DNA of 64,000 nt from Schmidtea polychroa (taxonomy: Eukaryota), in assembly GCA_044892525.1 (NCBI GenBank), contig CM097885.1, forward strand, positions 34,412,001 through 34,476,000, in the 5' to 3' direction. The notes under the pieces were generated by a model. It was not told the origin of the DNA. It did not search any database and worked only from the letters and a program-made list of their open reading frames with translations. A program made the translations under genes and the position numbers. Below are positions 1-64,000 of the stretch, one piece after another. Every line of letters begins with the position of its first letter. Positions within the stretch are counted from its first letter, which is position 1.

Positions 1-19
1 TCACTATAATGCTGGTAAA

Positions 20-454
20 ATGACAACTTCAAACGATTCGTCTACTCAAATGGCTCATAATATATTTCCATACCAAACCGTATCGCCTGTCGCTCGTTCA
101 TTATCCAGAATGAATTACACTACACCAACCCAAACCATCGTGCCACAATTTCAGGTTGCTCTTTATGGAAATAATCCACAACTAATTCGCTATAATCAAC
201 CGCAAAACCTTTCTCCTGTCAATTATCTCGTTTATAGTCCTGTCATGATCAACGGAATGTACAATCATCTCCTTCCTAATCGAATATTTCCAATTGGTCC
301 CACAGCAGACATTCCAGCAGCTAATCTAACACAACAATTCGCTCATCCTTTTAATCATTGCACAATTAATAACAATCACATTTCAGTGCCCAATAGTCAA
401 CCATATTTTACCGATTCTATCAGTAACAATGCCAACGGTTCTCATATCAGATGA
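20..454 (+). CDS. Low-complexity N/P/Q/Y-rich ORF; possible host exon, function unknown
   Basis: 144-aa ORF, less AT-rich than the flank; no recognisable domain. Confidence 0.2.
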   Translation: MTTSNDSSTQMAHNIFPYQTVSPVARSLSRMNYTTPTQTIVPQFQVALYGNNPQLIRYNQPQNLSPVNYLVYSPVMINGMYNHLLPNRIFPIGPTADIPAANLTQQFAHPFNHCTINNNHISVPNSQPYFTDSISNNANGSHIR

Positions 455-2820
455 AATTTGACAAATTACTGGTTTATCTTTCTTTTGAATTTGCAATTCG
501 TTACTGAAAAATATCCAAATCTTGTTAACCGACTATAAGCAAAATATTTTTTACCAAAATTCATAAATCAAAACTCAATAAAAATTCCACTATTCTTTGT
601 TTTTCTTTCTGTTTATTTTTCTTTAGGCTTTCATACACGATTAGATATTGTATAATAAACATGAGTGATGGAATTATTACTATTATAACAAATTCTATTA
701 TCTTCTGTTAGCCTTTCTGAATACAGTTGTTGGTAGCAGATGATAGTTATTCATTTTCATTATCGGTTATTAATAATGATATTTCAATGTCAATATGAAA
801 TTAATTTGAAATATTACTATTAATAATTTAATTATTAGTTATTTGTAATGATCTATTTCTTGTTTATATTTCGTCGAAAGCTTCAATCAAGGTTTTATTG
901 TAAACACTTCATAGAAATCAGACTGAAATTTTTATTCTTGGTAAATGAATTTTGCCATGCTTTTCATTTTAATGCTTCTTCATAATAGAAACTTGTTAAG
1001 AAAAATTGCAAAATGGAAAATAATCGGAATTTATTTAGTGGTTTGTTGTCATTTTATATGCATATTGTTGTGGATGAATTAATTGTTTCTTTTTTTGTTA
1101 TTTAAGATGCGTGAATATTTACAATGTTAGATTTATTGAAATTATTATTTGTGATAGATTGATTCTACTAGTTTTAGTAAAGTTTGGTTGGATGCGCTTT
1201 ATTGTTATTTATATTGAAGTTATTTTTTATTCGGTCAATAGATAATTAATGTATTGGTTTATTTTTATTCGAATTCGAATTTCTAGTTTGTCATGCGAAT
1301 CGAGTGTTCACTTGTGCTTGTTTCATTTGTTGCAATAATTGTAGGGTTTTTGGATTTTTTTATTATTCATAATTTGTTTTATATGCACCACTTTTGATGT
1401 TGGAAACTAGGTTACATTTAATAATGAAGAATTTCTATTTTGTACATGATGATGACAATCAACAAGTTGTATGAAGCGCTTTATTATTATGACAAGTAAT
1501 ACTTATAATGTATTTCATTGAACTTTGAGACCGCAAAATATAATTCAATTGTTTTCGTGCTGTTTTATTATATTTAATTAATTTGTTATTTGAGCATCTT
1601 TTACTACATTTTAACCGATGAAAAATTAGTTTTAACAAAAATTAAAAGAAATAAACTTATTTCACTAGAATTCAATATTGTCGAGTTATTACTTTGGAAC
1701 TACTTGTAATTTGTGCGTTCATTATTATATATAAATATATTTTAGACATGAGGATTATTGTATATTTATGCTGTTTCTAAAATTGGATGACAAATACATC
1801 ACAATTCTATTAGGTAAAAAATTCAACGTTTTCTAGATCAGAATGAGAAGCTCGACGCAATGAGTCTTATTTTTATTACATAATCTTTTTACTACGAATC
1901 CAATCTCTAATTTTCGCATTTTCGATGAGTTGCTTCTACTTTTTATGGATTGGTTGGACTTTTCTTAAAGAAAATTAAAAAATTGTGGATTTAATTGAAT
2001 ATCAAATTGTTAATTTTTTTAAATTAATTTTGGATTATTATCTTTGGATACTATGAATATTTGGATTTGGGAAATAATATTTATTTTTGTAAAAGTTTTA
2101 CCACAAATTTCAATTGGGTTATCGTTAGCAGATCTTAACTTCAAATTTCTATAGGTCAATTAAAAATAACCAATTTTTTTAAAAATATTATCGATAACAC
2201 TTATCTTAGCTCCTGTGCCTAAAAGACATACTATTTTTACTTTATTTATCATTACAGCGACACTCGCTCTTCCTTGCAATTTATCATATAATATTACGTA
2301 ATTTTATTCACATTTGAAAACACTTATTTTATTTAAATAATTAAATTTATTTGAATATTCCTTAAATAATTCATCCATACAATACTTATCAATCAATATA
2401 TTTTATAAGTTGTGAAAAAGAAAAAAAATTGAATATCAGCTTAAACACAAAATCAATTTATTAAAAAAGTTTTTTTAAAAATTAATTTTTATTAATATAA
2501 TCCAACGGTTCTTAAACGTGGGTCGTGGGACCATTTTTTCTTGGGTCACGGAGCATTTTGACAAATTGAGGCAAATTTAATATTCTTTGAAAAATTTTTA
2601 CATTTCAAGCGAACTTTAGCTTAAAATTTGCTTTATAAGAAAATTCTTATGACTATTAACCAAAAATAGAATTTAATGATCATTCAGAAGAAAGTTTAAA
2701 AATTAAATTTGTTTATTCTTAAGAGTATTGTTTAAAATATTCAATTTAAAAAATTAATACAGAAATTTACATAATTTAAAAAACTGTATTATAACTTTCT
2801 ATTTAAAAAAATTATTAAAA

Positions 2821-3081
2821 TTGAAAAATTATATTCCTCATTATGAAAAGCATGAATATAAAGAAGAATATTTGGATTTGGGATTTACATATATAATTGT
2901 AAAAGGCGAATATAGGGCTCAATGTGTTTTATGTGGCACCATTTTAAGTGCCGAATCAATGAAACCAAATAAATTTCGAAGGCATTTTACGACAATGCAC
3001 AAAAATTTTAAATTTGACGAAAAAGATAAGAATTTCTTTAAATCACAAGAAAATTTTGTTGAGATCAGTAAATTCAAATAA
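2821..3081 (+). pseudogene. hAT/Buster transposase N-terminal BED zinc-finger remnant
   Basis: EEYLDLGFT..QCVLCGTILSAESMKPNKFRRHFTTMH; transposase-like NKRQRLDG resumes at ~19286, after the nested insertions. Confidence 0.8.
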
Positions 3082-4530
3082 AATTTAAATGAAATTTAGG
3101 TTGGTAATTTAAATAGAAAGTAAGTGAAGAAAAAAGACAAATAAAAGCGTGATCATGCACAGAATTGATAGTAAGGGAAAGTACGATGGAAGCAGTATTA
3201 GGAAATGGCAAAAGCAGTTACGAAAGTCAAAAATCCGGAAATCCGAGAAAAATCAATAAATTGTAAAATCATCGAAATCGAATTGGGAAAACGGGACAGG
3301 TATAGATTAGCTAATGGTCAACAAGATGATGATTAGGGATTTATCAGAAAATGGTTAGGAAGGGTCGAAAAGCATTCAAATGTGTAAAAACAGAAAACAT
3401 TAATTAATTAATTAATTAATTGGCTAATAGAAAACCCGAGCTAGTGGTAAACCCGAGTCAATGGAGAACCCGAGATATGAAGGAAACCCGAGCTGGATAA
3501 ACAAGAAGAAAAGTAAACAGAATGAAGATTTGGGCCCATTAGCTTGACACAATGATTAATTGGAAAAGAGCAAGGAGAAGATAGTGCGTGTAGAAAGGCC
3601 ATTAATTATCTTTGTTCAATGGACCATTATGGGTGACAGCCGAAGCATATGGGTGGAAGCAAATGTCAAGTGAGAGATTGGCTCGGCAAAGTAGTGTGGT
3701 TATAAACCCAACCAAAACAGCCCTCCCAACAAAACATGCCTCCAAATCACTTAAGCTATTAGAAAAACAACCTAAAACTTATACTTTTATAGTATTTTAA
3801 CCCTATATTTTGAAAACAACCACCCTTAATGACTCTAACTGTTTTAATCTTTAAAGCCTCAAACTCAAAAGCTTCAAACTAAAAACATAAAGAGAATAGA
3901 AAAGAAAATGGTATTATGAAAAAGTAAGAAGGCTACTTGAGGATGCCAACTAGCAAGTTGCTAATTGGCTAATTAAAAAAAATAAATGAAATCTTAATCT
4001 TGATGTCTTGAAGAATAAAAAATTTTATGAAAATAGTAAAACTGCTCTGAGAGGACAGTGGTATTTTTTTTTTTTTTTTTTCATTGTCCTCTCAACAGTT
4101 TTTTTGATCCGGATCATTTTTTTTTTATTCAACCTCTTTCGTTTATCAAATCTCTTCCAATATACAAGCTGGCCAGGCTCATAATCAGAATCAATTCGAT
4201 AATAGCAGCACACCTTATTATTCGCTTCTCGCTCGAATACGATTTCATCGGCGTTTTAAGTGTGCTGCTCGAAAGTACAAATGAATTCGAAAGTGAATTC
4301 GAAAGAGGTCCGAAAACAACTGAGAAATAAATGTGCACATTAAAGAATCGATCCGGGGGTGTTCGAAAGACAGGTGGCGATAATTACCGGTTCGCCACCA
4401 TCACCCGTTTCAATAATTTTTTTTTCATATTTATGTTTAAAAAATAAAATAAAATAAAATAAATAAAATAAAATATAAATCTAAGATACCCACACTATTA
4501 TTTTCAAATTTTTAATATTATTTTATGTTG

Positions 4531-4614
4531 AAAAAAAACTAACCACAGTTAGGATTTGAACCGCTATCCATTTGAACCACGGTGCCGGTCTATTCCCACT
4601 GCGCCATCAAGGTT
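4531..4614 (-). ncRNA. tRNA-like Pol III unit, outer copy, left TIR
   Basis: Minus strand: A box TGGCGCAGTGG, B box GGTTCAAATCC, AACC..GGTT closing stem, T8 terminator. Confidence 0.6.
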
Positions 4615-4764
4615 TGAATTTTTGTCATTTTTTTAATTTTTAATTTATAAAAAAAATAAAATAAAATAAAATAAATAAAATAAAATATACAAGTACTTTA
4701 TAAATATAAGATACCCACACTATTTTCAATATTATTTTCAAATTTTTAATATTATTTTATGTTG

Positions 4765-4847
4765 AAAAAAAACTAACCTCAGATGTGATTTGAACCACTA
4801 GCATTTTGAACCACTGTGTCAGTCTAGCCCACTGCGCTATTAAGGTT
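4765..4847 (-). ncRNA. tRNA-like Pol III unit, inner copy, left TIR
   Basis: Minus strand: A box TAGCGCAGTGG, B-box variant GGTTCAAATCA, AACCTTA/TGAGGTT stem, T8 terminator. Confidence 0.55.
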
Positions 4848-4954
4848 TGGATTTTTTGTCATTTTTTTAATTTTTAATTTATAAAAAATGAATAATATAA
4901 ATCTTAAAAAATAAAATGAAAACAGGGTATCCAATAAAAAATTTTTTTCTAAAA

Positions 4955-5020
4955 ATGAATTGTAATATTTGCAATAAAGTTTTTAAAAATAAAACTGGAT
5001 TAATTTCTCACTTAAAATGA
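4955..5020 (+). CDS. 21-aa upstream ORF, probably the frameshifted true N-terminus (zinc finger) of the polymerase
   Basis: MNCNICNKVFKNKTGLISHLK* overlaps the pol ATG (ATGA); one extra A gives C-x2-C-x12-H-x5-H. Confidence 0.6.
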   Translation: MNCNICNKVFKNKTGLISHLK

Positions 5021-8000
5021 AAGCTCATTTATTAAAAGAAAATAATCTTAATGATACAAATTCAAAACTTTGTCTTAAATGTAAAGGAAGATTTCTACAT
5101 TCTGGATATAATAAACATTTTGAAAATTGTATCGGGAAAAATAGAGAAATATTTACATGTCCTCATTGTAACTTTTCAACAAAACTAAATTTCTATTATT
5201 TAGAACATATAAAAGAATGTAAAAATAAAAAACAAAATTCTGACGATGAGGAATGTCATTCAGAAGGAGAACCTGATCATGTTGAAAGAGAAAATTATAA
5301 CTGGGATAATTTTAATCATATAGATGAATTTCAATTAAAAATTAATGGGCCTGCAACTCCTGGAGAATATATAAATAAAAATAAAAAAAATATTAAAAAT
5401 TCTTTCACTGAAGCTTTAAAAAATTATAAACCGACAAGGTATAATGTTATAAAATATAAAATTATAATCAAAGCAAAATACTGGCGAGGAGCAGAAGAAA
5501 AGACAACACCCTTAGATGTTGAAATTGGAATACCTTTTAAATATTTATTTTCAATTAAAGGATTTGATAAAACCATCAAAGAAATAATTAAAGCAGCAGA
5601 AGCAAAACAAGAGGAAGTAGAAAATGAATTAGGAGATTCAAACTTAGTATTCAACTCTTTCCAAACTTTAGTGATTGATTATTGGAGAGGATTACCACCC
5701 AATCCTAAATCTTATATTCCTACACCCTTTAAATCTAAAAATGTTATAAATGTACAGAATAATGATAACAAATGTTTCATCTGGTCAATACTTGCACATT
5801 TACATCCTCAAGCAACAAATCCCCAAAGAGTTTCAAAATACAAACAATATGAAAATGAATTAATATTTCCCAAAGGATTCAAACACCCAATGAAACTAGA
5901 AGACATTCCAGAATTTGAAAAATTAAATAATCTTAAACTTAATATTTATGAACATGTTATAGGGAAAGAAATTATTCCAATTTATATTTCAGATAGTGGA
6001 ACCAAGGATAACGGAGCACAGGACAACGAGATATATCTTTTAATCTTGGAACAACAAAATAATCAACATTATGTTTTAATAAAAAACTTTCAAGCTTTTA
6101 CATCTCCAGAGAATCCAACTAGTGGAGGAGGAACATGTAAAAGATGTCTTCATTATTCAACAACTAAAAACTCTATGATTAAACATACAAGATTTTGTGA
6201 AAAAGATGATCCAGCTTTAATTAAAATGCCTAATAATCCCAAGATGTATTTTAAAAACTTTTCAAATTTACTACAAACAGTTGGAGTTCTTTATGGTGAC
6301 TTTGAATCTATAAACCATAAACAAGATTTGGTTTATCAATATTTAAAAATAATAGAAAAAAATAAACTCATGGATTTATGGAACTCCTCAGGAGAGAAGA
6401 TGAAACCAGAGAGGATGAAAGCCTTTCTAAGAAAAAGAAATAAACCTAATAGTGTTAAAAAAACTAAACAATTACCATCTGCTTATAAATTATTATTTAA
6501 AAGTAATTATCCTGAACTCATAGAATCTAGAGAATATTCAATTCTAGGAGGTACCCATGAAGAAGTCTTGAATCATTTTACTAAAAATATAAATGATCTA
6601 GAACATGAAATATTTAAAATATTAAAAACAAAGTATCCTCAAAATATTTCTAATCAACAACAACAAGAATATGAAAATACTTCCAACTGTTGGATGTGTA
6701 AACAGAATATTCTTCCTGATGAAAAAGTTATAGATCATGATCATTTAAAAAAGGAAAATAATTATCGAGGAGCAGCTCATAAAAATTGCAATCTTAATTG
6801 CCATACTCCTAAATTTATACCTGTTATATTTCATAATCTTTTTGGATATGACATACATCTATTTATTAAACATTTAGCAGCAAATGCTAAAAACTCTTTC
6901 AAAGTTATCGGCTTAACAAAGGAAAAATATAAATCAGTTGAATATGGGAAATTAAAATTTATAGACTCGTTAAACTTTCTTCAAATGTCTCTAGATGCAG
7001 TAGCAAAAACAATGAAACCAGAAGATTTTAAAATCACTCGAGAATTCTTGGAAAAAAATAATATTCCTCTAGAAGAATATCCTACATGTTTAGCAAAAGG
7101 AATATATCCTTATGACTATGTTGACTCGTTTGAAAGACATAATGAAACAAGTCTTCCTAACAAAGAAGATTTCTTTTCAAACTTACTACAATCAGGGATT
7201 ACAGATCAAGAATATTCTCGAGCATTAAAAATGTGGGAATTATTCAAGTGTAAAACTTTAGGAGAATATACCAACATGTATTTATCCTTAGATGTTTATA
7301 TTCTAGCAGATTGCTTTGAAGAATTTACAAACTCTTTTGTTCTTAAACCTTATAATTATATAACTGCACCCTCTTTAGCTTGGGATACTATGTTATATAC
7401 CATTTGGACTTCAAATATAGAAGATGCTGATAAAATTATAGATCTTTTAACTAACCTCGATATGTTTAACCAAATTAAAACAAACATTAGAGGAGGAGTC
7501 TCTTCAGTAATGGGGAATAGAGAAATAAAAGCTAGAAATGCAATAATTACTAGCCGAAGACTATCTAAACACCCTGATGATCCATATATGAAAATTAACA
7601 ATGAGGAATTAAAAGAATTATTAGAAACAATGAAAAATCCTATATTTATACTTTATATAGATGCAACAGCTTTATATTCAGGAATTATGACTCAATATTT
7701 ACCAATGAGTGATTTCACTGAAATAGAGAACCTAACAGATGACCTTATGAAAGAAATACTTTCAACATCGAAAGATTCTCCAATAGGTTACTTTATAGAA
7801 TGTGACCTCGACTATCCAGATGATATAAAATCAGGAACAAGATATTTTCCTTTAGCTCCCATAAGAAGAAAGATTGATATCAACGAACTTTCTGAATGGC
7901 AAATCTCACAAGATAAACCTCCAACAATGAAACTTCTTTGTGATCAAACAGATCGAAGGTTTTATCTTTGTCACTATAGACTCCTCCAATTTTATCTCTC

Positions 8001-9234
8001 ACGAGGAATGATATTAAAAAAAGTTCATAGTGTCATAAGATTTAAACAAGCTCCATTCATGAAAGCTTTTATCGAGGAGAACATTAGGTGTCGAAACATT
8101 GCAAAAAGAGAAGGTAACCTTTTTAAAGATAATAATTATAAAATTTTAAACAATTCAGTATTTGGGAAAACAATGGAGAATGTTGATAAATATACTCATA
8201 TTGAACTCCTAACAAATACTACCAAAGATATTAAGCGTTATAATCGCATGCTAGGAAAGCCTACATTTAAAAACGCACAAGTATTTTCTGAAAATCTTAC
8301 TGCAGTAAAATTAAAAAATTATGAGAAAACATATAACAAACCAATATTTATAGGGTTTACAATTTTAGAACTTTCAAAATTACAAATGTATGAAACATAT
8401 TATAACATCTTACAACCTATATACGGAGCAAATATATCAATGCATGCAATGGATACAGATTCAATGTTTTTAACAATAAGAACTCATGATTTACAAAAAG
8501 ATATGAAAGAAAATCCTATACTTTCAAATTTAATAAATTCATCTGGAGAACTATTTTCGTTTAAAGATGAAAAACCTTTTACTCCTATAGAAAATGGAAT
8601 ATTTATTCGTGCTAAACAATATTCATACGAAACATTTAGAAACCCTGAATTTATAACTAGATCATTTATATTTAAAACTCCAGAAACAGAAGAAACCATT
8701 ACACATAGATATCCTATATTTCCTAAAGAAGAAAAACCTGTAAAGGATAACAGATGTAAAGGAATACAGAGAGTGGTTGCAAAGAATCTTTCTCATCAAG
8801 ATTATATAGATACATTGAATCCAAATCATAAAGATAAAATTGATGAAATACATCAACTTAAAAGTGAAAACCATGATATTCACTTGATAGAATCTCAAAA
8901 AGTATCATTATCAAATTATGATGATAAGAGATTCATACTAAGTGATTTAAAGACAACTCTACCTATTGGAAATAATTTAATCCCTATAATAAAAAATCTA
9001 GAAAAGTTGAATAAGTTATATGATACAAAGATTACTGATCTTGATATTTATAATGTTGAAATTATTTATCCCGAGAGAGAAATCGAGAAACCTTTATATT
9101 CTAAAGTTTTTAATCCTATATGTTTAGAACTTAAATATTTTAATGCTGATCCTGAATATATAAAAGGTCTAAGTGATAAAGAATTTAAAGATCATAAATT
9201 AATGATTCATAGGTTGGCTTTCAACCATAACTGA
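5017..9234 (+). CDS. Protein-primed family B DNA polymerase (pPolB) with N-terminal Zn fingers, Cys/His protease-like region and endonuclease VII-like insertion
   Basis: ExoI GDFES, ExoII FHNLFGYD, ExoIII YLSLD, PolA YIDATALY, PolB KILNNSVFGK, PolC DTDS; CWMC..DHDH..YRGAAHKNCN; NKCFIWS..HY. Confidence 0.95.
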   Translation: MKAHLLKENNLNDTNSKLCLKCKGRFLHSGYNKHFENCIGKNREIFTCPHCNFSTKLNFYYLEHIKECKNKKQNSDDEECHSEGEPDHVERENYNWDNFNHIDEFQLKINGPATPGEYINKNKKNIKNSFTEALKNYKPTRYNVIKYKIIIKAKYWRGAEEKTTPLDVEIGIPFKYLFSIKGFDKTIKEIIKAAEAKQEEVENELGDSNLVFNSFQTLVIDYWRGLPPNPKSYIPTPFKSKNVINVQNNDNKCFIWSILAHLHPQATNPQRVSKYKQYENELIFPKGFKHPMKLEDIPEFEKLNNLKLNIYEHVIGKEIIPIYISDSGTKDNGAQDNEIYLLILEQQNNQHYVLIKNFQAFTSPENPTSGGGTCKRCLHYSTTKNSMIKHTRFCEKDDPALIKMPNNPKMYFKNFSNLLQTVGVLYGDFESINHKQDLVYQYLKIIEKNKLMDLWNSSGEKMKPERMKAFLRKRNKPNSVKKTKQLPSAYKLLFKSNYPELIESREYSILGGTHEEVLNHFTKNINDLEHEIFKILKTKYPQNISNQQQQEYENTSNCWMCKQNILPDEKVIDHDHLKKENNYRGAAHKNCNLNCHTPKFIPVIFHNLFGYDIHLFIKHLAANAKNSFKVIGLTKEKYKSVEYGKLKFIDSLNFLQMSLDAVAKTMKPEDFKITREFLEKNNIPLEEYPTCLAKGIYPYDYVDSFERHNETSLPNKEDFFSNLLQSGITDQEYSRALKMWELFKCKTLGEYTNMYLSLDVYILADCFEEFTNSFVLKPYNYITAPSLAWDTMLYTIWTSNIEDADKIIDLLTNLDMFNQIKTNIRGGVSSVMGNREIKARNAIITSRRLSKHPDDPYMKINNEELKELLETMKNPIFILYIDATALYSGIMTQYLPMSDFTEIENLTDDLMKEILSTSKDSPIGYFIECDLDYPDDIKSGTRYFPLAPIRRKIDINELSEWQISQDKPPTMKLLCDQTDRRFYLCHYRLLQFYLSRGMILKKVHSVIRFKQAPFMKAFIEENIRCRNIAKREGNLFKDNNYKILNNSVFGKTMENVDKYTHIELLTNTTKDIKRYNRMLGKPTFKNAQVFSENLTAVKLKNYEKTYNKPIFIGFTILELSKLQMYETYYNILQPIYGANISMHAMDTDSMFLTIRTHDLQKDMKENPILSNLINSSGELFSFKDEKPFTPIENGIFIRAKQYSYETFRNPEFITRSFIFKTPETEETITHRYPIFPKEEKPVKDNRCKGIQRVVAKNLSHQDYIDTLNPNHKDKIDEIHQLKSENHDIHLIESQKVSLSNYDDKRFILSDLKTTLPIGNNLIPIIKNLEKLNKLYDTKITDLDIYNVEIIYPEREIEKPLYSKVFNPICLELKYFNADPEYIKGLSDKEFKDHKLMIHRLAFNHN

Positions 9235-9320
9235 AACCAACGATATTTAATAATAAAATGTCGACAATTAATTTAAGCAACTATAGCAACCTGATCTACT
9301 TTTTTAAAAATACACCCATT

Positions 9321-9917
9321 TTATAAGTAAGAATTCTTTAACCATTTTTCTCGAGATGTTTTTTTATTACTTATAACATTAGCCACCATGCCCTCCCTTT
9401 TTAATCTTATAACCTCATTCTTTATATCTTGTATTATTTGATTTGATTTCATTATTTCTTCGTCTGTCAGGATTCCATCTTCCAAAGCTTTTAATTGAAA
9501 TAAAAATAATTTAGAGATTCCTAATTCTATTGATAAACAAACTTCTCTATATAAACTTTTCTTTTTAGAAGTATAAGATAATGAAACTATTTCAGTTAAG
9601 AAACCATCAGCCACAGAAATACTTCCAAGTATTACAGGTGCAAGAGTAACAACTGGTAAAGTTATGGGTAAAATAACTGTTAATATTACAGATGCAAATC
9701 CTAAAGAATAACCTATAACTTTTAAAACTGTATTCCCTTTATTCCATCTATTTTTAATTTTTTTATAATGCTTTAATAAATCTTGTAAATGTAAGGTTTC
9801 TGATTTAAATTCTTTTACTCTCATAATTTCAAGTTCTGTGGGAGCCGAGGCCTTGGAAGAATAATATCCTGATGATCTCAATTCTGGGTAAATTTTTTCT
9901 TCTCTTACTTCTTCCAT
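9321..9917 (-). CDS. Polinton membrane protein (coiled coil plus hydrophobic hairpin)
   Basis: Hydrophobic stretch VIGYSLGFASVILTVILPITLPVVTLAPVILGSISV between helical regions; lies in the tightly packed gene array. Confidence 0.65.
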   Translation of the reverse strand: MEEVREEKIYPELRSSGYYSSKASAPTELEIMRVKEFKSETLHLQDLLKHYKKIKNRWNKGNTVLKVIGYSLGFASVILTVILPITLPVVTLAPVILGSISVADGFLTEIVSLSYTSKKKSLYREVCLSIELGISKLFLFQLKALEDGILTDEEIMKSNQIIQDIKNEVIRLKREGMVANVISNKKTSREKWLKNSYL

Positions 9918-9925
9918 TTTAATAA

Positions 9926-10318
9926 TTAAAAAAATAAGACTTTATTCTTCTGAGCACCATCTGGCACCAATACTCGGATATCAAAAGAAACTCTTGTTGA
10001 GAGGATATCTTTATACAATTCTCTCAATGCTTTACGAACTTCATCAACATCAACCTTTTTTTCATAAAATATTAAATCTATATATTGTACAAGTGAACTA
10101 GAAAAATGAATATTCTTACTTTTAACTTTATGTAGTCCATGTGAATGAGTATTAACATACCAATCTCCGTGTGGTAAATCATAACTAGTCATTATAACAT
10201 CACCCTTTTCAAGCTTACTATTATAATCACATTTCACAAACCATTTCATTCTTTCATTATCATCATCAAACAAAAAGAAATAAGGATCAATAATTTTTAC
10301 AACCATAAAACACCCCAT
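9926..10318 (-). CDS. Polinton hypothetical protein, possibly SH3-like
   Basis: KLEKGDVI..GDWY..GL pattern; fills the gap between its neighbours. Confidence 0.5.
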   Translation of the reverse strand: MGCFMVVKIIDPYFFLFDDDNERMKWFVKCDYNSKLEKGDVIMTSYDLPHGDWYVNTHSHGLHKVKSKNIHFSSSLVQYIDLIFYEKKVDVDEVRKALRELYKDILSTRVSFDIRVLVPDGAQKNKVLFF

Positions 10319-10935
10319 TCTTTACTGTTTGTTGTTATTAAACTTGGTTCTATAAAATGTTTATATGTATGGGGTAATAATGTTTTATTCTGTTCTAATT
10401 CAGCAGCTCTTTTTCTAATACTATGTGTGGTGTTAATGTGTGTTCCATGAGACTCTAAATTTGAAATTCTTTTATTAAATGATGTAATCATCTCATTTAT
10501 TATTTTATATATTGTATTAAATTTAGTATTCATAATTTGTTTATCTTTAGAATTTAATATAGCAGTATTTAACTTTACAACTTGTTCAGTTAACAGACTT
10601 TGTAACTTGTCAAATTTATCATTAAATCGTTGTTCGATATTATTAAGCTTTGATTCCATTGAATCAATTTTTGTTGTTAATGAACTTTCAATTCTTGTTG
10701 TTGTTAAATTAGTATATTTTTTAACACCATCTACATATTTCTTATTAACTGCATCAGCTTCATCAGTTGGAAAAGATAATTCTTTTATCTTGTGTCCATT
10801 TAAAATTAAATCACCCTTCATTGAATCACCTCTTTCATTAATATATTTATTTTCTGTTAAAGTTAATATTTCTTCTGTATTAAACCCTGTTTTTATTGTT
10901 CCACCACCTCTATTACATGGAATATAAGAACTCAT
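10297..10935 (-). CDS. Fibre/spike-like coiled-coil protein
   Basis: GDSMKGDLILNGHKIKEL..PTDEADAVNKKYVD (tail-fibre/adhesin neck-like motif) followed by a heptad coiled coil. Confidence 0.65.
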   Translation of the reverse strand: MSSYIPCNRGGGTIKTGFNTEEILTLTENKYINERGDSMKGDLILNGHKIKELSFPTDEADAVNKKYVDGVKKYTNLTTTRIESSLTTKIDSMESKLNNIEQRFNDKFDKLQSLLTEQVVKLNTAILNSKDKQIMNTKFNTIYKIINEMITSFNKRISNLESHGTHINTTHSIRKRAAELEQNKTLLPHTYKHFIEPSLITTNSKEWGVLWL

Positions 10936-10959
10936 TTATTAATAATTTAAAATGAATCT

Positions 10960-11724
10960 TCAAACCTGTTTCAAATGTAAATACATTGAAATCTCTTCTC
11001 CATTAAAATCAATCAATTCTCCTTCTTGATTAAGAATTTTAAAATTAATATCCATTATATATTTTCTACATAAAGGTAAATAATTTGGAGGATTCATTCT
11101 TTCAACTATTTTATATCCCATAGGAACTGTGTTTGAGGGAAAGGAATATAAAACATTTGTTTGTTTACCATTATTATAAGAACCTGTTATACAATCGCAA
11201 TGAATATTTATTGTGTTTGTATTTATTATTTTTATAATATGTTCTGATATTATTATTTTATCTTCTTTTATTGTTATATCCATAGGTTTAAATCCTAAAA
11301 CTGTGTGAAAGAAACAATTATCTAAAAAACTAATTTTTATATTCTTCAAAGTCATTACACATTTTGAAGTTGGTATATCCATTTTAATTTTAATACCTTC
11401 ATTTGTTTTTTTAGAAAGTATATCATTTAAATCTTTTATCTCATATGCCCCAGGTTCTATTGTTATAATTTCTGGTTTATGCCCATCACGAGTTTGAATA
11501 GTAAATTTATTATTATCTTTAGTTATATTAAAAATAGTATTATAAGCACAAAACCATAATAGCCACAATTCATAATTTAAATTTTGATCTAATTTAATTG
11601 AATCTTGAAAGTTTATAGTAAACTCTGATTCTTTTGAATTTATAGATAAAGTTCTTGAATATTTATCTGACATTATGTTTACCATTTTTTTTAAATTATC
11701 TTCCGGAGGGTTGTGAAGCTCCAT
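10960..11724 (-). CDS. Minor capsid protein (penton, single jelly-roll)
   Basis: IEPGAY; INIHCDCITGSYNNG..VLYSF; YLPL..INFKILNQEGELIDFNGE..LHLK. Confidence 0.85.
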   Translation of the reverse strand: MELHNPPEDNLKKMVNIMSDKYSRTLSINSKESEFTINFQDSIKLDQNLNYELWLLWFCAYNTIFNITKDNNKFTIQTRDGHKPEIITIEPGAYEIKDLNDILSKKTNEGIKIKMDIPTSKCVMTLKNIKISFLDNCFFHTVLGFKPMDITIKEDKIIISEHIIKIINTNTINIHCDCITGSYNNGKQTNVLYSFPSNTVPMGYKIVERMNPPNYLPLCRKYIMDINFKILNQEGELIDFNGEEISMYLHLKQV

Positions 11725-11772
11725 TTCTTTAGTAGTAAATTCATATAGTAAAAATCCTTATAGTAAAAATCC

Positions 11773-12237
11773 TTATAGTAGAGATTCTAGATCATTATAA
11801 ATTTCTTGAATTATAGATTCAAAATCCTGCGTATGCCCCTTTCCCTCTCCCTTATTCAATCTATACAAAACATATAAACTTAAAATACCACATATTTTAG
11901 TATTCAAAGGTTGAACTTGTAAAGAGTTAAAAGTATAACCATTTGGGGAATCAATCGGAGAACCCCTCAAGAGATAATCTTCAACTTCTTTAGTAGGTTT
12001 AATCCCAAAAGAATCAAAGTAGATCGACTTCTTATATATACAAACCCAATGAGATCCTTTTTCATTTGAATTTTGATAATTGATTATTATATTCAGGGGA
12101 CTCTCCAGACTTGATAATTCATCATTCATTAATATTTTAATTTTTAAATTTAAATAATTTGCATAATCTTTTAAATCAAAATTTGTTTTTGCATTTATTC
12201 CAAATGTTTTTAAAAAATCTAATATTGAAGGAGTCAT
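11773..12237 (-). CDS. Adenain-like cysteine protease (virion maturation)
   Basis: GSHWV, YFDSFG and QVQ..ICG give the catalytic H/D/Q/C residues. Confidence 0.92.
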   Translation of the reverse strand: MTPSILDFLKTFGINAKTNFDLKDYANYLNLKIKILMNDELSSLESPLNIIINYQNSNEKGSHWVCIYKKSIYFDSFGIKPTKEVEDYLLRGSPIDSPNGYTFNSLQVQPLNTKICGILSLYVLYRLNKGEGKGHTQDFESIIQEIYNDLESLL

Positions 12238-12259
12238 TTTGTATTTTAAAACTTCGTAT

Positions 12260-13141
12260 TTATAACTTCGTATACTTATTAAATTTATCTTTTGAAATTA
12301 TTCCTTGTTTTAACAAATCTTTAGAAATCTTTAAAATATCAGAATCTAAATTATTATGTCCTGCTTTCCTTGCAGCTAATAGTTTTCTTAATTCAATAAA
12401 AAGATTGATGGGATTTGGTTTACCACCTTCACTAATTAATCCCTCTCCCTCTGTAACAACATAACCCTTTTCATTTTTATTTAAATAATTCTTTAAATCT
12501 TGAATATATTTTGCTTTAGAACTAGCTCTTATTAATTTTATTAAATTTAAATATTTTTTAATTTCTTCAACATCATCTGAAGAATATCCACAAAGTAATC
12601 TATAAAAATCATCTGTAAATTCAAAGTCTAAATATTCATTATTATAAACATTTTGTGAATGAATACGTGATTTATTTTCTGAATTTGAATATAAAGTAAA
12701 GTTTTGTTTATTAATTGTTATTATTTGATATCCTTCAGTATTAGTATTAAATGTGGGTCTAATTGAAGGAGGTAAATCATCTCTAATTTTAGGATCAACT
12801 TTAAGAGGTTTTGTTTTTAAAAACATTTCTTCTTCTTCCACATTAGAAATTCTTCTGCGTTTTCTTTGATTTCTTTCAGGATGGTTTTCACTGGATTCTT
12901 TTTCTTTATCCTGCCACTCTAGTTCTTTTATTTTTTGTTTTTTATCTTCTAACTCTTTAAATTTTGCTTGCTCATTGAAATCTTCCAACTCTTTTAGAGC
13001 TTTAATTGTTGGCCCCTGTTGTTGTGTTATTACCTCATTTAATATTATAGATTCAGCATGTTGAGTTGTATCTTTTTTATTATATTTATCTTGTTCTGAT
13101 TGTAATTTTTTTAAAAGTGCTAATCTTTCTTCATATACCAT
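12260..13141 (-). CDS. Conserved Polinton core-type protein
   Basis: GEGL motif, then C-terminal ELRKLLAARKAGHNN..DLLKQGII domain that I recognise from Mavericks; basic NLS-like RKRRR. Confidence 0.65.
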   Translation of the reverse strand: MVYEERLALLKKLQSEQDKYNKKDTTQHAESIILNEVITQQQGPTIKALKELEDFNEQAKFKELEDKKQKIKELEWQDKEKESSENHPERNQRKRRRISNVEEEEMFLKTKPLKVDPKIRDDLPPSIRPTFNTNTEGYQIITINKQNFTLYSNSENKSRIHSQNVYNNEYLDFEFTDDFYRLLCGYSSDDVEEIKKYLNLIKLIRASSKAKYIQDLKNYLNKNEKGYVVTEGEGLISEGGKPNPINLFIELRKLLAARKAGHNNLDSDILKISKDLLKQGIISKDKFNKYTKL

Positions 13142-13163
13142 TTTAATGGTATCAAAAATGGTA

Positions 13164-13742
13164 TCATAGTTCGAAGGGCTTCAAGTATAATCCTTTACCA
13201 TTTTTAGTTTTACAAAGGCATCCATTCTTTAAAGATTTACATATTTTTTTTAAATCTTTTTTATCTTTTGAAGATAAAGATTCAGATGTAGAAATTTGAT
13301 TTTTTAAAAAATCATTTAAACCTCTACCTTTATAAGGATCAAGATGGAGACCTTTGCCTTGAGACTTTTGCCGACTCCCCTCATATGGATTAAGATAGAG
13401 ACCCTTTCCAACGGACACTCCCCCTTTAGCTTGCCCTACCTTCTTCATTGAATCGATTTCAGTTTGTAGTTTTTCTTTTTCTAGGTCTGTCTTTTGAGAT
13501 TTTTTAGCTTTTTGAACTGTAGTTGCAATTCCTCCAGCTATTCCAGCAGCACCTGATAAACAAGCAATGATTGCAGGTATTAAAGCAGCTAATGGAAGAA
13601 TGCCTCCTTCTTTAGCTTCGTGGAGCTTCGCTCTAACTTGTTCTTTTACATGTTTTCCAATAAAATATTTTTTACCATCAATTACTACTGATTTATTTTT
13701 ATTTGAATTTATTAATTCTTGCAGAGATTCTTCAGTTGTCAT
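13164..13742 (-). CDS. Virion core/membrane-lytic protein with GxG-L repeats
   Basis: EGG then hydrophobic ILPLAALIPAIIACLSGAAGIAGGIA; repeated GKGLYLxP motifs. Confidence 0.7.
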   Translation of the reverse strand: MTTEESLQELINSNKNKSVVIDGKKYFIGKHVKEQVRAKLHEAKEGGILPLAALIPAIIACLSGAAGIAGGIATTVQKAKKSQKTDLEKEKLQTEIDSMKKVGQAKGGVSVGKGLYLNPYEGSRQKSQGKGLHLDPYKGRGLNDFLKNQISTSESLSSKDKKDLKKICKSLKNGCLCKTKNGKGLYLKPFEL

Positions 13743-13757
13743 TTTATAATAAATAAA

Positions 13758-14549
13758 ATGTCTACTTGGAAACCAATTTTAACTCGACACAAAAGTAAAT
13801 TTAATAATAAAGTATTTCCTGATAATTTTAGATTATTAATTGTTGGTTCTTCTGGATGTGGAAAGAATGTACTTGTTTTGAGAATGTTACTTGAAGATGA
13901 TTTTTTAGATTATAATAATTTAATCTTTTATTCTACAACCATAAATCAACCAGAATTACAACTTTTGAAATGTGGATTTGAAAATAAATTAACTAAAAAA
14001 GCAATAATTGATATTTTTAAAAATCAACATAGGTGTCCTGAAGAAGTTTTTCAACCTTGTGATATGGTTGATTGGTATAAGGAAAAGATTTTAGAATCAG
14101 ATATTAGTAATAAAAATGATTATATTTGTGAAGAAGGGCAGGAGGCAATTCAAGTTTTATTCTCTAATAAACCTGAAGATGTTTTACATTGTGATTTACT
14201 TCCTAAAGATAAAAAGAATCTAGTTATATTTGATGATGTTGTTAATATGAAAAATCAAGAGATTCAAAAGAGTTACTTTACACGAGGTCGACATAATAAT
14301 TGTAATGTTATTTATATATCTCAAACATATTATGCTTTAGATAAAAATTCAATAAGAAATAATTCCAATTGTTTTATATTTTTTAAATTAGATCGCCGTG
14401 ATAAGAATATGATTTATAATGATTTATTTTCAAATGTTGAACCTGATAAGAATATGTTTGATATGTTTGTTGATAATCATTGGAAAGAAAAATATAATTA
14501 TATTTATTTGGATAGAGAAGAAGCTGAAATATGGAAAAGTTTGTTTTAG
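13758..14549 (+). CDS. A32/FtsK-like DNA packaging ATPase
   Basis: Walker A GSSGCGKN, Walker B LVIFDD, TRGRH..ISQ..IRNN; first ATG at 13758. Confidence 0.93.
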   Translation: MSTWKPILTRHKSKFNNKVFPDNFRLLIVGSSGCGKNVLVLRMLLEDDFLDYNNLIFYSTTINQPELQLLKCGFENKLTKKAIIDIFKNQHRCPEEVFQPCDMVDWYKEKILESDISNKNDYICEEGQEAIQVLFSNKPEDVLHCDLLPKDKKNLVIFDDVVNMKNQEIQKSYFTRGRHNNCNVIYISQTYYALDKNSIRNNSNCFIFFKLDRRDKNMIYNDLFSNVEPDKNMFDMFVDNHWKEKYNYIYLDREEAEIWKSLF

Positions 14550-14560
14550 GGCTTGTCGAC

Positions 14561-15973
14561 TTAAAAATCTGTTTTCTGTAGTTCATTATTATAAAATCTA
14601 CCTAATATTTTTTCATTATTTAAATCAATGATGCTATATGTTATTGGAGTTGTATAATTTATTTTATTTATAATAAAAATTTCATTTGTCCATTTTGCTG
14701 TGAATCCTTTTTCAAATTTATTTTTATATTTAAATATTCTTACTCGGTCACCAATTTTAAACTTTGGTTTTTCAATAACATCATTTTCAATATTTACCAC
14801 TTTAATGGTTTCAGGCTTCATGGAAGCATTTAAAGGTGTTAATTTTATAGAACTATGTACATCATTATTATATTCATTTACAATCTTTTGTAACAATTCA
14901 TTGTTCCATTTTTGTTTTCCAATAGCAGTAAAATATTTCCACATTTTATTTTTTAATGTTCTATTTAATCTTTCAACTACGACTGCTTTTCCTTCGTTTT
15001 CTGTTGAATATAATTTAATATCATTTTCATTTAAAAACTTTGTAAAAACTTTGTTATAAAATTCTGTTCCTTTATCACACCATAAATATTTTGGGATTCT
15101 TTGATTTTCTTCAAATATATTTTCAAATGCTTCTGTAATAGAATATCCTGTTTTATTTTCTAAACACCTTGCAAAAGCAAATCTTGTATATAAATCTATT
15201 ACAGTTAAAATTATTTTATATTTTTCAGGGTCTGATGATTTGGGCATAAAGACTAAATCTGCAGACCATGTTTGATCTTTTTCATGTACTTGAACTTTTA
15301 AATATTTTTTATTTTTTCTAAATTCATGGTGTAATTCCTTTGCATATTTTATTTCTGATTCTGTTGGGGTTTGTAAACTAGTCTTGGCTGTACTCTCGAG
15401 GGATCTTTCAATCTCTGCTTGTTCGATAATCTTTTTATAAGCAACATCTTTTGCTTTCCTAGGAAGTCTTGCACCCATGGTGATCGGACTGTGTCCTAAG
15501 CCTATGAAAATCTTACCTTTCATTGCTAATTTAACTAGAGCTCTTTGAATCTTTTCTTGGGTTGATGGATTTTGGATTCTATTTAAATCATGTATTAAAT
15601 TCACATCTGCAACATGTCTATCTCTAAGATTTGTTGAATTGTATGCAATGTCATGTTTTAAAGTTGCTTGATCAATTCTATTTATTGGTTCTTCTCCTTG
15701 TTTGGGATTATTATTTTCATCTAATCTAATATCTAGACGTGTTCCTGGTCCAGTATAGTTGTGTTTAAATAAATGTCTTTCACCTGGATATTTTTCTGTA
15801 GTAAAAGGTTTTAATATTGAAGATGTTGTTTTTGAAGATTGCAAATCGCCTCCAGCTCGTGGAATTAGGTCACCTACTGTATGTTTTTTAGTTTTAAGAT
15901 GACTTGCTTTATGATGTCTTGTAACTTGACAATTACAAGTTTCACATCTCCAATAGGGTTTATTTAAAGACAT
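14561..15973 (-). CDS. Zn finger - phospholipase A2 - retroviral-type (rve) integrase fusion
   Basis: CETC..H..H; parvoviral-type PLA2 YTGPG..KHDIAY..AD; DDE triad SADL/WCDKGTEF/VERLNRTLK; SH3-like KFKIGDRVRI. Confidence 0.9.
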   Translation of the reverse strand: MSLNKPYWRCETCNCQVTRHHKASHLKTKKHTVGDLIPRAGGDLQSSKTTSSILKPFTTEKYPGERHLFKHNYTGPGTRLDIRLDENNNPKQGEEPINRIDQATLKHDIAYNSTNLRDRHVADVNLIHDLNRIQNPSTQEKIQRALVKLAMKGKIFIGLGHSPITMGARLPRKAKDVAYKKIIEQAEIERSLESTAKTSLQTPTESEIKYAKELHHEFRKNKKYLKVQVHEKDQTWSADLVFMPKSSDPEKYKIILTVIDLYTRFAFARCLENKTGYSITEAFENIFEENQRIPKYLWCDKGTEFYNKVFTKFLNENDIKLYSTENEGKAVVVERLNRTLKNKMWKYFTAIGKQKWNNELLQKIVNEYNNDVHSSIKLTPLNASMKPETIKVVNIENDVIEKPKFKIGDRVRIFKYKNKFEKGFTAKWTNEIFIINKINYTTPITYSIIDLNNEKILGRFYNNELQKTDF

Positions 15974-15990
15974 TTTAAAATGTTAAAATA

Positions 15991-17337
15991 TTAAGAATCT
16001 CCCCTAACATTTTCAATAATTGAAATCTTTCCACCATATAATTTCATTTCTATTTTCTTTTCTTCTAATATTAATGTATATACTTTAGCTTTAAAATTAG
16101 AATCCTTTGTTACATGAAGTGTAACATCAACATTATTTATGGCTAATCGATCATCTTGGTCTGATACATTTATACAAAATATAGAATATAAATTTTTGAA
16201 ATCTTCTAAACTTAATTGCGGTTCAACTTCGAAATCATAACATGTTTCAATATAATTTAGATATGGGAATATGTTTTCATTATTTTCAATATTAAATTCC
16301 ATTCTATTTATTGGATAATAAGAACTATTTAATTGAATTTGGATTGTTTTTAAATTATCATCTCCAATCTTTTGAATAAATAGATTGTTATTTTTTTGGA
16401 AAGATGAATCTGTTTCTTTGAATCCAATCAAGATATATCTTGGTCGGTATGCTAAATTTGCTACCTTTATAGAATATGTTGAACCCTCTGTCATACTAAA
16501 TTCACTACAGATTCTATTTAAATAATTTACATTTATAGACTTGTTGGAATTTAATCTTTCAAGGAGTTTGATTTCAGAATGTGGGTTTAATGTCCATTCA
16601 GGTATATGTAATTCAAGTGTTGATAATTTTAATTTAGCTTTTGTATCTACAGCTCCATAGAACAATCTTTTATCACCTTCTACTCTATTACAGATGAATT
16701 CTACAGCTCCATAGAACAATCTTTTATCACCTTCTACTCTATTACAGATGAATTCTATAAAAACATTATGAAGTATACGATTATAGTTTTGAAGGAATCC
16801 AAACAAGTGTTTTAATTCAAAATAGCCTTCAAATTTTTTAGATTTATAAAGTTCAGCTCTTTTATGGTAACCATGGTTTACATCTAAACCATCTTTATCT
16901 AAATCCCCTTTATTAGTGTCAGGAATCCAACCTGTTAATTCACCATATTCATTTTTATAATCACAACCAGTCAAAATAAAATTTAACATTGTAGAATATA
17001 CTCCTGGATGTAAAACAGTTTCAATTTCTGATGATCCTAGTTTTAATCTCATGTTGGAGAATAAATTTGGAAAGAAATTATTTTCTAGGGTTATATCTTT
17101 GTTTGCTTCAATTTCTAATTCTACTTTGTAATATAATTTGGCATTACAAATATCTATTGGGTTTGATGTTTGAAGAGATTGAAAAACTATATCACCCCTA
17201 CGATTTAAGTTTGCAATAGATCCTGAAGTTGGAGAGATTTTAAGTACATCATTTTTCTTGATTTCATGAGTAAATTCTTTATTATAATCAAGATTTAATT
17301 TATTTTTTTCTTGAATTTTAAGATTTATATTATTCAT
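15991..17337 (-). CDS. Major capsid protein (double jelly-roll) with an 18-aa internal duplication
   Basis: 448 aa from the ATG at 17337; LENNFFPNLFSNMRLKLGSSEIE, LFGFL, PRYILIGF, LYSIFCINVS motifs. Confidence 0.85.
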   Translation of the reverse strand: MNNINLKIQEKNKLNLDYNKEFTHEIKKNDVLKISPTSGSIANLNRRGDIVFQSLQTSNPIDICNAKLYYKVELEIEANKDITLENNFFPNLFSNMRLKLGSSEIETVLHPGVYSTMLNFILTGCDYKNEYGELTGWIPDTNKGDLDKDGLDVNHGYHKRAELYKSKKFEGYFELKHLFGFLQNYNRILHNVFIEFICNRVEGDKRLFYGAVEFICNRVEGDKRLFYGAVDTKAKLKLSTLELHIPEWTLNPHSEIKLLERLNSNKSINVNYLNRICSEFSMTEGSTYSIKVANLAYRPRYILIGFKETDSSFQKNNNLFIQKIGDDNLKTIQIQLNSSYYPINRMEFNIENNENIFPYLNYIETCYDFEVEPQLSLEDFKNLYSIFCINVSDQDDRLAINNVDVTLHVTKDSNFKAKVYTLILEEKKIEMKLYGGKISIIENVRGDS

Positions 17338-17422
17338 TTTTATATATAAAAGTTGATAAAAATAAAAGTTGAAAAAAAAAATAAAAATAAAAGGGAATTC
17401 AATAAAAAAATAATTTATAAAA

Positions 17423-17644
17423 ATGATTGACTTTATTGAAAGAATGAGAAATGAATTGAATGAAGTTAAACTTAAGAGAATGAAAAGAAGAGAAGAAGAA
17501 CCATTAGAATACATTAAAGAGTTGGTGGTAGAGAATGAAAAGTATCGACATTTTTACATGAATGCAGTAGAAGTAGCTGAGAAAAGATTAGATAAAATAA
17601 AACAATTACAGGAAAGAATAAAAGAACTTGAATCGATTATTTAA
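17423..17644 (+). CDS. Small coiled-coil protein whose stop codon is supplied by the right TIR
   Basis: 73-aa E/K-rich helical ORF with a TAAAAATG start context. Confidence 0.55.
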   Translation: MIDFIERMRNELNEVKLKRMKRREEEPLEYIKELVVENEKYRHFYMNAVEVAEKRLDKIKQLQERIKELESII

Positions 17645-17663
17645 AAAAATGACAAAAAATCCA

Positions 17664-17746
17664 AACCTTAATAGCGCAGTGGGCTAGACTGACACAGTGG
17701 TTCAAAATGCTAGTGGTTCAAATCACATCTGAGGTTAGTTTTTTTT
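17664..17746 (+). ncRNA. tRNA-like Pol III unit, inner copy, right TIR
   Basis: A box TAGCGCAGTGG 17672-17682; GGTTCAAATCA 17715-17725; T8 run 17739-17746. Confidence 0.55.
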
Positions 17747-17896
17747 CAACATAAAATAATATTAAAAATTTGAAAATAATATTGAAAATAGTGTGGGTAT
17801 CTTATATTTATAAAGTACTTGTATATTTTATTTTATTTATTTTATTTTATTTTATTTTTTTTATAAATTAAAAATTAAAAAAATGACAAAAATTCA

Positions 17897-17980
17897 AACC
17901 TTGATGGCGCAGTGGGAATAGACCGGCACCGTGGTTCAAATGGATAGCGGTTCAAATCCTAACTGTGGTTAGTTTTTTTT
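17897..17980 (+). ncRNA. tRNA-like Pol III unit, outer copy, right TIR
   Basis: A box TGGCGCAGTGG 17905-17915; B box GGTTCAAATCC 17949-17959; T8 run 17973-17980. Confidence 0.6.
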
Positions 17981-19599
17981 CAACATAAAATAATATTAAA
18001 AATTTGAAAATAATAGTGTGGGTATCTTAGATTTATATTTTATTTTATTTATTTTTATTTTATTTTATTTTATTTTATTTTATTTATTTTATTTTATTTT
18101 ATTTTTTAAACATAAATATGAAAAAAAAATTATTGAAACGGGTGATGGTGGCGAACCGGTAATTATCGCCACCTGTCTTTCGAACACCCCCGGATCGATT
18201 CTTTAATGTGCACATTTATTTCTCAGTTGTTTTCGGACCTCTTTCGAATTCACTTTCGAATTCATTTGTAATTTCGAGCAGCACACTTAAAACGCCGATG
18301 AAATCGTATTCGAGCGAGAAGCGAATAATAAGGTGTGCTGCTATTATCGAATTGATTCTGATTATGAGCCTGGCCAGCTTGTATATTGGAAGAGATTTGA
18401 TAAACGAAAGAGGTTGAATAAAAAAAAAATGATCCGGATCAAAAAAACTGTTGAGAGGACAGTGAAAAAAAAAAAAAAATACCACTGTCCTCTCAGAGCA
18501 GTTTTACTATTTTCATAAAATTCTTTATTCTTCAAGACATCAAGATTAAGATTTCATTTATTTTTTTTAATTAGCCAATTAGCAACTTGCTAGTTGGCAT
18601 CCTCAAGTAGCCTTCTTACTTTTTCATAATACCATTTTCTTTTCTATTCTCTTTATGTTTTTAGTTTGAAGCTTTTGAGTTTGAGGCTTTAAAGATTAAA
18701 ACAGTTAGAGTCATTAAGGGTGGTTGTTTTCAAAATATAGGGTTAAAATACTATAAAAGTATAAGTTTTAGGTTGTTTTTCTAATAGCTTAAGTGATTTG
18801 GAGGCATGTTTTGTTGGGAGGGCTGTTTTGGTTGGGTATATAACCACACTACTCGGCAATAACCATTTGTCATCCCGATTTCGATGAGTATATAAGGAAG
18901 GGGAAAATCAGAACAAATCGGCCTCAGCTAGGGTTAGAAGAAATCGAGCTTAGGAAAAGGTAAAAACGAATTTAGGAGATTAGGGAAAAAGAAGAGATAG
19001 AATAAAAATAAAAAGGGTGAAAAAGGATCAAATCAAAAAGAAAAAGGAAAACGTTGGTCAAGAGAACCTAAGGAAATAAAAGGTGAACATTATCTTTATC
19101 AAAGCATCAACATCGAGCGTAGAATCAGTCAAACTCGAACTGTTGGACTATTTATTATTGATTGTGTATTATTGAGAGAAAATATATTTTGATTTCAATA
19201 TACTTTGGGTCGTTTATTGTTTTGATTTAAAGGACACGAGGAGTCAGAGGTAACCGACTTAAATTAACTGAAAACCCAACAATTTAATAAAAGGCAACGT
19301 TTAGATGGGCCAGGAAATTCAAGTTTTTTAAATAATACTAAACAGGCATTTAATTTAAAAAAAATCTTTGAGTACTTTAATTATTTAAAAATTTTTTTGG
19401 GTCGTTTGGAGAAATATTTTAGGATTTTGGGTCGTGACCAAAAATCCTTAAGAACCGCTGATATAATCCATCAAATTCCTCATCAGATTCAATATTAAAG
19501 AGTTTAAACACCTTGTCCAAAAAATCTGGAATTTCAGATTCAATTTGATGTTCGATTTCTTCTTCAGATTCTTTTCAGATTCTTCTTCGCTATCAATGG

Positions 19600-20160
19600 G
19601 ACGAGATATCATAGTTGTTACCGATTCTGTTGGATATTCGCAGATATTTGTGGCTTTAAATCCATTCTAATGCAATCCGATATTACTTCACACCAACATT
19701 CGTAAATACATTAACATACTTCAGCATAAGAGGCACTTTTCATTGATCCAGACTTAGTGAATGAATGGTGACCATTGATCATCCAGTCCTCCCATTTCTC
19801 AAGCATTTGGATTCAAAAAGATTTATTGACACTTAGATCTAGTGGTTGTAATTTAGATGTCAGTCGTCCAGGAATAACAGCCAAGTGTGAATACTCTTTC
19901 ATCTTTTCTTTGACTTCTCCTGTGATGTGAGGTCGAGCCGAATCATGGATTAAAACTGATTTCTGACAAAAAAATAATTCTTGAGTTTACGCTAAATGTT
20001 TTTTAACCAATAGCTAACCATATCCGCGTCACCCCATCCCTTTAGTTTGCTGAGACAACAACTCCTTTAGGGGATACATCTTTAGGAATGGTTTTTCGCA
20101 TTTCCACCATCGGCTGTACCACACAAGACAACAGTAAAATTGCACTTTTCATTGAAAAAA
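19600..20160 (-). pseudogene. pogo-family DDE transposase remnant
   Basis: Minus-strand IHDSARPHIT..LAVIPGRLTSKLQPLDLSVNKSF and FTVVLCGTADGG; frameshifted; boundaries approximate. Confidence 0.8.
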
Positions 20161-20162
20161 AA

Positions 20163-20436
20163 TGTGGTATTTGGGGAATTGTGATTGGCCCATTATAGTT
20201 GTAAATGTGTGAGGCGACTTACTATAATTTAGTTTTTATCTGATGATAGGATGTTGATGAGGAAGGGTCGTTATTAAAATAGACCTGATATTTTACAGCG
20301 TCCTCCTTGGAGTGATGTGTGTCACTCTTACTAAATTTAGAGTTAAGGGGATTCAATTTATATTATATACTAATTATATTAATAAAATTTTTTATTAATA
20401 ATAATGCTAAAATTAATAGTAAAATCCTTCGTTACA
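20163..20436 (-). repeat. Putative 3' LTR of the Gypsy element
   Basis: Minus strand: purine tract GAGGTGAGGGG-AT, then TGTAAC..ACCACA. Confidence 0.5.
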
Positions 20437-20447
20437 ATCCCCTCACC

Positions 20448-21726
20448 TCATGTCGATATGCACTTCGCGTTTCGTGGTTTAAAGTAAACTGCATCACCAA
20501 CTTGGAACGACGTGTCCTGTGTCTTCTTTTCTGTATAACGAGCGCCAACTTCTTTCCAACAATATGAAAACACGGATGAAGACGGTAGCGTTCCGCACTT
20601 GTCATTGAGTGCTAGGTTATACCAATATACCATTTCCAATATTCCCTTGTTGGTTCTTGCTGCATTGCGTTTAATTGTACGATGGTTCCGTTCGATTATG
20701 CCGTTTCCCGATGGCCGATAAGCACATCGAAACACACATTTCACACCAAATTTGCGACACAGTACTTTCATTTGTATCGACCGAAATGATGTCGCATTAT
20801 CAATTACCAGCTCATCGGGGGAACCTCCTTCTCTAAAGATCTGTTCAAGATTCCGTGTAATGGTCTCCGCGTCTTCACCTATTATTTCTCTCCACAGAGC
20901 AAAACGACCCGGTCCACAATCAATCATAGTTAAATAAAGCTTACTTAGATAGTGTGTAACATCCATAGCCAGTCTCTTCCACGTCTCCTTAACGCTTAAC
21001 TTTCCATGCTCCCATTTTACAGGCGCCGGATCGATAGATTGACATTCTGAACATTCACTAATTATAGCCTTTACATCCGGGCAAAGTTCCTTTGCAAAAT
21101 ACAACGTCTTCTTGGCACCGAAATGGTGCTGTCTATGACTTTCTCGTAACACTTGGCTCACAACAGCAACGGTGCTTGCAGTTGGTTCGACACACGATTT
21201 AATCCATGTCAGCCATTTATTACTGACTCTTGTCAGTGCATCTGCTTTGTTTTTATCTGTCGGGACAAACTCAACCGCGATCGTTAAGTCATAGCTTTTT
21301 CGTAATTCACAAATGATCTGCAGACGTCTTCGGACTAGCATCTCAGCAATTCTGGCAGTATCCGTTAAAACTGTATCTATCCAACTCCTGACGTTATCGG
21401 AATCTGTTGCTACAACTAAGTTGCTTCTTTCACAGCTGATGGCTAAGTTAATTCCCTTTATCACAGCGTCTAACTCTGCAAGGTTTATATGAGCAAAATC
21501 GTTTTTCTTTCTCATCCATGATGCATCTTCGACGATTTTTCCTGATATTTCTAACGGAACTCCTAATGCCAGATTGCTCGCATCGCAGCAGACAATCGTA
21601 GATCCGTCCTTGTTTACGTGCCACTCACCAGTCACGGGATCGCTCTCTTTCACAGGATACATCATTTCGTTAACCATTTTTAACGCGATTTTTCCAATCG
21701 TATCATCCCACTTACTTCCAGCACTG
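20448..21726 (-). pseudogene. Gypsy RNase H plus integrase
   Basis: CDAS..HINLAELDA..TDS..NKADALTR; HHFG..CSEC; LAMDVTHY..IDNAT..GIIERNHRT. Confidence 0.9.
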
Positions 21727-21939
21727 TGGTGGGTTACAGGTGGTCAAATGTTTGTTATTTAGTGCTGTTACCAGCGTAACCCAAAATACAACGTTGTTTT
21801 CCGCTTGGTACCCGTTGAGTAATCAACGTTGGTACTGTACCAAGGGGTGGAGTACTCGCAAAAAGTGAGCGCACCAAGGGCACTATAATTGTCGAGTACT
21901 CTATGGATCCACGGACTACCGTTAGAAGGTTTGTGTCCG
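21727..21939 (-). ncRNA. Conserved multi-hairpin RNA structure at the element 1 terminus
   Basis: Four stems that covary with 30376-30593; GCTG-GTAA-CAGC GNRA loop. Confidence 0.6.
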
Positions 21940-22105
21940 ATTTACTCAGGTCCCTTACCGAAATTGTTTTCCCAAACCTCCACACGCAAATTTTCAGTCA
22001 CCAAGCAATTATAAAACAAAATACCTCATATACCAATTTAATAAAATTTAAAAATATACACCAATTTAATAAGACTTAAAATGAATCATTGGCATAACTG
22101 GTTAG

Positions 22106-23162
22106 TCACATCGCAGACGTTTGCGTCGGTGTTGATTTATCTTGGCGTTCCTGTTCGGCCAACCTGGCTTTCTTTAGCTTCTCTCTGATATTGCGTCCTA
22201 GCCGCTTTCGTTTGGGTTTGTTTACCGCAGCCGGGGGGTATATCTCTGCCAATTCTACGGTCAGCGGCCGGATTTGTCTCATCGCGGCTTTGTGTATAAA
22301 TTGCTCGTTGTGCTTGCTTTCTAGCGCGCGCACTTGTAATTTCAATGCGCAGATCTCCATCTGGTCCTGGGTGGCTTGGGCTTGAAGTTGGAGGATTTGT
22401 GCGGTCTTTTTCTTCATATCTGCGGGGCTGAACCAGGTGCCCTCGAATTCCCGGCACTTCCACTTGAGTTTGTCGACCCGGACTCGGAGATCTTCGGCCT
22501 GTTTTTGGGCCTGTTCCCGATCTTATTTTAGAATAATTTAAACACTAAAACATAAAGGAATTCATTACCCGCATCCATACAAAAGGAAATTCATTTAATC
22601 ATATAGTAAGATAATTAATTAACGTAGGTCGCCCGACCACTAAGGTGTACTGTAATCGCTAAAACCCACAACTTGACAACAACATCATTTATTAACTGAG
22701 GTACATAAGGAAAATTATAATTAGCTAATTTATTATATGAGATACCAAAGAAAACTGGTTAAGACAAGTCAAATATCATTTGTCATAATACAAAGTGTAA
22801 GGATCGTCAATAGTTCACGCTGCGTACTTACGGGGCCTTCCTCTCTTTCGTGAGTGCGCCTCGGCGTCTTCCAACTCTTCCAAGGGCACTACTTCCCTTT
22901 TGGCCCGGAGCTGGAGCTCGATCTTCTTCAGCCGCATTTAAGCAGCCTCCACTTCGATGGCCGCTCGATCGCGGGCCTCCTGTAGTAAGTCGTTCGTGGG
23001 TTCCGTCTTCACCCACGCCGGGGCGTCAGGTTCTGGGCCAAAATTATCCAGATCCAGACCGCGGTTCCAATCATGAATGCCGTACCAGATGTACCGGGTA
23101 CGGAGCCGGGTGATCATCTGCCCATCGGCTTCCCCATCGCTGTAATCGTCAGAGTGAGACAT
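22106..23162 (-). pseudogene. Two-exon coiled-coil gene in element 1 (exons 23162-22832 and 22544-22106), degenerate
   Basis: Homologous to 28897-30274 (RLRTRYIWYGIHDW; CREFEGTWFSPADMKK); GTAAGT donor at 22831; acceptor at 22545; premature stop at 22938. Confidence 0.7.
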
Positions 23163-26100
23163 TCCTACAATGCAAATCTAAATCAGGACACTTTACACAA
23201 ACTGAGATGAGTCTTTAAACACAGGATTTTTATTAACTCCTTCCCCAACCTACTAATTCACTCTGCCATCGTTCAACCCTAAGAACTCTAAAATACCCGC
23301 CGAAAACATAGACGGGCGGACGAAAACAGGGGTGGTACTAAGATATTGCCCGAGTTTTAATTATAACATGAAGTTTATGAAACTTATCGAATAAAATGAT
23401 GATAAAGACGTACGGAGAAAGGGCATCAGCCACGGAGTTCTTCATTACAACTTTGCATTCTAAATTAACTATTTCTTAGGTTTGTAACTTAGTTGACGAA
23501 TTTAATGGAGTAATATAACTAGCGAAATAACTACAACTATAACTTAGAATTCCGAAATTGAATTTTCTTATTTTATCCTTTAAATTAATAAATAAAAAAA
23601 ATTTAATAACCCCAAGTATTAATGTAATAAATCCTACACCTTATCTGATAATATCCTAAAAATTATTGAAAATTCATTTTGTTTAACTTAACTATTTGAG
23701 TTTTCAGAATTTTGTTTACCACTAGATGGTAATTTAAAATTTAATATATGAATTTTTTATGATTTTATGAAATCGGGTAATTTACCACTAAACTCGGGTA
23801 CATCGGGGCGATAAGTATTAGTGGCGAGCTTAGTTTCTCGTTTGCTTACTTCTCCCTCGGTTGTGCTCGTCATGAGTGGTGCAATCTCCTTTTGCTAGTT
23901 TGGAAGTAATTTATTTATTAGCAATAAATTTTCATTTTCAGGTACGTTTGATGGGAATTTTTTTCTCGGACGGAGATGGTTAATTTTAACTTTGAGAGGT
24001 TGTCATACGACTCCTTGCTGGTAATTTCGTTTTATGGTTTATAACGATTTCACACTTGTAATTTGTTAATAATAAAGTTTAGTATTTCCTTGTGACAATG
24101 CTTTTATATTTTATGTAAAGTACAAATTCATAATTTATTAATAATTTATAAAGTTGTCTTTTATATATTTCGGTAATCTGTACTATTTGTCTCCATACTT
24201 TACTGGTAATTCAAATAAACTTAATTAATCATTTCAAGTTATTAAGGCAAGTTTTATCTAGCTCCTAGTTTCAGGGGAGCTAAGTTAGCTAAGATGTTTC
24301 CGTTACTGCTAAGCTTGGGCCAAATCAAATTATTATATAAGTATATTTACTTACATTTACACATATACCTATATGTATACACCCGCCCATATCCTTAATT
24401 AAAATTAATAGCCATAACATTTTCTCCGGGGGGGAGTGTTACTAAAAATAGATTTTAGGAATTGTGACAGTTCTTATTGGAGCAAAGGGTGTCGATTCTA
24501 AATTTAGTTGTGGGGGGAAATCCTAAATCGATAATTCGATCAAATTTTGATTTTTTGGTAGATAATAATATAATAATAGTGTTGGGCTAGAACTGACTTC
24601 TAGACCCAAATTTCTAATTGTGACCGAAATGTGTAGGTACACAGCATGCAAAAAGCAAAAAAGTATAGTTAAATATTAAAACTACACCAAATAACCCATA
24701 GTAATTAAAGGAAAAAACAACAAAAACCTAAAACACAGAAATTAAATAAAATTATACAAAAACAAGAAGTTATGCAAAATCTAACTCAAAAATAGCCAAA
24801 TAAACACAGAGTTACAAAAAAACAAACTCGAATAACTTAAAAGATGGTAAAAATAGCAAAAAATTCCAGGAAAACCCAGAACATTCCATAAAAATGGCGA
24901 TGACCATCATAAAAGCTACCTTAAACAATAAAATTTAGAAAAATAAATAAATTAGTATTAAAAATAAAATTTCTTAAAAAGAAATTCGTAAAATATCAGT
25001 TAAAAATAAAAATTGAATTAAAAGTAATATGGAATGTTCTGGAACCGTTCCAAATCCATCATGGAGGAAAAATTAGCAAAAAATATTTAGGAAATAAAAT
25101 TTTAAAAATAAAAATAAAAATTATGACGCAAAAATCGCCATTAAAAATATCATAATTACAAAATAGAAACGTCTGGAATAAAAAGAATTCGAGTTTGTTT
25201 TAATGCATCAATACATACACGTGTACAAAATAGGTATATATACCGACGCATTTTCGTCACAATTCAGATATTTTTGTATGCCAAAAAATTTTTCTGCCGA
25301 ATTTTCGAACCATATTGAAAGTAAGGATGGTATATTTATTGTATAACTATTATTCATTTTTATGATATATTATAATGATTCTAATTTTTGTCACCTTTTT
25401 ATTATGATCCGATTATTCACAACAAGAGTGACCAGCGTCGTCGTGAGCGGATTACATCCACGACGCTGATCAGCCTTGTTTCCAATAACTACTTCACATG
25501 CACGATACGGGTCTACGACCCCACATGCACTAAATTTCAATTTTTTTACCGGAAGGTCGCCACGAACAAATGGTTTCTAACCAGGAGTAGGGCGGTAAAT
25601 CCATCCAGGTAGTTGGCATAGTCGCAGGGACTATGCGGACGAAATAAAATGCGGGCAAATAATCGCGGGAAACATATTACAATAAGGCCTATCGTACCGT
25701 ATTCAGTTGAATCGGGAAAGTAGGAAAATTTTAATTAATTCGACCTTCCGGTAAACGACACATCTAAAGTACACACTCAAATATTCTATAGGAAATACAT
25801 CATTAGGAACAGCTAAACGGGAAAGATCCCAGACTCAATTTATCACAAAAGTTATCAAGTAGTCGGCTAATTGCACAAACTATCATTCAATATGCTCAAT
25901 ATTAACTATTGTTATTAGATTTTATTGATATTATTCATAATTATGTTCGATTTTAAAGATAATCTAATCACGTTCAATGATATATTAATTACAAGTCTTT
26001 ATCCTTACCTTATGGGTATTGGAATTCTATTTTGCCTTAATAGTAATATCACCCCCAGAATTATTATCATTATCCTCACCACCCTTCTCTCGTTATCTCC

Positions 26101-26269
26101 ATAGAGAGTGTGTCATTACCATCAGTACGAAATTGCATAAATCAGCAGATTAAATTTAAAGGGCAATCTTCCTTACCAATGTCGTAAAGTCGTCGAATCA
26201 CCAGTTCATGGTTATAACCCAACTGGAATGTGTACAACTTACCTGGTTTCATAAATGGTTCCTTGAATT

Positions 26270-26770
26270 ATATATTTATGGTCCGATTCATAAATATCCT
26301 AACTGGTTCTGGTATAGATATTTATCTTATGAAGTATTAAAATGATAGTTGGTAAATTTTCATTCATAAATATCCTAACTTATTATGATGTGTATCTTCA
26401 TCCTATAAAATATTAAAATGATAGTTTGTAGATTTTTATTCATAAATACCCTACTCATCCTGATGTATATATTTATCCTATAAAATATTAAAATGATAGT
26501 AAATTTTCATTCGTAAGTATCCTAACTTATTCTGAGGTATATATTTATCTTATAAAATATTAAAATGATAGCTTGTAAAATTTCATGCATAAATATCCTA
26601 CCTTATGTTGATATCTATATTTACTTATAAAATGTAAAAATGATAGTTTATGAATTCTCATAAGACGATCCTCTGAATTATATACTTACCGTCCAGTACC
26701 TAAAAATCCTAATTTATTTTGATATATAATTAACTTACAAAATGTCAAAATGATAAATCTACGTAACTAG
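26270..26770. repeat. ~60-bp degenerate minisatellite
   Basis: Recurrent TTCATAAATATCCTAACT..TATAAAATATTAAAATGATAG. Confidence 0.7.
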
Positions 26771-27069
26771 CCTCTATGTTATATATTTACCTAATTGTCC
26801 TAGATTCACTTAATTTTATATATATTTAGCTTATATAATATGGAACTACTAATTTATAAATATTCATAAACATCCCCCCTGAATCCTATCTTCATTATCT
26901 ATTGTACTAATATCCGAAAGTAACCTATCCAATATATACTTAGTCTGTAAAATGGTAAACTAATAATTTCATGAACACCCCCCCCCCCCTGAATTATACA
27001 TTTATTACCAACTGCATAAAACTTACACTTCTTATCAGGATTAACCTTATCGTTATTGCCATTATTAGC

Positions 27070-27276
27070 ATTGCTATTGTATTATCTTTAATGTTACGAT
27101 TATGATTATCGTTATTATTATTATTATTATTATTAGTATTATCATTATTATTATTGGTAATGTATCACTATTATTACTATTTCTATTATTATAATCATTA
27201 TTATTAAAAATTATTATTGTTATTATCATTATTATTATCATTACCATTATTATTATCATTACCAATACTATTAATT

Positions 27277-27308
<32 letters not shown>

Positions 27309-27350
27309 TTATTATTACCCTTAATATTATTATTATTATTATTATTAGTA
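27070..27350. repeat. Imperfect (ATT)n microsatellite
   Basis: Direct reading. Confidence 0.9.
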
Positions 27351-28896
27351 ACATGATTATCAATAGCATGTTACTATTAATAGGAAAATTCGAAACCGAC
27401 AGTATCGATTTTTTTTTCTTCCCCTCATAACAAAGTTAGACCAATAATACCGCTTCTATTATTAGTAACAACCCTGCAAACCAAGGGTTACCCCCTACGA
27501 ACTACTCCTAACTGACCGAATAGGTGGCACCTACTCTCCCCTACACGAGCCAATCGCCATCGACCATGTCAGTCGGAACTCTAATCTTTCGATGAAACCT
27601 ATCCCACCCATGCGAATTTAACCCTTGTTACCCCAGAAGTAGATCGCGTGTAAGCCACGGAGCCTAGTCCCCGAAAGTGACGGTCTGAATCGGAATACCC
27701 ACTCAATAGGACCAAAAGTAAGGAATAATAACCAGTCGTGATTCTAACTATATAGGTTCTCATGAGGAGTTAACAAAATTAATCGATAAGTATTAACTTA
27801 CGTCAAACAAAATTACTTAAATAGGAATCAACAAAAGCGAGAATGTATTTAATAAAATCAAAAATTTTGTTTACAAAACTATTCTAATCACAAAAGGAAT
27901 CTTACTGGTAATATTAAGGAGTGTCTAGAAGGGGACAACTCAGAAAAACTCGAATCCCAATTTTCACTTTAAATTCATGTAGCGTAGATCATTAAAATCA
28001 TGAAACAACCATGAAATTCCAAAAGTCTTTCCCTAAATGGCCACGAATTGGGAGTATAGCCATGCTTTAGATTCCATTAAACAGTAATAGCTCCAATACG
28101 GTGGATGATTGAAATACAAAACACTGAGGGATTAGAGACCCATTCCTGAAATTATACAACTACGACAGATAAAAACTTCAACTTACTGTCGAGCACCAGC
28201 TGAGGAAAGAGCCGCTTACAACCACTATGGTCAGGGATTCACAAAGAGCTGAATACAAATTCATACAATTCGCGACATCCACTTCCCATAGTGGGTTAGA
28301 GCAGCCAAATTCTAATAACTCCGTAAATAACGGATTTCCTTTTGAAAGTTAACTCATCAAATTAACAAATAAAATATTTTTGTTTAATTAACTTAAACAA
28401 CAGATAGTTTAATATTGAATTTATAAAATATAAATTAAATTTTTTTTATATTAATTATTCAATCTGTAGTAGCGACGTTTGATTTATTTTATTAGTACTT
28501 AATTTTTGGGTTTAATTCATAAATTACCCTTTTATGGTATTGATTATTAAATTGACAAGAGGGACTTTACAGTTATTTCGTAAAAATTTCGTTAAGGTTA
28601 AGTCATCCATTTGGACTATCAACCCAGTGAAAACTAGGATGATAAAACTCGGACTTCTAGTACGCGAACAAAAAGCAAGGTGGTAGAGTCGACTAAAGCT
28701 AGTAGAAGGGGGTATAAAAGCGATTACGAAAAGTAGCTCATAATTTAAACTAAACCGCATACAGAGACTATGGTCGATTGGGCGAAATGCACATCAGATT
28801 AGAATGTAACTTTGAAGGCATATTCAGACGGATTGAAATAACCCCGTAGTGGAAGAGCCAGGAGTCGTTCTAAATGCCTCTTTTATCATTGCAGAT

Positions 28897-30274
28897 ATGT
28901 CCAACACCATGGTATGGAACGCACAGGCCGGACCCTCATCCTCCGATTCAAGCCGCGAACCAACTCGCGAGGAGACAGACGAAGCCGTACGATTACGGGA
29001 GGACGCAGAGGTTGCTCGCCTAAGGTCCCGGTGGATATGGTACAAAATCCACGATTGGACCTACCAGAATGTGGTTCCAGTGACCCCGAAGATCGAACCG
29101 TATATTAACTATACGTCACTGGCTCTGAGCGACGCCTTCGACAATGTGAAGGAGGCGGTGGACCGACTGGACCGGCTCGAAACATCAGTCCTGGCCGGCG
29201 AGTTGGAAGACATCGACGGCTACGCCCGGGCCCAGTGCCACCCAAAGCGGACCGCAGCTCTTCCCGGGGACTGGAGTGCCTACGAACTTCTCGACGGGGA
29301 CCGGAACCGGCGAGAAAACGCGGGCGTCCGCGGAAAACCCGCCCAACTCAACCAAGATAATCGCCGGGCCAAATATCCGCACCTTGTGATACGACTTCGA
29401 GTGGACTCGCTTTCCGATACAATTGATAATGATGATCTTACTCACTATAATGATTAGCATGTCTCGACTTCGTTATCATCGCAGTGTAAAGTGTGGTTGT
29501 CATGCAATTCTGTATTTGATTTTCTTTTAACCTATGTGCAAAGTGTTATTCTTTTATGTTTTGTTTATTAATATTAAGCTAATTGTTTGGATTCCCTTAT
29601 TGTATACGTATATACTGATATTCCTCTAAATGTTGACTATTATTACCAACCTCATAACATCTTAGTGAAACTCATAGGACTGGATTTGGGGTTTAGGTGC
29701 GCACTGATGCGGGCTGCGACGGGGAGATTATAGCTTATGCCACAATGGTGTTAGCGATATAACGTGGATACTTGACGAAAGTGCGAAAAGATACTAATTT
29801 TTACTTATTTCAGTGTTAAAACTCCTGGAAGAAATGAGAACAGACAGAGAGAGGGCGCAACAACAAGTAGAAGAATACCGGGCCAAGTTAATGCGACTTA
29901 AAGCCCATTGCCGAAATTTCGAGAGCACCTGGTTCCCGCCCACAGAGATGAAGAAGCGAATGAAACTCATCACTCAACTGCAACTCCAGAGCGCCCAAGA
30001 TCAAGTTGAGTTGCGGGCCCTCCGCCTGAGAGTGAGAGAGCTGGAGGTCCAGTCACACCAACAAAACCTTGATCGAGAGGTCATCTCCAGGATCCGCCCT
30101 ATGAATGAGCTGCTCCACCAACGAAAGGAATGTGCAGCGTCGAAGATCTCGAAGAAAAAGATCCAGCCGGGTAAAGCGGCGCGGGCGAAAATCCGCCAAG
30201 CCTGTCAGGCCCAAGTGACACTCAAGGCTACTTCGTCAGAGTCTGCACCGAAAGAACCGACTATAACCCTATGA
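28897..30274 (+). CDS. Spliced coiled-coil gene of unknown function in element 2 (exon from 28897; exon 29814-30274)
   Basis: Two GC-richer ORFs homologous to those of element 1; TACTAAT..TTTCAG acceptor at 29813; CATTGCAG acceptor 2 nt before the ATG; donor not identified. Confidence 0.6.
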
Positions 30275-30375
30275 GTTTTGATTTTGTGTTGTGAATAAAT
30301 ATTACGGGTGTATTCATATCTGGGCATTTCGAATTTGCCATAATGTCGATTTTCGGAATGGGGACTAAAGAAAAT

Positions 30376-30593
30376 CGGACATAGGCCTTCTATCGGCAGT
30401 CCGTGAACCCTCGTGGGTACTAGACAATTATAGTATGCTAGGCATGCTCACTTTTTGCTAGTGCCCAAACCCTTGATACAGTACCAACGTTGATTGCTCA
30501 ACGGGTATCAAGTGGTCAGCTATAAATTGTATTCTGGGTTACGCTGGAAACAGCATGAGGGGGTAAAGATTTTTCAGTACCTGTAACCCACCA
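30376..30593 (+). ncRNA. Conserved multi-hairpin RNA structure ending in a 7-bp stem plus ACCA
   Basis: Compensatory changes relative to 21727-21939; G-U pairs and a GCTG-GAAA-CAGC loop on this strand. Confidence 0.6.
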
Positions 30594-30597
<4 letters not shown>

Positions 30598-30669
<72 letters not shown>

Positions 30670-30730
30670 TAATAATAATAGTAATAATAATAATGATAAT
30701 AATAATAATAATAATAACGATGATAATAAT
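30598..30730. repeat. (AAT)n microsatellite
   Basis: Direct reading. Confidence 0.95.
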
Positions 30731-30929
30731 ACGAATTATATCTCCTAGTTTAATTTGTATGCATTCATAATTTATAATTCAAGTTTAACATAAAATTATA
30801 CTTTATATTCTTGGCATAGGATCATATATTTAAATGTAACTTAAGATTATGCGTTATAGTTCAGGCAGGTTATCGTTTAGGAATTAGGTATTTAATATTG
30901 AATTCTAGTTTATACTTGAGGCCTCGGAT

Positions 30930-31630
30930 TTATAATTTATATTTCTATACATTATAATTTTTATATAGCTATTTATAATTTATATTTTACTAATCAAAAT
31001 CCATTCTTAATTTATATATAACTGTTTATACTTTATATTTTTATAATCAAAATTGATATATAACTAGTTATAATTTATTTTCTACATTTATAATTTATAT
31101 ATAACTATTTATAACTTGCATTTTATAATCAAATTATATTTATAATTGATATATAACTATCTATAATTTATATTTTTATAATCAAATTTTATATATAACT
31201 ATTTATAATTCGTATTTTTAGAATCAAAATATATTTATAATGTATATATAACTGTTTATAATTTATATTTTATAATCAAAATTTATAAATAACTATTTAT
31301 AATTTATATTTTCGTAGTCAAAATTTATCTATAACTATTTGTAATTTATATTTTATAACCAAAATTTTGCATATAACTATTTATAGTTTGTATTTTAAAA
31401 CCCAGATACATTTTTAATTTATATATAACTAGTTACAATTTATATTTTTATGACTAAAATTTTTATATAAGTATTTATGGGTTGTATTTCTATAATCAAG
31501 ATATATTTACAATTTATATAGCACTATTCATATTTTATACTTTTATAATAAAATTATATTTATAATGTAGGTATAACCATTTATAATTTATTTTTTGATA
31601 ATCGAAATATAGTTATGATTTATATGTCGT
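30930..31630. repeat. AT-rich degenerate minisatellite
   Basis: Recurrent TATATAACTATTTATAATTTATATTTTTATAATCAAAA. Confidence 0.75.
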
Positions 31631-33497
31631 TATTTTGGATTTGGAAATTATAATTTATCATTATCATGAATTTGTAATCTACAGTTTACAGTCAGTATGA
31701 ACTCGCAATTTATACTTCTAGGGAATACAATTTACATTTTCATAACTAATTATAATTTATATTTTTAGGAAATTAGGATTAAAATTTATACTTTATAATT
31801 GTCATAGGGTTACAATTTATAGTTTATCGTTAATATAAATTGGAAATCTTTAATTTCAAGAAATCAAATTTATAATTTATACTTTTATAATTAATCCTAA
31901 TTTCCCTTTAGAAGAAATTAAAACCATAAATATAATCCATAATTCTATTGAGATGATATTTTATACTCTTATGGGTTTATGATTTGTATTTTTATAGTCA
32001 GTTTAAAGTTTATTCAATTTAAAATCTAAATCTGGCCGATACGTATGTCGAACACTCTGATGAATGCCATCACTACTAAATCAATCATTAAAGAAAATCT
32101 TTACTTTACTAGAAAATTTATTTGGGACATTTCCATTCTTAACGTATAGGCAGAGTCGGTTCTGGATGAATTCAACCGTTTATATTAAGTGTGAATTGTA
32201 GAGTTGTGATTAATTTAGGTCTGAGATCTACTCTGTTTATTAACCTTATGTTGTTTGTATTGTAGTGATTTTTAGTGTTGATTTTAATTATGTTATGCAT
32301 TGAAGTCGGGAAGAGTGTTTGCTTTCGCGGCCCCACTGGGACCACTACGACAAAGCTTACTGTTCTGTGGTAAGTCAACCCTTTACGGCTGACCTATAAT
32401 AAATAGGTAGAGTCAGACGGAGGATTTCATCGACTTAACTCCATGACAGGACCATGAGTGGTGCGACCTCCGAATGACCCAAACAATAAAGGAATATAGT
32501 AAAGATAATGCGTGTCTGCATGTTGTTGTGGTAGATTTTATAAATGATTGAATGTAGGACCGAACAGAGACGCAGGTGTATCAATACGCCACTGATCACT
32601 CGTACATCCAAGAAAAAAAAATTTAAAAAGAGTTAGGTTGAGACACAACTAATAATATTAATAAACATGAATAAATAAAATATCAAAGCTTAGGTTGAAA
32701 TACAAATAATAATATCATTAAACATAAATAAAATATCAAAACCTACAATTGAATAAGGTTGCAAGTTTTTTCCAGAAAAAAAATTTGGCATAAAAGAGTG
32801 TTTTTGTGACTAAAATGCGTCGGTATATATACCTATTTTTGTGTGTGCAAGTACACGTGTATGTATTGATGCATTAAAACAAACTCAAATTCTTTTTATT
32901 CTAGAATTTTCTATTTTTTAATTTTGATATTTTTAACGGCAATTTTAGTGCCATAATTTTTGTTTTTATTTTTAAATTTTTATTTTCTAATTATTTCTTG
33001 TTAAATTTACCTCCATGATGGACTTGGAACGGTTCCAGAACATTCCATATTAATTTTAATTTAATTTTTATTTTAATGGTGTTTTTCCTAATTTCTTTAA
33101 GAATTTTTATTTTTATGACTAATTTATTTATTTTTGATAACTTTTATTGTTCCATATGGCTTTTGTGATGGTTATCACCATTTTTATGAAATGTTCGGGG
33201 ATTTTCTAGAATTCTTTACTGTCTTTACTATCTTCTAAGTTATTCGAGTCTGTTTTTCGTAACTCTATGTTTCTTTGCTATTTTTGAGTTAAATTCTTGC
33301 ACAACTTCTTGCATTTGTATTATTTTATTTAATTTCTGGGTTTATATTTTTGTTGTTTTCTCTCTTAATTAATATTGTTTACTTGATGTATTTTTTTTTA
33401 TATTTAACTGTACTTTTTGCTTTTTTGCGTGCTATGTACCTACGCATTCTAGCCACATTTTAGAGTTTTGGGCCTAGAAATCAGTTCTAGCCCAACT

Positions 33498-34372
33498 ACT
33501 GTGTCGTTTTATATAGCTACTTGCTACTCTTAACCATCCAGCAACGGGATAGTGCCCAACGAGTTGACCGCATAGGGAAAATAACTCCCTTCTTGACATA
33601 GTTGTAAACGCACTGTGTGGCAAAATGTTTCCAGGATGCCACGTACGACCGTTAATACTTGTTTGAAGCTGAAGACCTAGCACTCTTGCATCATCAAACT
33701 CTTCCGATGGCTTTGTAATTAGCCTGTATGCTGCTAAATGGCTTATTACTTCATTGACGTTTATTCTTGACTGGTTGACAATAATGTCATCAATATAACT
33801 ATCCGTTGCTTTCCTGATATCTTCTCTTAAACTCAGTACCTTCCGTAATATTGTTGACATTATTTTCGAAGCCACATTTAAACCAAAACCGAGTTTCGTT
33901 AGAAAGTATCCGTTCCCTTTGTAACTAACTCTTTGGTGCTCCCATAGGTCTTCATCAACATGTATCTGAGATCAATTAACATAACCTGTTCGCCCATAAT
34001 TTGCCATCGCCTTAATGATTCGCCACATCCATCACTTTGTCCAGTATGGCTACTTACATATTTATTTAGTTCTCGAAAATCCATTACTGGACGAACTTTT
34101 CCTTTGTTTGCTTGCTCTACTGCCAATAACGGAATTTTTCCATACACGGCGTCTTTCGTTCGAATTAGCCATCCTTCTTGAACCCACCGTTCAACCTCCG
34201 TGTCAAACTTGTGCTGCAGCCCTGGATCGATTTTATAATTTGAAATTCTATTCAATAGTACAGCTGGTTCTGCTTTCCATTTCCACTTCAAGTTCCACTT
34301 GCCGTCACTGAATGCTGCCAAAAAATCACCATCTTCAATTCGCAAATTCTCATTTAACTGATTCTCAGCCAC
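33498..34372 (-). pseudogene. Gypsy reverse transcriptase, frameshifted
   Basis: KVRPVMDFRELN; LGFGLN..ASKIM; SYIDDIIV; VLGL. Confidence 0.9.
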
Positions 34373-36098
34373 TCACGATACGTTTCCAATATCTGGAAAA
34401 GATACACCGGTCTTGTCAATTTTAAGACCTTCCAGCATCCCTATTACGTCCATTCCTAAAATCATTTCAACACTAAGTGGTAGTTTCATCATCGAAACAC
34501 AATTAACACTCAATAAACTACCACCAACAATCAGCTGAACTTTCACATCACGCATACACTTGACTAATGATCCATCCGCAGTCATGATACTCCCATTCCG
34601 TATAAATCGTTTCTGATTTGGAACATCCCGAGTATATCAATGCTTTCACGGACTCCCCATTGATTATGACTGAAATAAACTGCAGCGCCATTATATTCGT
34701 GCTAGAGTAGACGCTGGCGCACGCGTTACTCCTTTGGCATTTCCTGACTCTGAATTCCTGGTACACTCCTTTGCAATGTGACCCTCTTCTGCACATAGCC
34801 AACACTTCTTTCTTTGTTTCTTGAAACAACGTTCTTCTAGATGGCCATTCTTTCCGAAATACGAGCATTTCTTTTGCTTGTCTTGTTTTCCCACGACATC
34901 CGAACACAGTTCCATACTGTCACAGTTTACTAAGACACGAGACTGTTTCAAGACCTCAACAAGAGACATCTGCTGAATATTGGCATTGGATCGTAACTGT
35001 TGTGACGACACTGCTGGCAAACCCATTATGAATGTGCTTTTAATAATGATTTCGTTATCTATCTTGGCCAGAGATGCTAAGTTTTTGAGATCATTCAAAT
35101 AGGCATCTACTGGCTCATTGCACCACTTTCGTTCACGGAATCGATTGTAATGTACAATCTTATTTTTTATGTTTAAACAAGGGAACGGGACGTTGGTCAA
35201 TCTCGTTGGGCGTAAGTCTCGTTACAAAATTAATTAAAGAAACTATATAGCGATAATTTACTATGGTAAATTATCGCTATACAAATATCGAAAAAAATAA
35301 AAAAAATCGAATAAAATTATTTTTTAAACTGAAATCTACTCAAGTCAAAAGAAAATAGAATAAATCATTCCTTTACCGAATAGAATTATTTGAACAGAAA
35401 TTTATTCAAGTCTAAAGAAAATAGAACAAATCATTCCTTTACCGAACAAAATCATTTGAGCAGAAATTTATACAAGCCAAAAGAAAACAGAAACAATCTT
35501 TTCTTCACCGACCCCCGGTAGAAAAAATTAAAGAAACAGTTCTCAATATTCTCAATCACAAATCTACAAGGTGCTTATATTTCTTTGAATAAATGTTGTA
35601 ATAGTTAATTAGTTCGTTATTATTATTTAATTGAATTATAATAATTTTATTTACCTGTCATTTTTCATCTTTTATACACAACACGCACCCCGATTGTCCC
35701 GCCACATTCTTTAACGGAGACTCTATCGGGCTCTTCAGATTTCTACGCCCAATCACAAATCATATAAATACTGCTGTATATATAAATAGGGATATACAAA
35801 TACGACAATACTAACAAAATACCAATAGCTAAAAATACATCCTGAACCTTACAATATCGGTCATATGCTTGGAACATATCTATGGAATAGACATCGATTA
35901 AGGCATGTTCGATCTTCAATACGTTGCCTTTGTCTTCCGCGCTCAAATGCTGATATACTGCAAAAGCTGGTCCATCTAGATATAAAGGAATTATTGATTC
36001 CAACTCCACGATTTTTTGATTTTTGCCACTAGCTTAACTTTCTAAATCCACCGTTGAACGTCACCTTCTCCATTGAAAATAGGTATCATCTTGTCCAT
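34373..36098 (-). pseudogene. Gypsy gag (two CCHC-type knuckles) and protease, split by a 712-bp insertion
   Basis: IPLYLDGPAFAVY; CWLCAEEGHIAKEC; degenerate ALIYSGCS protease site; ILGMD. Confidence 0.85.
35144..35855. mobile_element. 712-bp insertion, probably a solo LTR
   Basis: ATTGTAA..TTACAAT termini; 4-bp TSD ATCG (35140-35143, 35856-35859); removal restores gag AYDRFRERK. Confidence 0.7.
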
Positions 36099-36589
36099 GA
36101 TATGGCCGCGATGGCTTGTAGTTTTATTGACACAATGAAATCACAACGTTTTTTAAATTCTATTTTTATCACAATATTTGCATATTAAAACAAATTTAAT
36201 TATGCAATTACAAATATTAATAAGATTTTGACTAACATATAATATAATTAATTGTGAAACTGTGATCGTTTTAAGTCTGGAGCTTTCCTCTGTTTATTAA
36301 GTGTGATGTGAAAATGTGTGATTTTGAATGTAAGTTTGAATATGTTGTTACATGAAAAATATTCGGATTAATTAAAATTTTCCTATTTTCGTGGCCACAC
36401 TGGTCTCACTACTATAGTTTACTAACATTACCTAACCTAGGAGTAGAGATGGGAAAAATAGACTTGATTTTTAAAGTTTAGTATATATATATATAAAATT
36501 AATAATAAAAATGTTTTGTTTTGACATGCTAATTGACAGTTCATATAACTCTACATTATAAACAATATACACTATAGCGTTGGTTTGGT

Positions 36590-38254
36590 TGTATCTTCTA
36601 CTTCCACCTTGGTTTTACAACTTACAAGCAAATCGTGCTAGCTTTGGCTGCTGCAAAATCTGTAATAAGTTCATTATTGTCCTTGGACAATGACCATTAG
36701 GCGTTGAAATACACTATTCCAACGAGCCTTTTTACTGTTTATTAATTTTTTGGCTCTGTTTGCCAACTGTGCATCGTATTGTTAGCCTATTTTAAGCTCA
36801 AACCATTCCAAAGTAGATGTCATATGTCCCTTTGATTTCTCATGACCAGCGAGTCTCACACTGGCATTTTCCACTCATAAATCCCATTGGCTCTTAGAGC
36901 AGACAAAGTGTTGCCAAAAAGTTTGCAACAGAAACAAAGTATTTTGTTCTTAGCTGCTGAATATATAAATCATTTTCGGTTGACAACTTCCCCATTTTCC
37001 ATAAGTCATTTGCAGTAGGTTGTAGAAAATTTCCGTCTATTGCTATCTGCTGGAAAATCTTTTTCTTCAATTTCTTTAAGCCATTGCAAACAATTATATT
37101 CTGGCAAAGTTGCCGGATCACTAAAATCATCATTTACATTTATCAAACCGACCAACTCTTCTGTTTCTTCATTTGCAGTTTCAGATATCCGTGTTCTTGT
37201 AATCTGAGAATTATCAACAATTCGAACATAAGAAGTATCGATATTAGACTCTGTTATTTTCATAAGTTGCTGCATCTTTGTATTCTTCAGAGGTTGACGA
37301 TGTTGACGAACTTCAGTTTTGTTGTACAAGAAATTTATTGAGAGATTGTGTTAATGCCTTAATTTGGCTTTCTTGCGTTGCTTTTTGCTTTTTCTTTTCA
37401 TTGCCACTTTTTTATTTTCTGCCAAAGTCGCGATCTCGATTTGGTGGCATATCCCCTCAACTATAAAATCAATTAATGGAAATTTTTAAATTCAAATAAC
37501 AAATCTTATTTAAATCATTTAAATAATTCTTATTTAAAGCTAAATAAAGTTAATTAATGTAAAGTTTGCATTTTCCATAATGTGCCATAAATTGCCATTG
37601 GAACATACTGAAGGCTAATGAAGCAAAAATCCTTTTTTTTGTTTCTAGAACTGTTAAAAAGATAAAAAAAGTTTGATTTTACAGTTTCGATTTGTTTGCC
37701 AATTTTTTGTAGGTGTTTTCAGATGGTTCAGTTTTTTTATACAAAAAAGTGAATTTTTCTTTTTTTCATACTGTAAAATTTAACGAATCAACAGTTTAAC
37801 GTTGATTTACGTTACATTTTTAAAAAAGTAACTTATTAACGATTAACGGAGTTAACTTTCTTGTTATCGGGCTAATTATTAACGACGCTAACGTTTTGAT
37901 TAATGATGCCCAGCTCTTTCTTAATAATCATTGACCACATAAAGCCCGGTATGGATAAAATGCTATGCCATTACGCCCCATGCTTATATTCTTAATATTA
38001 ATGGTAATATTTCTAAATAAATGTCATGATTGTCAGTGACAGATCGCATTTAGTTAATTTTATTATATTTGTACGCTATTTTTCTAATTATTTTATCCTG
38101 AAAATTAAATATAAAATTTTCTTGATACTGTTGTTATATAAAATACAAGTATTACAAAATAGTATTAAAATTGTAAAAAGTAGTAAAAAATGTCTAGTTA
38201 AAGCGCGGGGCGCAAGGTGGTTGCCTTGTTCGCCTTGCCCCAAGGCCGAACCTG
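36590..38254 (-). mobile_element. hAT (ZMYM1/TTF zinc-finger type) 5' fragment
   Basis: CAG-type end at 38254; minus-strand ..SGNEKKK.., DFSDPA, FIYS..LCFCCKLF, HEKSKGH; many stops; left boundary approximate. Confidence 0.6.
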
Positions 38255-38490
38255 CGATAGAAGTTATGATTTTTAAAGTTTTACATATATATACATATAT
38301 ATTGCATATTGCATATTGCAAATATTGCATAATATTGTGTGTGTAACACAACGCGTGTGTTACAACAAAATCAAGTTCTGTTTAGAAACTTTAGACGGAG
38401 ATATAAGTCAGTACCATCCAAATTCAATACTCGACAGTTATTTCTTGAAAATTTGATGAAGATTTAAATAATATTTTAAATATTCTAAAT

Positions 38491-39968
38491 ATGGAGAAGA
38501 AAAGGAAAAGAAAACGCTTTGTAGTATCATTAAAAGACAAATTAGACATAATAACTGCTTTAAAAAATGTGGTTTCGAGACGTCTTTTGTCTAATAAATA
38601 CGGTGTTGGGACGTCAACGATCTCCGAAATAAAAAATAAAGTGAAAAAATTATGAAGTTTAATAATTCTTTATTGTTAGAAGATGGAAGCTCAGAGAATA
38701 AGGTTATGAAAAAATCAGGAAAGGAAGAAGTCGAAGAGTGTATTTTTATGTGATTCGTTCAAAAACGATCATCTGGACAGCCAATATCTGGTCCATTATT
38801 GTGCGAAAAAGCAATATATTTTAATACAAGATTAAATGTAGATTCTACCTTTAAAGTAAGTTTGGGTTGGGTTGAAAAATTCAAAAGACACCATGGTGTC
38901 AGAAAACTTGAAATTAACGGGGAAAAACTTTCTGTTGACGTACTTTCAACTAACACTTTCAATGACACATTAAAAGCGTTTGTGGAGAAAGAAGGGTTTG
39001 ACGAAGAATTTATTTACAATGCTGACGAGACCGGTTTAAATTGAAAGAAACTACCCAACAAATTGCTAGCATTAAGACGCGAAAATACTGCACAAGGGTA
39101 CAAAATTAGTAAAGAATGTAATCTTAGAACGTAATCCAAGAAAGTGTCACCATAATGATGTCTGCCAATGCAACAGGCAGACACAGACTCCCACTGTTTG
39201 TCATTGGGAAATCAAAAACTCCTAGGTACTTTAAATATGTTAGAAGTCTTCTGGGTGAATATGATCATCAGAAAAAAGCCTGGATGAATGGGGAAATTGT
39301 TAAACGGTGGTATGAAAAACAGTTCATTCCAGAAGTGAAAAAATATCAAAACTATAGATAAAAGGGGAAAAAATTATTATTACTAGATAATACACCGTCC
39401 CATCCATCTATAGAATGTTTGAATCAGATCGATGAGATGTTTACGGTAAAATTTCTTCCACCAAATGCCACGTCTGTAATACAACCGATGGATCAGGGTG
39501 TAATAGAAACCTTCAAACGCGTGTATAGAAAACAGATGATTCGACGATTATTGATAGCAAACGAAAATAATGAAGAAACAGTTATCCGTTTTCATAAGAA
39601 AATAAATTTAAAAGACTGTTGCTACATGGCAGCAGAAAGTTGGAATTCTTTAGAAGTGTCAACGTTGAAAAAATCATAGAACAAAATTTTGAAAAGACTT
39701 CAACTTATGTCAACTTATGTATCTTAAAAGTATTCGCGATTTGGCAGCTTCAAAAGGAACAGCTAACTTTAAGCAAAAATCCATAATTGAATTTCTAAAT
39801 AAAGAATAATTTATTATTGAAGATATATGTAAATGTAGACAAATAAGAATTATTCATATTGAATGTATTCGTATTTCCCTGTCAATTATAATTTTTTCGA
39901 TTATCCAAATTTTCCATTATCCAGACTACCTTCATCCTCAATTAGTCCGGATAATCGACGTTCTACTG
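38491..39968 (+). pseudogene. Tigger/Jerky-like (pogo) transposon remnant with its right TIR
   Basis: CENP-B-type HTH; GWVEKFKRHHG; YNADETGL; LLLDN..SH; QPMDQGVI; ends GATAATCGACGTTCTACTG-TA. Confidence 0.85.
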
Positions 39969-39969
39969 T

Positions 39970-40370
39970 ATACCCTATTTTCGGCGTGCAATTATGCATA
40001 CGTGAATTGATGTAGTAAAACAAATTCGAATTATTTTGATTCTAGAACATTCGATTTTTAATTTTTATCAATTTTGATAGCGAATTTGACTTATTAATTT
40101 TTGTTTTTATTTTTGAAATTTTATTTTTGAATTAATTTTATTAAATTTGCCTCCATGATGGATTTGGGAATTTCCAGAACATTCCATGCTAAATGTAATC
40201 TGTTTCTTATTTTTAAATTGTTTTTTGTGAATTCTTTTCTTAACTTTTTATATTTTAAACTGAAATATTTATTTTTTATAAATTTTATTGAGTCTTTTGG
40301 CGACCATGATGAATTTCACCTTTTTTTATGGATTGTTCTGGAGTTTTATTCGAAATTGTGATATAATTTT
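39970..40370 (-). repeat. Third, fragmentary copy of the giant-LTR end region
   Basis: Matches 32830-33210 (e.g. CCTCCATGATGGA..CCAGAACATTCCAT). Confidence 0.65.
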
Positions 40371-41158
40371 CTTTACGTAAGATTTTATGGATATTTTCTT
40401 TAATTTTCTTTTTAATTTTTACTAATCGCATAAAACAGTCGACCACATTTAAAAGTTTAGTTTTATTATGAAATTGAAAAATACAATGTAACAAAAATAC
40501 AAAGGAAAACAAATTCAAATAAAATTGCATATCTCTGAAGTTACTCGAGATAACAGTGAAATGATTGAAAAAATAGGAGATTGGATGGACAGTCTTAAGA
40601 AAGGCAGAAACACAAATTGAATTGAATACAAATCGAGACTTAGAATTTGCAGAAAATTAGAATCCAAGTTGAAAATTGAAATTTAAAGAATGATTCTTGT
40701 CTACTAAAGTGATTTGGTGTCTTTGTAATAGTCATTTATTCTAATCAATAAAGGTTTGTATTGTTTGGAATTCATTGTTGTTGTTACCAGATAAAACATG
40801 CTTGGAGTCAATTAAATTTTCTTTATATACATTTTCTTTTTAGATTTCCTATCAGTATTTAGTTTTATATTTAACTTGAATCTTTATTAGTGTCGAAAAT
40901 CCACGTTAACAATAAAACAAAATATTGATCGCAAAATTAAAAGAAATAAAGATTAAATTGAAAAAAATATCAATGAGGAAGATAAAAGGTTTTTCTGATA
41001 TCTTATTAAATATTAGAAATTTTTAAAAATTGCATCCAAATTCTAAATTCGGTATTGAATATAATTATTTTTATGCTTACTGAAATTTAATCGGCAATTC
41101 TATTGAATAATTTTCATGTTAACTAAATTAATCTTTTCGTTAGATATTGTTTCATTTA

Positions 41159-43426
41159 TAGTAATACCTCGTATAACGCTCCCTCTTACAACGCTATTTC
41201 GTTATAACGCTCAAAAAATATTTTTGATATGAAAAAATCACTTAAAAGAATACATATACAATGTGTAGAATTACAACGTAAGAAAAACTGGTCTAATTTA
41301 GACTGTTGCCGATTCGATTGTTTCTCTTTTAAAATTTCAGTGTACGGAGTAAGACTTTTTGAAACACCTCTCTTAATAAAACCAGAATCAGTTAGAACAT
41401 TTAAAGCTTTGGCAATTATTTCTAAATTTTCTTGTAAATCTTTTTTTGTCAATTTCTCTGGCGGCTCTACACTTTCGTGATTTTGGTATAATTCGTCTCC
41501 GATTTCGATTAAATCTTCATTGGAAAGGCTTGCATCATGCAAATTGATTATCTCTTCTACGTCTTCGTTCATTAGATCGTCGAACCCCACATTATGTGCA
41601 ATTTGCACTGTTTCCACGATAATGGAGTGTAAGTTATCGGGCACAGAATTTTCATTTTCTTTAAGAAGAATTTTATTCCAAACACCTCGCATGGAATCAT
41701 TTGTAACTTCATTCCAGGAGTCTCTAATAGTTTCAATCGCCATCATGATATTGAAACTTTTCCAAAATTTCAAAATTGTTTCCTTTTGTACATCAACTGC
41801 ATGTAAAAGTTGCTTGAATGTACGCCGAAGGAAATAGGCTTTAAAATTCGCTATAACTCCCTGGTCCATCAGTTGAATCAAAGAAGTCGTATTCGGAGTT
41901 AAAAAATAACTTCCATAGGTATGGTTTTTGAAAGCGCGGCTATATTTTTTTGAATGCCCAGGTGCATTGTCAATTATAAGAAGAGCTCTGGATTCCAGTT
42001 TCTTACTCTCGCAATACTTTTTTACTGCTAGGTAGAAATATTTCACAAACCATAGGTCAAAAATAGCAGCCGTACGATTGGACATCCAAATGACAGGTGA
42101 ATTATCCTTGAAGTAACCCTTCATTGCCCGAGGATTTTCCGACTGATACAGCAACAACAGTTTCAATTTAAAATCACCTGAAGCGTTCCCACCTAATAAA
42201 AGGGTAAGCCTATCTTTGGCCGCTTTAAATCCAGGTGATCGCTTCTCTTCTTTAGAAATAAATGTTTTGGAAGGCATTCTTTTCCAAAATAACCCTGTCT
42301 CATCTACGTTGAGTATTAATTCGGGTGGATATTTTTTCTCAGCTATCAACGATTTTAAAGATTTAGTAAAATATTTCACGGCACCTACATCGGCGATACC
42401 AGCTTCTCAACAAATTTTTATGTTGTGAATATTAGCACGAACCTTAAATTTCTCGAACCATCATCGGCTTGCTGCAAACGTTTCTACTGATGAGCTAGTA
42501 TATGGTTCGTCAGAGTTTTGTTTCTCTAACTCTTCAAATAAACCTCTTGCTTTCTCCATTATGACTGCTTGACTCAATTGCATATCTCTATTATTTTGGT
42601 CTTCTATCCAGTAGTTCAACAGTTTTTCCATATTTTCAATCATTGTGTTACGCGTTCGAGAGGTTTTTGTAGCTGAAAGTGGTGTTGTTGATTGCACAGA
42701 TCTTTTAATTTTCTCAGCATTTTGCAAAATTGTTCTAACAGTTGATCCGGGTAAATTCAATTCACGGCATACATCTACTTGACGTTCCCCATTTTTTATT
42801 TTTCTGAATTACTTTCAATTTTACATCCATAGTAAAATTTCTTCTCGAATTTTTTGTTAAATCTTTCACTCTTTCTTTCCGTCCCGACATTATTGATAAG
42901 AAATTATTTAGTTATTTACAAAAATAAATAGGAACATTTCAACAAGAAACACTGATTAACTGTTTAATTTTTGTTTCTAAAAAAATTCAAATGATTTATG
43001 TGAATCCCCAAAATATAAACAAAAATGTATGGAAATTTGAAATAAAATACACAGAAATCAATTTTACTATATATGTATAATATACAATATGTAGAATTTA
43101 ATTTAGTTTTTCTATTTTGAATTTCATCATGTTATAATTTTATATGTTTTTGATACATACATATGTATTTAATTTACATAAAGAAAACTTATTTATTGAA
43201 GAAGTATCAAACATTTTTATTTTGAAGTATATATTGAATTGAATTAAATGTATGTACCTTCCATTTATTGATTAAAAATGAATTAAAAATAATAAAAAAT
43301 GGTATTTATTTAACACAGAAGTAACGTAACCCCTAAAGTTTAGTTTTGTTTTGCCTCCTATAGCGCTGTCTTCTATTACGCTCAATTTCCAGGAACGCAT
43401 ATAGAGCGTTGTACGAGGTATTACTG
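41159..43426 (-). mobile_element. Full-length Tigger (TIGD1-like) transposon with a disrupted transposase (42890 to ~41270)
   Basis: TIR (C/T)AGTAATACCTCGTA; TA TSDs; NVDETGLFWKRMP, KDRLTLLLGGNASG, IDNAPGH, QLMDQGVI. Confidence 0.92.
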
Positions 43427-43725
43427 TATTGCTTTTTTCAAGTCAATTTTTGCCGATTTAAACATTACTAAACATTCATAAAATACAAAATTAAAAGTTT
43501 CACTACTTACTAAAATTAGAAATTTAGTCAGTAAATAATAAACAATGCATTTTGTTTATTTGTAAATAACTAAATATTATTTTCTGTTACTTTTTTTTCA
43601 TAAACTATTTACAACAAGGTCCCAGTCTGGAATCCCATCCGATATGTAAGAATATAACTAAAATATAAATAATAAATTAAGTTGATAAAATCATGTATTT
43701 CAAAATTTCGCGTGGATAAAACATT

Positions 43726-45021
43726 TTAATCACTTACATTTTTATTAACTGCGACTTGTGAAGATGAGCTATGTTTGCTGGATATCTTTTTCTTAGGAAC
43801 TCGAAGAAGATCCGCGACCCAATTTTCATACGTTTGATCTTCTACATTACATTTAATTAGTCCGGTTTTTGCTTTGTAAAGGCTACCGTTGTCTTCATAA
43901 CAAAAATTAGACCCCAATTTTATTTCCCATATATTTTTATATTTGTCCTCGACTCGACAACGCTTGTAATCTTGAATTCGTTGAACTCTAGTTTCTTGAA
44001 CCCACCTAGGCTCTAATTTGTTAATTTTCAAATGATAATTTTTTCGCGCTAATTTTTGTGCGTTGTCTACATAGTCATAGGTAGTTTCTGGTAAAGCAAA
44101 ATATGTTACTTTATCTGTTACCGGACTAATTGTGTTTACATAATAATTTCTATCCTCAGCTTGAATTCCTCTTGAAATCATTTCTTTAATTCTAGTAAAG
44201 TTTAAATTTTCAATATCAAAATTAAAAAGCAGAATGTCGTCTTTATGTCTCACAATGAATCTAGCTTTATTTTTCATTTTATCTGTCGCTTCCATTTGAA
44301 GTTCTTCAAGCAATTTTTTTTGATCTTCTGTCTGATCAAGCCTCCTTGTCAGTTTCAGATCTATTATACCAGGATATAATTCGAAATCAACATTTTGATA
44401 TTTAATATATATAACAGATGTTCCAACATTTGTTTCTGGACGACTTATAGCTTGTTTTCGTGAAACTGGACCCGGCTCACGTTCACGGGCTTTCATAAAT
44501 GGCTTTTTGGTTTCCATCATTGACAATCGACTATTTTTTTTGTCTATTGCGTAAAACCTTTTCATTAAATTTAATTTGGTGTTTTTATGATAAAATTTAT
44601 TTGAATAATACATTTTGGATCTTGACTGAACACATTTATCGTTTTCATTTTCTTCAAAAGTCCGATCCTTCAAATAAACGGCTTGTAATCTTACATTGAT
44701 GGGATTAAAAGTCAACAAGTACAACCTCTTATCAAATATATTATTAATATATATTTGACTCAAATTTTCCTCTTGTTTTTTATTCTTTCCCTCTACCTCT
44801 TTTTCATCTTCCTCCTCTTCTATTGCCTCATCAGCTTCGTTACTTACATTTTGATTTATAGTTCCGACATGTTTAATAGAAATATTCGGTAATTTATGAT
44901 TATAATTGGTCCTTTTGTAGTTTGCAAACTGACCTTTTGAAACCTTAATTGAATAGTCTGAATAATCGTAGAAAACATGTGAAGTTACATGAAAATTATA
45001 ATTTTCAATTCTTGGAAACAT
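43726..45021 (-). CDS. Intronless 431-aa hypothetical protein
   Basis: Uninterrupted 1.3-kb ORF in very AT-rich DNA; acidic tract; no motif recognised. Confidence 0.6.
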   Translation of the reverse strand: MFPRIENYNFHVTSHVFYDYSDYSIKVSKGQFANYKRTNYNHKLPNISIKHVGTINQNVSNEADEAIEEEEDEKEVEGKNKKQEENLSQIYINNIFDKRLYLLTFNPINVRLQAVYLKDRTFEENENDKCVQSRSKMYYSNKFYHKNTKLNLMKRFYAIDKKNSRLSMMETKKPFMKAREREPGPVSRKQAISRPETNVGTSVIYIKYQNVDFELYPGIIDLKLTRRLDQTEDQKKLLEELQMEATDKMKNKARFIVRHKDDILLFNFDIENLNFTRIKEMISRGIQAEDRNYYVNTISPVTDKVTYFALPETTYDYVDNAQKLARKNYHLKINKLEPRWVQETRVQRIQDYKRCRVEDKYKNIWEIKLGSNFCYEDNGSLYKAKTGLIKCNVEDQTYENWVADLLRVPKKKISSKHSSSSQVAVNKNVSD

Positions 45022-46499
45022 TTACCATAATAATAAAATTGATTTCGATTATTTCGATTTTCAATATTTTTATTGATTTTTTAAAATTTAACAAAATGAC
45101 GAATTTGCAGTTTTCATAAATGTTGAAAAATTACGATTGAAAATAAATAAAAATTTCAACAGCAATTATATGACACCATTTCCATATCGTACGACTTAAT
45201 CAGATAAAGAACTCCTCCATAAAGATTTCTATGACACTATATCAGAGGTTTTGAAACTTTTTGCATAGCAACACATTAAAAATGGTTGACACTAAAGTTT
45301 TCTTAAAATAATTAAATATGTCAAAAAATATAAATACGAGATAATAAAAAGTAGATGGATTGACCACTACTGAATAGGGTCACCTTTGGATCAGGTAACC
45401 ACCCCCCCCCTTCTGATGAGGATTTTATTAATATGATCATCATGCCAGGCGCTTTCTAATTTATCTGGATTGCGTTGGTCAATGGTATTTGGATAGTAAT
45501 ATCCACACATTTTGATTTGTTGCTCTGTTTCATCGTCATTCCAGTTCAGTGGTGGCCAACCCAAATCAATCGAAGGGCCAAATTTTCGGAAAAATACTAT
45601 CACGGGCCACAATAAATTCATTTAAATAAATATAACTCGTTTTTACGATTCAAGTAAACTTAGAATCAATTTTTAAATTAAAAACATGCTTAATTCGAAT
45701 ATGAATTCTAAAAAAGACAATTATTGATTTGATGTTTAAAATTGTGTCCGGGCCACCGGTTGGCCATGACTGTTCCAGTTATTCCAGTTACCATCAGCTA
45801 TCAGCATTTTCCAGCCTATTTCTCAGCAACATTAAACTGAAATTATTTATATTCTCTGTGGAATTGCTGAAAAAATCTGTAACACGTAATCTGTAATACT
45901 CATCATTTGAGATTGTCTCTTTTATTGTATAATTTATGAATTTATTCATTGCGTTTGCCTTTTGTTGAAGATTTTCATTGGGAATTCTTGTATTTAATGA
46001 AATTATTAATTTATTAAGTCTATCCTCACAGTGGAAACTGGTTTCATATTTAATCTTGAACTTACTATTGTATAAATACATCACTGATAAGAGGGCCCCG
46101 AAGGAATTCGTGATATAATCATATTTGGCTTTAAAAAAGCTTTTTATATATTTAAATAATTTTAAAAATCTAAGTTTGTGATAATTTAATTTTATATGTA
46201 TCATGGAATTTCATAAGTAATAAATAGGATAACTAAAACAAATTTTTTTAAAAAATTATATATCAGTTTGTAATTGCAAAAGGAGCCCGTACTGACGATT
46301 TGCATCGGGGCCCGACTTGACTCTCGACGGCCCTGTATAAGTATATGAAGTTTGCTAGTTTATTGAAAATTTGGTTGATATCAGTAGGTAGTTAGGAGCC
46401 CGCTGCAACAATTACCCCCCCGGGGGGGTTGTTGCAACTTTTTTTTTGTTGCAACTTTTGATTATGCAATTGTTGCAGTGGGCTCACCATATTTTTTTT

Positions 46500-47680
46500 C
46501 AATACAAAAATCCGACTACCACTAAAAAAGCCAAGGATTTTTCAGACTATAGTAAGGTTAGTCTCCTTGGTCCTGAGAAATAGGTGGTCTACACTAAAAA
46601 ACGTGGTAATTTAAGGTCTCAGGATATTTTCAATACAAAAAGCTGGTCTACACTAAAAAAGCATGGAAATTTCACACTATAGTGAGGTGGGTCTCCTTGG
46701 TCCTGAGAAAAAGGCGGTCTTCAATAAAAAAGCATGGTAATTTAAGGTCTCAGGATATTTTCAATACAAAAATCCGACTATCAATGAAAAAGCATGGTAA
46801 TTTAAGGTCTCAGGATATTTTCAATACAAAAAGCTGGTCTACACTAAAAAAGCATGGAAATTTCACACTATAGTGAGGTGGGTCTCCTTGGTCCTGAGAA
46901 AAAGGCGGTCTTCAATAAAAAAGCATGGTAATTTAAGGTCTCAGGATATTTTCAATACAAAAATCCGACTATCAATGAAAAAGCATGGTAATTTAAGGTC
47001 TCAGGATATTTTCAATACAAAAATCCGACTATCAATGAAAAAGCATGGTAATTTAAGGTCTCAGGATATTTTCAATACAAAAGCTGGTCTTCAATAAAAA
47101 AGCATGGTAATTTAAGGTCTCAGGATATTTTCAATACAAAAAGGTGGTCTACACTAAAAAAGCATGGATTTTTCACACTATAGTGAGGGGGTCTCGATGG
47201 TCCTGGGATTTTCAATACAAAAAAATTTTTTCAATACAAAAATCCGACTACCACTAAAAAGCATGGAATTTTCACACTATAGTGAGGGGGTCTCGATGGT
47301 CCTGGGATTTTCAATACAAAAAAAAATTTTTCATTACAAAAAGGCAGTCTCAATAAAAAAGCATGGATTATTCACACTATAGTGAGGGGGTCTCGATGGT
47401 CCTGGGATTTTCAATACAAAAAAAATTTTTTCAATAGAAAAAGGTGGTCTACACTAAAAAAAGCCAAGGATTTTTCAGACTATAGTGAGGTCAGTCACCT
47501 TGGTCCTGAGAAATGGGTGGTCTACACTAAAAAAACGTGGTAATTTAAGGTCTCAGGATATTTTCAATACAAAAAGCTGGTCTACACTAAAAAAGCCAAG
47601 GATTTTTCAGACTATAGTGAGGTGAGTCTCCTTGGTCCTGAGAAATAGGTGGTCTACACTAAAAAAACGGGGTAAATTTT
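46500..47680. repeat. ~60-bp satellite (mirrored at 59470-60260 with a different copy number)
   Basis: AAAGCATGGTAATTTAAGGTCTCAGGATATTTTCAATACAAAA.. units. Confidence 0.9.
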
Positions 47681-48350
47681 TTCAATTAAAGTAAATAATG
47701 GTCCTAAAAATTAAATTACAGTAAATTATGGTCCAAATTTTTCAATTAAAGTTAATTAATGTCCAAATTTTTCAATTACAGTAAATTATGGTCAAAAATT
47801 TAGAATTACAGTAAATTATGGTCCAAATTTTTCAAATACAGTAAATTATGGGTCTAAAAATTAAATTACAGTAAATTATGGTTCAAATTTTTCAATTACA
47901 ATAAATTATGGTTCTAAAAAATTAAATTACAGTAAATTATGGCTCAAATTTTTGAATTACAGTAAGTAATGGGTCTAAAAATTAAATTACAGTAAATAAT
48001 GGTCCTAAAAAATTAAATTACAGTAAATTATGGTCCAAATTTTTCAATTACAGTAAATTATGGTTCTAAAAAATTAAATTACAGTAAATTATGGTCCAAA
48101 TTTTTCAAATGCAGTAAATTATGGTTCTAAAAATTAAATTATAGTAAATAATGGTTCTTAAAAATTAAATTACAGTAAATAATGGTCCAAATTTTTAAAT
48201 TAAAGTAAATTTAGGTTCTAAAAAATTAAATTAAACTAAATTATGGTTCTAAAAATTGAATTACAGTAAATTATGGCTCAAATTTTTCAATTACAGTAAA
48301 TTAAGGTTCTAAAAAATTAAATTAAAGTTAATTAAGGTCCAAATTTTAAA
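47680..48350. repeat. 30-31-bp satellite (mirrored at 59030-59460)
   Basis: GTCCAAATTTTTCAATTACAGTAAATTATG units. Confidence 0.9.
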
Positions 48351-48499
48351 ATTAAGTAATCAATGGTAAAAAATTTTAAATAAGTAAATCAAAGTAATAA
48401 TTTTTAAATAAGTAATGTAATAAGTAAATTAAAGTAAGATTTTTAAATTTATTAACAAAAAGTTGAAATAATAGAAGGTGTTTGAGAATTGAAATTTTT

Positions 48500-48720
48500 T
48501 AATGAAAATTTTTATGAAATAATTTTCAATGGTAATTTTTTATGGAAATTTTTATGAAATATTTTTCAATGGTAATTTTTTATGGAAATTTTTATGAAAT
48601 ATTTTTCAATGGTAATTTTTAATGAAAATTTTTATGAAATATTTTTCAATGATAATTTTAGATGGAAATTTTTAAGATAACTTTTAATGAAAATTTTTAT
48701 GAAATATTTTTCAAAGACAA
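48500..48720. repeat. 40-bp satellite (mirrored at 58655-58870)
   Basis: TTTATGAAATATTTTTCAATGGTAATTTTTTATGGAAATT units. Confidence 0.85.
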
Positions 48721-48734
48721 ATTTTAATAATAAT

Positions 48735-49760
48735 TCAACAACAAACCAACAACTTAGGACCAACAACCAGTAATTTACGAACATGTAGTTACAACCAGAT
48801 ACCTACAACTAGTTACTAACAACTAGTTACCTGCTACCAAGTACTTACAACTAGATACCACGTACTAACTAACTCTCAAACAACCAGATACTTACAACCA
48901 ATTACCACCTACCCATTAACTAGCTACAACTAGATACCAAGTACCAACAACCAGTTACCAACTACTAAGCACCTACAACCACCTACAAAGTACATATAAC
49001 CAACATCAACCAGGTACTAAGCATTAATTACCAATTACTAAGTACCTACAACCACCTACCCATTAACTAGCTACAACCAGTTAACAACTAGCTACCACCT
49101 ACCAATTAACTAGCTACAACCAGCTAACTAGGTACTAGATACCAAGTACTAACAACCAGTTACCAACTACTAAGCACCTACAACCACCTACCAAGTACTA
49201 ACAACCGACAACAACCAGCTAACAACTAACTACCACCTACCAAGTACTAACAATCAAAAGCAACAACTAGATGCTAACAACCAAAAACATGCAACCAACT
49301 AGCTACCAAGTACTAACAACCAACATCAACCAGGTACTAAGCATCATCAACCAACTACTAAGTACCTACAACCAACTAGCTACCACCTACCAAGTACTAA
49401 CAACCAGTTACCTGATACCAAGTACTAACAACCCACAACAATTAGCTAACAACTAACTACCACCTACCAAGTACCTACAACTAGATACTAACAACCAGTT
49501 ACCCATTAACTAGCTACAACCAGCACTCAACTAGCTACCAACTACCAAGTACTAACAACCAACTAGCTACCACCTACCAAGTACTAACAACCAGTTACCA
49601 ACTACTAAGCATTAATTACCTACAACTAGTTACTAACAACTAGATACCAAGTACATACAACCAACAACTAAGCATTATCAACCAAGTACTAACAACCAAG
49701 TAACTTACCTAGTAATAAGCACTGTCAACTAGATACCAAACACTTACAACCAGATGACCA
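48735..49760. repeat. Strand-skewed A/C-rich complex repeat (mirrored at 57610-58630)
   Basis: ACCAAGTACTAACAACCAG / CTACCACCTAC variants. Confidence 0.9.
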
Positions 49761-50050
49761 CATGAAATTATTGGTTAAATATGAAAATAAGGATTATATT
49801 TAGTTGTTAAGTAAATTATGGTGTAAAATTAAGAAATAAAGAATAATTAGGTAAATTAAAGTTAAAAATTTTAAATAAGTAAATTAAGGTTCAAAATTTA
49901 AAATTAAGTATCCAATGGTTCAAATTTTAAATTAAAGCTAAATAAGTAAATTAAAGTAAGATTTTTAAATTTATTATCAAAAGATTGAATAACCACCAAC
50001 TTTTTTGAGAAATGTAATTTATAATGAAAATTTAAATGGAAATTTTAATG

Positions 50051-50092
<42 letters not shown>

Positions 50093-53000
50093 TAATAATA
50101 ATAATAATATTAATAATAAAAATAATAATTCAACAATCAGATTCCAACAACGATCATGTATTTTTAACTAGGTGCTAACAAATACTTTCAACATGATACC
50201 ACATACTAACTAAATCTCAATCAACCAAGTAAAAACAACCAAGTACTAACAACCAACTAAATCTTCTTCATTGTATCTTATGAAATGCTTTTTAAATTAA
50301 TTTTTTATCTGTCTTCAAAAATATGTTTAATTACAATCAATAGAAAAACCTTTTCATGATGTCTAAATTTAACAAAAATGTTGATTTTCATCAAAAAAAT
50401 GAATAATTGTCAACTCTAACACCACGTGGAATTGAAAAAAAATTACAATGAAAGACTAATGAATTCTAATTTACAAAACATTCTTCTTTTAATTGATAAC
50501 TTATTATTGCAATGTAAAAATCGCATTCAATAAATACTTATTGTTGATCAGTTTTATTATATATACTCTGAGTTTATCCGACAGGATGTTTTGACCCCCT
50601 AAGGATACAGGTCATAAGGCTACTGGTCGTAAGGGTATTAGTCGTAAGAGTAATGGTTGTAAGGATATTGCTAACACTCAACCCCCACCTACCCATTAAG
50701 TAGTTACTAAGTACTATCAACCAACTACTTACAACCAACAACTATGTACTAACAAATTGATCTTTAAAAGTAAATACTCATCACTTGAAAAATTAGATGG
50801 AAAATTAATTGAACTCAAGGCATCAATAACTAGGTAAAAATTGAATAAATATTTTGTAAAAATTTAAATTATTCAAAATAAATATCATAAAAATTTAATT
50901 AATAGACAAGACAGAATTCTAATCATTAATCATCCAGTAAATAAAAAAAATACTGATCATTCAAGTTGAATCAACTAAGTTAATAAATTAATAAGAATTT
51001 TTAAATAAGATCTAATAAATAACTGATTTAGATTGAATAAATTAATTTAAATAAAATTAATTTTAATTATTTTTTTTTAAAAGTAATACATGTACTCAAA
51101 TTGATTGACTGATTGCTCAAAATATTCAAAAATCAGTATAAATTCATTAAAATTATCAATGTCATCAATCTACAATAAAAATAATTATCATTAAATTCCA
51201 ATAGACTAGAAAACTAACAAACCAGTAAATTCATTCAAATGACAATAATTGGTATATCCGAGTGAATTCTCCAAGGAAATCATCTAAAAAGAATCATTTT
51301 CCCCTAAATATATCAATATTTAAAGATTGGTATTTTAATGATAAATACTTGTTTAAGATCATATATTCACCTCAAACTAATAAGATTCCTTAAAATCCCT
51401 TAAATGACTATATTTCAACCCTTAATTCATATTATTACAAATATCATCTAAAAAGCATCAAATTTCCCTGAAATATCTCTGTCTTTTAAGATTAGTATTT
51501 TATCGATAAGTATTTGTTAAAGATCATGTATTCCCCTCAGATTAATAAGATTCCTTAAAATCCCCTTTAAATGACTATAATTCTAACTTTAATTCATATT
51601 ATTCCCGAATATTTCCCTATAAAACATGTAAAATCATTAACCCTAAATAATTTATAAAATCTAATGATAAAAGTGGTTATAATAAAATTTTTGTTAATCA
51701 TTGTACTCGAAATTTAAAATAAATATAACTGACTAGGTCCCATTGAAAGATTAAATTTATCCATTCAATAAAATATATTTCTTCAAATGATCATTTTACC
51801 GATATTCAACCGATTTAATTACTAATTAAAATCAAGATTTCTTCCAATAAAGATCAATGTTTTAAGTCCACATTTCTCGACTTTTGTCATTCTCCGCTTA
51901 AATAAAGATAAAAATAAATTAAAGTTGATATCAATCCCAATTATCTGTAAAGATTTCATTATCAAAACCAAGTAAATCGATCATTATCCCTACTTAATAA
52001 AACATTGTTCTAAATTAATTTACTGTGCATTAATCACAACCTAATAAAACGATATAATTATTATTGATTCATAACTGAATAATTGCAATTTCCCTTAAAA
52101 CATTGATATTTTACCAACATCATCCTTAAAAAATCATATATTCCCATCTTAACCCATCCCTCATTAAATTTAATCGACTAAATCTCCCTTAAAAGATCAT
52201 ATTTTCCATCTTAACCGATCTCTCATTAAATCTAACCGACAATATCCCATCTTAACCGATCTCTCACCAAATATTTCTACCTCTTTAAACATCTAACCAA
52301 TTATATTCTACCCACTTGAATCCTCCTTTAATTCAGTTCAGTCTTAAAATCTTTAAAGAACTTCAAAAAATATGAATTTTCATAAACACCAGGCATTCTT
52401 CCATTGAAATAATTTAGAAGCTAAATCGATCATTATCCCTACTTAATAGAACATTGTTCTAAATTAATTTACTGTGCATTATTCACAATCTAATAAAACG
52501 ATATAATTATTATTGATACATAACTGACTAATGTATTGACATTTCCCTTAAAACATTGATATTTTACCAACAGCATACTTAAAAAATCATATATTCCCAT
52601 CTTAACCCATCTCTCATTAAAATCAATCGACTATATCCCCCTTACAATGATATATTTCCATCTTAACCCATCCCTCAATAAATTTAGCCGACTATATCCA
52701 CTCAAAAGATCATATTCTCTCATTAAAGTCAATCGACTATATCTCCCTTACAATGATCAATTTCCATCTTAACCCATCCTTCATTAAATTTAACCGACTA
52801 TATCCCCAATAAAAACATATATTCCCATCTTAACCGATCTCTCAGTAAATATTTCTACCACTTTAAACTTCAATATCTAACCAACTATATCCCTTGAGGT
52901 TATATCCCCTTTAATTCAGTCAATCGTCTTAAAATCCTTAGAGAACTTCAAAAATATGACTTTTAATTAATTGTTATAGAACCAGACATTTTTCCATTGA

Positions 53001-53659
53001 AATAATTTAGAAGCTAAATAATAAGAGCCCACTAAAAATCAAAATTCACTAAAGTTTTCTACAAATATTTACCATCAAATACCTAACTGGAGATGATATA
53101 TATATATATATATTGATTGATCGTAATTCTTCAGCTATTCAACCAATCATTTTCAAGCACTATCAGCAAACTAAATTTCAGTATCCTACAATAATTATCA
53201 AGTAAATTTAAAGTTAACTAGTTTCTTAGCTTATGTTTTTTAAAGTTCATCAATGAGTAAATATTCTTAGAAAATTATTGAAAAATTATTTAGTCAAATA
53301 TATTACAATGTTATCATCAAAAATTTATTCTATCACTTAATTATTAACCTAATTGTCAATGAAATTAGTTTTTATTTAAAAACTATTCAATAAAATACAA
53401 CTAATTATCAAGAAATTTTTTAAATTTATCAATTAAATTTATCACCATTAAAACTTTTAATCAGTCAACATGAAATTCTTAGAAAAATATTCAATATCCT
53501 CATCAAAATTTATCCTATCACAAACTTTAATTATTAATTTCATTAAAAATAAATTTTTATTTAAAATTAAAAAACCAATCAATAAAAATACATCCAATTA
53601 TCAAGAAATTAATTAAATTTATCTTAGAACTAACTTTGAATTATTAAATATTCATTCAA

Positions 53660-53990
53660 TAATCATGAAATCCACAAAAATAATAGAAATTTACAAAAAT
53701 CAAAGAAATTCACAAAAATGATAAAAATTCATGAAAATGATAGATATCCACAAAAATTACTGATATTCACAAAAAATTATGGAAATTCATGAAAATGATG
53801 GAAATCTACAAAAAACGATAAAAATTCATAAAAATTATAGCAATTCGCAAAAATAATAGGAAATTCACAAAAATGATAGATATCCACAAAAATTATAGAT
53901 AATCACAAAAATTACGGAAAATAATAGAAATCCGCAAAAATAATAGAAATTCACAAAAAACGATAAAAATTCACAAAAAAGATAGAAATT
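53660..53990. repeat. ~20-bp satellite in the palindrome spacer
   Basis: GAAATTCACAAAAATGATAG variants. Confidence 0.8.
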
Positions 53991-56900
53991 TACTTGAATA
54001 TTTACTAAAACTATCAACTCTAAAAATTATCAATGCCTTAAACAACAAATTTGCCTAAATAATCATTCAAATAAAAGCATTAAATGATAAGTACCCTTAC
54101 GACATGTTGAATGTGAGTAGTACCCTTGTGAGCAATTCCCATAGGGGGACAGAATATTTTGTCGGATAAACTCAGAGTATATATAATAAAACGAATTAAC
54201 TCATTCAAATTTTTCATTGAATTAGTCAAATTATCATAATTTCGATAAAAAATCTTATTCTAAAGTGGTAAGCAACTGTAGGATAAAAAGACAATTATTC
54301 TTTAAACTATGATAAAATTAACAATGAAGGTGGTAAGAATCTTCATTAAAGCGAGGAAATTATTCATTACTCGATGATAAATTCAAATGGGTGAAAATAA
54401 TTGGTAGAATAATCCATTAATGGATCATGAGAGGTAAATACTGAGAAGTGGCATGGATAACATGAAGGTTGATAAGAATGGAAGTATATTAATTGAATTT
54501 ATTTAAAATTATTTCATAAAATTCATAAATTTAATAAAAAAAAACAAATATTTGTGGGGATGTTTTAAGTGAATAATTAATAAAAATCGGCGGAATATAA
54601 GTAGAAAATCGGGGTGGGGGTTATAGGCGAATAATTAATGGAAATTCGAGGGATATTAGTGATTAATTAATGGAAAATCGGGGGGATATTAGTGATAATA
54701 ATTAGTGGAAAATAGAGAATCGAGGGAATATAGTCGATTGATTTTAATGAGAGATGGGTTAAGATGGGAATATATGATTTTTTAAGTATGCTGTTGGTAA
54801 AATATCAATGTTTTAAGGGAAATGTCAATACATTAGTCAGTTATGTATCAATAATAATTATATCGTTTTATTAGATTGTGAATAATGCACAGTAAATTAA
54901 TTTAGAACAATGTTCTATTAAGTAGGGATAATGATCGATTTAGCTTCTAAATTATTTCAATGGAAGAATGCCTGGTGTTTATGAAAATTCATATTTTTTG
55001 AAGTTCTTTAAAGATTTTAAGACTGAACTGAATTAAAGGAGGATTCAAGTGGGTAGAATATAATTGGTTAGATGTTTAAAGAGGTAGAAATATTTGGTGA
55101 GAGATCGGTTAAGATGGGATATTGTCGGTTAGATTTAATGAGAGATCGGTTAAGATGGAAAATATGATCTTTTAAGGGAGATATAGTCGATTAAATTTAA
55201 TGAGGGATGGGTTAAGATGGGAATATATGATTTTTTAAGGATGATTTTGGTAAAATATCAATGTTTTAAGGGAAATTGCAATTAGTCAGTTATGAATCAA
55301 TAATAATTATATCGTTTTATTAGGTTGTGATTAATGCACAGTAAATTAATTTAGAACAATGTTTTATTAAGTAGGGATAATGATCGATTTACTTGGTTTT
55401 GATAATGAAATCTTTACAGATAATTGGGATTGATATCAACTTTAATTTATTTTTATCTTTATTTAAGCGGAGAATGACAAAAGTTGAGAAATATGGACTT
55501 AAACCATTGATCTTTATTGGAAGAAATCTTGATTTTAATTAGTAATTAAATCGGTTGAATATCGGTAAAATGATCATTTGAAGAAATATATTTTATTGAA
55601 TGGATAAATTTAATCTTTCAATGGGACCTAGTCAGTTATATTTATTTTAAATTTCGAGTACAATGATTAACAAAAATTTTATTATAACCACTTTTATCAT
55701 TAGATTTTATAAATTATTTAGGGTTAATGATTTTACATGTTTTATAGGGAAATATTCGGGAATAATATGAATTAAAGTTAGAATTATAGTCATTTAAAGG
55801 GGATTTTAAGGAATCTTATTAATCTGAGGGGAATACATGATCTTTAACAAATACTTATCGATAAAATACTAATCTTAAAAGACAGAGATATTTCAGGGAA
55901 ATTTGATGCTTTTTAGATGATATTTGTAATAATATGAATTAAGGGTTGAAATATAGTCATTTAAGGGATTTTAAGGAATCTTATTAGTTTGAGGTGAATA
56001 TATGATCTTAAACAAGTATTTATCATTAAAATACCAATCTTTAAATATTGATATATTTAGGGGAAAATGATTCTTTTTAGATGATTTCCTTGGAGAATTC
56101 ACTCGGATATACCAATTATTGTCATTTGAATGAATTTACTGGTTTGTTAGTTTTCTAGTCTATTGGAATTTAATGATAATTATTTTTATTGTAGATTGAT
56201 GACATTGATAATTTTAATGAATTTATACTGATTTTTGAATATTTTGAGCAATCAGTCAATCAATTTGAGTACATGTATTACTTTTAAAAAAAAATAATTA
56301 AAATTAATTTTATTTAAATTAATTTATTCAATCTAAATCAGTTATTTATTAGATCTTATTTAAAAATTCTTATTAATTTATTAACTTAGTTGATTCAACT
56401 TGAATGATCAGTATTTTTTTTATTTACTGGATGATTAATGATTAGAATTCTGTCTTGTCTATTAATTAAATTTTTATGATATTTATTTTGAATAATTTAA
56501 ATTTTTACAAAATATTTATTCAATTTTTACCTAGTTATTGATGCCTTGAGTTCAATTAATTTTCCATCTAATTTTTCAAGTGATGAGTATTTACTTTTAA
56601 AGATCAATTTGTTAGTACATAGTTGTTGGTTGTAAGTAGTTGGTTGATAGTACTTAGTAACTACTTAATGGGTAGGTGGGGGTTGAGTGTTAGCAATATC
56701 CTTACAACCAGTACCCTTACGACTAATACCCTTACGACCAGTAGCCTTATGACCTGTATCCTTAGGGGGTCAAAACATCCTGTCGGATAAACTCAGAGTA
56801 TATATAATAAAACTGATCAACAATAAGTATTTATTGAATGCGATTTTTACATTGCAATAATAAGTTATCAATTAAAAGAAGAATGTTTTGTAAATTAGAA

Positions 56901-57271
56901 TTCATTAGTCTTTCATTGTAATTTTTTTTCAATTCCACGTGGTGTTAGAGTTGACAATTATTCATTTTTTTGATGAAAATCAACATTTTTGTTAAATTTA
57001 GACATCATGAAAAGGTTTTTCTATTGATTGTAATTAAACATATTTTTGAAGACAGATAAAAAATTAATTTAAAAAGCATTTCATAAGATACAATGAAGAA
57101 GATTTAGTTGGTTGTTAGTACTTGGTTGTTTTTACTTGGTTGATTGAGATTTAGTTAGTATGTGGTATCATGTTGAAAGTATTTGTTAGCACCTAGTTAA
57201 AAATACATGATCGTTGTTGGAATCTGATTGTTGAATTATTATTTTTATTATTAATATTATTATTATTATTA

Positions 57272-57316
<45 letters not shown>

Positions 57317-60300
57317 CATTAAAATTTCCATTTAAATTTTCATTATAAATTACATTTCTCAAAAAAGTTGGTGGTTATTCAATCTTTTGATAATAAATTT
57401 AAAAATCTTACTTTAATTTACTTATTTAGTTTTAATTTAAAATTTGAACCATTGGATACTTAATTTTAAATTTTGAACCTTAATTTACTTATTTAAAATT
57501 TTTAACTTTAATTTACCTAATTATTCTTTATTTCTTAATTTTACACCATAATTTACTTAACAACTAAATATAATCCTTATTTTCATATTTAACCAATAAT
57601 TTCATGTGGTCATCTGGTTGTAAGTGTTTGGTAGCTAGTTGACAGTGCTTAGTACTAGGTAAGTTACTTGGTTGTTAGTACTTGGTTGATAATGCTTAGT
57701 TGTTGGTTGTATGTACTTGGTATCTAGTTGTTAGTAACTAGTTGTAGGTAATTAATGCTTAGTAGTTGGTAACTGGTTGTTAGTACTTGGTAGGTGGTAG
57801 CTAGTTGGTTGTTAGTACTTGGTAGTTGGTAACTAGTTGAGTGCTGGTTGTAGCTAGTTAATGGGTAACTGGTTGTTAGTATCTAGTTGTAGGTACTTGG
57901 TAGGTGGTAGTTAGTTGTTAGCTAATTGTTGTGGGTTGTTAGTACTTGGTATCAGGTAACTGGTTGTTAGTACTTGGTAGGTGGTAGCTAGTTGGTTGTA
58001 GGTACTTAGTAGTTGGTTGATGATGCTTAGTACCTGGTTGATGTTGGTTGTTAGTACTTGGTAGCTAGTTGGTTGCATGTTTTTGGTTGTTAGCATCTAG
58101 TTGTTGCTTTTGATTGTTAGTACTTGGTAGGTGGTAGTTAGTTGTTAGCTGGTTGTTGTCGGTTGTTAGTACTTGGTAGGTGGTTGTAGGTGCTTAGTAG
58201 TTGGTAACTGGTTGTTAGTACTTGGTATCTAGTACCTAGTTAGCTGGTTGTAGCTAGTTAATTGGTAGGTGGTAGCTAGTTGTTAACTGGTTGTAGCTAG
58301 TTAATGGGTAGGTGGTTGTAGGTACTTAGTAGTTGGTAATTAATGCTTAGTACCTGGTTGATGTTGGTTATATGTACTTTGTAGGTGGTTGTAGGTGCTT
58401 AGTAGTTGGTAACTGGTTGTTGGTACTTGGTATCTAGTTGTAGCTAGTTAATGGGTAGGTGGTAATTGGTTGTAAGTATCTGGTTGTTTGAGAGTTAGTT
58501 AGTACGTGGTATCTAGTTGTAAGTACTTGGTAGCAGGTAACTAGTTGTTAGTAACTAGTTGTAGGTATCTGGTTGTAACTACATGTTCGTAAGTTACTGG
58601 TTGTTGGTCCTAAGTTGTTGGTTTGTTGTTGAATTATTATTAAAATTTGTCTTTGAAAAATATTTCATAAAAATTTTCATTAAAAGTTATCTTAAAAATT
58701 TCCATCTAAAATTATCATTGAAAAATTTTTTTCATAAAAATTTTCATTAAAAATTACCATTGAAAAATATTTCATAAAAATTTCCATAAAAAATTACCAT
58801 TGAAAAATATTTCATAAAAATTTCCATTAAAAATTAACTTAAAAAATTGTTTCATAAAAATTTTCATTAAAAAATTTCAATTCTCAAACACCTTCTATTA
58901 TTTCAACTTTTTGTTAATAAATTTAAAAATCTTACTTTAATTTACTTATTACATTACTTATTTAAAAATTATTACTTTAATTTACTTATTTAACTTTAAT
59001 TTTAATTTTTTACTTTGATTACTTAATTTTAAAATTTGGACCATTATTTACTTTAATTTAATTTTTTAGGACCATAATTAACTATAATAGAAAAATTTGG
59101 ACCATAATTTACTGTAATTTAATTTTTTAGGACCATAATTTACTTTAATTTAAAAATTTGGACCTTAATTTACTTTAATTTAATTTTTAGGACCATTATT
59201 TACTGTAATTTAAAATATTTGGACCATTATTTACTTTAATTTAATTTTTTAGAACCATAATTAACTGTAATTGAAATATTTGGACCATTATTTACTGTAA
59301 TTCAAAATTTTTGACCATTATTTACTGTAATTTAATTTTTAGAACCATTATTTACTTTAATTTAATTTTTTAGAACCATAATTAACTGTAATTTTATTTT
59401 TTAGGACCATAATTACTTTATTTGAAAAATTTGAACCATAATTTACTTTAATTGACAAATTTACCACGTTTTTTACTGTAGACCGCCTTTTTCTCAGGAC
59501 CAAGAAGCCCCACCTGAATTGACCTAGAAAAATCCATGCTTTTTTAGATATAATCGGATTTTTGTATTGAAAATAACCCGAGACCTTAAATTACCACTGT
59601 TTTTTTGTGATAATCGGATTTTTGTATTGAAAATATCCTGAGACCTTAAATTGCCACTCTTTTTTAGTGTAGACCACCTTTTTGTATTGAAAATATCCTG
59701 AGACCTTAAATTACCATGCTTTTTTAGTGGTAGTCGGATTTTTGTATTGAAAATATCTTGAGACCTTAAATTACCATGCTTTTTTAGTGTAGACCACCTT
59801 TTTGTATTGAAATTCTCAGGACCAAGGAGACCCACCTGAATTGACCTAGAAAAATCCATGCTTTTTTATTGAAGACCACCTTTTTGTATTGAAAATATCC
59901 TGAGACCTTAAATTACCATGCTTTTTTATTGAAGACCCGCTTTTGTATTGAAAATATCCTGAGACCTTAAATTGCCACTGTTTTTTAGTGTAGACCATAT
60001 TTTTGTATTGAAAATATCCTGAGACCTTAAATTGCCACTGTTTTTTTTTAGTGTAGACCACCTTTTTGTATTGAAGTTCTCAGGACCATCGAGACCCCCT
60101 CACTATAGTCTGAAAATTCCATGCTTTTTTATTGAAGACCGCCTTTTTGTATTGAAAAAAATGTTTTGTATTGAAAATCCCAGGACCATCGAAACCCCCT
60201 CACTATAGTCTGAAAATTCCATGCTTTTTTAGTGATAGTCGGATTTTTGTATTGAAAAAAAATATGATGAGCCCACTGCAACAATTGCATAATCAAAAGT

Positions 60301-60739
60301 TGCAACAAAAAAAAAGTTGCAACAACCCCCCCCCCCCCCCCCCCGGGGGTAATTGTTGCAGCGGGCTCCTAACTACCTACTGATATCTGGTTAATCGGTA
60401 TTGGGTAGATTAGCTATTCAGAGATTGTGTGTTTTGAACTTGACCTCATCCAAAAAATAAAGATCAATAATCCATAATCGATAATCAATAACAGTAGTTG
60501 ATATACACACCCGCCACTAGACCAACCTACTCGAGAATCAAAAAATTAATTTAGAAAAATTAAATAATTTAATAATTTTAAATTTTAGATATGAAATATA
60601 GAGAACCCAAAAGTCAACCACCCGAACCCGACCATCAATAATCAATAATCAATAGTCGATAATCAATAACTAATAACTTACTATCGTCAAGAATATCCGA
60701 CCTTCAACTAAAAGTAAAGTAGTTATTTGGTTAGTTTTT

Positions 60740-61230
60740 GATAATGCAAAAATTTTGTTATTATATAAAAATTTTGTCTTGAATTCCCTTCCACAAACTT
60801 CACATGACCTTATCTCAAATTCTTGTTTTCGTTTCACTCCATTACATTTTTCATAATATAAGTGAAAAAAATTCTTCAAATACTTATTTCCACATTTTTC
60901 ACAAACCACTGAGTTTTCATCACTCAACTCAGTACAGTAATACCCCGTTTTACGTACACTAAAATAAAAGTATAAAACTACATGCATAATATCCCTCTTT
61001 TTCTTTTTCATTTTATTTATGTTTATTGTTTTAGTTTATTTCAAACATATTATTCATCAATAAAAGCAGTAGATTCATTTTACGTACATTTTTGTTTTAC
61101 GTACACGCTCCGGTCCCAAAGTGTACGTAAGTGCGGGGTATTACTGTAGTTTGTAATAAATATTCTTTCTTTCCTTGAAGGTTCAACAAAGCCCTATTAT
61201 TTTTAAAAGAATTTTTTCAGTTTTCATAAT
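60740..61230 (-). pseudogene. Relic Polinton pPolB N-terminal zinc-finger region, split by a MITE
   Basis: Ungapped similarity to the 4955/5017 pol N-terminus (FKN..LL..LSDENS..CEKC..CEVC). Confidence 0.65.
60935..61146. mobile_element. Tigger-type MITE, 212 bp
   Basis: CAGTAATACCCCG..CGGGGTATTACTG; TA TSDs. Confidence 0.88.
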
Positions 61231-61620
61231 ATAATTTTAGCAATTTTTGAGCACTTTTCGATATTTTAAATTTTAGACCAATAGATCAATAATTAATAGA
61301 TCAATAAACTCAGAACTATCGATTATAAAAGGCTATTTTTTATTTATAAAATAAAAGCAAAAAATGAAAGAATTCAAAGAAATTAAAGAATTTATATATA
61401 ATTTTTTAAAAACTTTTGTTTTATAGGAATTTTAATATTATTAATGCATATTATTATTTCTTTAGGTTTTTATGTTTCTAAAGAAATTCGAGAAATAAAA
61501 TAAAATGTTAATGATGCTCTTCACTTCAAAGAATTTCCTATTTTAGAGCAGAACCAAGCGAGGGACGATAAATTGAATAAATTGGATAAATCGGATGATA
61601 TTTACAATAAATTCATGAAA

Positions 61621-62737
61621 ATAGATGGTCACATAATAATTTATGGAACAACTGATAGTGGAAAAACAACATCTCTCTCTCTCTCTCTATCTATTCTGCA
61701 ATGATAGATATGAATGGGAAGATTACATAAATATATTTGCCTCTGATGATTTAGAATTATTGAAGAAAGTTGAAGATTTTAGAGGAGAGCCTAATAAAAA
61801 AAACATTGATTATTTTAGATGATATGGAAAATTTGATTAACCATTTGCCGGGCGCGCGCTCAAATATGAGTGCAAAAAATGTGTACCATTTCGGGCGAGC
61901 GCAAACTCATATAGAAAAAATATTGTCCTTTGAATAAGAAATCTGATCCCGGGCGTGGACTAACATATGAGCGATATTTCGAACAACATTATTTTACGAT
62001 ATTTATGTTCTAAACTGCCATTTCTTAGGTCATTTTTTTTATAAACACATGTGAATTTTCGGCTATACACACATGAATTCCAGGTTCGTGTTTTTTTCAT
62101 ATTTTCTAAAATATCAGTTGTCCAATAACCACGCGCGCGACTGCATCGTTTTTGAATTGTTTCACTTCGTTCTTCGGACATTTCGTGTTTTTCAAACTGT
62201 TTTTTTGTTTGTGTGTGTGTGTGCACTTTGAACTATTTCATTTTTAACTGTTAAAAATATATTTTATTGATTTATAAAATGGGTTCATCGAGCGGGTTCA
62301 TTATTTATAGCCTCACAGTTGACTAATTTTATGATGGGACTCTTATTTAATATACTAAGAGATGATATCTACACAGTGGCTCTTATTTTTTTTATATAAT
62401 AACAATAATTAATAATTAGTGAATACAAACTCGGAAAATTAAAAAAATATATTTACGTTATATTTTGATTATATACTATTAATTAATGATTTAAAAAAAT
62501 AGTTTTTTTTACCGAAAACATGAAAAAAAAATCGCCCGGCAAGTGGTTAATCAAAAAGATATTTCAGACAATTTTACAAATGTTCGATATGATTATATAC
62601 AAATAATATTTTTAGCACATAAAGCGAAGAATGTAGATAATAAAATAAGGGTAAATACGAAAATTATTTATATATCAACAGATAATAATGATATATTTTT
62701 AAAGGACTTAATTGATTGTAATTATGAGGAAGATTGA
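61621..62737 (+). pseudogene. Relic Polinton-type packaging ATPase, split by a piggyBac MITE
   Basis: HIIIYGTTDSGKTT; LIILDDMENL|INQKDISDNFTNVRY..IIFLAH..IRVN. Confidence 0.7.
61841..62546. mobile_element. Non-autonomous piggyBac-type element, 706 bp
   Basis: TTAA TSDs (61837-61840, 62547-62550); TIR CCA(T/C)TTGCCGGGCG. Confidence 0.88.
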
Positions 62738-64000
62738 AGATTCTAAAAGTTTTAATTAGAAATTTTGTTAAATTTTAAAAATATTTTTATCCAAATATAT
62801 ATTAAAAAGAAGATTGAAAATTAACATTTTTAAACATATTTTTATCGAAAAATATTTTAAAAGAAAAATTGAAATTTGTTTAAATAAGAAACAATAAAAA
62901 AGATAAGTTTTGAGTGTATAATTTATTAAATAAAATTTATGGAATTATTTAGTGATTTGCAAAAATATATTAATGTTCTAACGGATGAGAATTTTAATAG
63001 GAATTATTAAAATTATTTTAAGGAAACGAAATTTTATATTGTTTATGATAAATATCTCAACAAAATTTAGAATAGTAATGACATCATCTTTGCAAAAGAT
63101 TACCATATTTCGAAATATTTAAATGTTGAAAAATTATCAGATATTGAACTAGGAGAAATTAAAACCTTCTTAGAAAAGGAAATCTGAATTTCCCTAAATT
63201 TAAAAAGATTATTATTATAAGTCAAATAAGTCAATGAAAATCCCTGATATTGTTCATAATGTTACTATAACTATAAAACCTATACTTAAAGGATATATTT
63301 GATATTAATGAAATGTTATCAAAATGGAATGTATTATAAGTAAAGAAGATAGATTTAAAAATAAAATACTTTTACGAAAACATATGAAGGAGTGTGAATC
63401 GGATTGACAAGCGGATAAATCGAACAAGATCAGATAACAAGCGCAAAATTAATTAAAATTTACTAAAAATCAATATCGGATATGATTGAACGCTAAATTG
63501 ATAGACGAGTTCAAAAATTATAATGAAAATTTAATAAGTGAAAGTTAATGCGAAAAAAATAATTAATTAATCGGTAGTGGAAAGCCGGAGCCCATGGGAA
63601 ACACGAGCGCCGAAGGAAACCAGATGAGCTGTGAGACCCGAGCAGTGAGATAAAAGAGGGAATATTTGGAGCCCTAATTAAGGGTAAACAAATTAAAACA
63701 ATCAAAATTTTAGGATTCCCGGGAAAATAATTAAACGCAAATAATTAAGCCTCTCATAAACAGTATAAAAAGAGAGTTCAGAAGTGAACAAGCCGCCATT
63801 TGGTCGAAGAGAAAAAGAAAGAAGAGAAGCAGAAATCTTGCGATCAGTGATCGAGTGGAAAAGTATCTGGAGAGAAAGGTGCAAATAAGTGACAAAATGT
63901 TAAAAAAATGATAATATATTTATTTTTATTATTACTAACAATAGTTATTTGTTATTATAGTTTTTTATATTATCTAGTTATTATGCATCAAGTTATGATT

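Follow-up and report, generated by a model that had tools for sequence, protein, structure and literature searches.

We found that a complete Polinton of Schmidtea polychroa carries, at the inner edges of both of its terminal repeats (TIRs), short units that appear from their sequence to be built-in, tRNA-derived type-2 Pol III promoter-terminator modules. Among the sampled loci these units, introduced here as type A, are a fixed component of the Polinton and spread only with it. Pol III-type units have been gained more than once by Polintons. A preliminary description of this DNA had proposed that the units encode small RNAs or form chromatin barriers; of these options the barrier would fit the pattern of conservation best. 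The specific reading that the units are docking sites for TFIIIC and Pol III, acting as chromatin barriers of the tDNA type, has in our view an even chance of being correct.

The window, i.e. the whole stretch of DNA analysed, comprises 64,000 nt of contig CM097885.1, and all coordinates refer to its first letter. It contains a complete Polinton with AGTAGT ends and a 6-bp TSD, CGGCAA (3684..3689, + strand, and again 18854-18859). The left TIR (3690..4870) and the right TIR (17641..18853) are both ~1.2 kb long and match each other at 99%; the inner edge of the right one is the start of the first 233-bp repeat holding unit R1 (see below). Besides the TSD, the element shows the gene set of Polintons/Mavericks between long TIRs: a protein-primed B DNA polymerase (pPolB; 5017..9234, +), an A32-like packaging ATPase (13758..14549, +), an rve integrase (14561..15973, -) and a double jelly-roll (DJR) major capsid gene (15991..17337, -; PF21738, E 2.9e-22) with the likely start Met at 17337. 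An N-terminal parvovirus-type PLA2-like domain is fused to the integrase ORF (14561-15973); the partner of PLA2 in described adintoviruses is instead a pX-like domain. The capsid ORF (15991-17337) has an in-frame 18-residue tandem duplication that is absent from the best-matching sister copies. A charged 73-aa ORF (17423..17644, +), found in many but not all sister copies, has its end precisely at the TIR edge, a short way upstream of R1. Elsewhere in the window we noted an RNase H/integrase ORF of an LTR-type element (20448-21677), a DDE_1 transposase ORF (41186-42277), a 431-aa ORF with no Pfam match (43726-45021) and a very large inverted repeat (46700-60230) with tandem sub-repeats, the inner arms of which (50052-52640 and 54724-57312) are 100% complementary.

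The type-A units are housed within the TIRs in a 233/234-bp tandem duplication at the TIR inner edge. In the right TIR, R1 (17664..17746, +) consists of a leader, an A box (17672-17682), a duplicated B-box segment (17699-17706), the B box (17715-17724) and a T8 terminator (17739-17746). R2 (17897..17980, +) has its A box at 17905-17915, the motif GGTTCAAA at 17933-17940, the B box at 17949-17959 and T8 at 17973-17980. The left-TIR counterparts of R1 (4765..4847, -) and R2 (4531..4614, -) are identical to their right partners, and all four units face outward, as the preliminary description had it. R1 and R2 are 80% identical to each other and have in common the A box TRGCGCAGTGG (at 17672 and 17905), two copies of GGTTCAAA (17699/17715 in R1, 17933/17949 in R2), the B box GGTTCAAATC[A/C], AACC..GGTT ends and the T8 terminator, at a length of 75-76 nt. 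All of these parts had been correctly recognised, and so had the composition of the units, which is GC-richer (40-45%) than the AT-rich surrounding kilobase (about 25%).

Type-2 Pol III genes have a consensus for their A and B boxes, and the units conform to the architecture of such genes: an intragenic A box and B box with tRNA-like spacing, then a T-run. The gap between A and B box is 31-33 nt in 90 of the 94 distinct type-A sequences. A generic pattern of A box, B box and T-run matched four times in the window as against a mean of 0.0 in 100 local shuffles, and the type-A unit pattern had 3,017 exact matches in the 781-Mb genome as against none for the reversed control; the units are thus not chance occurrences. 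ARAGORN detected no tRNA gene in the window units or in the sister loci examined, and Rfam gave no tRNA or VA match over 17300-18900.

Two samples of loci bear on the ownership of the units. All 30 pattern-picked loci (28 separate places, all within the initial 4 Mb of a single contig and amounting to about 1% of the matches) are Polinton ends with the same flanks, which is not the distribution of a dispersed SINE. A capsid search of the genome yielded 2,956 first-look candidates; among 86 capsid-picked loci, 75 retain the TIR core and every one of these has a type-A unit, the remaining 11 being without both (the eight of them that were checked are cut off at the capsid start). Two of the conditions that the preliminary description had named as refuting, absence from sister elements and identity to a dispersed host SINE, were not borne out in these samples, in favour of a unit owned by the Polinton. 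Right ends of Polinton copies hold one to three type-A copies. Within the unit, 16 bp of the B-box segment are repeated in tandem, the first GGTTCAAA being the duplicate, and one, two or three repeats of it are found among copies. The UCA in the first GGTTCAAA, which we took to resemble tRNA-Sec, suggested a tRNA-Sec-like reading; this was rejected, there being no anticodon stem and the motif being the tandem duplicate just mentioned. In a viral-contig collection, neither a relative of the capsid nor a match to the type-A pattern was found. The unit was likewise seen in none of 37 metagenome loci with related capsids (25-50% identity), a set of 92,926 bases in total that consists mostly of short loci, few of which reach an element end.

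Column conservation was analysed in 98 type-A units from the 75 capsid-picked loci, a variant being counted if present in at least three copies. Shared variants were seen in one of the 21 A/B-box columns (the R position allowed by the consensus), in one of the eight columns of the first GGTTCAAA and in none of the eight T-run columns, compared with 24 of the 47 remaining unit columns (p=2.5e-4). Of the earlier proposal that boxes, stem ends and terminator are conserved, the boxes and the T-run therefore stand, whereas the stem ends agree only between the two units of the window, the 5' leader and the 3' tail showing some of the highest variation in the family as a whole. Nor are the boxes the only part that varies little: the AT-rich downstream flank is conserved too (5 of 30 columns vary), and against four-fold sites of the capsid gene, our yardstick (17 of 74 columns vary), the boxes by themselves are more conserved only at a borderline level (p=0.067), with p=0.03 for boxes, first GGTTCAAA and T-run together. 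The non-box part of the unit is more variable than the four-fold sites (p=0.003), an excess that may come from old paralogues mixed through recombination. Internal T4 runs are absent from all 94 distinct type-A sequences and from all 12 of type D (see below), and unit length is kept. Since boxes, spacing and T-run hold while the interior and the fold turn over, selection apparently acts on the Pol III promoter and not on the RNA.

Related Polinton copies carry further types of unit. In an older subfamily, with segments of the capsid ~71-88% identical and the N-terminus of the polymerase 40-60%, a type D agrees with type A in leader, A box, B box, gap (33 nt) and T-run and has a different interior; the type-D unit folds worse than shuffled sequence (z +2.0). 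Type D lies alongside a diverged type A at the capsid-side ends and also in left TIRs. Many younger copies have, in the interval from the capsid start to the small ORF, two extra units named B and C. Types A to E are mutually 46-69% identical, and in types A, B, C and D the A-B gap (32-33 nt) and the length are constant; internal T-runs occur in 19 of 20 type-B sequences. As a motif following the A box, AGTGGGAATAG, is common to A, B and D, an older common source of these three is likely. Unit C scores as a tRNA (32.4 bits, cut-off 29), and its match among host tRNAs is to tRNA-Cys(GCA), in the 5' half. It is the only type that aligns clearly with a host tRNA; for the parent of type A, no clear alignment was obtained among the host tRNAs. 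Host tRNA genes (Lys, Arg, Cys) are arranged in long single-type tandem arrays, and the Cys pattern alone has 988 matches.

The setting of B and C outside Polintons, for which we had considered a MITE, proved to be the intergenic spacer of the host rDNA. B, C and a further unit E are present there, antisense to the rRNA, in 9 of the 12 spacer regions fetched; type A is absent from these 12. The spacer run of tRNA-like Pol III units is composed of E, B and one to three C (loci L170:2240-3300 and L266:7400-8460), and one rDNA array (L270/L271) is without E, B and C. In Polinton ends the spacer block is found at two sites, with four breakpoint classes and 77-94% identity, and the captured units face outward in the mapped copies. 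The first uptake site (17354..17397) contains a ~490-bp piece with B and C in many sister copies and is empty in the window; at the second, approximate site (18520..18554), other sister copies have spacer pieces with B and C or with C alone. Three of the four breakpoint classes are located at the second site and may go back to a smaller number of events. The spacer block is matched by 71 of 221 loci, and any other rDNA bin by at most three; these 221 loci are not independent events, and independent rDNA captures are few (two to four). A macrosatellite (L114, a 1,245-bp tandem array) also has a spacer piece, 81% identical, with a C-like unit in each repeat unit.

A second Polinton family, which bears a TBP-like gene, is unrelated to the element of the window (pPolB segments mostly 25-34% identical) and comprises at least three subfamilies; PF00352, the TBP domain, gives 2,998 first-look candidates. 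One of its subfamilies has a unit, F, made up of an A box, a 40-nt gap, the B box GGTTCAATTCC and a T-run. Full A and B boxes are present in five of six copies, the sixth being rearranged with a partial unit, and in the two copies with both ends seen F lies in both TIRs, facing outward. Four or five Ts terminate Pol III transcription, and each of the 15 distinct F sequences contains internal runs of T4-6; by this rule, F is predicted to be unable to give a full-length RNA. In the two other subfamilies the unit was found in none of four and none of two copies, respectively, and such a unit is therefore not required for the success of a Polinton. Unit F was also seen in host tandem arrays with repeat units of ~1,450 bp and ~210 bp (L362, L360). 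Relaxed ARAGORN calls near the TBP family turned out to be AT-rich artefacts without boxes. An element-encoded TBP as a factor for type A was likewise discarded, since the gene belongs to the other family and TBP has no match in the window.

If the units are barriers, TFIIIC (with TFIIIB) would bind them and Pol III would be loaded; we infer the latter from the conservation of the A box and the terminator in addition to the B box. Transcription of types A, C and D would yield ~75-nt oligo-U RNAs. The benefit to the element would be local, either a barrier or open chromatin where the terminal repeats meet the coding core, and would oppose silencing of the element by piRNAs and H3K9me3, of which Polintons are targets in a planarian (PMC8532177). 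Intact boxes at a domain edge are what a barrier calls for, and the units lie at the inner edge of the TIRs in two unrelated families. Replaced interiors, uptake of rDNA spacer and a separate unit F with internal T-runs argue for selection on the promoter rather than on the RNA.

Two studies on fission yeast provide the closest parallels: the cen1 tDNA barrier needs its A box and Pol III (PMC2040200), and B-box inverted repeats flanking the mating-type domain are heterochromatin boundaries (PMC7474672). In both cases (cen1 tDNA-Ala; IR-L/IR-R), Pol III boxes likewise stand in inverted repeats around a domain of ~15-20 kb. The S. pombe barriers are host loci with measured activity, whereas the units described here sit on a mobile virus-like carrier, are degenerate as tRNAs and are candidates for such an activity. 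By analogy, the effect on chromatin could go in either direction, as the B-box repeats of S. pombe also promote silencing inside (PMC7474672). Several observations speak against a barrier: besides the borderline conservation of the boxes, the conserved downstream flank and the lack of units in two TBP-bearing subfamilies and in the 37 metagenome loci, the small number of rDNA captures might be due to a hot spot of recombination, and the avoidance of T4 and constancy of length in A and D, together with the pairing of leader and tail (see below), would also fit a role as full-length RNA.

The latter observation leads to the first alternative, which we regard as rather unlikely, namely that the product matters and its fold does not. 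Abundant ~75-nt 5'-triphosphate oligo-U RNAs, made by thousands of copies, would then titrate La, PIWI/Argonaute or tRNA-processing factors, or give small RNAs resembling tRNA fragments. The constant A-B gap and length of types A, B, C and D, the invariant T-run and the lack of internal T4 in types A and D are in line with such a product. Pseudo-tRNAs are a major source of small RNAs in a planarian (PMC7962491), and the tRNA-like part of the TMERs of MHV68 is active alone (PMC8223928). A functional product is difficult to reconcile with an interior that is swapped wholesale among A, B, C, D and F, and with the internal T-runs of F and of nearly all B sequences.

Neutral carriage is, in our opinion, unlikely. 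The units would be passengers, i.e. fragments with a tRNA origin from repeats of the host (rDNA spacer, satellites) that were acquired by recombination and homogenised via TIR conversion. This would account for the high identity of B and C to rDNA-spacer sequence, for the C-like and F units in host tandem arrays, for the conserved flanks and for the lack of units in two subfamilies. It leaves unexplained that the boxes persist amid turnover of the intervening and surrounding sequence, that uptake is centred on the rDNA unit's Pol III block, and that an unrelated family has a unit in the same place and orientation.

The preliminary description had suggested, next to barriers, anti-RNAi decoys analogous to the VA RNAs, which act against PKR and Dicer. 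As true VA-RNA analogues the units would be structured dsRNA mimics whose terminal stem blocks Dicer or a dsRNA sensor. Polintons rank among the probable forerunners of adenoviruses, whose VA RNA I and II genes are likewise tandem, have intragenic A and B boxes and a U-run terminator and belong to a related class of linear dsDNA elements. [quoted passage not shown] The Polinton units measure 75 nt, half of this length, are located in TIRs, lack an apical stem and a central domain, and have no conserved fold. Single-unit folding in the window gave z-scores of -1.3 and -1.1, and the mean over 35 haplotypes was -0.13. For an alignment of 40 of the 93 distinct haplotypes, picked for frequency and divergence, the consensus fold reached -4.1 kcal/mol with compensatory changes at none of seven pairs. 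The closing stem (at most 7 bp) was paired in 73.9% of cells, a value equalled in 494 of 500 shuffles, and the covariation check that had been suggested for it returned no double change; a conserved terminal stem on which Dicer/Exportin-5 could act is lacking. Re-pairing of leaders and tails leaves stability nearly unchanged (-5.19 kcal/mol for natural combinations, -5.12 for re-paired ones; 41 pairs), and natural combinations are more stable than those with letter-shuffled tails (-5.2 vs -2.9 kcal/mol); a weak leader-tail complementarity thus persists. The VA reading is largely refuted by structure, and we consider it very improbable. What endures of the earlier interpretation is a type-2 Pol III-like unit that is owned by the Polinton, kept in its sisters and not a SINE; the VA-like decoy does not.

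It is next to negligible in probability that a SINE dispersed in the host genome or a functional tRNA gene merely inserted here, as could be suspected from the tRNA-type boxes and the tRNA-Cys match of the related unit C, given the constant flanks of the sampled Polinton ends, a cloverleaf that is paired in only 43.6% of cells when drawn on type A, the negative ARAGORN result (only type C among the units reaches the Rfam cut-off) and an anticodon region that is a duplicate of the B-box segment varying in number. The likeness to tRNA-derived SINEs lies in the tRNA-derived head with A and B boxes and in the thousands of copies; type A differs by spreading only within the Polinton, with no independent insertions in the sample.

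Other DNA viruses and virus-like elements offer partial likenesses. The TMERs of MHV68 are also clustered tRNA-like type-2 Pol III units, with redundant promoter boxes, and retain a structure like that of a tRNA, running on into miRNA hairpins (PMC8223928). In the Polinton units the cloverleaf is lost and the T8 follows directly after the unit, invariant in the 98 units. Intact tRNA genes are reported from Polinton-like viruses (PMC12220804) and MELD viruses (PMC8502044), and these papers place tRNA-related sequence in Polinton-class genomes, including virophages. Those viral tRNAs pass ARAGORN or Rfam and are read as codon support, whereas type A fails both and is a fixed component of the TIR. 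The earlier statement that no description of such units for Mavericks was known agrees with the open-access papers searched, in which we found no description of Pol III units in the TIRs of Polintons, Mavericks or adintoviruses.

A better candidate for a functional RNA than the units may be a strongly folded stretch of ~310 nt downstream of R2 (18135..18445, +; mirrored at about 4101-4411, -), for which the support is moderate. Its folding z-score is -4.13 on the + strand and -2.92 on the - strand. In an alignment of 32 sequences (30 of 32 cluster representatives, the window and locus L091), 98.5% of cells are paired and three pairs show double changes, one of them seen in seven sequences; many shared changes tolerate G.U on the + strand. 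As the fold was derived from the same alignment and the sequences are related, we rate this as moderate support. No Rfam match above the cut-off was obtained for the stretch. In the older subfamily (L091), its 5' two thirds are kept and the 3' part is different. Among the sequencing runs listed for the sequence, none is recorded as RNA; of four runs guessed to be RNA and compared as contigs with locus L016 (500-2900), three, from two studies, have a peak of contig depth at ~18216-18460, a weak lead that was judged without a DNA control and has genomic A-runs on its 3' side. Peak depth is 3,400-16,500 in X1 and X2 compared with at most 990 elsewhere, although contig depth cannot rank the parts. 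The X1/X2 contigs span type-A units with repeat-skipped flanks, so depth is neutral on transcription of the units. In the TIR we observed two further hairpins, a long stem around an A-run (18443-18506) and, nearer to the end, a short inverted repeat (18577-18600).

Combining these results, we tentatively propose, with the balance of probability against it, that animal Polintons repeatedly and independently recruit Pol III docking sites of their hosts into their TIRs, in the present case even from the rDNA spacer, as a shield in cis against small-RNA-guided heterochromatin; the shield would keep open the neighbouring ~300-nt structured TIR RNA, which would then be the real VA-like effector. How an element of 15 kb can build up thousands of near-identical copies in the face of piRNA silencing is, to our knowledge, poorly understood. 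If the proposal is true, Pol III modules in both TIRs, gained repeatedly and in two unrelated families, would constitute an anti-silencing device in cis of which the open-access papers searched give no description for Polintons. A further implication would be a path by which captured tRNA-like DNA turns into viral Pol III genes of the VA RNA or TMER kind, the promoter being retained at first and structure of the RNA arising afterwards. For the host, the ~3,000 copies together with the units of the rDNA spacer are predicted to form a very large pool of TFIIIC-type sites.

Follow-up and report, generated by a model that had tools for sequence, protein, structure and literature searches.

Orphan accessory open reading frames are established in LTR retrotransposons, among them CERV (PMC10309623), the antisense and ORF0 genes of plant elements (PMC7264820, PMC11963269, PMC3485330) and those of the planarian Burro elements (PMC6431247). 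Burro encodes a gag-env-pol polyprotein of ~5,000 aa, with BIR, MATH and BCL2 domains, between its LTRs (PMC6431247; further background in PMC8532177, PMC13465017 and PMC11410931). In the portions of these accounts drawn on here, the accessory ORFs lie outside the LTR, in the internal region, and are lost when a solo LTR forms, whereas the frames that we describe lie inside LTR-like units. The published signature of LTRs, as far as the source consulted goes, comprises ~7-bp TG...CA repeats plus an AATAAA signal (PMC3601003). In a different class of element, VANC of the VANDAL DNA transposons is described as having target tandem repeats that evolve fast and differ between related elements (PMC5735166).

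Two related units of ~6 kb are nested in the window, by which we mean the whole 64-kb stretch of Schmidtea polychroa DNA that was analysed (~29% G+C): unit B is inserted, in opposite orientation, within unit A, and A itself splits the pol gene of a gypsy element (Table 1). TG...CA ends and 4-bp target duplications are present in both units (2/2), which upholds the claim of an earlier, sequence-only reading of this DNA that both genes lie inside giant LTR-like units. The ends form an inverted match of ~7 bp, 6/7 complementary in B (TGTTGGG/CCCACCA), and those of A are the same except for an altered first base, giving the joint form TG(T/G)TGGG/CCCA(C/A)CA. The pol frame of the host gypsy resumes across unit A, its two flanks reading ...IKRHS and SAGSKWDD, and the insertion point of B adjoins the (TAT)n tract of A. 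The two units are colinear, with firm alignment anchors in the first 800 bp, in the stretch after the microsatellite (0/500 shuffles score as high), in both frames and in the last 240 bp; in the region preceding the ATG and in the one that separates the frames, the alignment does not rise above shuffles. An 11-bp hairpin opens both units (z -4.3 in B, -2.7 in A). The first 800 bp are 83-86% identical between A and B while the remainder is far more diverged, and the high identity of this portion suggests recombination between subfamilies or strong constraint.

Because no internal region is attached to either unit, we read A and B as solo LTRs. They are probably those of two diverged subfamilies of a giant-LTR retrotransposon, probably gypsy-type, with their identity as LTRs and their direction being likewise probable from sequence features. 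Spread of the gene by solo LTRs had also been proposed, and it agrees with the LTR-type ends, the target duplications and the frequency of the family in sequencing runs. Contigs of four out of 12 runs (X1, X5, X6 and X7) were compared with positions 27400-30580 of unit B alone, and 4,739 contigs of one DNA run fall on this region; the LTR family is therefore abundant. Two other delimitations were dropped, namely an element start at TGTTA (24437) after a purine tract, a position internal to A/B, and a third element at 24437-27750, a stretch that consists of internal parts of A and B.

Table 1. Features of units A and B and of the split gypsy element, in window coordinates (slash in acceptor, splice site)
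Feature	Position	Strand	Description
Unit B	24580..30593	+	6,014 bp; solo-LTR-like; TGTTGGG start, CCCACCA end
Unit B target duplication	24576-24579 and 30594-30597		ATAG
Unit A	21727..33497	-	Solo-LTR-like; 5,753 bp with B and one target copy left out
Unit A halves	5' half 33497-30598; 3' half ~24579 to 21727	-	
Unit A target duplication	21723-21726 and 33498-33501		ACTG
B 5' 800 bp	24580..25380	+	83-86% identity to A 5' end (33497 to ~32700); opens with hairpin
B tandem array	26286..26661	+	Period 76, 5 copies, 78% A+T
A tandem array	~31550-30930	-	42/94-nt, ~87% A+T
B (ATT)n tract	27099..27347	+	Counterpart in A at 30598-30731, site of B insertion
B TATA-like box	28713..28718	+	Putative function
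A AATAAA/TATA-like run	23234	-	
B first frame to probable break	28897..29262	+	ATG at 28897; ATG frame open on to 29457
B shifted-frame stretch	29265..29360	+	AT-hook RKRGRPRK 29313-29336; stop 29358-29360
A first frame	22815..23162	-	115 aa; stop at codon 75; VKTEP motif; AT-hook 22850-22827
B second frame	29814..30274	+	152 aa after acceptor TTTCAG/TG; TGA ending 30274; internal Met 29834
A second frame	22106..22544	-	TGA ending 22106; shifted between acceptor (22544) and DRE (22522)
B poly(A) signal AATAAA	30294..30299	+	300 nt before B end
A ATTAAA	22070 and 22042	-	315 and 343 nt before A end
Block closing B	30351..30593	+	U5-like; four stem domains, GNRA loop, terminal stem with unpaired CCA
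Block closing A	21727..21963	-	75% identical to B block
Host gypsy, gag-protease-RT half	33498..36075	-	Decayed, gag interrupted
Host gypsy, RNase H-integrase half	20420..21726	-	

The homology of the two genes, which the sequence-only reading had drawn from shared motifs, is real: 50/121 residues are identical between the second frames (E 2e-28) and 31/99 between the first frames (E 1e-11, with the internal stop of A read as X). Its start and stop positions were right (ATG at 28897 and TGA ending at 30274 in B; ATG at 23162 and TGA ending at 22106 in A), and all of the protein motifs that it quoted are found in the sequence. Within the 64-kb window there is no third copy of either frame. The model predicted for the second frame of B consists of long helices at residues 2-39 and 42-93, interrupted at a conserved TWFPP, and a basic tail (mean pLDDT 76.8, pTM 0.36; pLDDT 88-98 for most blocks of residues 1-90). 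Its structure matches are generic coiled coils or long helices only, with tied long helices at a best Z of 6.4 in VIA-align and no hit from Foldseek among viral and PDB structures at E up to 0.001.

The only outside relatives are two nameless sequences of 157 aa (P0004 and P0005), which belong to one cluster, are ~80% identical and come from short contigs. One match, 80% identical and to the second frame only, was found among 1.84 billion representatives, and a protein search at near length gave one relative in 50 (P0004). An alignment search with the first frame returned 0/672, NCBIfam two rows far below threshold, and the PDB sequence search a single row at E 0.7; the protein atlas recognised generic coiled coils below threshold and otherwise gave no usable match. 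Related loci were not found in viral or metagenome contigs by protein or DNA pattern. As had been stated from the sequence, neither frame shows similarity to gag, pol or a transposase: no Gag Pfam domain or CCHC knuckle was found for either (the gag of the neighbouring gypsy does match zf-CCHC), no pol or transposase similarity among Pfam families and PDB sequences, and no Transposase_28 (TRP28) Pfam domain in either frame.

The first frame of B comprises, in order, an acidic start, a RLRSRWIWYKIHDW helix, a KxEP motif, an amphipathic helix, ELED and a degenerate hook, RAQCHPKR. The KxEP motif is one that we take to resemble a SUMO site. Separate helices were predicted for the first frame at low confidence (pTM 0.27). 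In A, the first frame terminates as RKRGRPRK-YAA-stop; at the aligned position B has the degenerate hook, and a perfect RKRGRPRK lies 78 nt beyond, in a shifted frame and followed by a stop. The octapeptide, with its RGRP core and basic flanks, is thereby present in both copies, in frame in A and in a shifted frame in B. The Pfam AT_hook family (PF02178) is the sole family listed for either hook peptide, at 16.0 bits in A (E 0.01) and 14.6 bits in B (E 0.029), both of which fall below the cut-off of 17.4. Elsewhere in the six frames of the window, the pattern [RK]GRP[RK] occurs once only, on the opposite strand of B's own hook.

The acceptor motifs reported earlier are present in both copies, CATTGYAG standing 2 nt before ATG-TCY and AG/TGTT at 29814 in B and 22544 in A. 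The claim of a shared spliced gene structure holds for these acceptors, but not for the single two-exon gene, as the phase-1 donor is present in A only (GTAAGT at 22831, within the Arg-Lys codons of the AT-hook). GTAAGT occurs 39 times over both strands of the window, and none of the 10 best-scoring donors in B is in phase 1 with the ATG frame, by scores that use approximate frequencies rather than a model of S. polychroa. The acceptor upstream of the ATG is the top of its region in B and lies outside the 5 best in A. The two frames may therefore be exons of one fused gene, or they may be spliced separately, which would explain these signals equally well. In the first model, the product may be a fused protein of ~270 aa, which is favoured by the donor of A and by the open frame from acceptor to first Met in B, a feature common to P0004. 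In the second, two products may arise through alternative acceptors; in favour of this, the hook is followed by a stop in both copies, and B, P0004 and P0005 share the position of a Met. Of 35 contig joints over 27400-30580, none of the 15 listed matches a predicted intron. Contigs of run X1 cross both B acceptors unspliced, X1 being only guessed to be RNA and contigs showing presence rather than absence. An upstream coding exon shared by the two units was rejected, since the stretch is open in A and closed by stops in B.

In the direction of the gene, the putative order of features is a 5' end, AT-rich arrays (U3-like), a TATA-like box, the coding region, a poly(A) signal, a U5-like block and a CA end. 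Given this order, the coding region would be a complete small transcription unit within the LTR, flanked by promoter and poly(A) site; a solo LTR would preserve all of it and could express it without gag-pol. We hypothesize, tentatively and at a little under an even chance, that this accessory gene inside the LTR encodes a nuclear regulator with AT-hook and coiled coil, which acts on the AT-rich arrays of the LTR itself. The product, be it one spliced protein or two proteins from alternative acceptors, would grip A/T-rich minor grooves through the AT-hook and oligomerise through the coiled coil. Its likeliest target would be the arrays of the LTR itself, and binding in trans would raise the transcription of family members or resist their silencing. 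A self-regulator is favoured because the combination of an AT-hook and an oligomerising coiled coil is typical of chromatin binding and because the nearest A/T-rich arrays sit in the gene's own unit. The arrays have different periods in the two units (42/94 nt in A, 76 nt in B), much as the target repeats of VANC differ between related elements (PMC5735166). We infer DNA binding, a regulatory role, splicing and expression of the product. The transactivator or anti-silencing role suggested in the sequence-only reading thus gains support from the conserved AT-hook and the AT-rich arrays of the unit, while its mechanism remains conjectural. The stronger proposition, that each LTR is a self-contained regulatory gene with a promoter, an intron-bearing AT-hook/coiled-coil gene, a poly(A) site and upstream binding arrays, we regard as doubtful.

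Both units close in a structured block, and conservation over these last 230 nt exceeds that of the coding DNA. Folding is seen on the gene strand, at z -3.7 for B and -2.1 for A, and the covariation of the block, which comes from two sequences and a structure derived from them, is suggestive. Over the block, the summed depth of contigs reaches ~10 times the value for the gene (a ratio that is not a copy number), and the block therefore appears to be common to more subfamilies than the gene. We infer that it is a U5-type structure, and the gene would therefore be sense to the element. The last domain (30535-30593 (+) and 21783-21727 (-)) has an 8-bp stem closing a GNRA hairpin and an unpaired 3' CCA; it is superficially tRNA-acceptor-like, without a T-arm, and the loose ends of other copies terminate in ACCA in most cases listed. 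Rfam gave no match at E up to 1 within 18800-37500 and ARAGORN found no tRNA in the window, and a hammerhead or tRNA in the block was rejected. Positions 27440-27760 of B, considered as a second copy of the block, were also rejected (z -0.2). A block of 230 nt without an Rfam match could serve to mark and classify the LTR family.

The conservation and covariation of the block would also suit a Rev/CERV-like factor, which would bind the block in genomic RNA and promote either its export or read-through at the 5' poly(A) signal. The product has a basic, helical character, and AT-hooks can bind RNA too. The end of an LTR after its poly(A) signal is, however, the expected place of priming and packaging structures, and that is where the block lies; moreover, its ~tenfold contig depth suggests that the block survives in many members that lack a close copy of the gene. 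The precedent for such a factor is the Cer1 protein CERV, which the account drawn on describes as a spliced, nuclear leucine-zipper orphan required for export of genomic RNA (PMC10309623). We consider this alternative unlikely.

It is improbable that the frames are leader exons of a polyprotein, which splice or read into gag such that a solo LTR preserves the front piece only. In the sections consulted, CERV is reported to have exons in common with gag (PMC10309623), and Burro polyproteins to bear a coiled region resembling Smc, along with movable accessory domains (PMC6431247). The second frame, however, is followed by a stop and then a poly(A) signal in 2/2 copies, and the homologue P0004 stops at the same place as the second frame of B. 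None of 641 candidates among proteins of 267-2000 residues is homologous, which is weak evidence by the tool's own note.

A reversed direction, in which an antisense accessory gene would lie in U3 and the block would form the 5' end, is improbable to the same degree. Its models are the antisense ORFs of the plant elements Retand and Grande and the antisense genes of HTLV, and antisense accessory ORFs beside tandem arrays are described as common in Retand elements (PMC11963269, PMC7264820). Upstream of the gene in both units, donor- and acceptor-like signals can be seen by eye on the opposite strand (23800-24040 (+) and 28200-27900 (-)), possibly those of a divergent spliced transcript. The reversed direction would have to contend with a block that folds better on the gene strand (-62.9 versus -56.5 kcal/mol for the whole block; compensatory changes in 7/58 consensus pairs versus 5/57 on the opposite strand), with a GNRA loop that occurs on the gene strand only and varies solely at N, and with an AATAAA placed 300 nt ahead of that end. 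For the terminal 65-nt domain, either strand folds about equally well. At 27717, one contig of a run guessed to be RNA passes into a run of A, which may be the poly(A) tail of a transcript in the opposite direction or a genomic run in another copy.

The coding region formerly encoded protein under selection, the signal being clear for the second frame and weak for the first, as indicated by pN/pS and by the pattern of codon positions. Between A and B, the second frame has a pN/pS of 0.50 (bootstrap 0.39-0.64, 122 codons; pS 0.83, synonymous sites saturated), and identities at the three codon positions of an 87-codon core are 47, 60 and 37 of 87, the second position being the most conserved. 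The pN/pS of the first frame is 0.75 (0.56-0.99, 82 codons). The earlier claim of an LTR accessory protein under purifying selection consequently stands as history, but not for the present, as both copies are broken. Copy A certainly is, with an in-frame stop at codon 75 (22940-22938) and a second frame that shifts just after the acceptor. Copy B is very probably frame-broken near 29263, because contigs of other copies differ in length from it there (in run X5, about a third of the summed depth), even though 186 codons are open in its ATG frame.

This decay, together with variants in close copies that are mostly non-synonymous (5/6 of the read variants listed for the second frame of B, from 40 of 343 rows), would be expected if the frames were captured host fragments with no role in the element and a selection signal older than the capture. 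We find this highly improbable: the subfamilies are so far apart that synonymous sites are saturated, yet position and order of the two frames within the unit have been kept, and no host homologue appears among the 1.84 billion representatives beyond the one 80% identical family member. Ginger-type transposons have TG...CA ends, 4-bp duplications and terminal inverted repeats that span tens to hundreds of bp. That the units are instead a non-autonomous, integrase-type DNA transposon of this kind carrying a regulator is scarcely credible, for although their ends and duplications agree and no paired LTRs are seen in the window, the terminal inverted match is only ~7 bp, neither unit has long inverted ends or an end-to-end inverted match, and one end bears an RNA-type structure.

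Other elements occupy much of the surrounding DNA. A ~690-bp insertion at ~35160-35850 interrupts the gag of the host gypsy, and 20434-20254 was rejected as its 3' LTR, the supposed purine tract there being integrase coding sequence. Colinear fragments around the host gypsy at 40417-39969, 36460-36110 and 20420-20269 (all on the reverse strand) may represent a third, older giant-LTR member, which would give a four-level nest. A Maverick/Polinton at 3690-18853, with inverted ends of ~1.2 kb and a 6-bp target duplication, contains a protein-primed polymerase, a packaging ATPase, a double jelly-roll capsid and an integrase ORF with a phospholipase A2-like domain. Pieces of a Tigger/pogo-like DDE transposase lie at 41186-42808 (-), where 41186-42406 matches DDE_1, and, by eye, at 39362-39679 (+) and ~19500-20000 (-). 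An open frame of 431 aa at 43726-45021 (-) has no Pfam match. A very large inverted repeat at ~46500-60200, with arms (50052-52640 and 54724-57312) that are 100% complementary, holds many tandem arrays and no long ORF, and may be a foldback element or an assembly artefact.

An LTR-internal gene of the kind that we tentatively favour would have consequences for how solo LTRs are regarded. If an entire transcription unit is enclosed in a 6-kb LTR, every solo copy would retain it and relics could still regulate their family, and the AT-hook points to a concrete target in the AT-rich arrays of a high-copy animal element. If each LTR were indeed a self-contained regulatory gene, the many solo LTRs, usually deemed dead relics, would provide full-length elements with an activator or anti-silencer that acts in trans. 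Protein and arrays would then co-evolve by subfamily, as an animal retroelement counterpart of the VANC system.

Among described elements, the giant gypsy-like Burro/GYPSM1 elements of planarians resemble these units in their multi-kb terminal repeats, tandem repeats, accessory ORFs and high copy number (PMC6431247). They differ in that the accessory domains lie in or just upstream of the polyprotein, and the portion of the account drawn on mentions neither an ORF inside the LTR nor an AT-hook (PMC6431247). The literature searched held no report of an AT-hook gene inside an LTR; the original Burro description, the Burro1 functional study, supplements and repeat databases may already annotate the ORF. 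The gypsy element Cer1 of Caenorhabditis elegans similarly has an orphan accessory protein, CERV, which is helical and of nuclear type (PMC10309623). Retand TRP28, Grande gene23, the Smc-like ORF2 of PvRetro13 and Retrosat2 ORF0 are, in the accounts drawn on, also orphans, often nuclear or coiled-coil, and proposed regulators; these plant elements share with A and B the nearby tandem arrays and the long LTRs, which exceed 3.2 kb in Retrosat2 (PMC11963269, PMC7264820, PMC3485330). The antisense ORFs of the Retand type differ from the frames of A and B, which lie inside the TG...CA unit and give no TRP28 match. Coding sequence inside an LTR is itself familiar from MMTV sag and other retroviral ORFs that overlap the LTR, in U3 upstream of the LTR promoter, whereas in A and B the frames seem to follow the promoter and precede the poly(A) signal. 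Although VANC belongs to a plant DNA transposon and has no domain in common with the A/B product, its likeness, an element-encoded protein that binds fast-evolving tandem repeats of its own family, offers the working model for how such an LTR-internal regulator might act (PMC5735166).

Follow-up and report, generated by a model that had tools for sequence, protein, structure and literature searches.

Background

Structured leaders are expected in LTR retroelements. Pairing of the leader with the primer tRNA beyond the primer site has been described for the PAS of HIV-1, which is disputed, and for the U5/T-loop contact of RSV (PMC3185550), and boxes 0, 1 and 2.1 of Ty1 are extended primer contacts, box 2.1 being disputed (PMC3592414). 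Rev-like proteins that bind LTR RNA structures are also known, as in HTLV-1 (PMC7551171).

The giant Ty3/gypsy element Burro, or GYPSM1, of planarians has been described with respect to its protein content (PMC6431247; PMC13465017), and the B-IAP of Burro1 is described in PMC13465017. The portions of these two accounts on which we draw cover proteins and make no mention of LTR RNA structure, the primer tRNA or an LTR-encoded gene. In the corresponding portion of a third source, expression is the only matter that concerns Burro (PMC8532177).

We have analyzed a 64,000-nucleotide stretch of the Schmidtea polychroa genome (the window; contig CM097885.1, positions 34,412,001 to 34,476,000, forward strand), which contains two copies of a predicted four-domain RNA fold. 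By their sequence, each of the two forms the 3′ end of a solo LTR that belongs to a Burro-type giant Ty3/gypsy element.

Results

Copy A is a solo LTR of 6,014 bp (24580..30593, plus strand) with TG...CA ends and a 4-bp target duplication, ATAG, and its insertion site is an (AAT)n tract within copy B. Copy B (21727..33497, minus strand; 4-bp duplication CAGT) is likewise a solo LTR, from a sister subfamily; it is split by copy A and itself breaks the pol region, as read from translations, of an ordinary Ty3/gypsy element. In copy A the fold occupies the final 218 nt of the LTR, with CGGAC starting at 30376 and ACCA ending at 30593, and the same four-domain RNA was recognized in copy B by sequence and folding (21727..21939, minus strand). 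The two LTRs align over ~720 nt at the start and ~240 nt at the end, and nowhere else. The first block (24580-25300 in copy A, 32770-33497 in copy B) is 83% alike between the copies and is the only other conserved block of the LTR. When the copy A-type LTR was compared with three other families, the sole match was 41 nt long, inside the fold, in one family. Elsewhere in the window, a Polinton/Maverick-like element with long terminal inverted repeats was read from translations at 3690-18853 (a 1,413-aa DNA polymerase B-like ORF, an ATPase-like ORF and an integrase-like ORF), and 46500-60230 holds tandem arrays and a large inverted repeat whose arms are near-perfect (2,589 bp at 100%; 1,493 bp at 99%).

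A full-length relative of ~44 kb, a length that includes an insertion, carries two 5.7-kb LTRs that are 77-92% like copy A by segment. Its Pfam domains follow the order Gag CCHC, MATH, env (fusion glycoprotein), PR-RT-RH-IN and ankyrin, and it also encodes a TRAF and a BIR+RING protein; in the window's family, BIR (PF00653) and RING occur together in one 392-aa ORF. The element thereby resembles Burro/GYPSM1 in its length of more than 30 kb, its kilobase-long LTRs, its Gag zinc knuckles, its MATH domain, an env-like fusion protein between gag and pol, PR-RT-RH-IN and ankyrin, and the BIR+RING ORF is as in Burro1, a name given here by domain content (BIR + RING, B-IAP region) without comparison to a reference sequence. 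The long Gag-Env-Pol ORF starts ~2.7-3.6 kb downstream of the primer site, giving a leader of ~3 kb. In three families, tandem repeats of 72-74 nt, with GTCGTAAG in each unit, were observed 1.4-1.9 kb past the primer site. None of four full-length copies had a polypurine tract within 45 nt upstream of the 3′ LTR, the longest purine run being 3-4. Instead, a small, conserved hairpin is present, along with 8-10 nt of complementarity to the primer-binding site (~-20 kcal/mol with flanks, calculated without a control). Plus-strand priming may be unusual in these elements, or the genome ends may pair with each other.

The terminal ACCA (30590..30593, plus strand) is the right end of the LTR, the integrase end; in full-length copies, 8 nt separate it from a tRNA-Pro primer-binding site. 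The CCA forms the right half of the LTR terminal inverted repeat (TGTTGGG...CCCACCA), and the 18-nt site is the complement of the 3′ end of the host tRNA-Pro(TGG) plus CCA. This order of LTR end, 8 nt and 18-nt site was found at four of the 30 loci most like copy A and at one of the 30 most like copy B; the remaining loci of both sets run into unrelated DNA past the LTR end, as for 3′ or solo LTRs. Throughout the genome searched (781 Mb, four large contigs) there were 1,062 primer sites, 402 of them directly behind the end of the window's family (controls, 0), and ~1,980 LTR ends of this family, the 402 and ~1,980 counts coming from two separate exact patterns. Among 90 primer-site loci sampled by place, the site came after ACCA in 30, after AACA in 59 and after unrelated sequence in one. 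Since a primer site follows and the sister families end in AACA, the CCA is the ordinary integrase end of the LTR.

The distance from LTR end to primer site was 7-8 nt in 89 of the 90 loci. The usual gap is 0-3 nt, and at 7-8 nt integrase would need to trim a long end. The tRNA-Pro(TGG) genes form a tandem array on contig C1 (130.90-130.95 Mb, period ~475 bp), with 1,555 matches genome-wide. Assembled contigs from three runs that we guessed to be RNA and from one other were compared with the 5′ LTR; one crosses the CCA by only 15 nt, too short to count, and the contigs start 38-45 nt upstream of the aligned part, which cannot fix the start of transcription. Two A-tails, each in a single contig, lie ~400 nt past the primer site and may be genomic A-runs, because an A16 occurs nearby in one copy.

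Domain 1 of the fold (30376..30403, plus strand, as are all domains of copy A) was delimited by alignment and consists of a stem, an internal loop, a CC/GG stem and the loop TTCTATC. Its TTCTA, which was not used to select copies, is present in 37-41 of 41 copies per column, and the first pair of its inner stem holds in only 14 of 41. The internal loop reads GTAAG in other families and this motif is absent from the window's family; a donor-like GTA occurs in domain 1 of 23 of 25 non-window-type representatives and in none of 12 window-type ones. The linker TGAACCC (30404..30410) is predicted to be single-stranded and is complementary to nt 50-56 (T arm) of the tRNA-Pro gene, making it a candidate primer-activation box. 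Domain 2 (30415..30466) forms a long hairpin that covaries and contains a conserved 1x3 loop, in which U faces CAC (30449-30451). Domain 3 (30472..30512) is likewise a covarying hairpin; its conserved 8x1 loop, AGTACCAA (30480-30487) across from G, reads AG(T/C)(A/T)CCAA/G across copies. The loops of domains 2 and 3 were partly fixed by the search pattern, and the unbiased primer-site sample has them in nearly all 87 loci with the core. The loop of domain 2 resembles the C-loop in being an asymmetric loop within a hairpin whose longer strand starts with C. The C-loop is, however, defined by two crossed non-canonical pairs that form triads (PMC9516175), and the likeness here is one of 3x1 shape alone.

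Domain 4 (30536..30589), delimited by folding and family copies, comprises the terminal stem GGGTTAC/GTAACCC, a GNRA hairpin and a variable insert. Of 49 distinct copies from the window's family, picked by stem likeness, 43 have ACCA after the 7-bp stem and 48 have a GNRA hairpin; no double change was found in either the stem or the hairpin. The integrase end accounts in part for conservation of the 3′ strand of this stem. At the position of domain 4, most other families whose end is intact fold a terminal stem of different sequence. Conservation of the fold as a whole begins sharply on the 5′ side. A candidate poly(A) signal, AATAAA (30294..30299, plus strand), lies 77 nt upstream of domain 1 at a position that is not conserved across families. 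A multi-copy variant that keeps domains 2-3, with domain 1 changed and the LTR end absent, was observed with a TRAF-like gene on one side and fragments of hAT-like transposase on the other; the duplication that holds it is 99.8% identical. Several additional pairings were considered and rejected: a loop-linker pseudoknot fails in several lineages, and a GUAC self-dimer and a GUAAG/CUCAC pairing each fail in some. Spliced-leader RNAs have a donor GU in the first stem-loop and an Sm site between later hairpins; this identity was rejected as well, the GU being absent in 12 of 12 window-type copies and no conserved U-run lying between domains 2 and 3.

An initial annotation of the window had proposed a selected RNA fold at the end of giant LTR elements, and much of it is borne out here. 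All four stems are present where it placed them in both copies, and its estimate of about six compensatory pairs corresponds to exactly six double changes between copies A and B (one in inner stem 1, two in outer stem 2, two in inner stem 2 and one in stem 3), beside one change from U-G to U-A. Folding z relative to shuffles was -4.0 for copy A and -2.9 for copy B. Genome-wide, the core motif occurred 5,852 times, with 4 in controls. At near-fixed spacing, the core was present in 87 of the 90 primer-site loci sampled by place, from five families and two singletons, and two of the 90 had an insertion in its place.

For the larger alignment, one representative of each of 40 clusters (from 196 instances) was combined with copy A, and the 41 copies were aligned by sequence alone; the 40 representatives are related, about a third of them being one family. 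Paired cells reached 84% versus 65% in shuffled and 32-44% in slid controls, and the covariation score was 0.54 versus 0.22 and 0.10-0.17, respectively. On the tree, 60 double changes were counted versus 3.4 +/- 2.0 expected under a tree-aware null (maximum of 10 in 100 nulls), with such changes in 32 of the 38 named pairs; this summed count is optimistic, because the pairs were named from copy A partly after an earlier alignment had been viewed. The ranking of all column pairs is not affected by that choice, and its five best pairs were model pairs, two of them with E<0.05. Significance of single pairs at E<0.05 was reached by only 2 of the 38 named pairs, and an earlier covariation test on 29 copies had low power (best E 0.12). 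Folding z was below -2 in 23 of 40 representatives. Over the 27 best-aligned pairs, 99 G-U cells versus 29 A-C cells favor the plus strand, the sense proposed originally. Judged by these patterns of substitution, the fold is under selection, with loops nearly fixed across very different families.

Outside one clade, 23 of 29 cluster representatives have a T-arm box of 7-8 contiguous bases complementary to tRNA-Pro nt 49-56, with variants that are G-U compatible; all 11 representatives inside that clade lack it. The motif, GAACCC, is short, was spotted after the fact and was counted without a shuffle control. It would also pair with the T arm of the host Lys tRNA and is not Pro-specific. Several subfamilies of the window's family (five loci) have a second GAACCCG, again a T-arm complement, ~25 nt downstream of the primer site. 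Within the clade lacking the T-arm box, a D-arm box lies inside domain 4, with z of -3.3 to -6.4 in 5 of 11 representatives against controls made up of Lys and Arg-type tRNAs only (average z of 0), and in a third clade (six representatives) the D-arm box is 11 bp long and lies upstream of domain 1. By complementarity, the same tRNA D-arm segment is reached from two places in two clades. A D-arm box reached z<-2 in only 8 of 40 representatives and was not significant in the window's own family (z of -0.2 and +0.8), where an all-wobble match was also rejected as no better than shuffles.

Like the HIV-1 PAS and the RSV contact, the T-arm box is a short element of the leader that lies outside the primer-binding site and is complementary to the T arm of the primer. 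It differs in that the tRNA is tRNA-Pro, the complementarity is 7-8 bp and lies ~190-240 nt upstream of the site, and the box is replaced in one clade by a D-arm box; the pairing is a predicted one. As in Ty1, an LTR retrotransposon RNA would pair with its primer outside the primer-binding site within a structured leader. The Ty1 boxes, however, lie beside a 10-nt site in the GAG region, whereas here the LTR itself holds the boxes and the full 18-nt site comes after them.

The LTR also encodes proteins. ORF2 (29798..30274, plus strand) is predicted to be helical or coiled-coil, has a TWF motif and a basic stretch, and is preceded by a YAG acceptor-like site before its ATG; its homolog in copy B was identified by sequence (22106-22522, minus strand). 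ORF2 homologs adjoin the RNA in the LTR in 4/4 full-length families examined. Structure prediction for ORF2 gave a helical model (mean pLDDT 76, pTM 0.31), it had no Pfam match, and its matches in the protein Atlas were all under 0.9, the nearest named family being Delta antigen at 0.77, which is chance level. Its 15 database relatives are mostly chimeric unnamed gene models. Seven of 16 ORF2-related database sequences have 6-12 Arg in 17 residues, a stretch that to us recalls the arginine-rich motif of Rev. A basic stretch is present in 5/5 element proteins and is strongly Arg-rich only in the database homologs; after it, an export-signal-like pattern was found in 0/5 element proteins, with loose matches in 4/14 database homologs scored. 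ORF1 (28837..29457, plus strand) has no Pfam match and was not found in three other families examined. An AG lies just before the ATG in most accessory ORFs.

The Rfam search that had been suggested for the fold gave no match, at E up to 5 and 10, over the element in the window region and 12 family loci. Viral and metagenome scans, the databases covered outside the source genome, yielded no homolog: domain 1 was absent from all 18 viral-contig matches, and the one metagenome match lies inside what reads as a bacterial gene, so that all were taken as chance. No description of the fold was found in the literature searched, a scope that stops short of the main Burro papers (Grohme 2018; Lee 2026), and a prior description is possible.

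Discussion

On balance, the four-domain fold at the primer-side LTR end is likely a replication platform in the genomic RNA leader, with Gag as its simplest partner. Among the functions first offered for the fold, a packaging or primer-activation signal remains the best. The observed parts of this model are the LTR end, the primer site, the covarying stems, the conserved loops and the complementarity between boxes and tRNA. The region would be transcribed from the 5′ LTR as U5, or perhaps R-U5, and domain 4 would present the primer site. Annealing to the 18-nt site would open the acceptor and T stems of the tRNA, upon which the T arm, now free, could pair with the linker GAACCC; the D arm would pair with separate boxes in other families. 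An element protein, most simply Gag/nucleocapsid, would dock on the fixed loops of domains 1-3, and this docking would choose unspliced RNA for packaging and priming. Pairing with the tRNA accounts for the linker and domain 4 and not for the fixed loops of domains 1-3, for which a protein partner is a guess. The platform would be idle in the two window copies and other solo LTRs, which have no primer site behind them.

A second reading, which we consider rather doubtful, is that domains 1-3 are the response element of an LTR-encoded basic protein, in the manner of Rev/RRE, Rex/RxRE or Tat/TAR; by binding their internal loops, the protein would export or boost unspliced RNA. The ORF2 homolog beside the RNA in 4/4 full-length families invites it, as do the predicted helical and basic character of the protein, the strong Arg enrichment in 7/16 database sequences and the acceptor-led accessory ORFs, which recall a complex retrovirus in need of unspliced-RNA export. 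So does the GTA in domain 1 of 23/25 non-window-type representatives: were it a donor, domains 2-4 would remain only in unspliced RNA. In a single lineage, the window's family, a shortened, Lys-rich protein goes together with remodelled loops in domains 1 and 2. Against this, RNA binding by the protein is putative, export-signal-like patterns were seen in 0/5 element proteins and 4/14 homologs, there is no Pfam match and the Atlas scores are at chance level, the donor is absent from the window's family, and the C-terminus, acidic and aromatic in three families, would suit a DNA-binding activator equally well. The arrangement is like HTLV-1 Rex/RxRE in placing a large LTR RNA structure beside an element-encoded basic protein, with many acceptor-led accessory ORFs (PMC7551171). 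It differs in consisting of three side-by-side hairpins that reach the integrase end, probably in U5, and in belonging to Ty3/gypsy rather than to a retrovirus.

Control of splicing or polyadenylation, in which the fold would distinguish the 5′ from the 3′ LTR by exposing or hiding a U1 site (GUAAG) in domain 1, appears quite improbable. The same domain 1 GTA would serve it, an AATAAA lies upstream in several families, and the major splice donor of foamy virus offers a precedent (PMC3694450). However, the fold is kept in the window-type representatives, 0/12 of which have the donor; the AATAAA varies in position and is absent in several families; and the foamy-virus donor is upstream of the poly(A) signal, whereas here it would be downstream. 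An IRES-like or translation-control leader for the very long Gag-Env-Pol frame is suggested by the multi-domain fold, its fixed internal loops and the ~3-kb leader, yet this is very improbable given that the long ORF begins ~2.7-3.6 kb downstream of the primer site and that no Rfam IRES was matched.

A new self-cleaving ribozyme, for which the fixed loops within covarying stems and the sharp 5′ conservation edge might speak, as might domain 1, which we take to look like P3/L3 of HDV-like ribozymes, is scarcely credible. An HDV-like descriptor (P1 of 7 bp, P2, a U20-G25 pair and a catalytic C before P2) was matched by 0/35 representatives in which domain 1 was found. The hammerhead core (CUGANGA...GAAA), already noted as missing in the initial annotation, occurred in 0/40 representatives on either strand, and Rfam likewise offered no known ribozyme; the loop-to-linker pseudoknot fails in several lineages, and cleavage here would part the repeated end from the primer site. 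Finally, the idea of a tRNA-mimic 3′ end for priming or CCA addition keeps an acceptor-like 7-bp stem, discriminator and CCA in the window's family only (43/49 distinct copies) and is otherwise largely refuted, with almost no probability left to it, by the normal tRNA-Pro site that follows in the DNA of full-length copies, the CCA being an inverted-repeat end that gives way to AACA in 59/90 loci, the lack of a T arm, T loop or cloverleaf, and an ARAGORN result of 0 tRNA in the window.

Conclusions

The fold is a real, apparently undescribed structured leader of a known element. Loops that are fixed across families sharing almost no other LTR sequence are unusual for an LTR leader, and thousands of copies provide covariation without experiments. 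A tentative and rather unlikely extension is that Burro possesses its own Rev/Tat-like system together with swappable T-arm/D-arm boxes that grip the tRNA-Pro primer; if the Rev/Tat-like reading were true, gene control of the complex-retrovirus kind would have arisen independently in an invertebrate retrotransposon. According to work cited in PMC13465017, planarian stem cells and regeneration are supported by the element, and the fold points to specific loops, tRNA segments and a protein.

Follow-up and report, generated by a model that had tools for sequence, protein, structure and literature searches.

A gene-less, palindromic variant of non-autonomous Maverick in Schmidtea polychroa and the coding Maverick that shares its ends

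The element at positions 46383 to 60381 of the window (the 64,000-nucleotide stretch of Schmidtea polychroa contig CM097885.1, positions 34,412,001 to 34,476,000, that was analysed) is a non-autonomous Maverick-type element. We consider it highly probable that it is a gene-less Maverick/Polinton derivative that depends on a specific coding Maverick family (the helper). Gene-less copies carry the tips and terminal inverted repeat (TIR) satellites of the helper family and occupy many insertion sites with target-site duplications (TSDs) of 6 bp; the two arms are near-identical within a copy and differ by several percent between copies.

The 13,999-bp element and its parts

The element is 13,999 bp long, with AGTAG...CTACT ends whose first 35 nt are identical, and the 6-bp TSD GATATC is present at either side. 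Its arms (46383-52636, 6,254 bp, and 54727-60381, 5,655 bp) account for 85% of the length and are separated by 2,090 bp. Between the inner arms there are 15 substitutions over 3,922 aligned bases, and the outer arrays of the two arms contain unequal numbers of satellite units. No gene was found, the longest stop-to-stop frame (113 aa) being satellite-derived. In its ends, TSD, arms and lack of genes, and in its snap-back architecture (the same end at both sides, self-complementary), the element is as the initial annotation had described it. Its parts are as follows.

46377..46382, no strand: left target-site duplication GATATC
46383..46412, + strand: terminal tip, 31/31 nt the same as the tip of the coding Maverick at G000:C2:153887422
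46396..46488, + strand: sub-terminal branched hairpin with a long stem, a C-run/G-run arm and a second arm (DNA fold z = -8.1)
46496..47675, + strand: satellite block A, 60/100/131-bp units, belonging to the helper's TIR
47678..48728, + strand: satellite blocks B (30-bp unit) and C (13/40-bp unit), common to the helper's TIR (83-87%)
48790..49760, + strand: C/A-rich minisatellite block D, unmatched in the single helper copy examined in full
49844..50129, + strand: second B/C-like block and (AAT)26; helper-like sequence ends inward here
50130..52636, + strand: non-coding unique arm ("stuffer"), unmatched in the helper interior or the examined rDNA spacer
50540..50670, - strand: outer degenerate twin of the 93-bp module, 15-bp repeats leading to a TATA-like run, pointing outward
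52637..54726, + strand: apparent spacer, formed by the innermost 2.1 kb of the left arm; its mirror is missing here and present in full-length copies
54090..54185, + strand: 93-bp module, pointing to the centre
54720..54735, no strand: deletion junction, where the arm (54727) meets the mirror of 52636 via short G-rich microhomology
54727..60381, - strand: right arm, which mirrors 46383-52636 with a smaller number of satellite units and has the same tip at its end
60382..60387, no strand: right target-site duplication GATATC

A shorter version of the sub-terminal hairpin is carried by helper ends. A 35-mer from the stuffer has 2,118 exact matches in the genome and a 40-mer of the 93-bp module has 1,658. 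The module is 94% alike to a stretch at G000:C1:134.9 kb, which elsewhere does not match the gene-less family. The module and its twin fold no better than shuffled sequences (z -0.6 to +0.9), and a miRNA search of seven family loci gave one match, at chance level. An rDNA spacer was considered as the source of the module and stuffer and rejected, no match having been obtained with the single 8.3-kb sequence taken upstream of an 18S gene. An SRP-RNA head was observed at G000:C1:134.5 kb (E 7e-5); it was not found in the 13,999-bp element or in two full-length copies.

The element had no blastn match in the rest of the window and no Rfam match at E<=1. When the ORFs of the helper and of the window's own Maverick were used as tblastn queries, no pPolB, rve integrase, capsid, ATPase or protease was detected in the interior; hidden coding remnants were rejected, as the matches comprised TIR-derived frames and one nested LTR integrase. 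Contigs from two public runs of one study run across both ends (left, 46220-46406; right, 60358-60946/60960) at about flank depth. These bridges span the two outer ends, the inner junction at 54727 being absent from the bridging contig pieces listed; no empty site was present among the contig joints listed.

The gene-less family, its helper and its snap-back relatives

The 30-nt tip matched the genome 188 times at no more than one mismatch and its reversed control not once, so its recurrence is not due to chance. The genome has 3,477 tips in total, and we estimate 1,000-1,500 gene-less copies; a rough calculation (~1,100 copies of ~14 kb) places the family at ~15 Mb or 2% of the genome. A TSD was present in 32 of 35 end pairs, the other three failing a strict test. 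By class, 6-bp TSDs were found in 24/26 gene-less or unclassified, 5/5 helper, 1/1 structural-arm and 2/3 polymerase-arm end pairs, which upholds the earlier suggestion of Maverick-type insertion as a unit.

The full-length gene-less form is one fixed palindrome of two 7.5-8 kb arms and a 1-kb loop, copied as a unit. A 32-mer from the loop boundary, absent from the 13,999-bp copy, gave at least 34 facing pairs among the 100 matches listed, 28 of them 1.0-1.25 kb apart. Centre samples of eight tip pairs spaced 15.7-17.9 kb contained the family loop in seven cases and a helper in one. Eight different inner breakpoints had suggested that the palindrome is re-formed in every copy; since the loop boundary is common to the copies, this idea was rejected, and the differing breakpoints mark deletions. 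The family's long palindromes tend to suffer such loss at the centre. In the window's copy, a central deletion has removed ~3 kb, namely the loop and ~2 kb of the right arm. Thus, its "spacer" is unpaired arm, and 13,999 bp is not the family's length. Inverted repeats of the gene-less family measure 4.4-8 kb. In segment 50270-50600 the arms differ by 0-0.6% in six of eight copies, compared with 1.8-10.9% between copies; the other two have arms 2.4% and 5.2% apart. The tips of one copy differ at 3/30 positions, its TSD still matching.

The coding copy at G000:C2:153887422-153903440 has the same tip (31/31 nt) and TIR satellites as the gene-less element, with ~1.3 kb of TIR in common, and encodes pPolB, rve integrase, A32 ATPase and adenoviral protease. 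At least three tip variants occur, in exact form, on both coding and gene-less copies. The initial annotation had compared the element with the Maverick at 3690-18853 of the window (15,164 bp), allowing that the helper might belong to another family. This caveat was well placed: the window's Maverick was rejected as the helper, as it shares no DNA with the element by blastn, and where its proteins match those of the true helper, identity is 27-38%.

A capsid 30-mer of the helper family has 225 matches in the genome, and the 108 capsid ORFs scored are 99-100% identical and without stops; the evidence for a young helper consists of these capsid data, one helper copy having been read whole, and in that copy the polymerase is stop-interrupted. 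One of three sampled helper copies lacked a left tip within the sequence retrieved and was left out of the count. The capsid ORF had no Pfam or PDB match by sequence and was assigned by Atlas (0.97) and by fold. A database protein 99% identical to it is a predicted double jelly roll (pLDDT 90) with fold matches to iridovirus, PBCV-1 and mavirus capsids (E 1e-13 to 1e-15). Gene-less copies outnumber the helper several-fold. The helper interior has no match to the stuffer at word size 7, and the gene-less interior is therefore not helper-derived; the origin of the stuffer was searched for and not found.

Snap-back genomes recur in the family, since the same ends bound hundreds of polymerase-only palindromes and one verified palindrome of structural genes. 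Facing pPolB pairs numbered at least 41 among the 100 matches listed, none within 12 kb of a capsid match. Among the 100 capsid matches listed there were four candidate structural-arm palindromes, of which one was verified; the structural-gene arm mirror spans 17,433 bp and has a TSD, and the tips of one other candidate are 22,598 bp apart. A helper-derived interior is seen in the polymerase-arm and structural-arm classes, not in the gene-less class.

Proposed mechanism, copy lengths and competing readings

We propose that the family descends from a single copy-back event at an end of the helper, in which genes would have been replaced by non-coding DNA. Protein-primed PolB acting in trans would start at the tips, and the displaced strand could fold back on its arms; such folding would rebuild the duplex origin and keep the arms alike. 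The helper's rve integrase would insert the element, and molecules may recombine in a shared extrachromosomal pool, so that tip variants would move between helper and satellite. The least certain step, to which we give somewhat less than an even chance, is that length would be capped by the helper's capsid.

Alternatively, once the element sits in the chromosome, gene conversion between its arms could maintain their likeness. Conversion is a known behaviour of long palindromes, and the inner arms are more alike than the outer parts. The outer parts are, however, slippage-prone satellite arrays, the intact tips and TSDs point to young insertions, and copies with mixed tips or divergent arms and good TSDs are more readily explained by recombination before insertion; we therefore regard conversion as unlikely. 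Fold-back misassembly could also produce palindromes. The read support is from contigs, and one structural-arm candidate, whose ends were not found, has a loop-less, perfect central palindrome of 1,081 bp. Against this stand dozens of loci with distinct flanks and matching TSDs, the contigs of two runs that bridge both ends, a non-palindromic loop common to copies and arms unequal in satellite number, which make an artefact very improbable for the family; for the inner junction of the 13,999-bp copy it is improbable to a lesser degree. Foldback cut-and-paste transposons (FB/Galileo/MuDR) typically have long, modular, satellite-rich arms, a cognate transposase and TSDs of 7-11 bp. That the element is one of these, Maverick-like at its ends by resemblance only, has next to no likelihood given the 6-bp TSD, the exact tip and ~1.3 kb of TIR that it has in common with a coding Maverick and the lack of such a transposase among the ORFs scanned.

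As to length, 26 of 59 marked gene-less copies fall at 15.5-17.7 kb, 2 at 18.5-19.3 kb, 21 below 15.5 kb and 10 at 20 kb or more, and 19 of 24 helpers measure 16.1-18.1 kb. Beyond C1:37 Mb this census used the loop marker alone, which favours full-length copies; in the less biased first 16.7 Mb, 8 of 17 copies were 16.0-17.7 kb long. Foreign nested DNA was checked in three oversize copies by sparse samples (8/20 samples were family) and in one 18.5-kb copy. Copies of 1.9-7.5 kb also have TSDs, so an inserted copy need not match the helper in size. The size match proposed initially thus holds for the family's cluster and not for the 13,999 bp of a deletion variant; the genome-wide tip search found TSD-bearing copies elsewhere and also a tail of shorter ones.

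The length mode near that of the helper fits a packaging limit, without proving it. An account with no particle stage competes with the capsid cap alone: the mode would be the length of a founder, shortened in some copies by deletions and lengthened in others by nested insertions, or be set by a limit on replication or integration in the cell. In any young family the commonest length is that of the founder, and short copies have TSDs (a 2.35-2.5 kb class was met five times). Polymerase-only palindromes also cluster lower, at an estimated 13-15 kb, so one capsid-set size does not fit every class. On the other hand, satellite arrays vary freely (2.9-4.8 kb from tip to marker) and copies differ by 2-9%, yet 2 of 59 alone lie at 17.7-20 kb, and a founder within about 10% of the helper's length would be a coincidence. 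Copies with longer outer parts tend to have shorter inner ones (r = -0.73, n = 8, p = 0.04), a weak result, as the size window was chosen by the analyst and two points are one-sided estimates. We rate this account a serious contender, just short of evens.

If the capsid acts as the filter, one would expect the satellite DNA to be shielded from nuclease and not to exceed the helper in length. According to Barreat and Katzourakis (2021, PMC8097293), particles of animal Mavericks have not been observed; a gene-less family whose filler drifts and whose length stays that of the helper is a direct handle on a putative particle stage. Tentatively, then, one endogenous animal virus may have split into a community of heritable genomes that draw on a common pool of ends (~225 complete helpers, polymerase-only snap-back palindromes in their hundreds, rare palindromes of structural genes and >1,000 gene-less ones with filler held at capsid length), and perhaps the gene-less class is a true packaged satellite whose length edge is the footprint of a Maverick particle.

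Comparison with known systems

A literature search found no description of such a gene-less palindromic Maverick family, which Repbase or paper supplements may already list; ORF-based Maverick surveys cannot see it. Non-autonomous Polintons reportedly described by Kapitonov and Jurka in 2006 and held in Repbase are said to be shorter, internal-deletion derivatives. Compared by description, they are likewise gene-less and helper-dependent with Polinton ends, whereas the present element is helper-sized and almost wholly palindromic, with filler not in the helper. Drosophila FB and Galileo resemble it in their long modular inverted arms, internal tandem repeats and variable centre, and differ in ends, TSD length and mobilising enzyme. 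Helper-dependent adenovirus vectors consist of ends and stuffer, are replicated by a protein-primed polymerase in trans and are kept near helper length; these likenesses (replication in trans being proposed here) go with the difference that the vectors are engineered, do not integrate and are demonstrably packaged, whereas our element is natural and its packaging is inferred.

Within the Maverick/Polinton elements themselves, as described by Barreat and Katzourakis (PMC8097293) and by Arkhipova and Yushenova (2019, PMC6431247), the likeness extends to AG/AGT-type ends, TIRs, 6-bp TSDs, the 12.7-24.6 kb size class and a cognate helper that encodes pPolB, integrase, ATPase, protease and a double jelly-roll capsid; the inverted repeats of intact vertebrate elements are 46-1,447 bp, in contrast to those of the gene-less family. 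The snapback defective-interfering genomes of AAV (PMC8235507) are self-complementary with one end duplicated and form left-end and right-end classes, which the polymerase-arm and structural-arm palindromes parallel. The AAV forms are transient, were sequenced from virions and consist of viral sequence, whereas those described here are germline-integrated and heritable, and the main family has no coding DNA. In the polymerase-only palindromes, the dynamics of defective genomes, as in cultured viruses, are fixed in a germline.

Structure and copies of the gene-less palindrome

The gene-less palindrome at positions 46383-60381 of the window (13,999 bp, 27% GC) lies in an AT-rich host genome of 781 Mb with four chromosome-scale contigs. 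Its neighbours and internal features are:

3690-18853, coding Maverick of 15,164 bp with the target-site duplication (TSD) CGGCAA
20448-21677, LTR-type RNase H/integrase ORF
41186-42277, DDE_1 transposase ORF
43726-45021, ORF of 431 aa close to the palindrome, with no match in Pfam
46396-46488, sub-terminal hairpin of the palindrome
54090-54185, 93-bp module of the palindrome

In addition, 224-bp inverted repeats (90% complementary, 25003-25226 and 32851-33074, 7.6 kb apart) are possibly another element with terminal inverted repeats (TIRs).

The architecture described in the initial annotation was confirmed: matching AGTAG...CTACT ends with the 6-bp TSD GATATC, arms of 6,254 and 5,655 bp separated by a 2,090-bp spacer, near-identical inner arms (15 substitutions in 3,922 bases), outer satellite arrays whose copy number is unequal between arms, and no credible ORF. 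An Rfam scan of the element gave no match, and each of its ends is spanned by contigs of two public sequencing runs, both belonging to a single study.

The 30-nt tip had 188 genome matches with at most one mismatch and a degenerate tip had 3,477 exact matches; reversed controls had none. A 35-mer of the unique non-coding arm (stuffer) matched exactly 2,118 times, with 30 facing pairs among the first 100 listed. We estimate ca. 1,000-1,500 gene-less loci, fragments included. The expectation that other copies were also inserted with 6-bp TSDs held: all 12 copies fetched whole (11 gene-less, a Gypsy element nested in one of them aside, and one coding) have such a TSD, and 32 of 35 end pairs from all classes examined, part of them scored by eye, passed a strict test. 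The three failures were a single mismatch, three extra bases at the tip followed by a matching hexamer, and flanks that are reverse complements of each other, as in a segmental inversion. The Gypsy LTR element sits at the inner module of its host copy (L037:6446-9327 and L038:1-2170). Another copy, spanning fetched stretches L041 and L042, has arms 5-9% apart although its tips are identical and its TSD matches; it is possibly a recombinant.

The first 118 nt of the element form a branched hairpin (fold z -8.1). Across 53 different termini, a downstream complement to the terminus's own 7-mer (positions 22-28) was found in 42 of 44 with the common tip variant and in 2/2 for each of three other variants, which are the two ends of one element each and thus count as three events, not six; the complement was not found in three singleton termini. 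The sub-terminal hairpin stem changes along with the tip variants, and its C-run and G-run are swapped in order in some copies. Each arm contains the 93-bp module two times, once in either direction. The module is 94% identical to a stretch (L077:967-1059) near an SRP-RNA-like head at C1:134.5-134.9 kb; the two are 400 bp apart, in DNA that otherwise does not resemble the family. The module has no RNA fold and is absent from the helper copy and the rDNA spacer examined; we infer that it looks like a promoter.

Master form and central deletions

Two full copies (16.0 and 17.1 kb) have 7.5-8 kb arms and a loop of ca. 1 kb. A loop-boundary 32-mer, not present in the window copy, formed 34 pairs among 100 matches listed, 28 of them 1.0-1.25 kb apart, and a 40-mer from the window copy's spacer formed 30 facing pairs among 100 matches listed (median separation 2.2 kb). 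Centre samples of eight tip pairs picked by length (15.7-17.9 kb) contained the same loop (15-20% GC) in seven cases. That loop and boundary are common to the copies argues for a single ancestral fold-back, with the palindrome copied and propagated as a whole unit. A short microhomology marks the junction at which, in the window copy, 54727 meets the mirror position of 52636; ca. 3 kb of the master form is missing. Breakpoints of other shortened copies are all different, as expected for independent central deletions, either before or after insertion.

Within copies, the two arms diverged in one segment by 0-0.6% in six of eight cases, the remaining copies showing 2.4% and 5.2%; between copies, the same segment diverged by 1.8-10.9%. 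The arms of a copy are probably kept alike by arm-to-arm copying during strand-displacement replication, the model of the Polinton and adenovirus literature.

Helper Maverick and snap-back siblings

The initial annotation took the window Maverick for size comparison and allowed for a helper from another family. The latter proved right, since a coding Maverick with the same tip exists elsewhere; the former did not stand, as the element has no match to the window Maverick. The window Maverick encodes pPolB, ATPase and a double jelly-roll capsid; its integrase ORF also bears a phospholipase A2-like domain (PF08398). Helper proteins are 27-38% identical to its proteins where alignable.

The helper reference copy (G000:C2:153887422-153903440, 16,019 bp) shares with the gene-less element the tip and ca. 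1.3 kb of TIR satellites; the stuffer does not match the helper interior. Pfam detected pPolB, rve integrase, A32 ATPase, adenoviral protease, mu-like core protein and TBP; the TBP-like protein (PF00352, E 5e-16; L048:5956-6468) is head to head with the ATPase. One ORF without sequence match in Pfam or PDB is the presumed capsid: the predicted fold (pLDDT 90) of a database protein 99% identical to it matches double jelly-roll capsids. The helper family is young: 108 scored ORFs reach 99-100% identity, and the genome holds 225 matches to a capsid 30-mer. At least three exact tip variants are common to helper and gene-less copies. The tips of one gene-less copy differ at 3/30 positions with a matching TSD, which may be read as recombination preceding insertion.

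A polymerase 30-mer had 864 genome matches, against 225 for the capsid; its 41 facing pairs among the first 100 listed are mostly 7-11 kb apart, and none is within 12 kb of a capsid match. Such polymerase-only palindromes have two outward-facing pPolB arms, no capsid match and a 6-bp TSD; we estimate 350-500 loci of ca. 13-15 kb. In G000:C1:9092710-9106037 (13,328 bp, TSD present), the arm examined carries a 1,020-aa stop-free pPolB frame, its DNA 95% identical to the helper's, and the centre is non-coding and unrelated to the stuffer. A second example is G000:C1:2663675-2677166. Conversely, by six spot samples, both arms of G000:C1:216068162-216085594 (17,433 bp, TSD present) consist of the helper side that encodes TBP, integrase and capsid, its length leaving the polymerase no room; three further loci are candidates of similar kind. 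Copy-back products of both helper ends thus exist and were integrated.

Length, possible packaging and known systems

The proposal that stuffer DNA holds the element at packageable size may apply at the level of the family, the 13,999-bp copy itself being a deletion variant. Pooling 455 listed tips on contig C1 gave 59 pairs with the stuffer marker and 24 with a capsid match. Because marker listings extend unequal distances along C1, the tally is biased toward full-length copies: 21 gene-less pairs are below 15.5 kb, 26 at 15.5-17.7, two at 18.5-19.3 and ten at 20 kb or more. The main class is near that of helper pairs (19/24 at 16.1-18.1 kb, median 17.5 kb). In the first 16.7 Mb of C1, where all listings overlap, 8 of 17 copies are 16.0-17.7 kb and none is between 17.7 and 25.9 kb. 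Three oversize copies matched the family in only 8 of 20 spot samples; among the other samples were a frame of an LTR-type integrase and the ATPase of a related Maverick. Outer and inner lengths are negatively correlated in eight copies (r -0.73), a weak result. Shorter copies that are flanked by TSDs (1.9, 2.35 and 6.5-7.5 kb) speak against a strict size rule. A 2.35-2.5 kb class, seen as five tip pairs, is nearly all TIR satellites (e.g., G000:C1:131903952-131906305, L084). It is quite possible, if slightly short of probable, that gene-less copies are packaged in capsids with length capped and shorter forms tolerated; a founder effect with deletion bias fits the same length data.

Intact vertebrate Mavericks are described as 12.7-24.6 kb long with 46-1,447 bp TIRs and 6-bp TSDs (PMC8097293), and planarian Polintons as being under piRNA control (PMC8532177). 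The available part of a Dugesia preprint reports Maverick expansion without giving structure (10.64898/2025.12.11.693146). Giant palindromic derivatives do not appear in the accessible portions of PMC6431247, PMC3014272, PMC5499653 (whose one mention of a 'non-autonomous Polinton' lies outside these portions), 10.1101/2024.01.15.575659 and 10.1101/2022.07.12.499685, and a literature search, with Repbase, subscription papers and supplements outside its scope, returned no description of such a family. AAV snapback genomes of both ends are described in PMC8235507. By its sequence, the element qualifies as a non-autonomous Maverick. Its filler does not come from the helper, so the element is not a strict defective-interfering genome; by analogy, it would work like a snap-back satellite.
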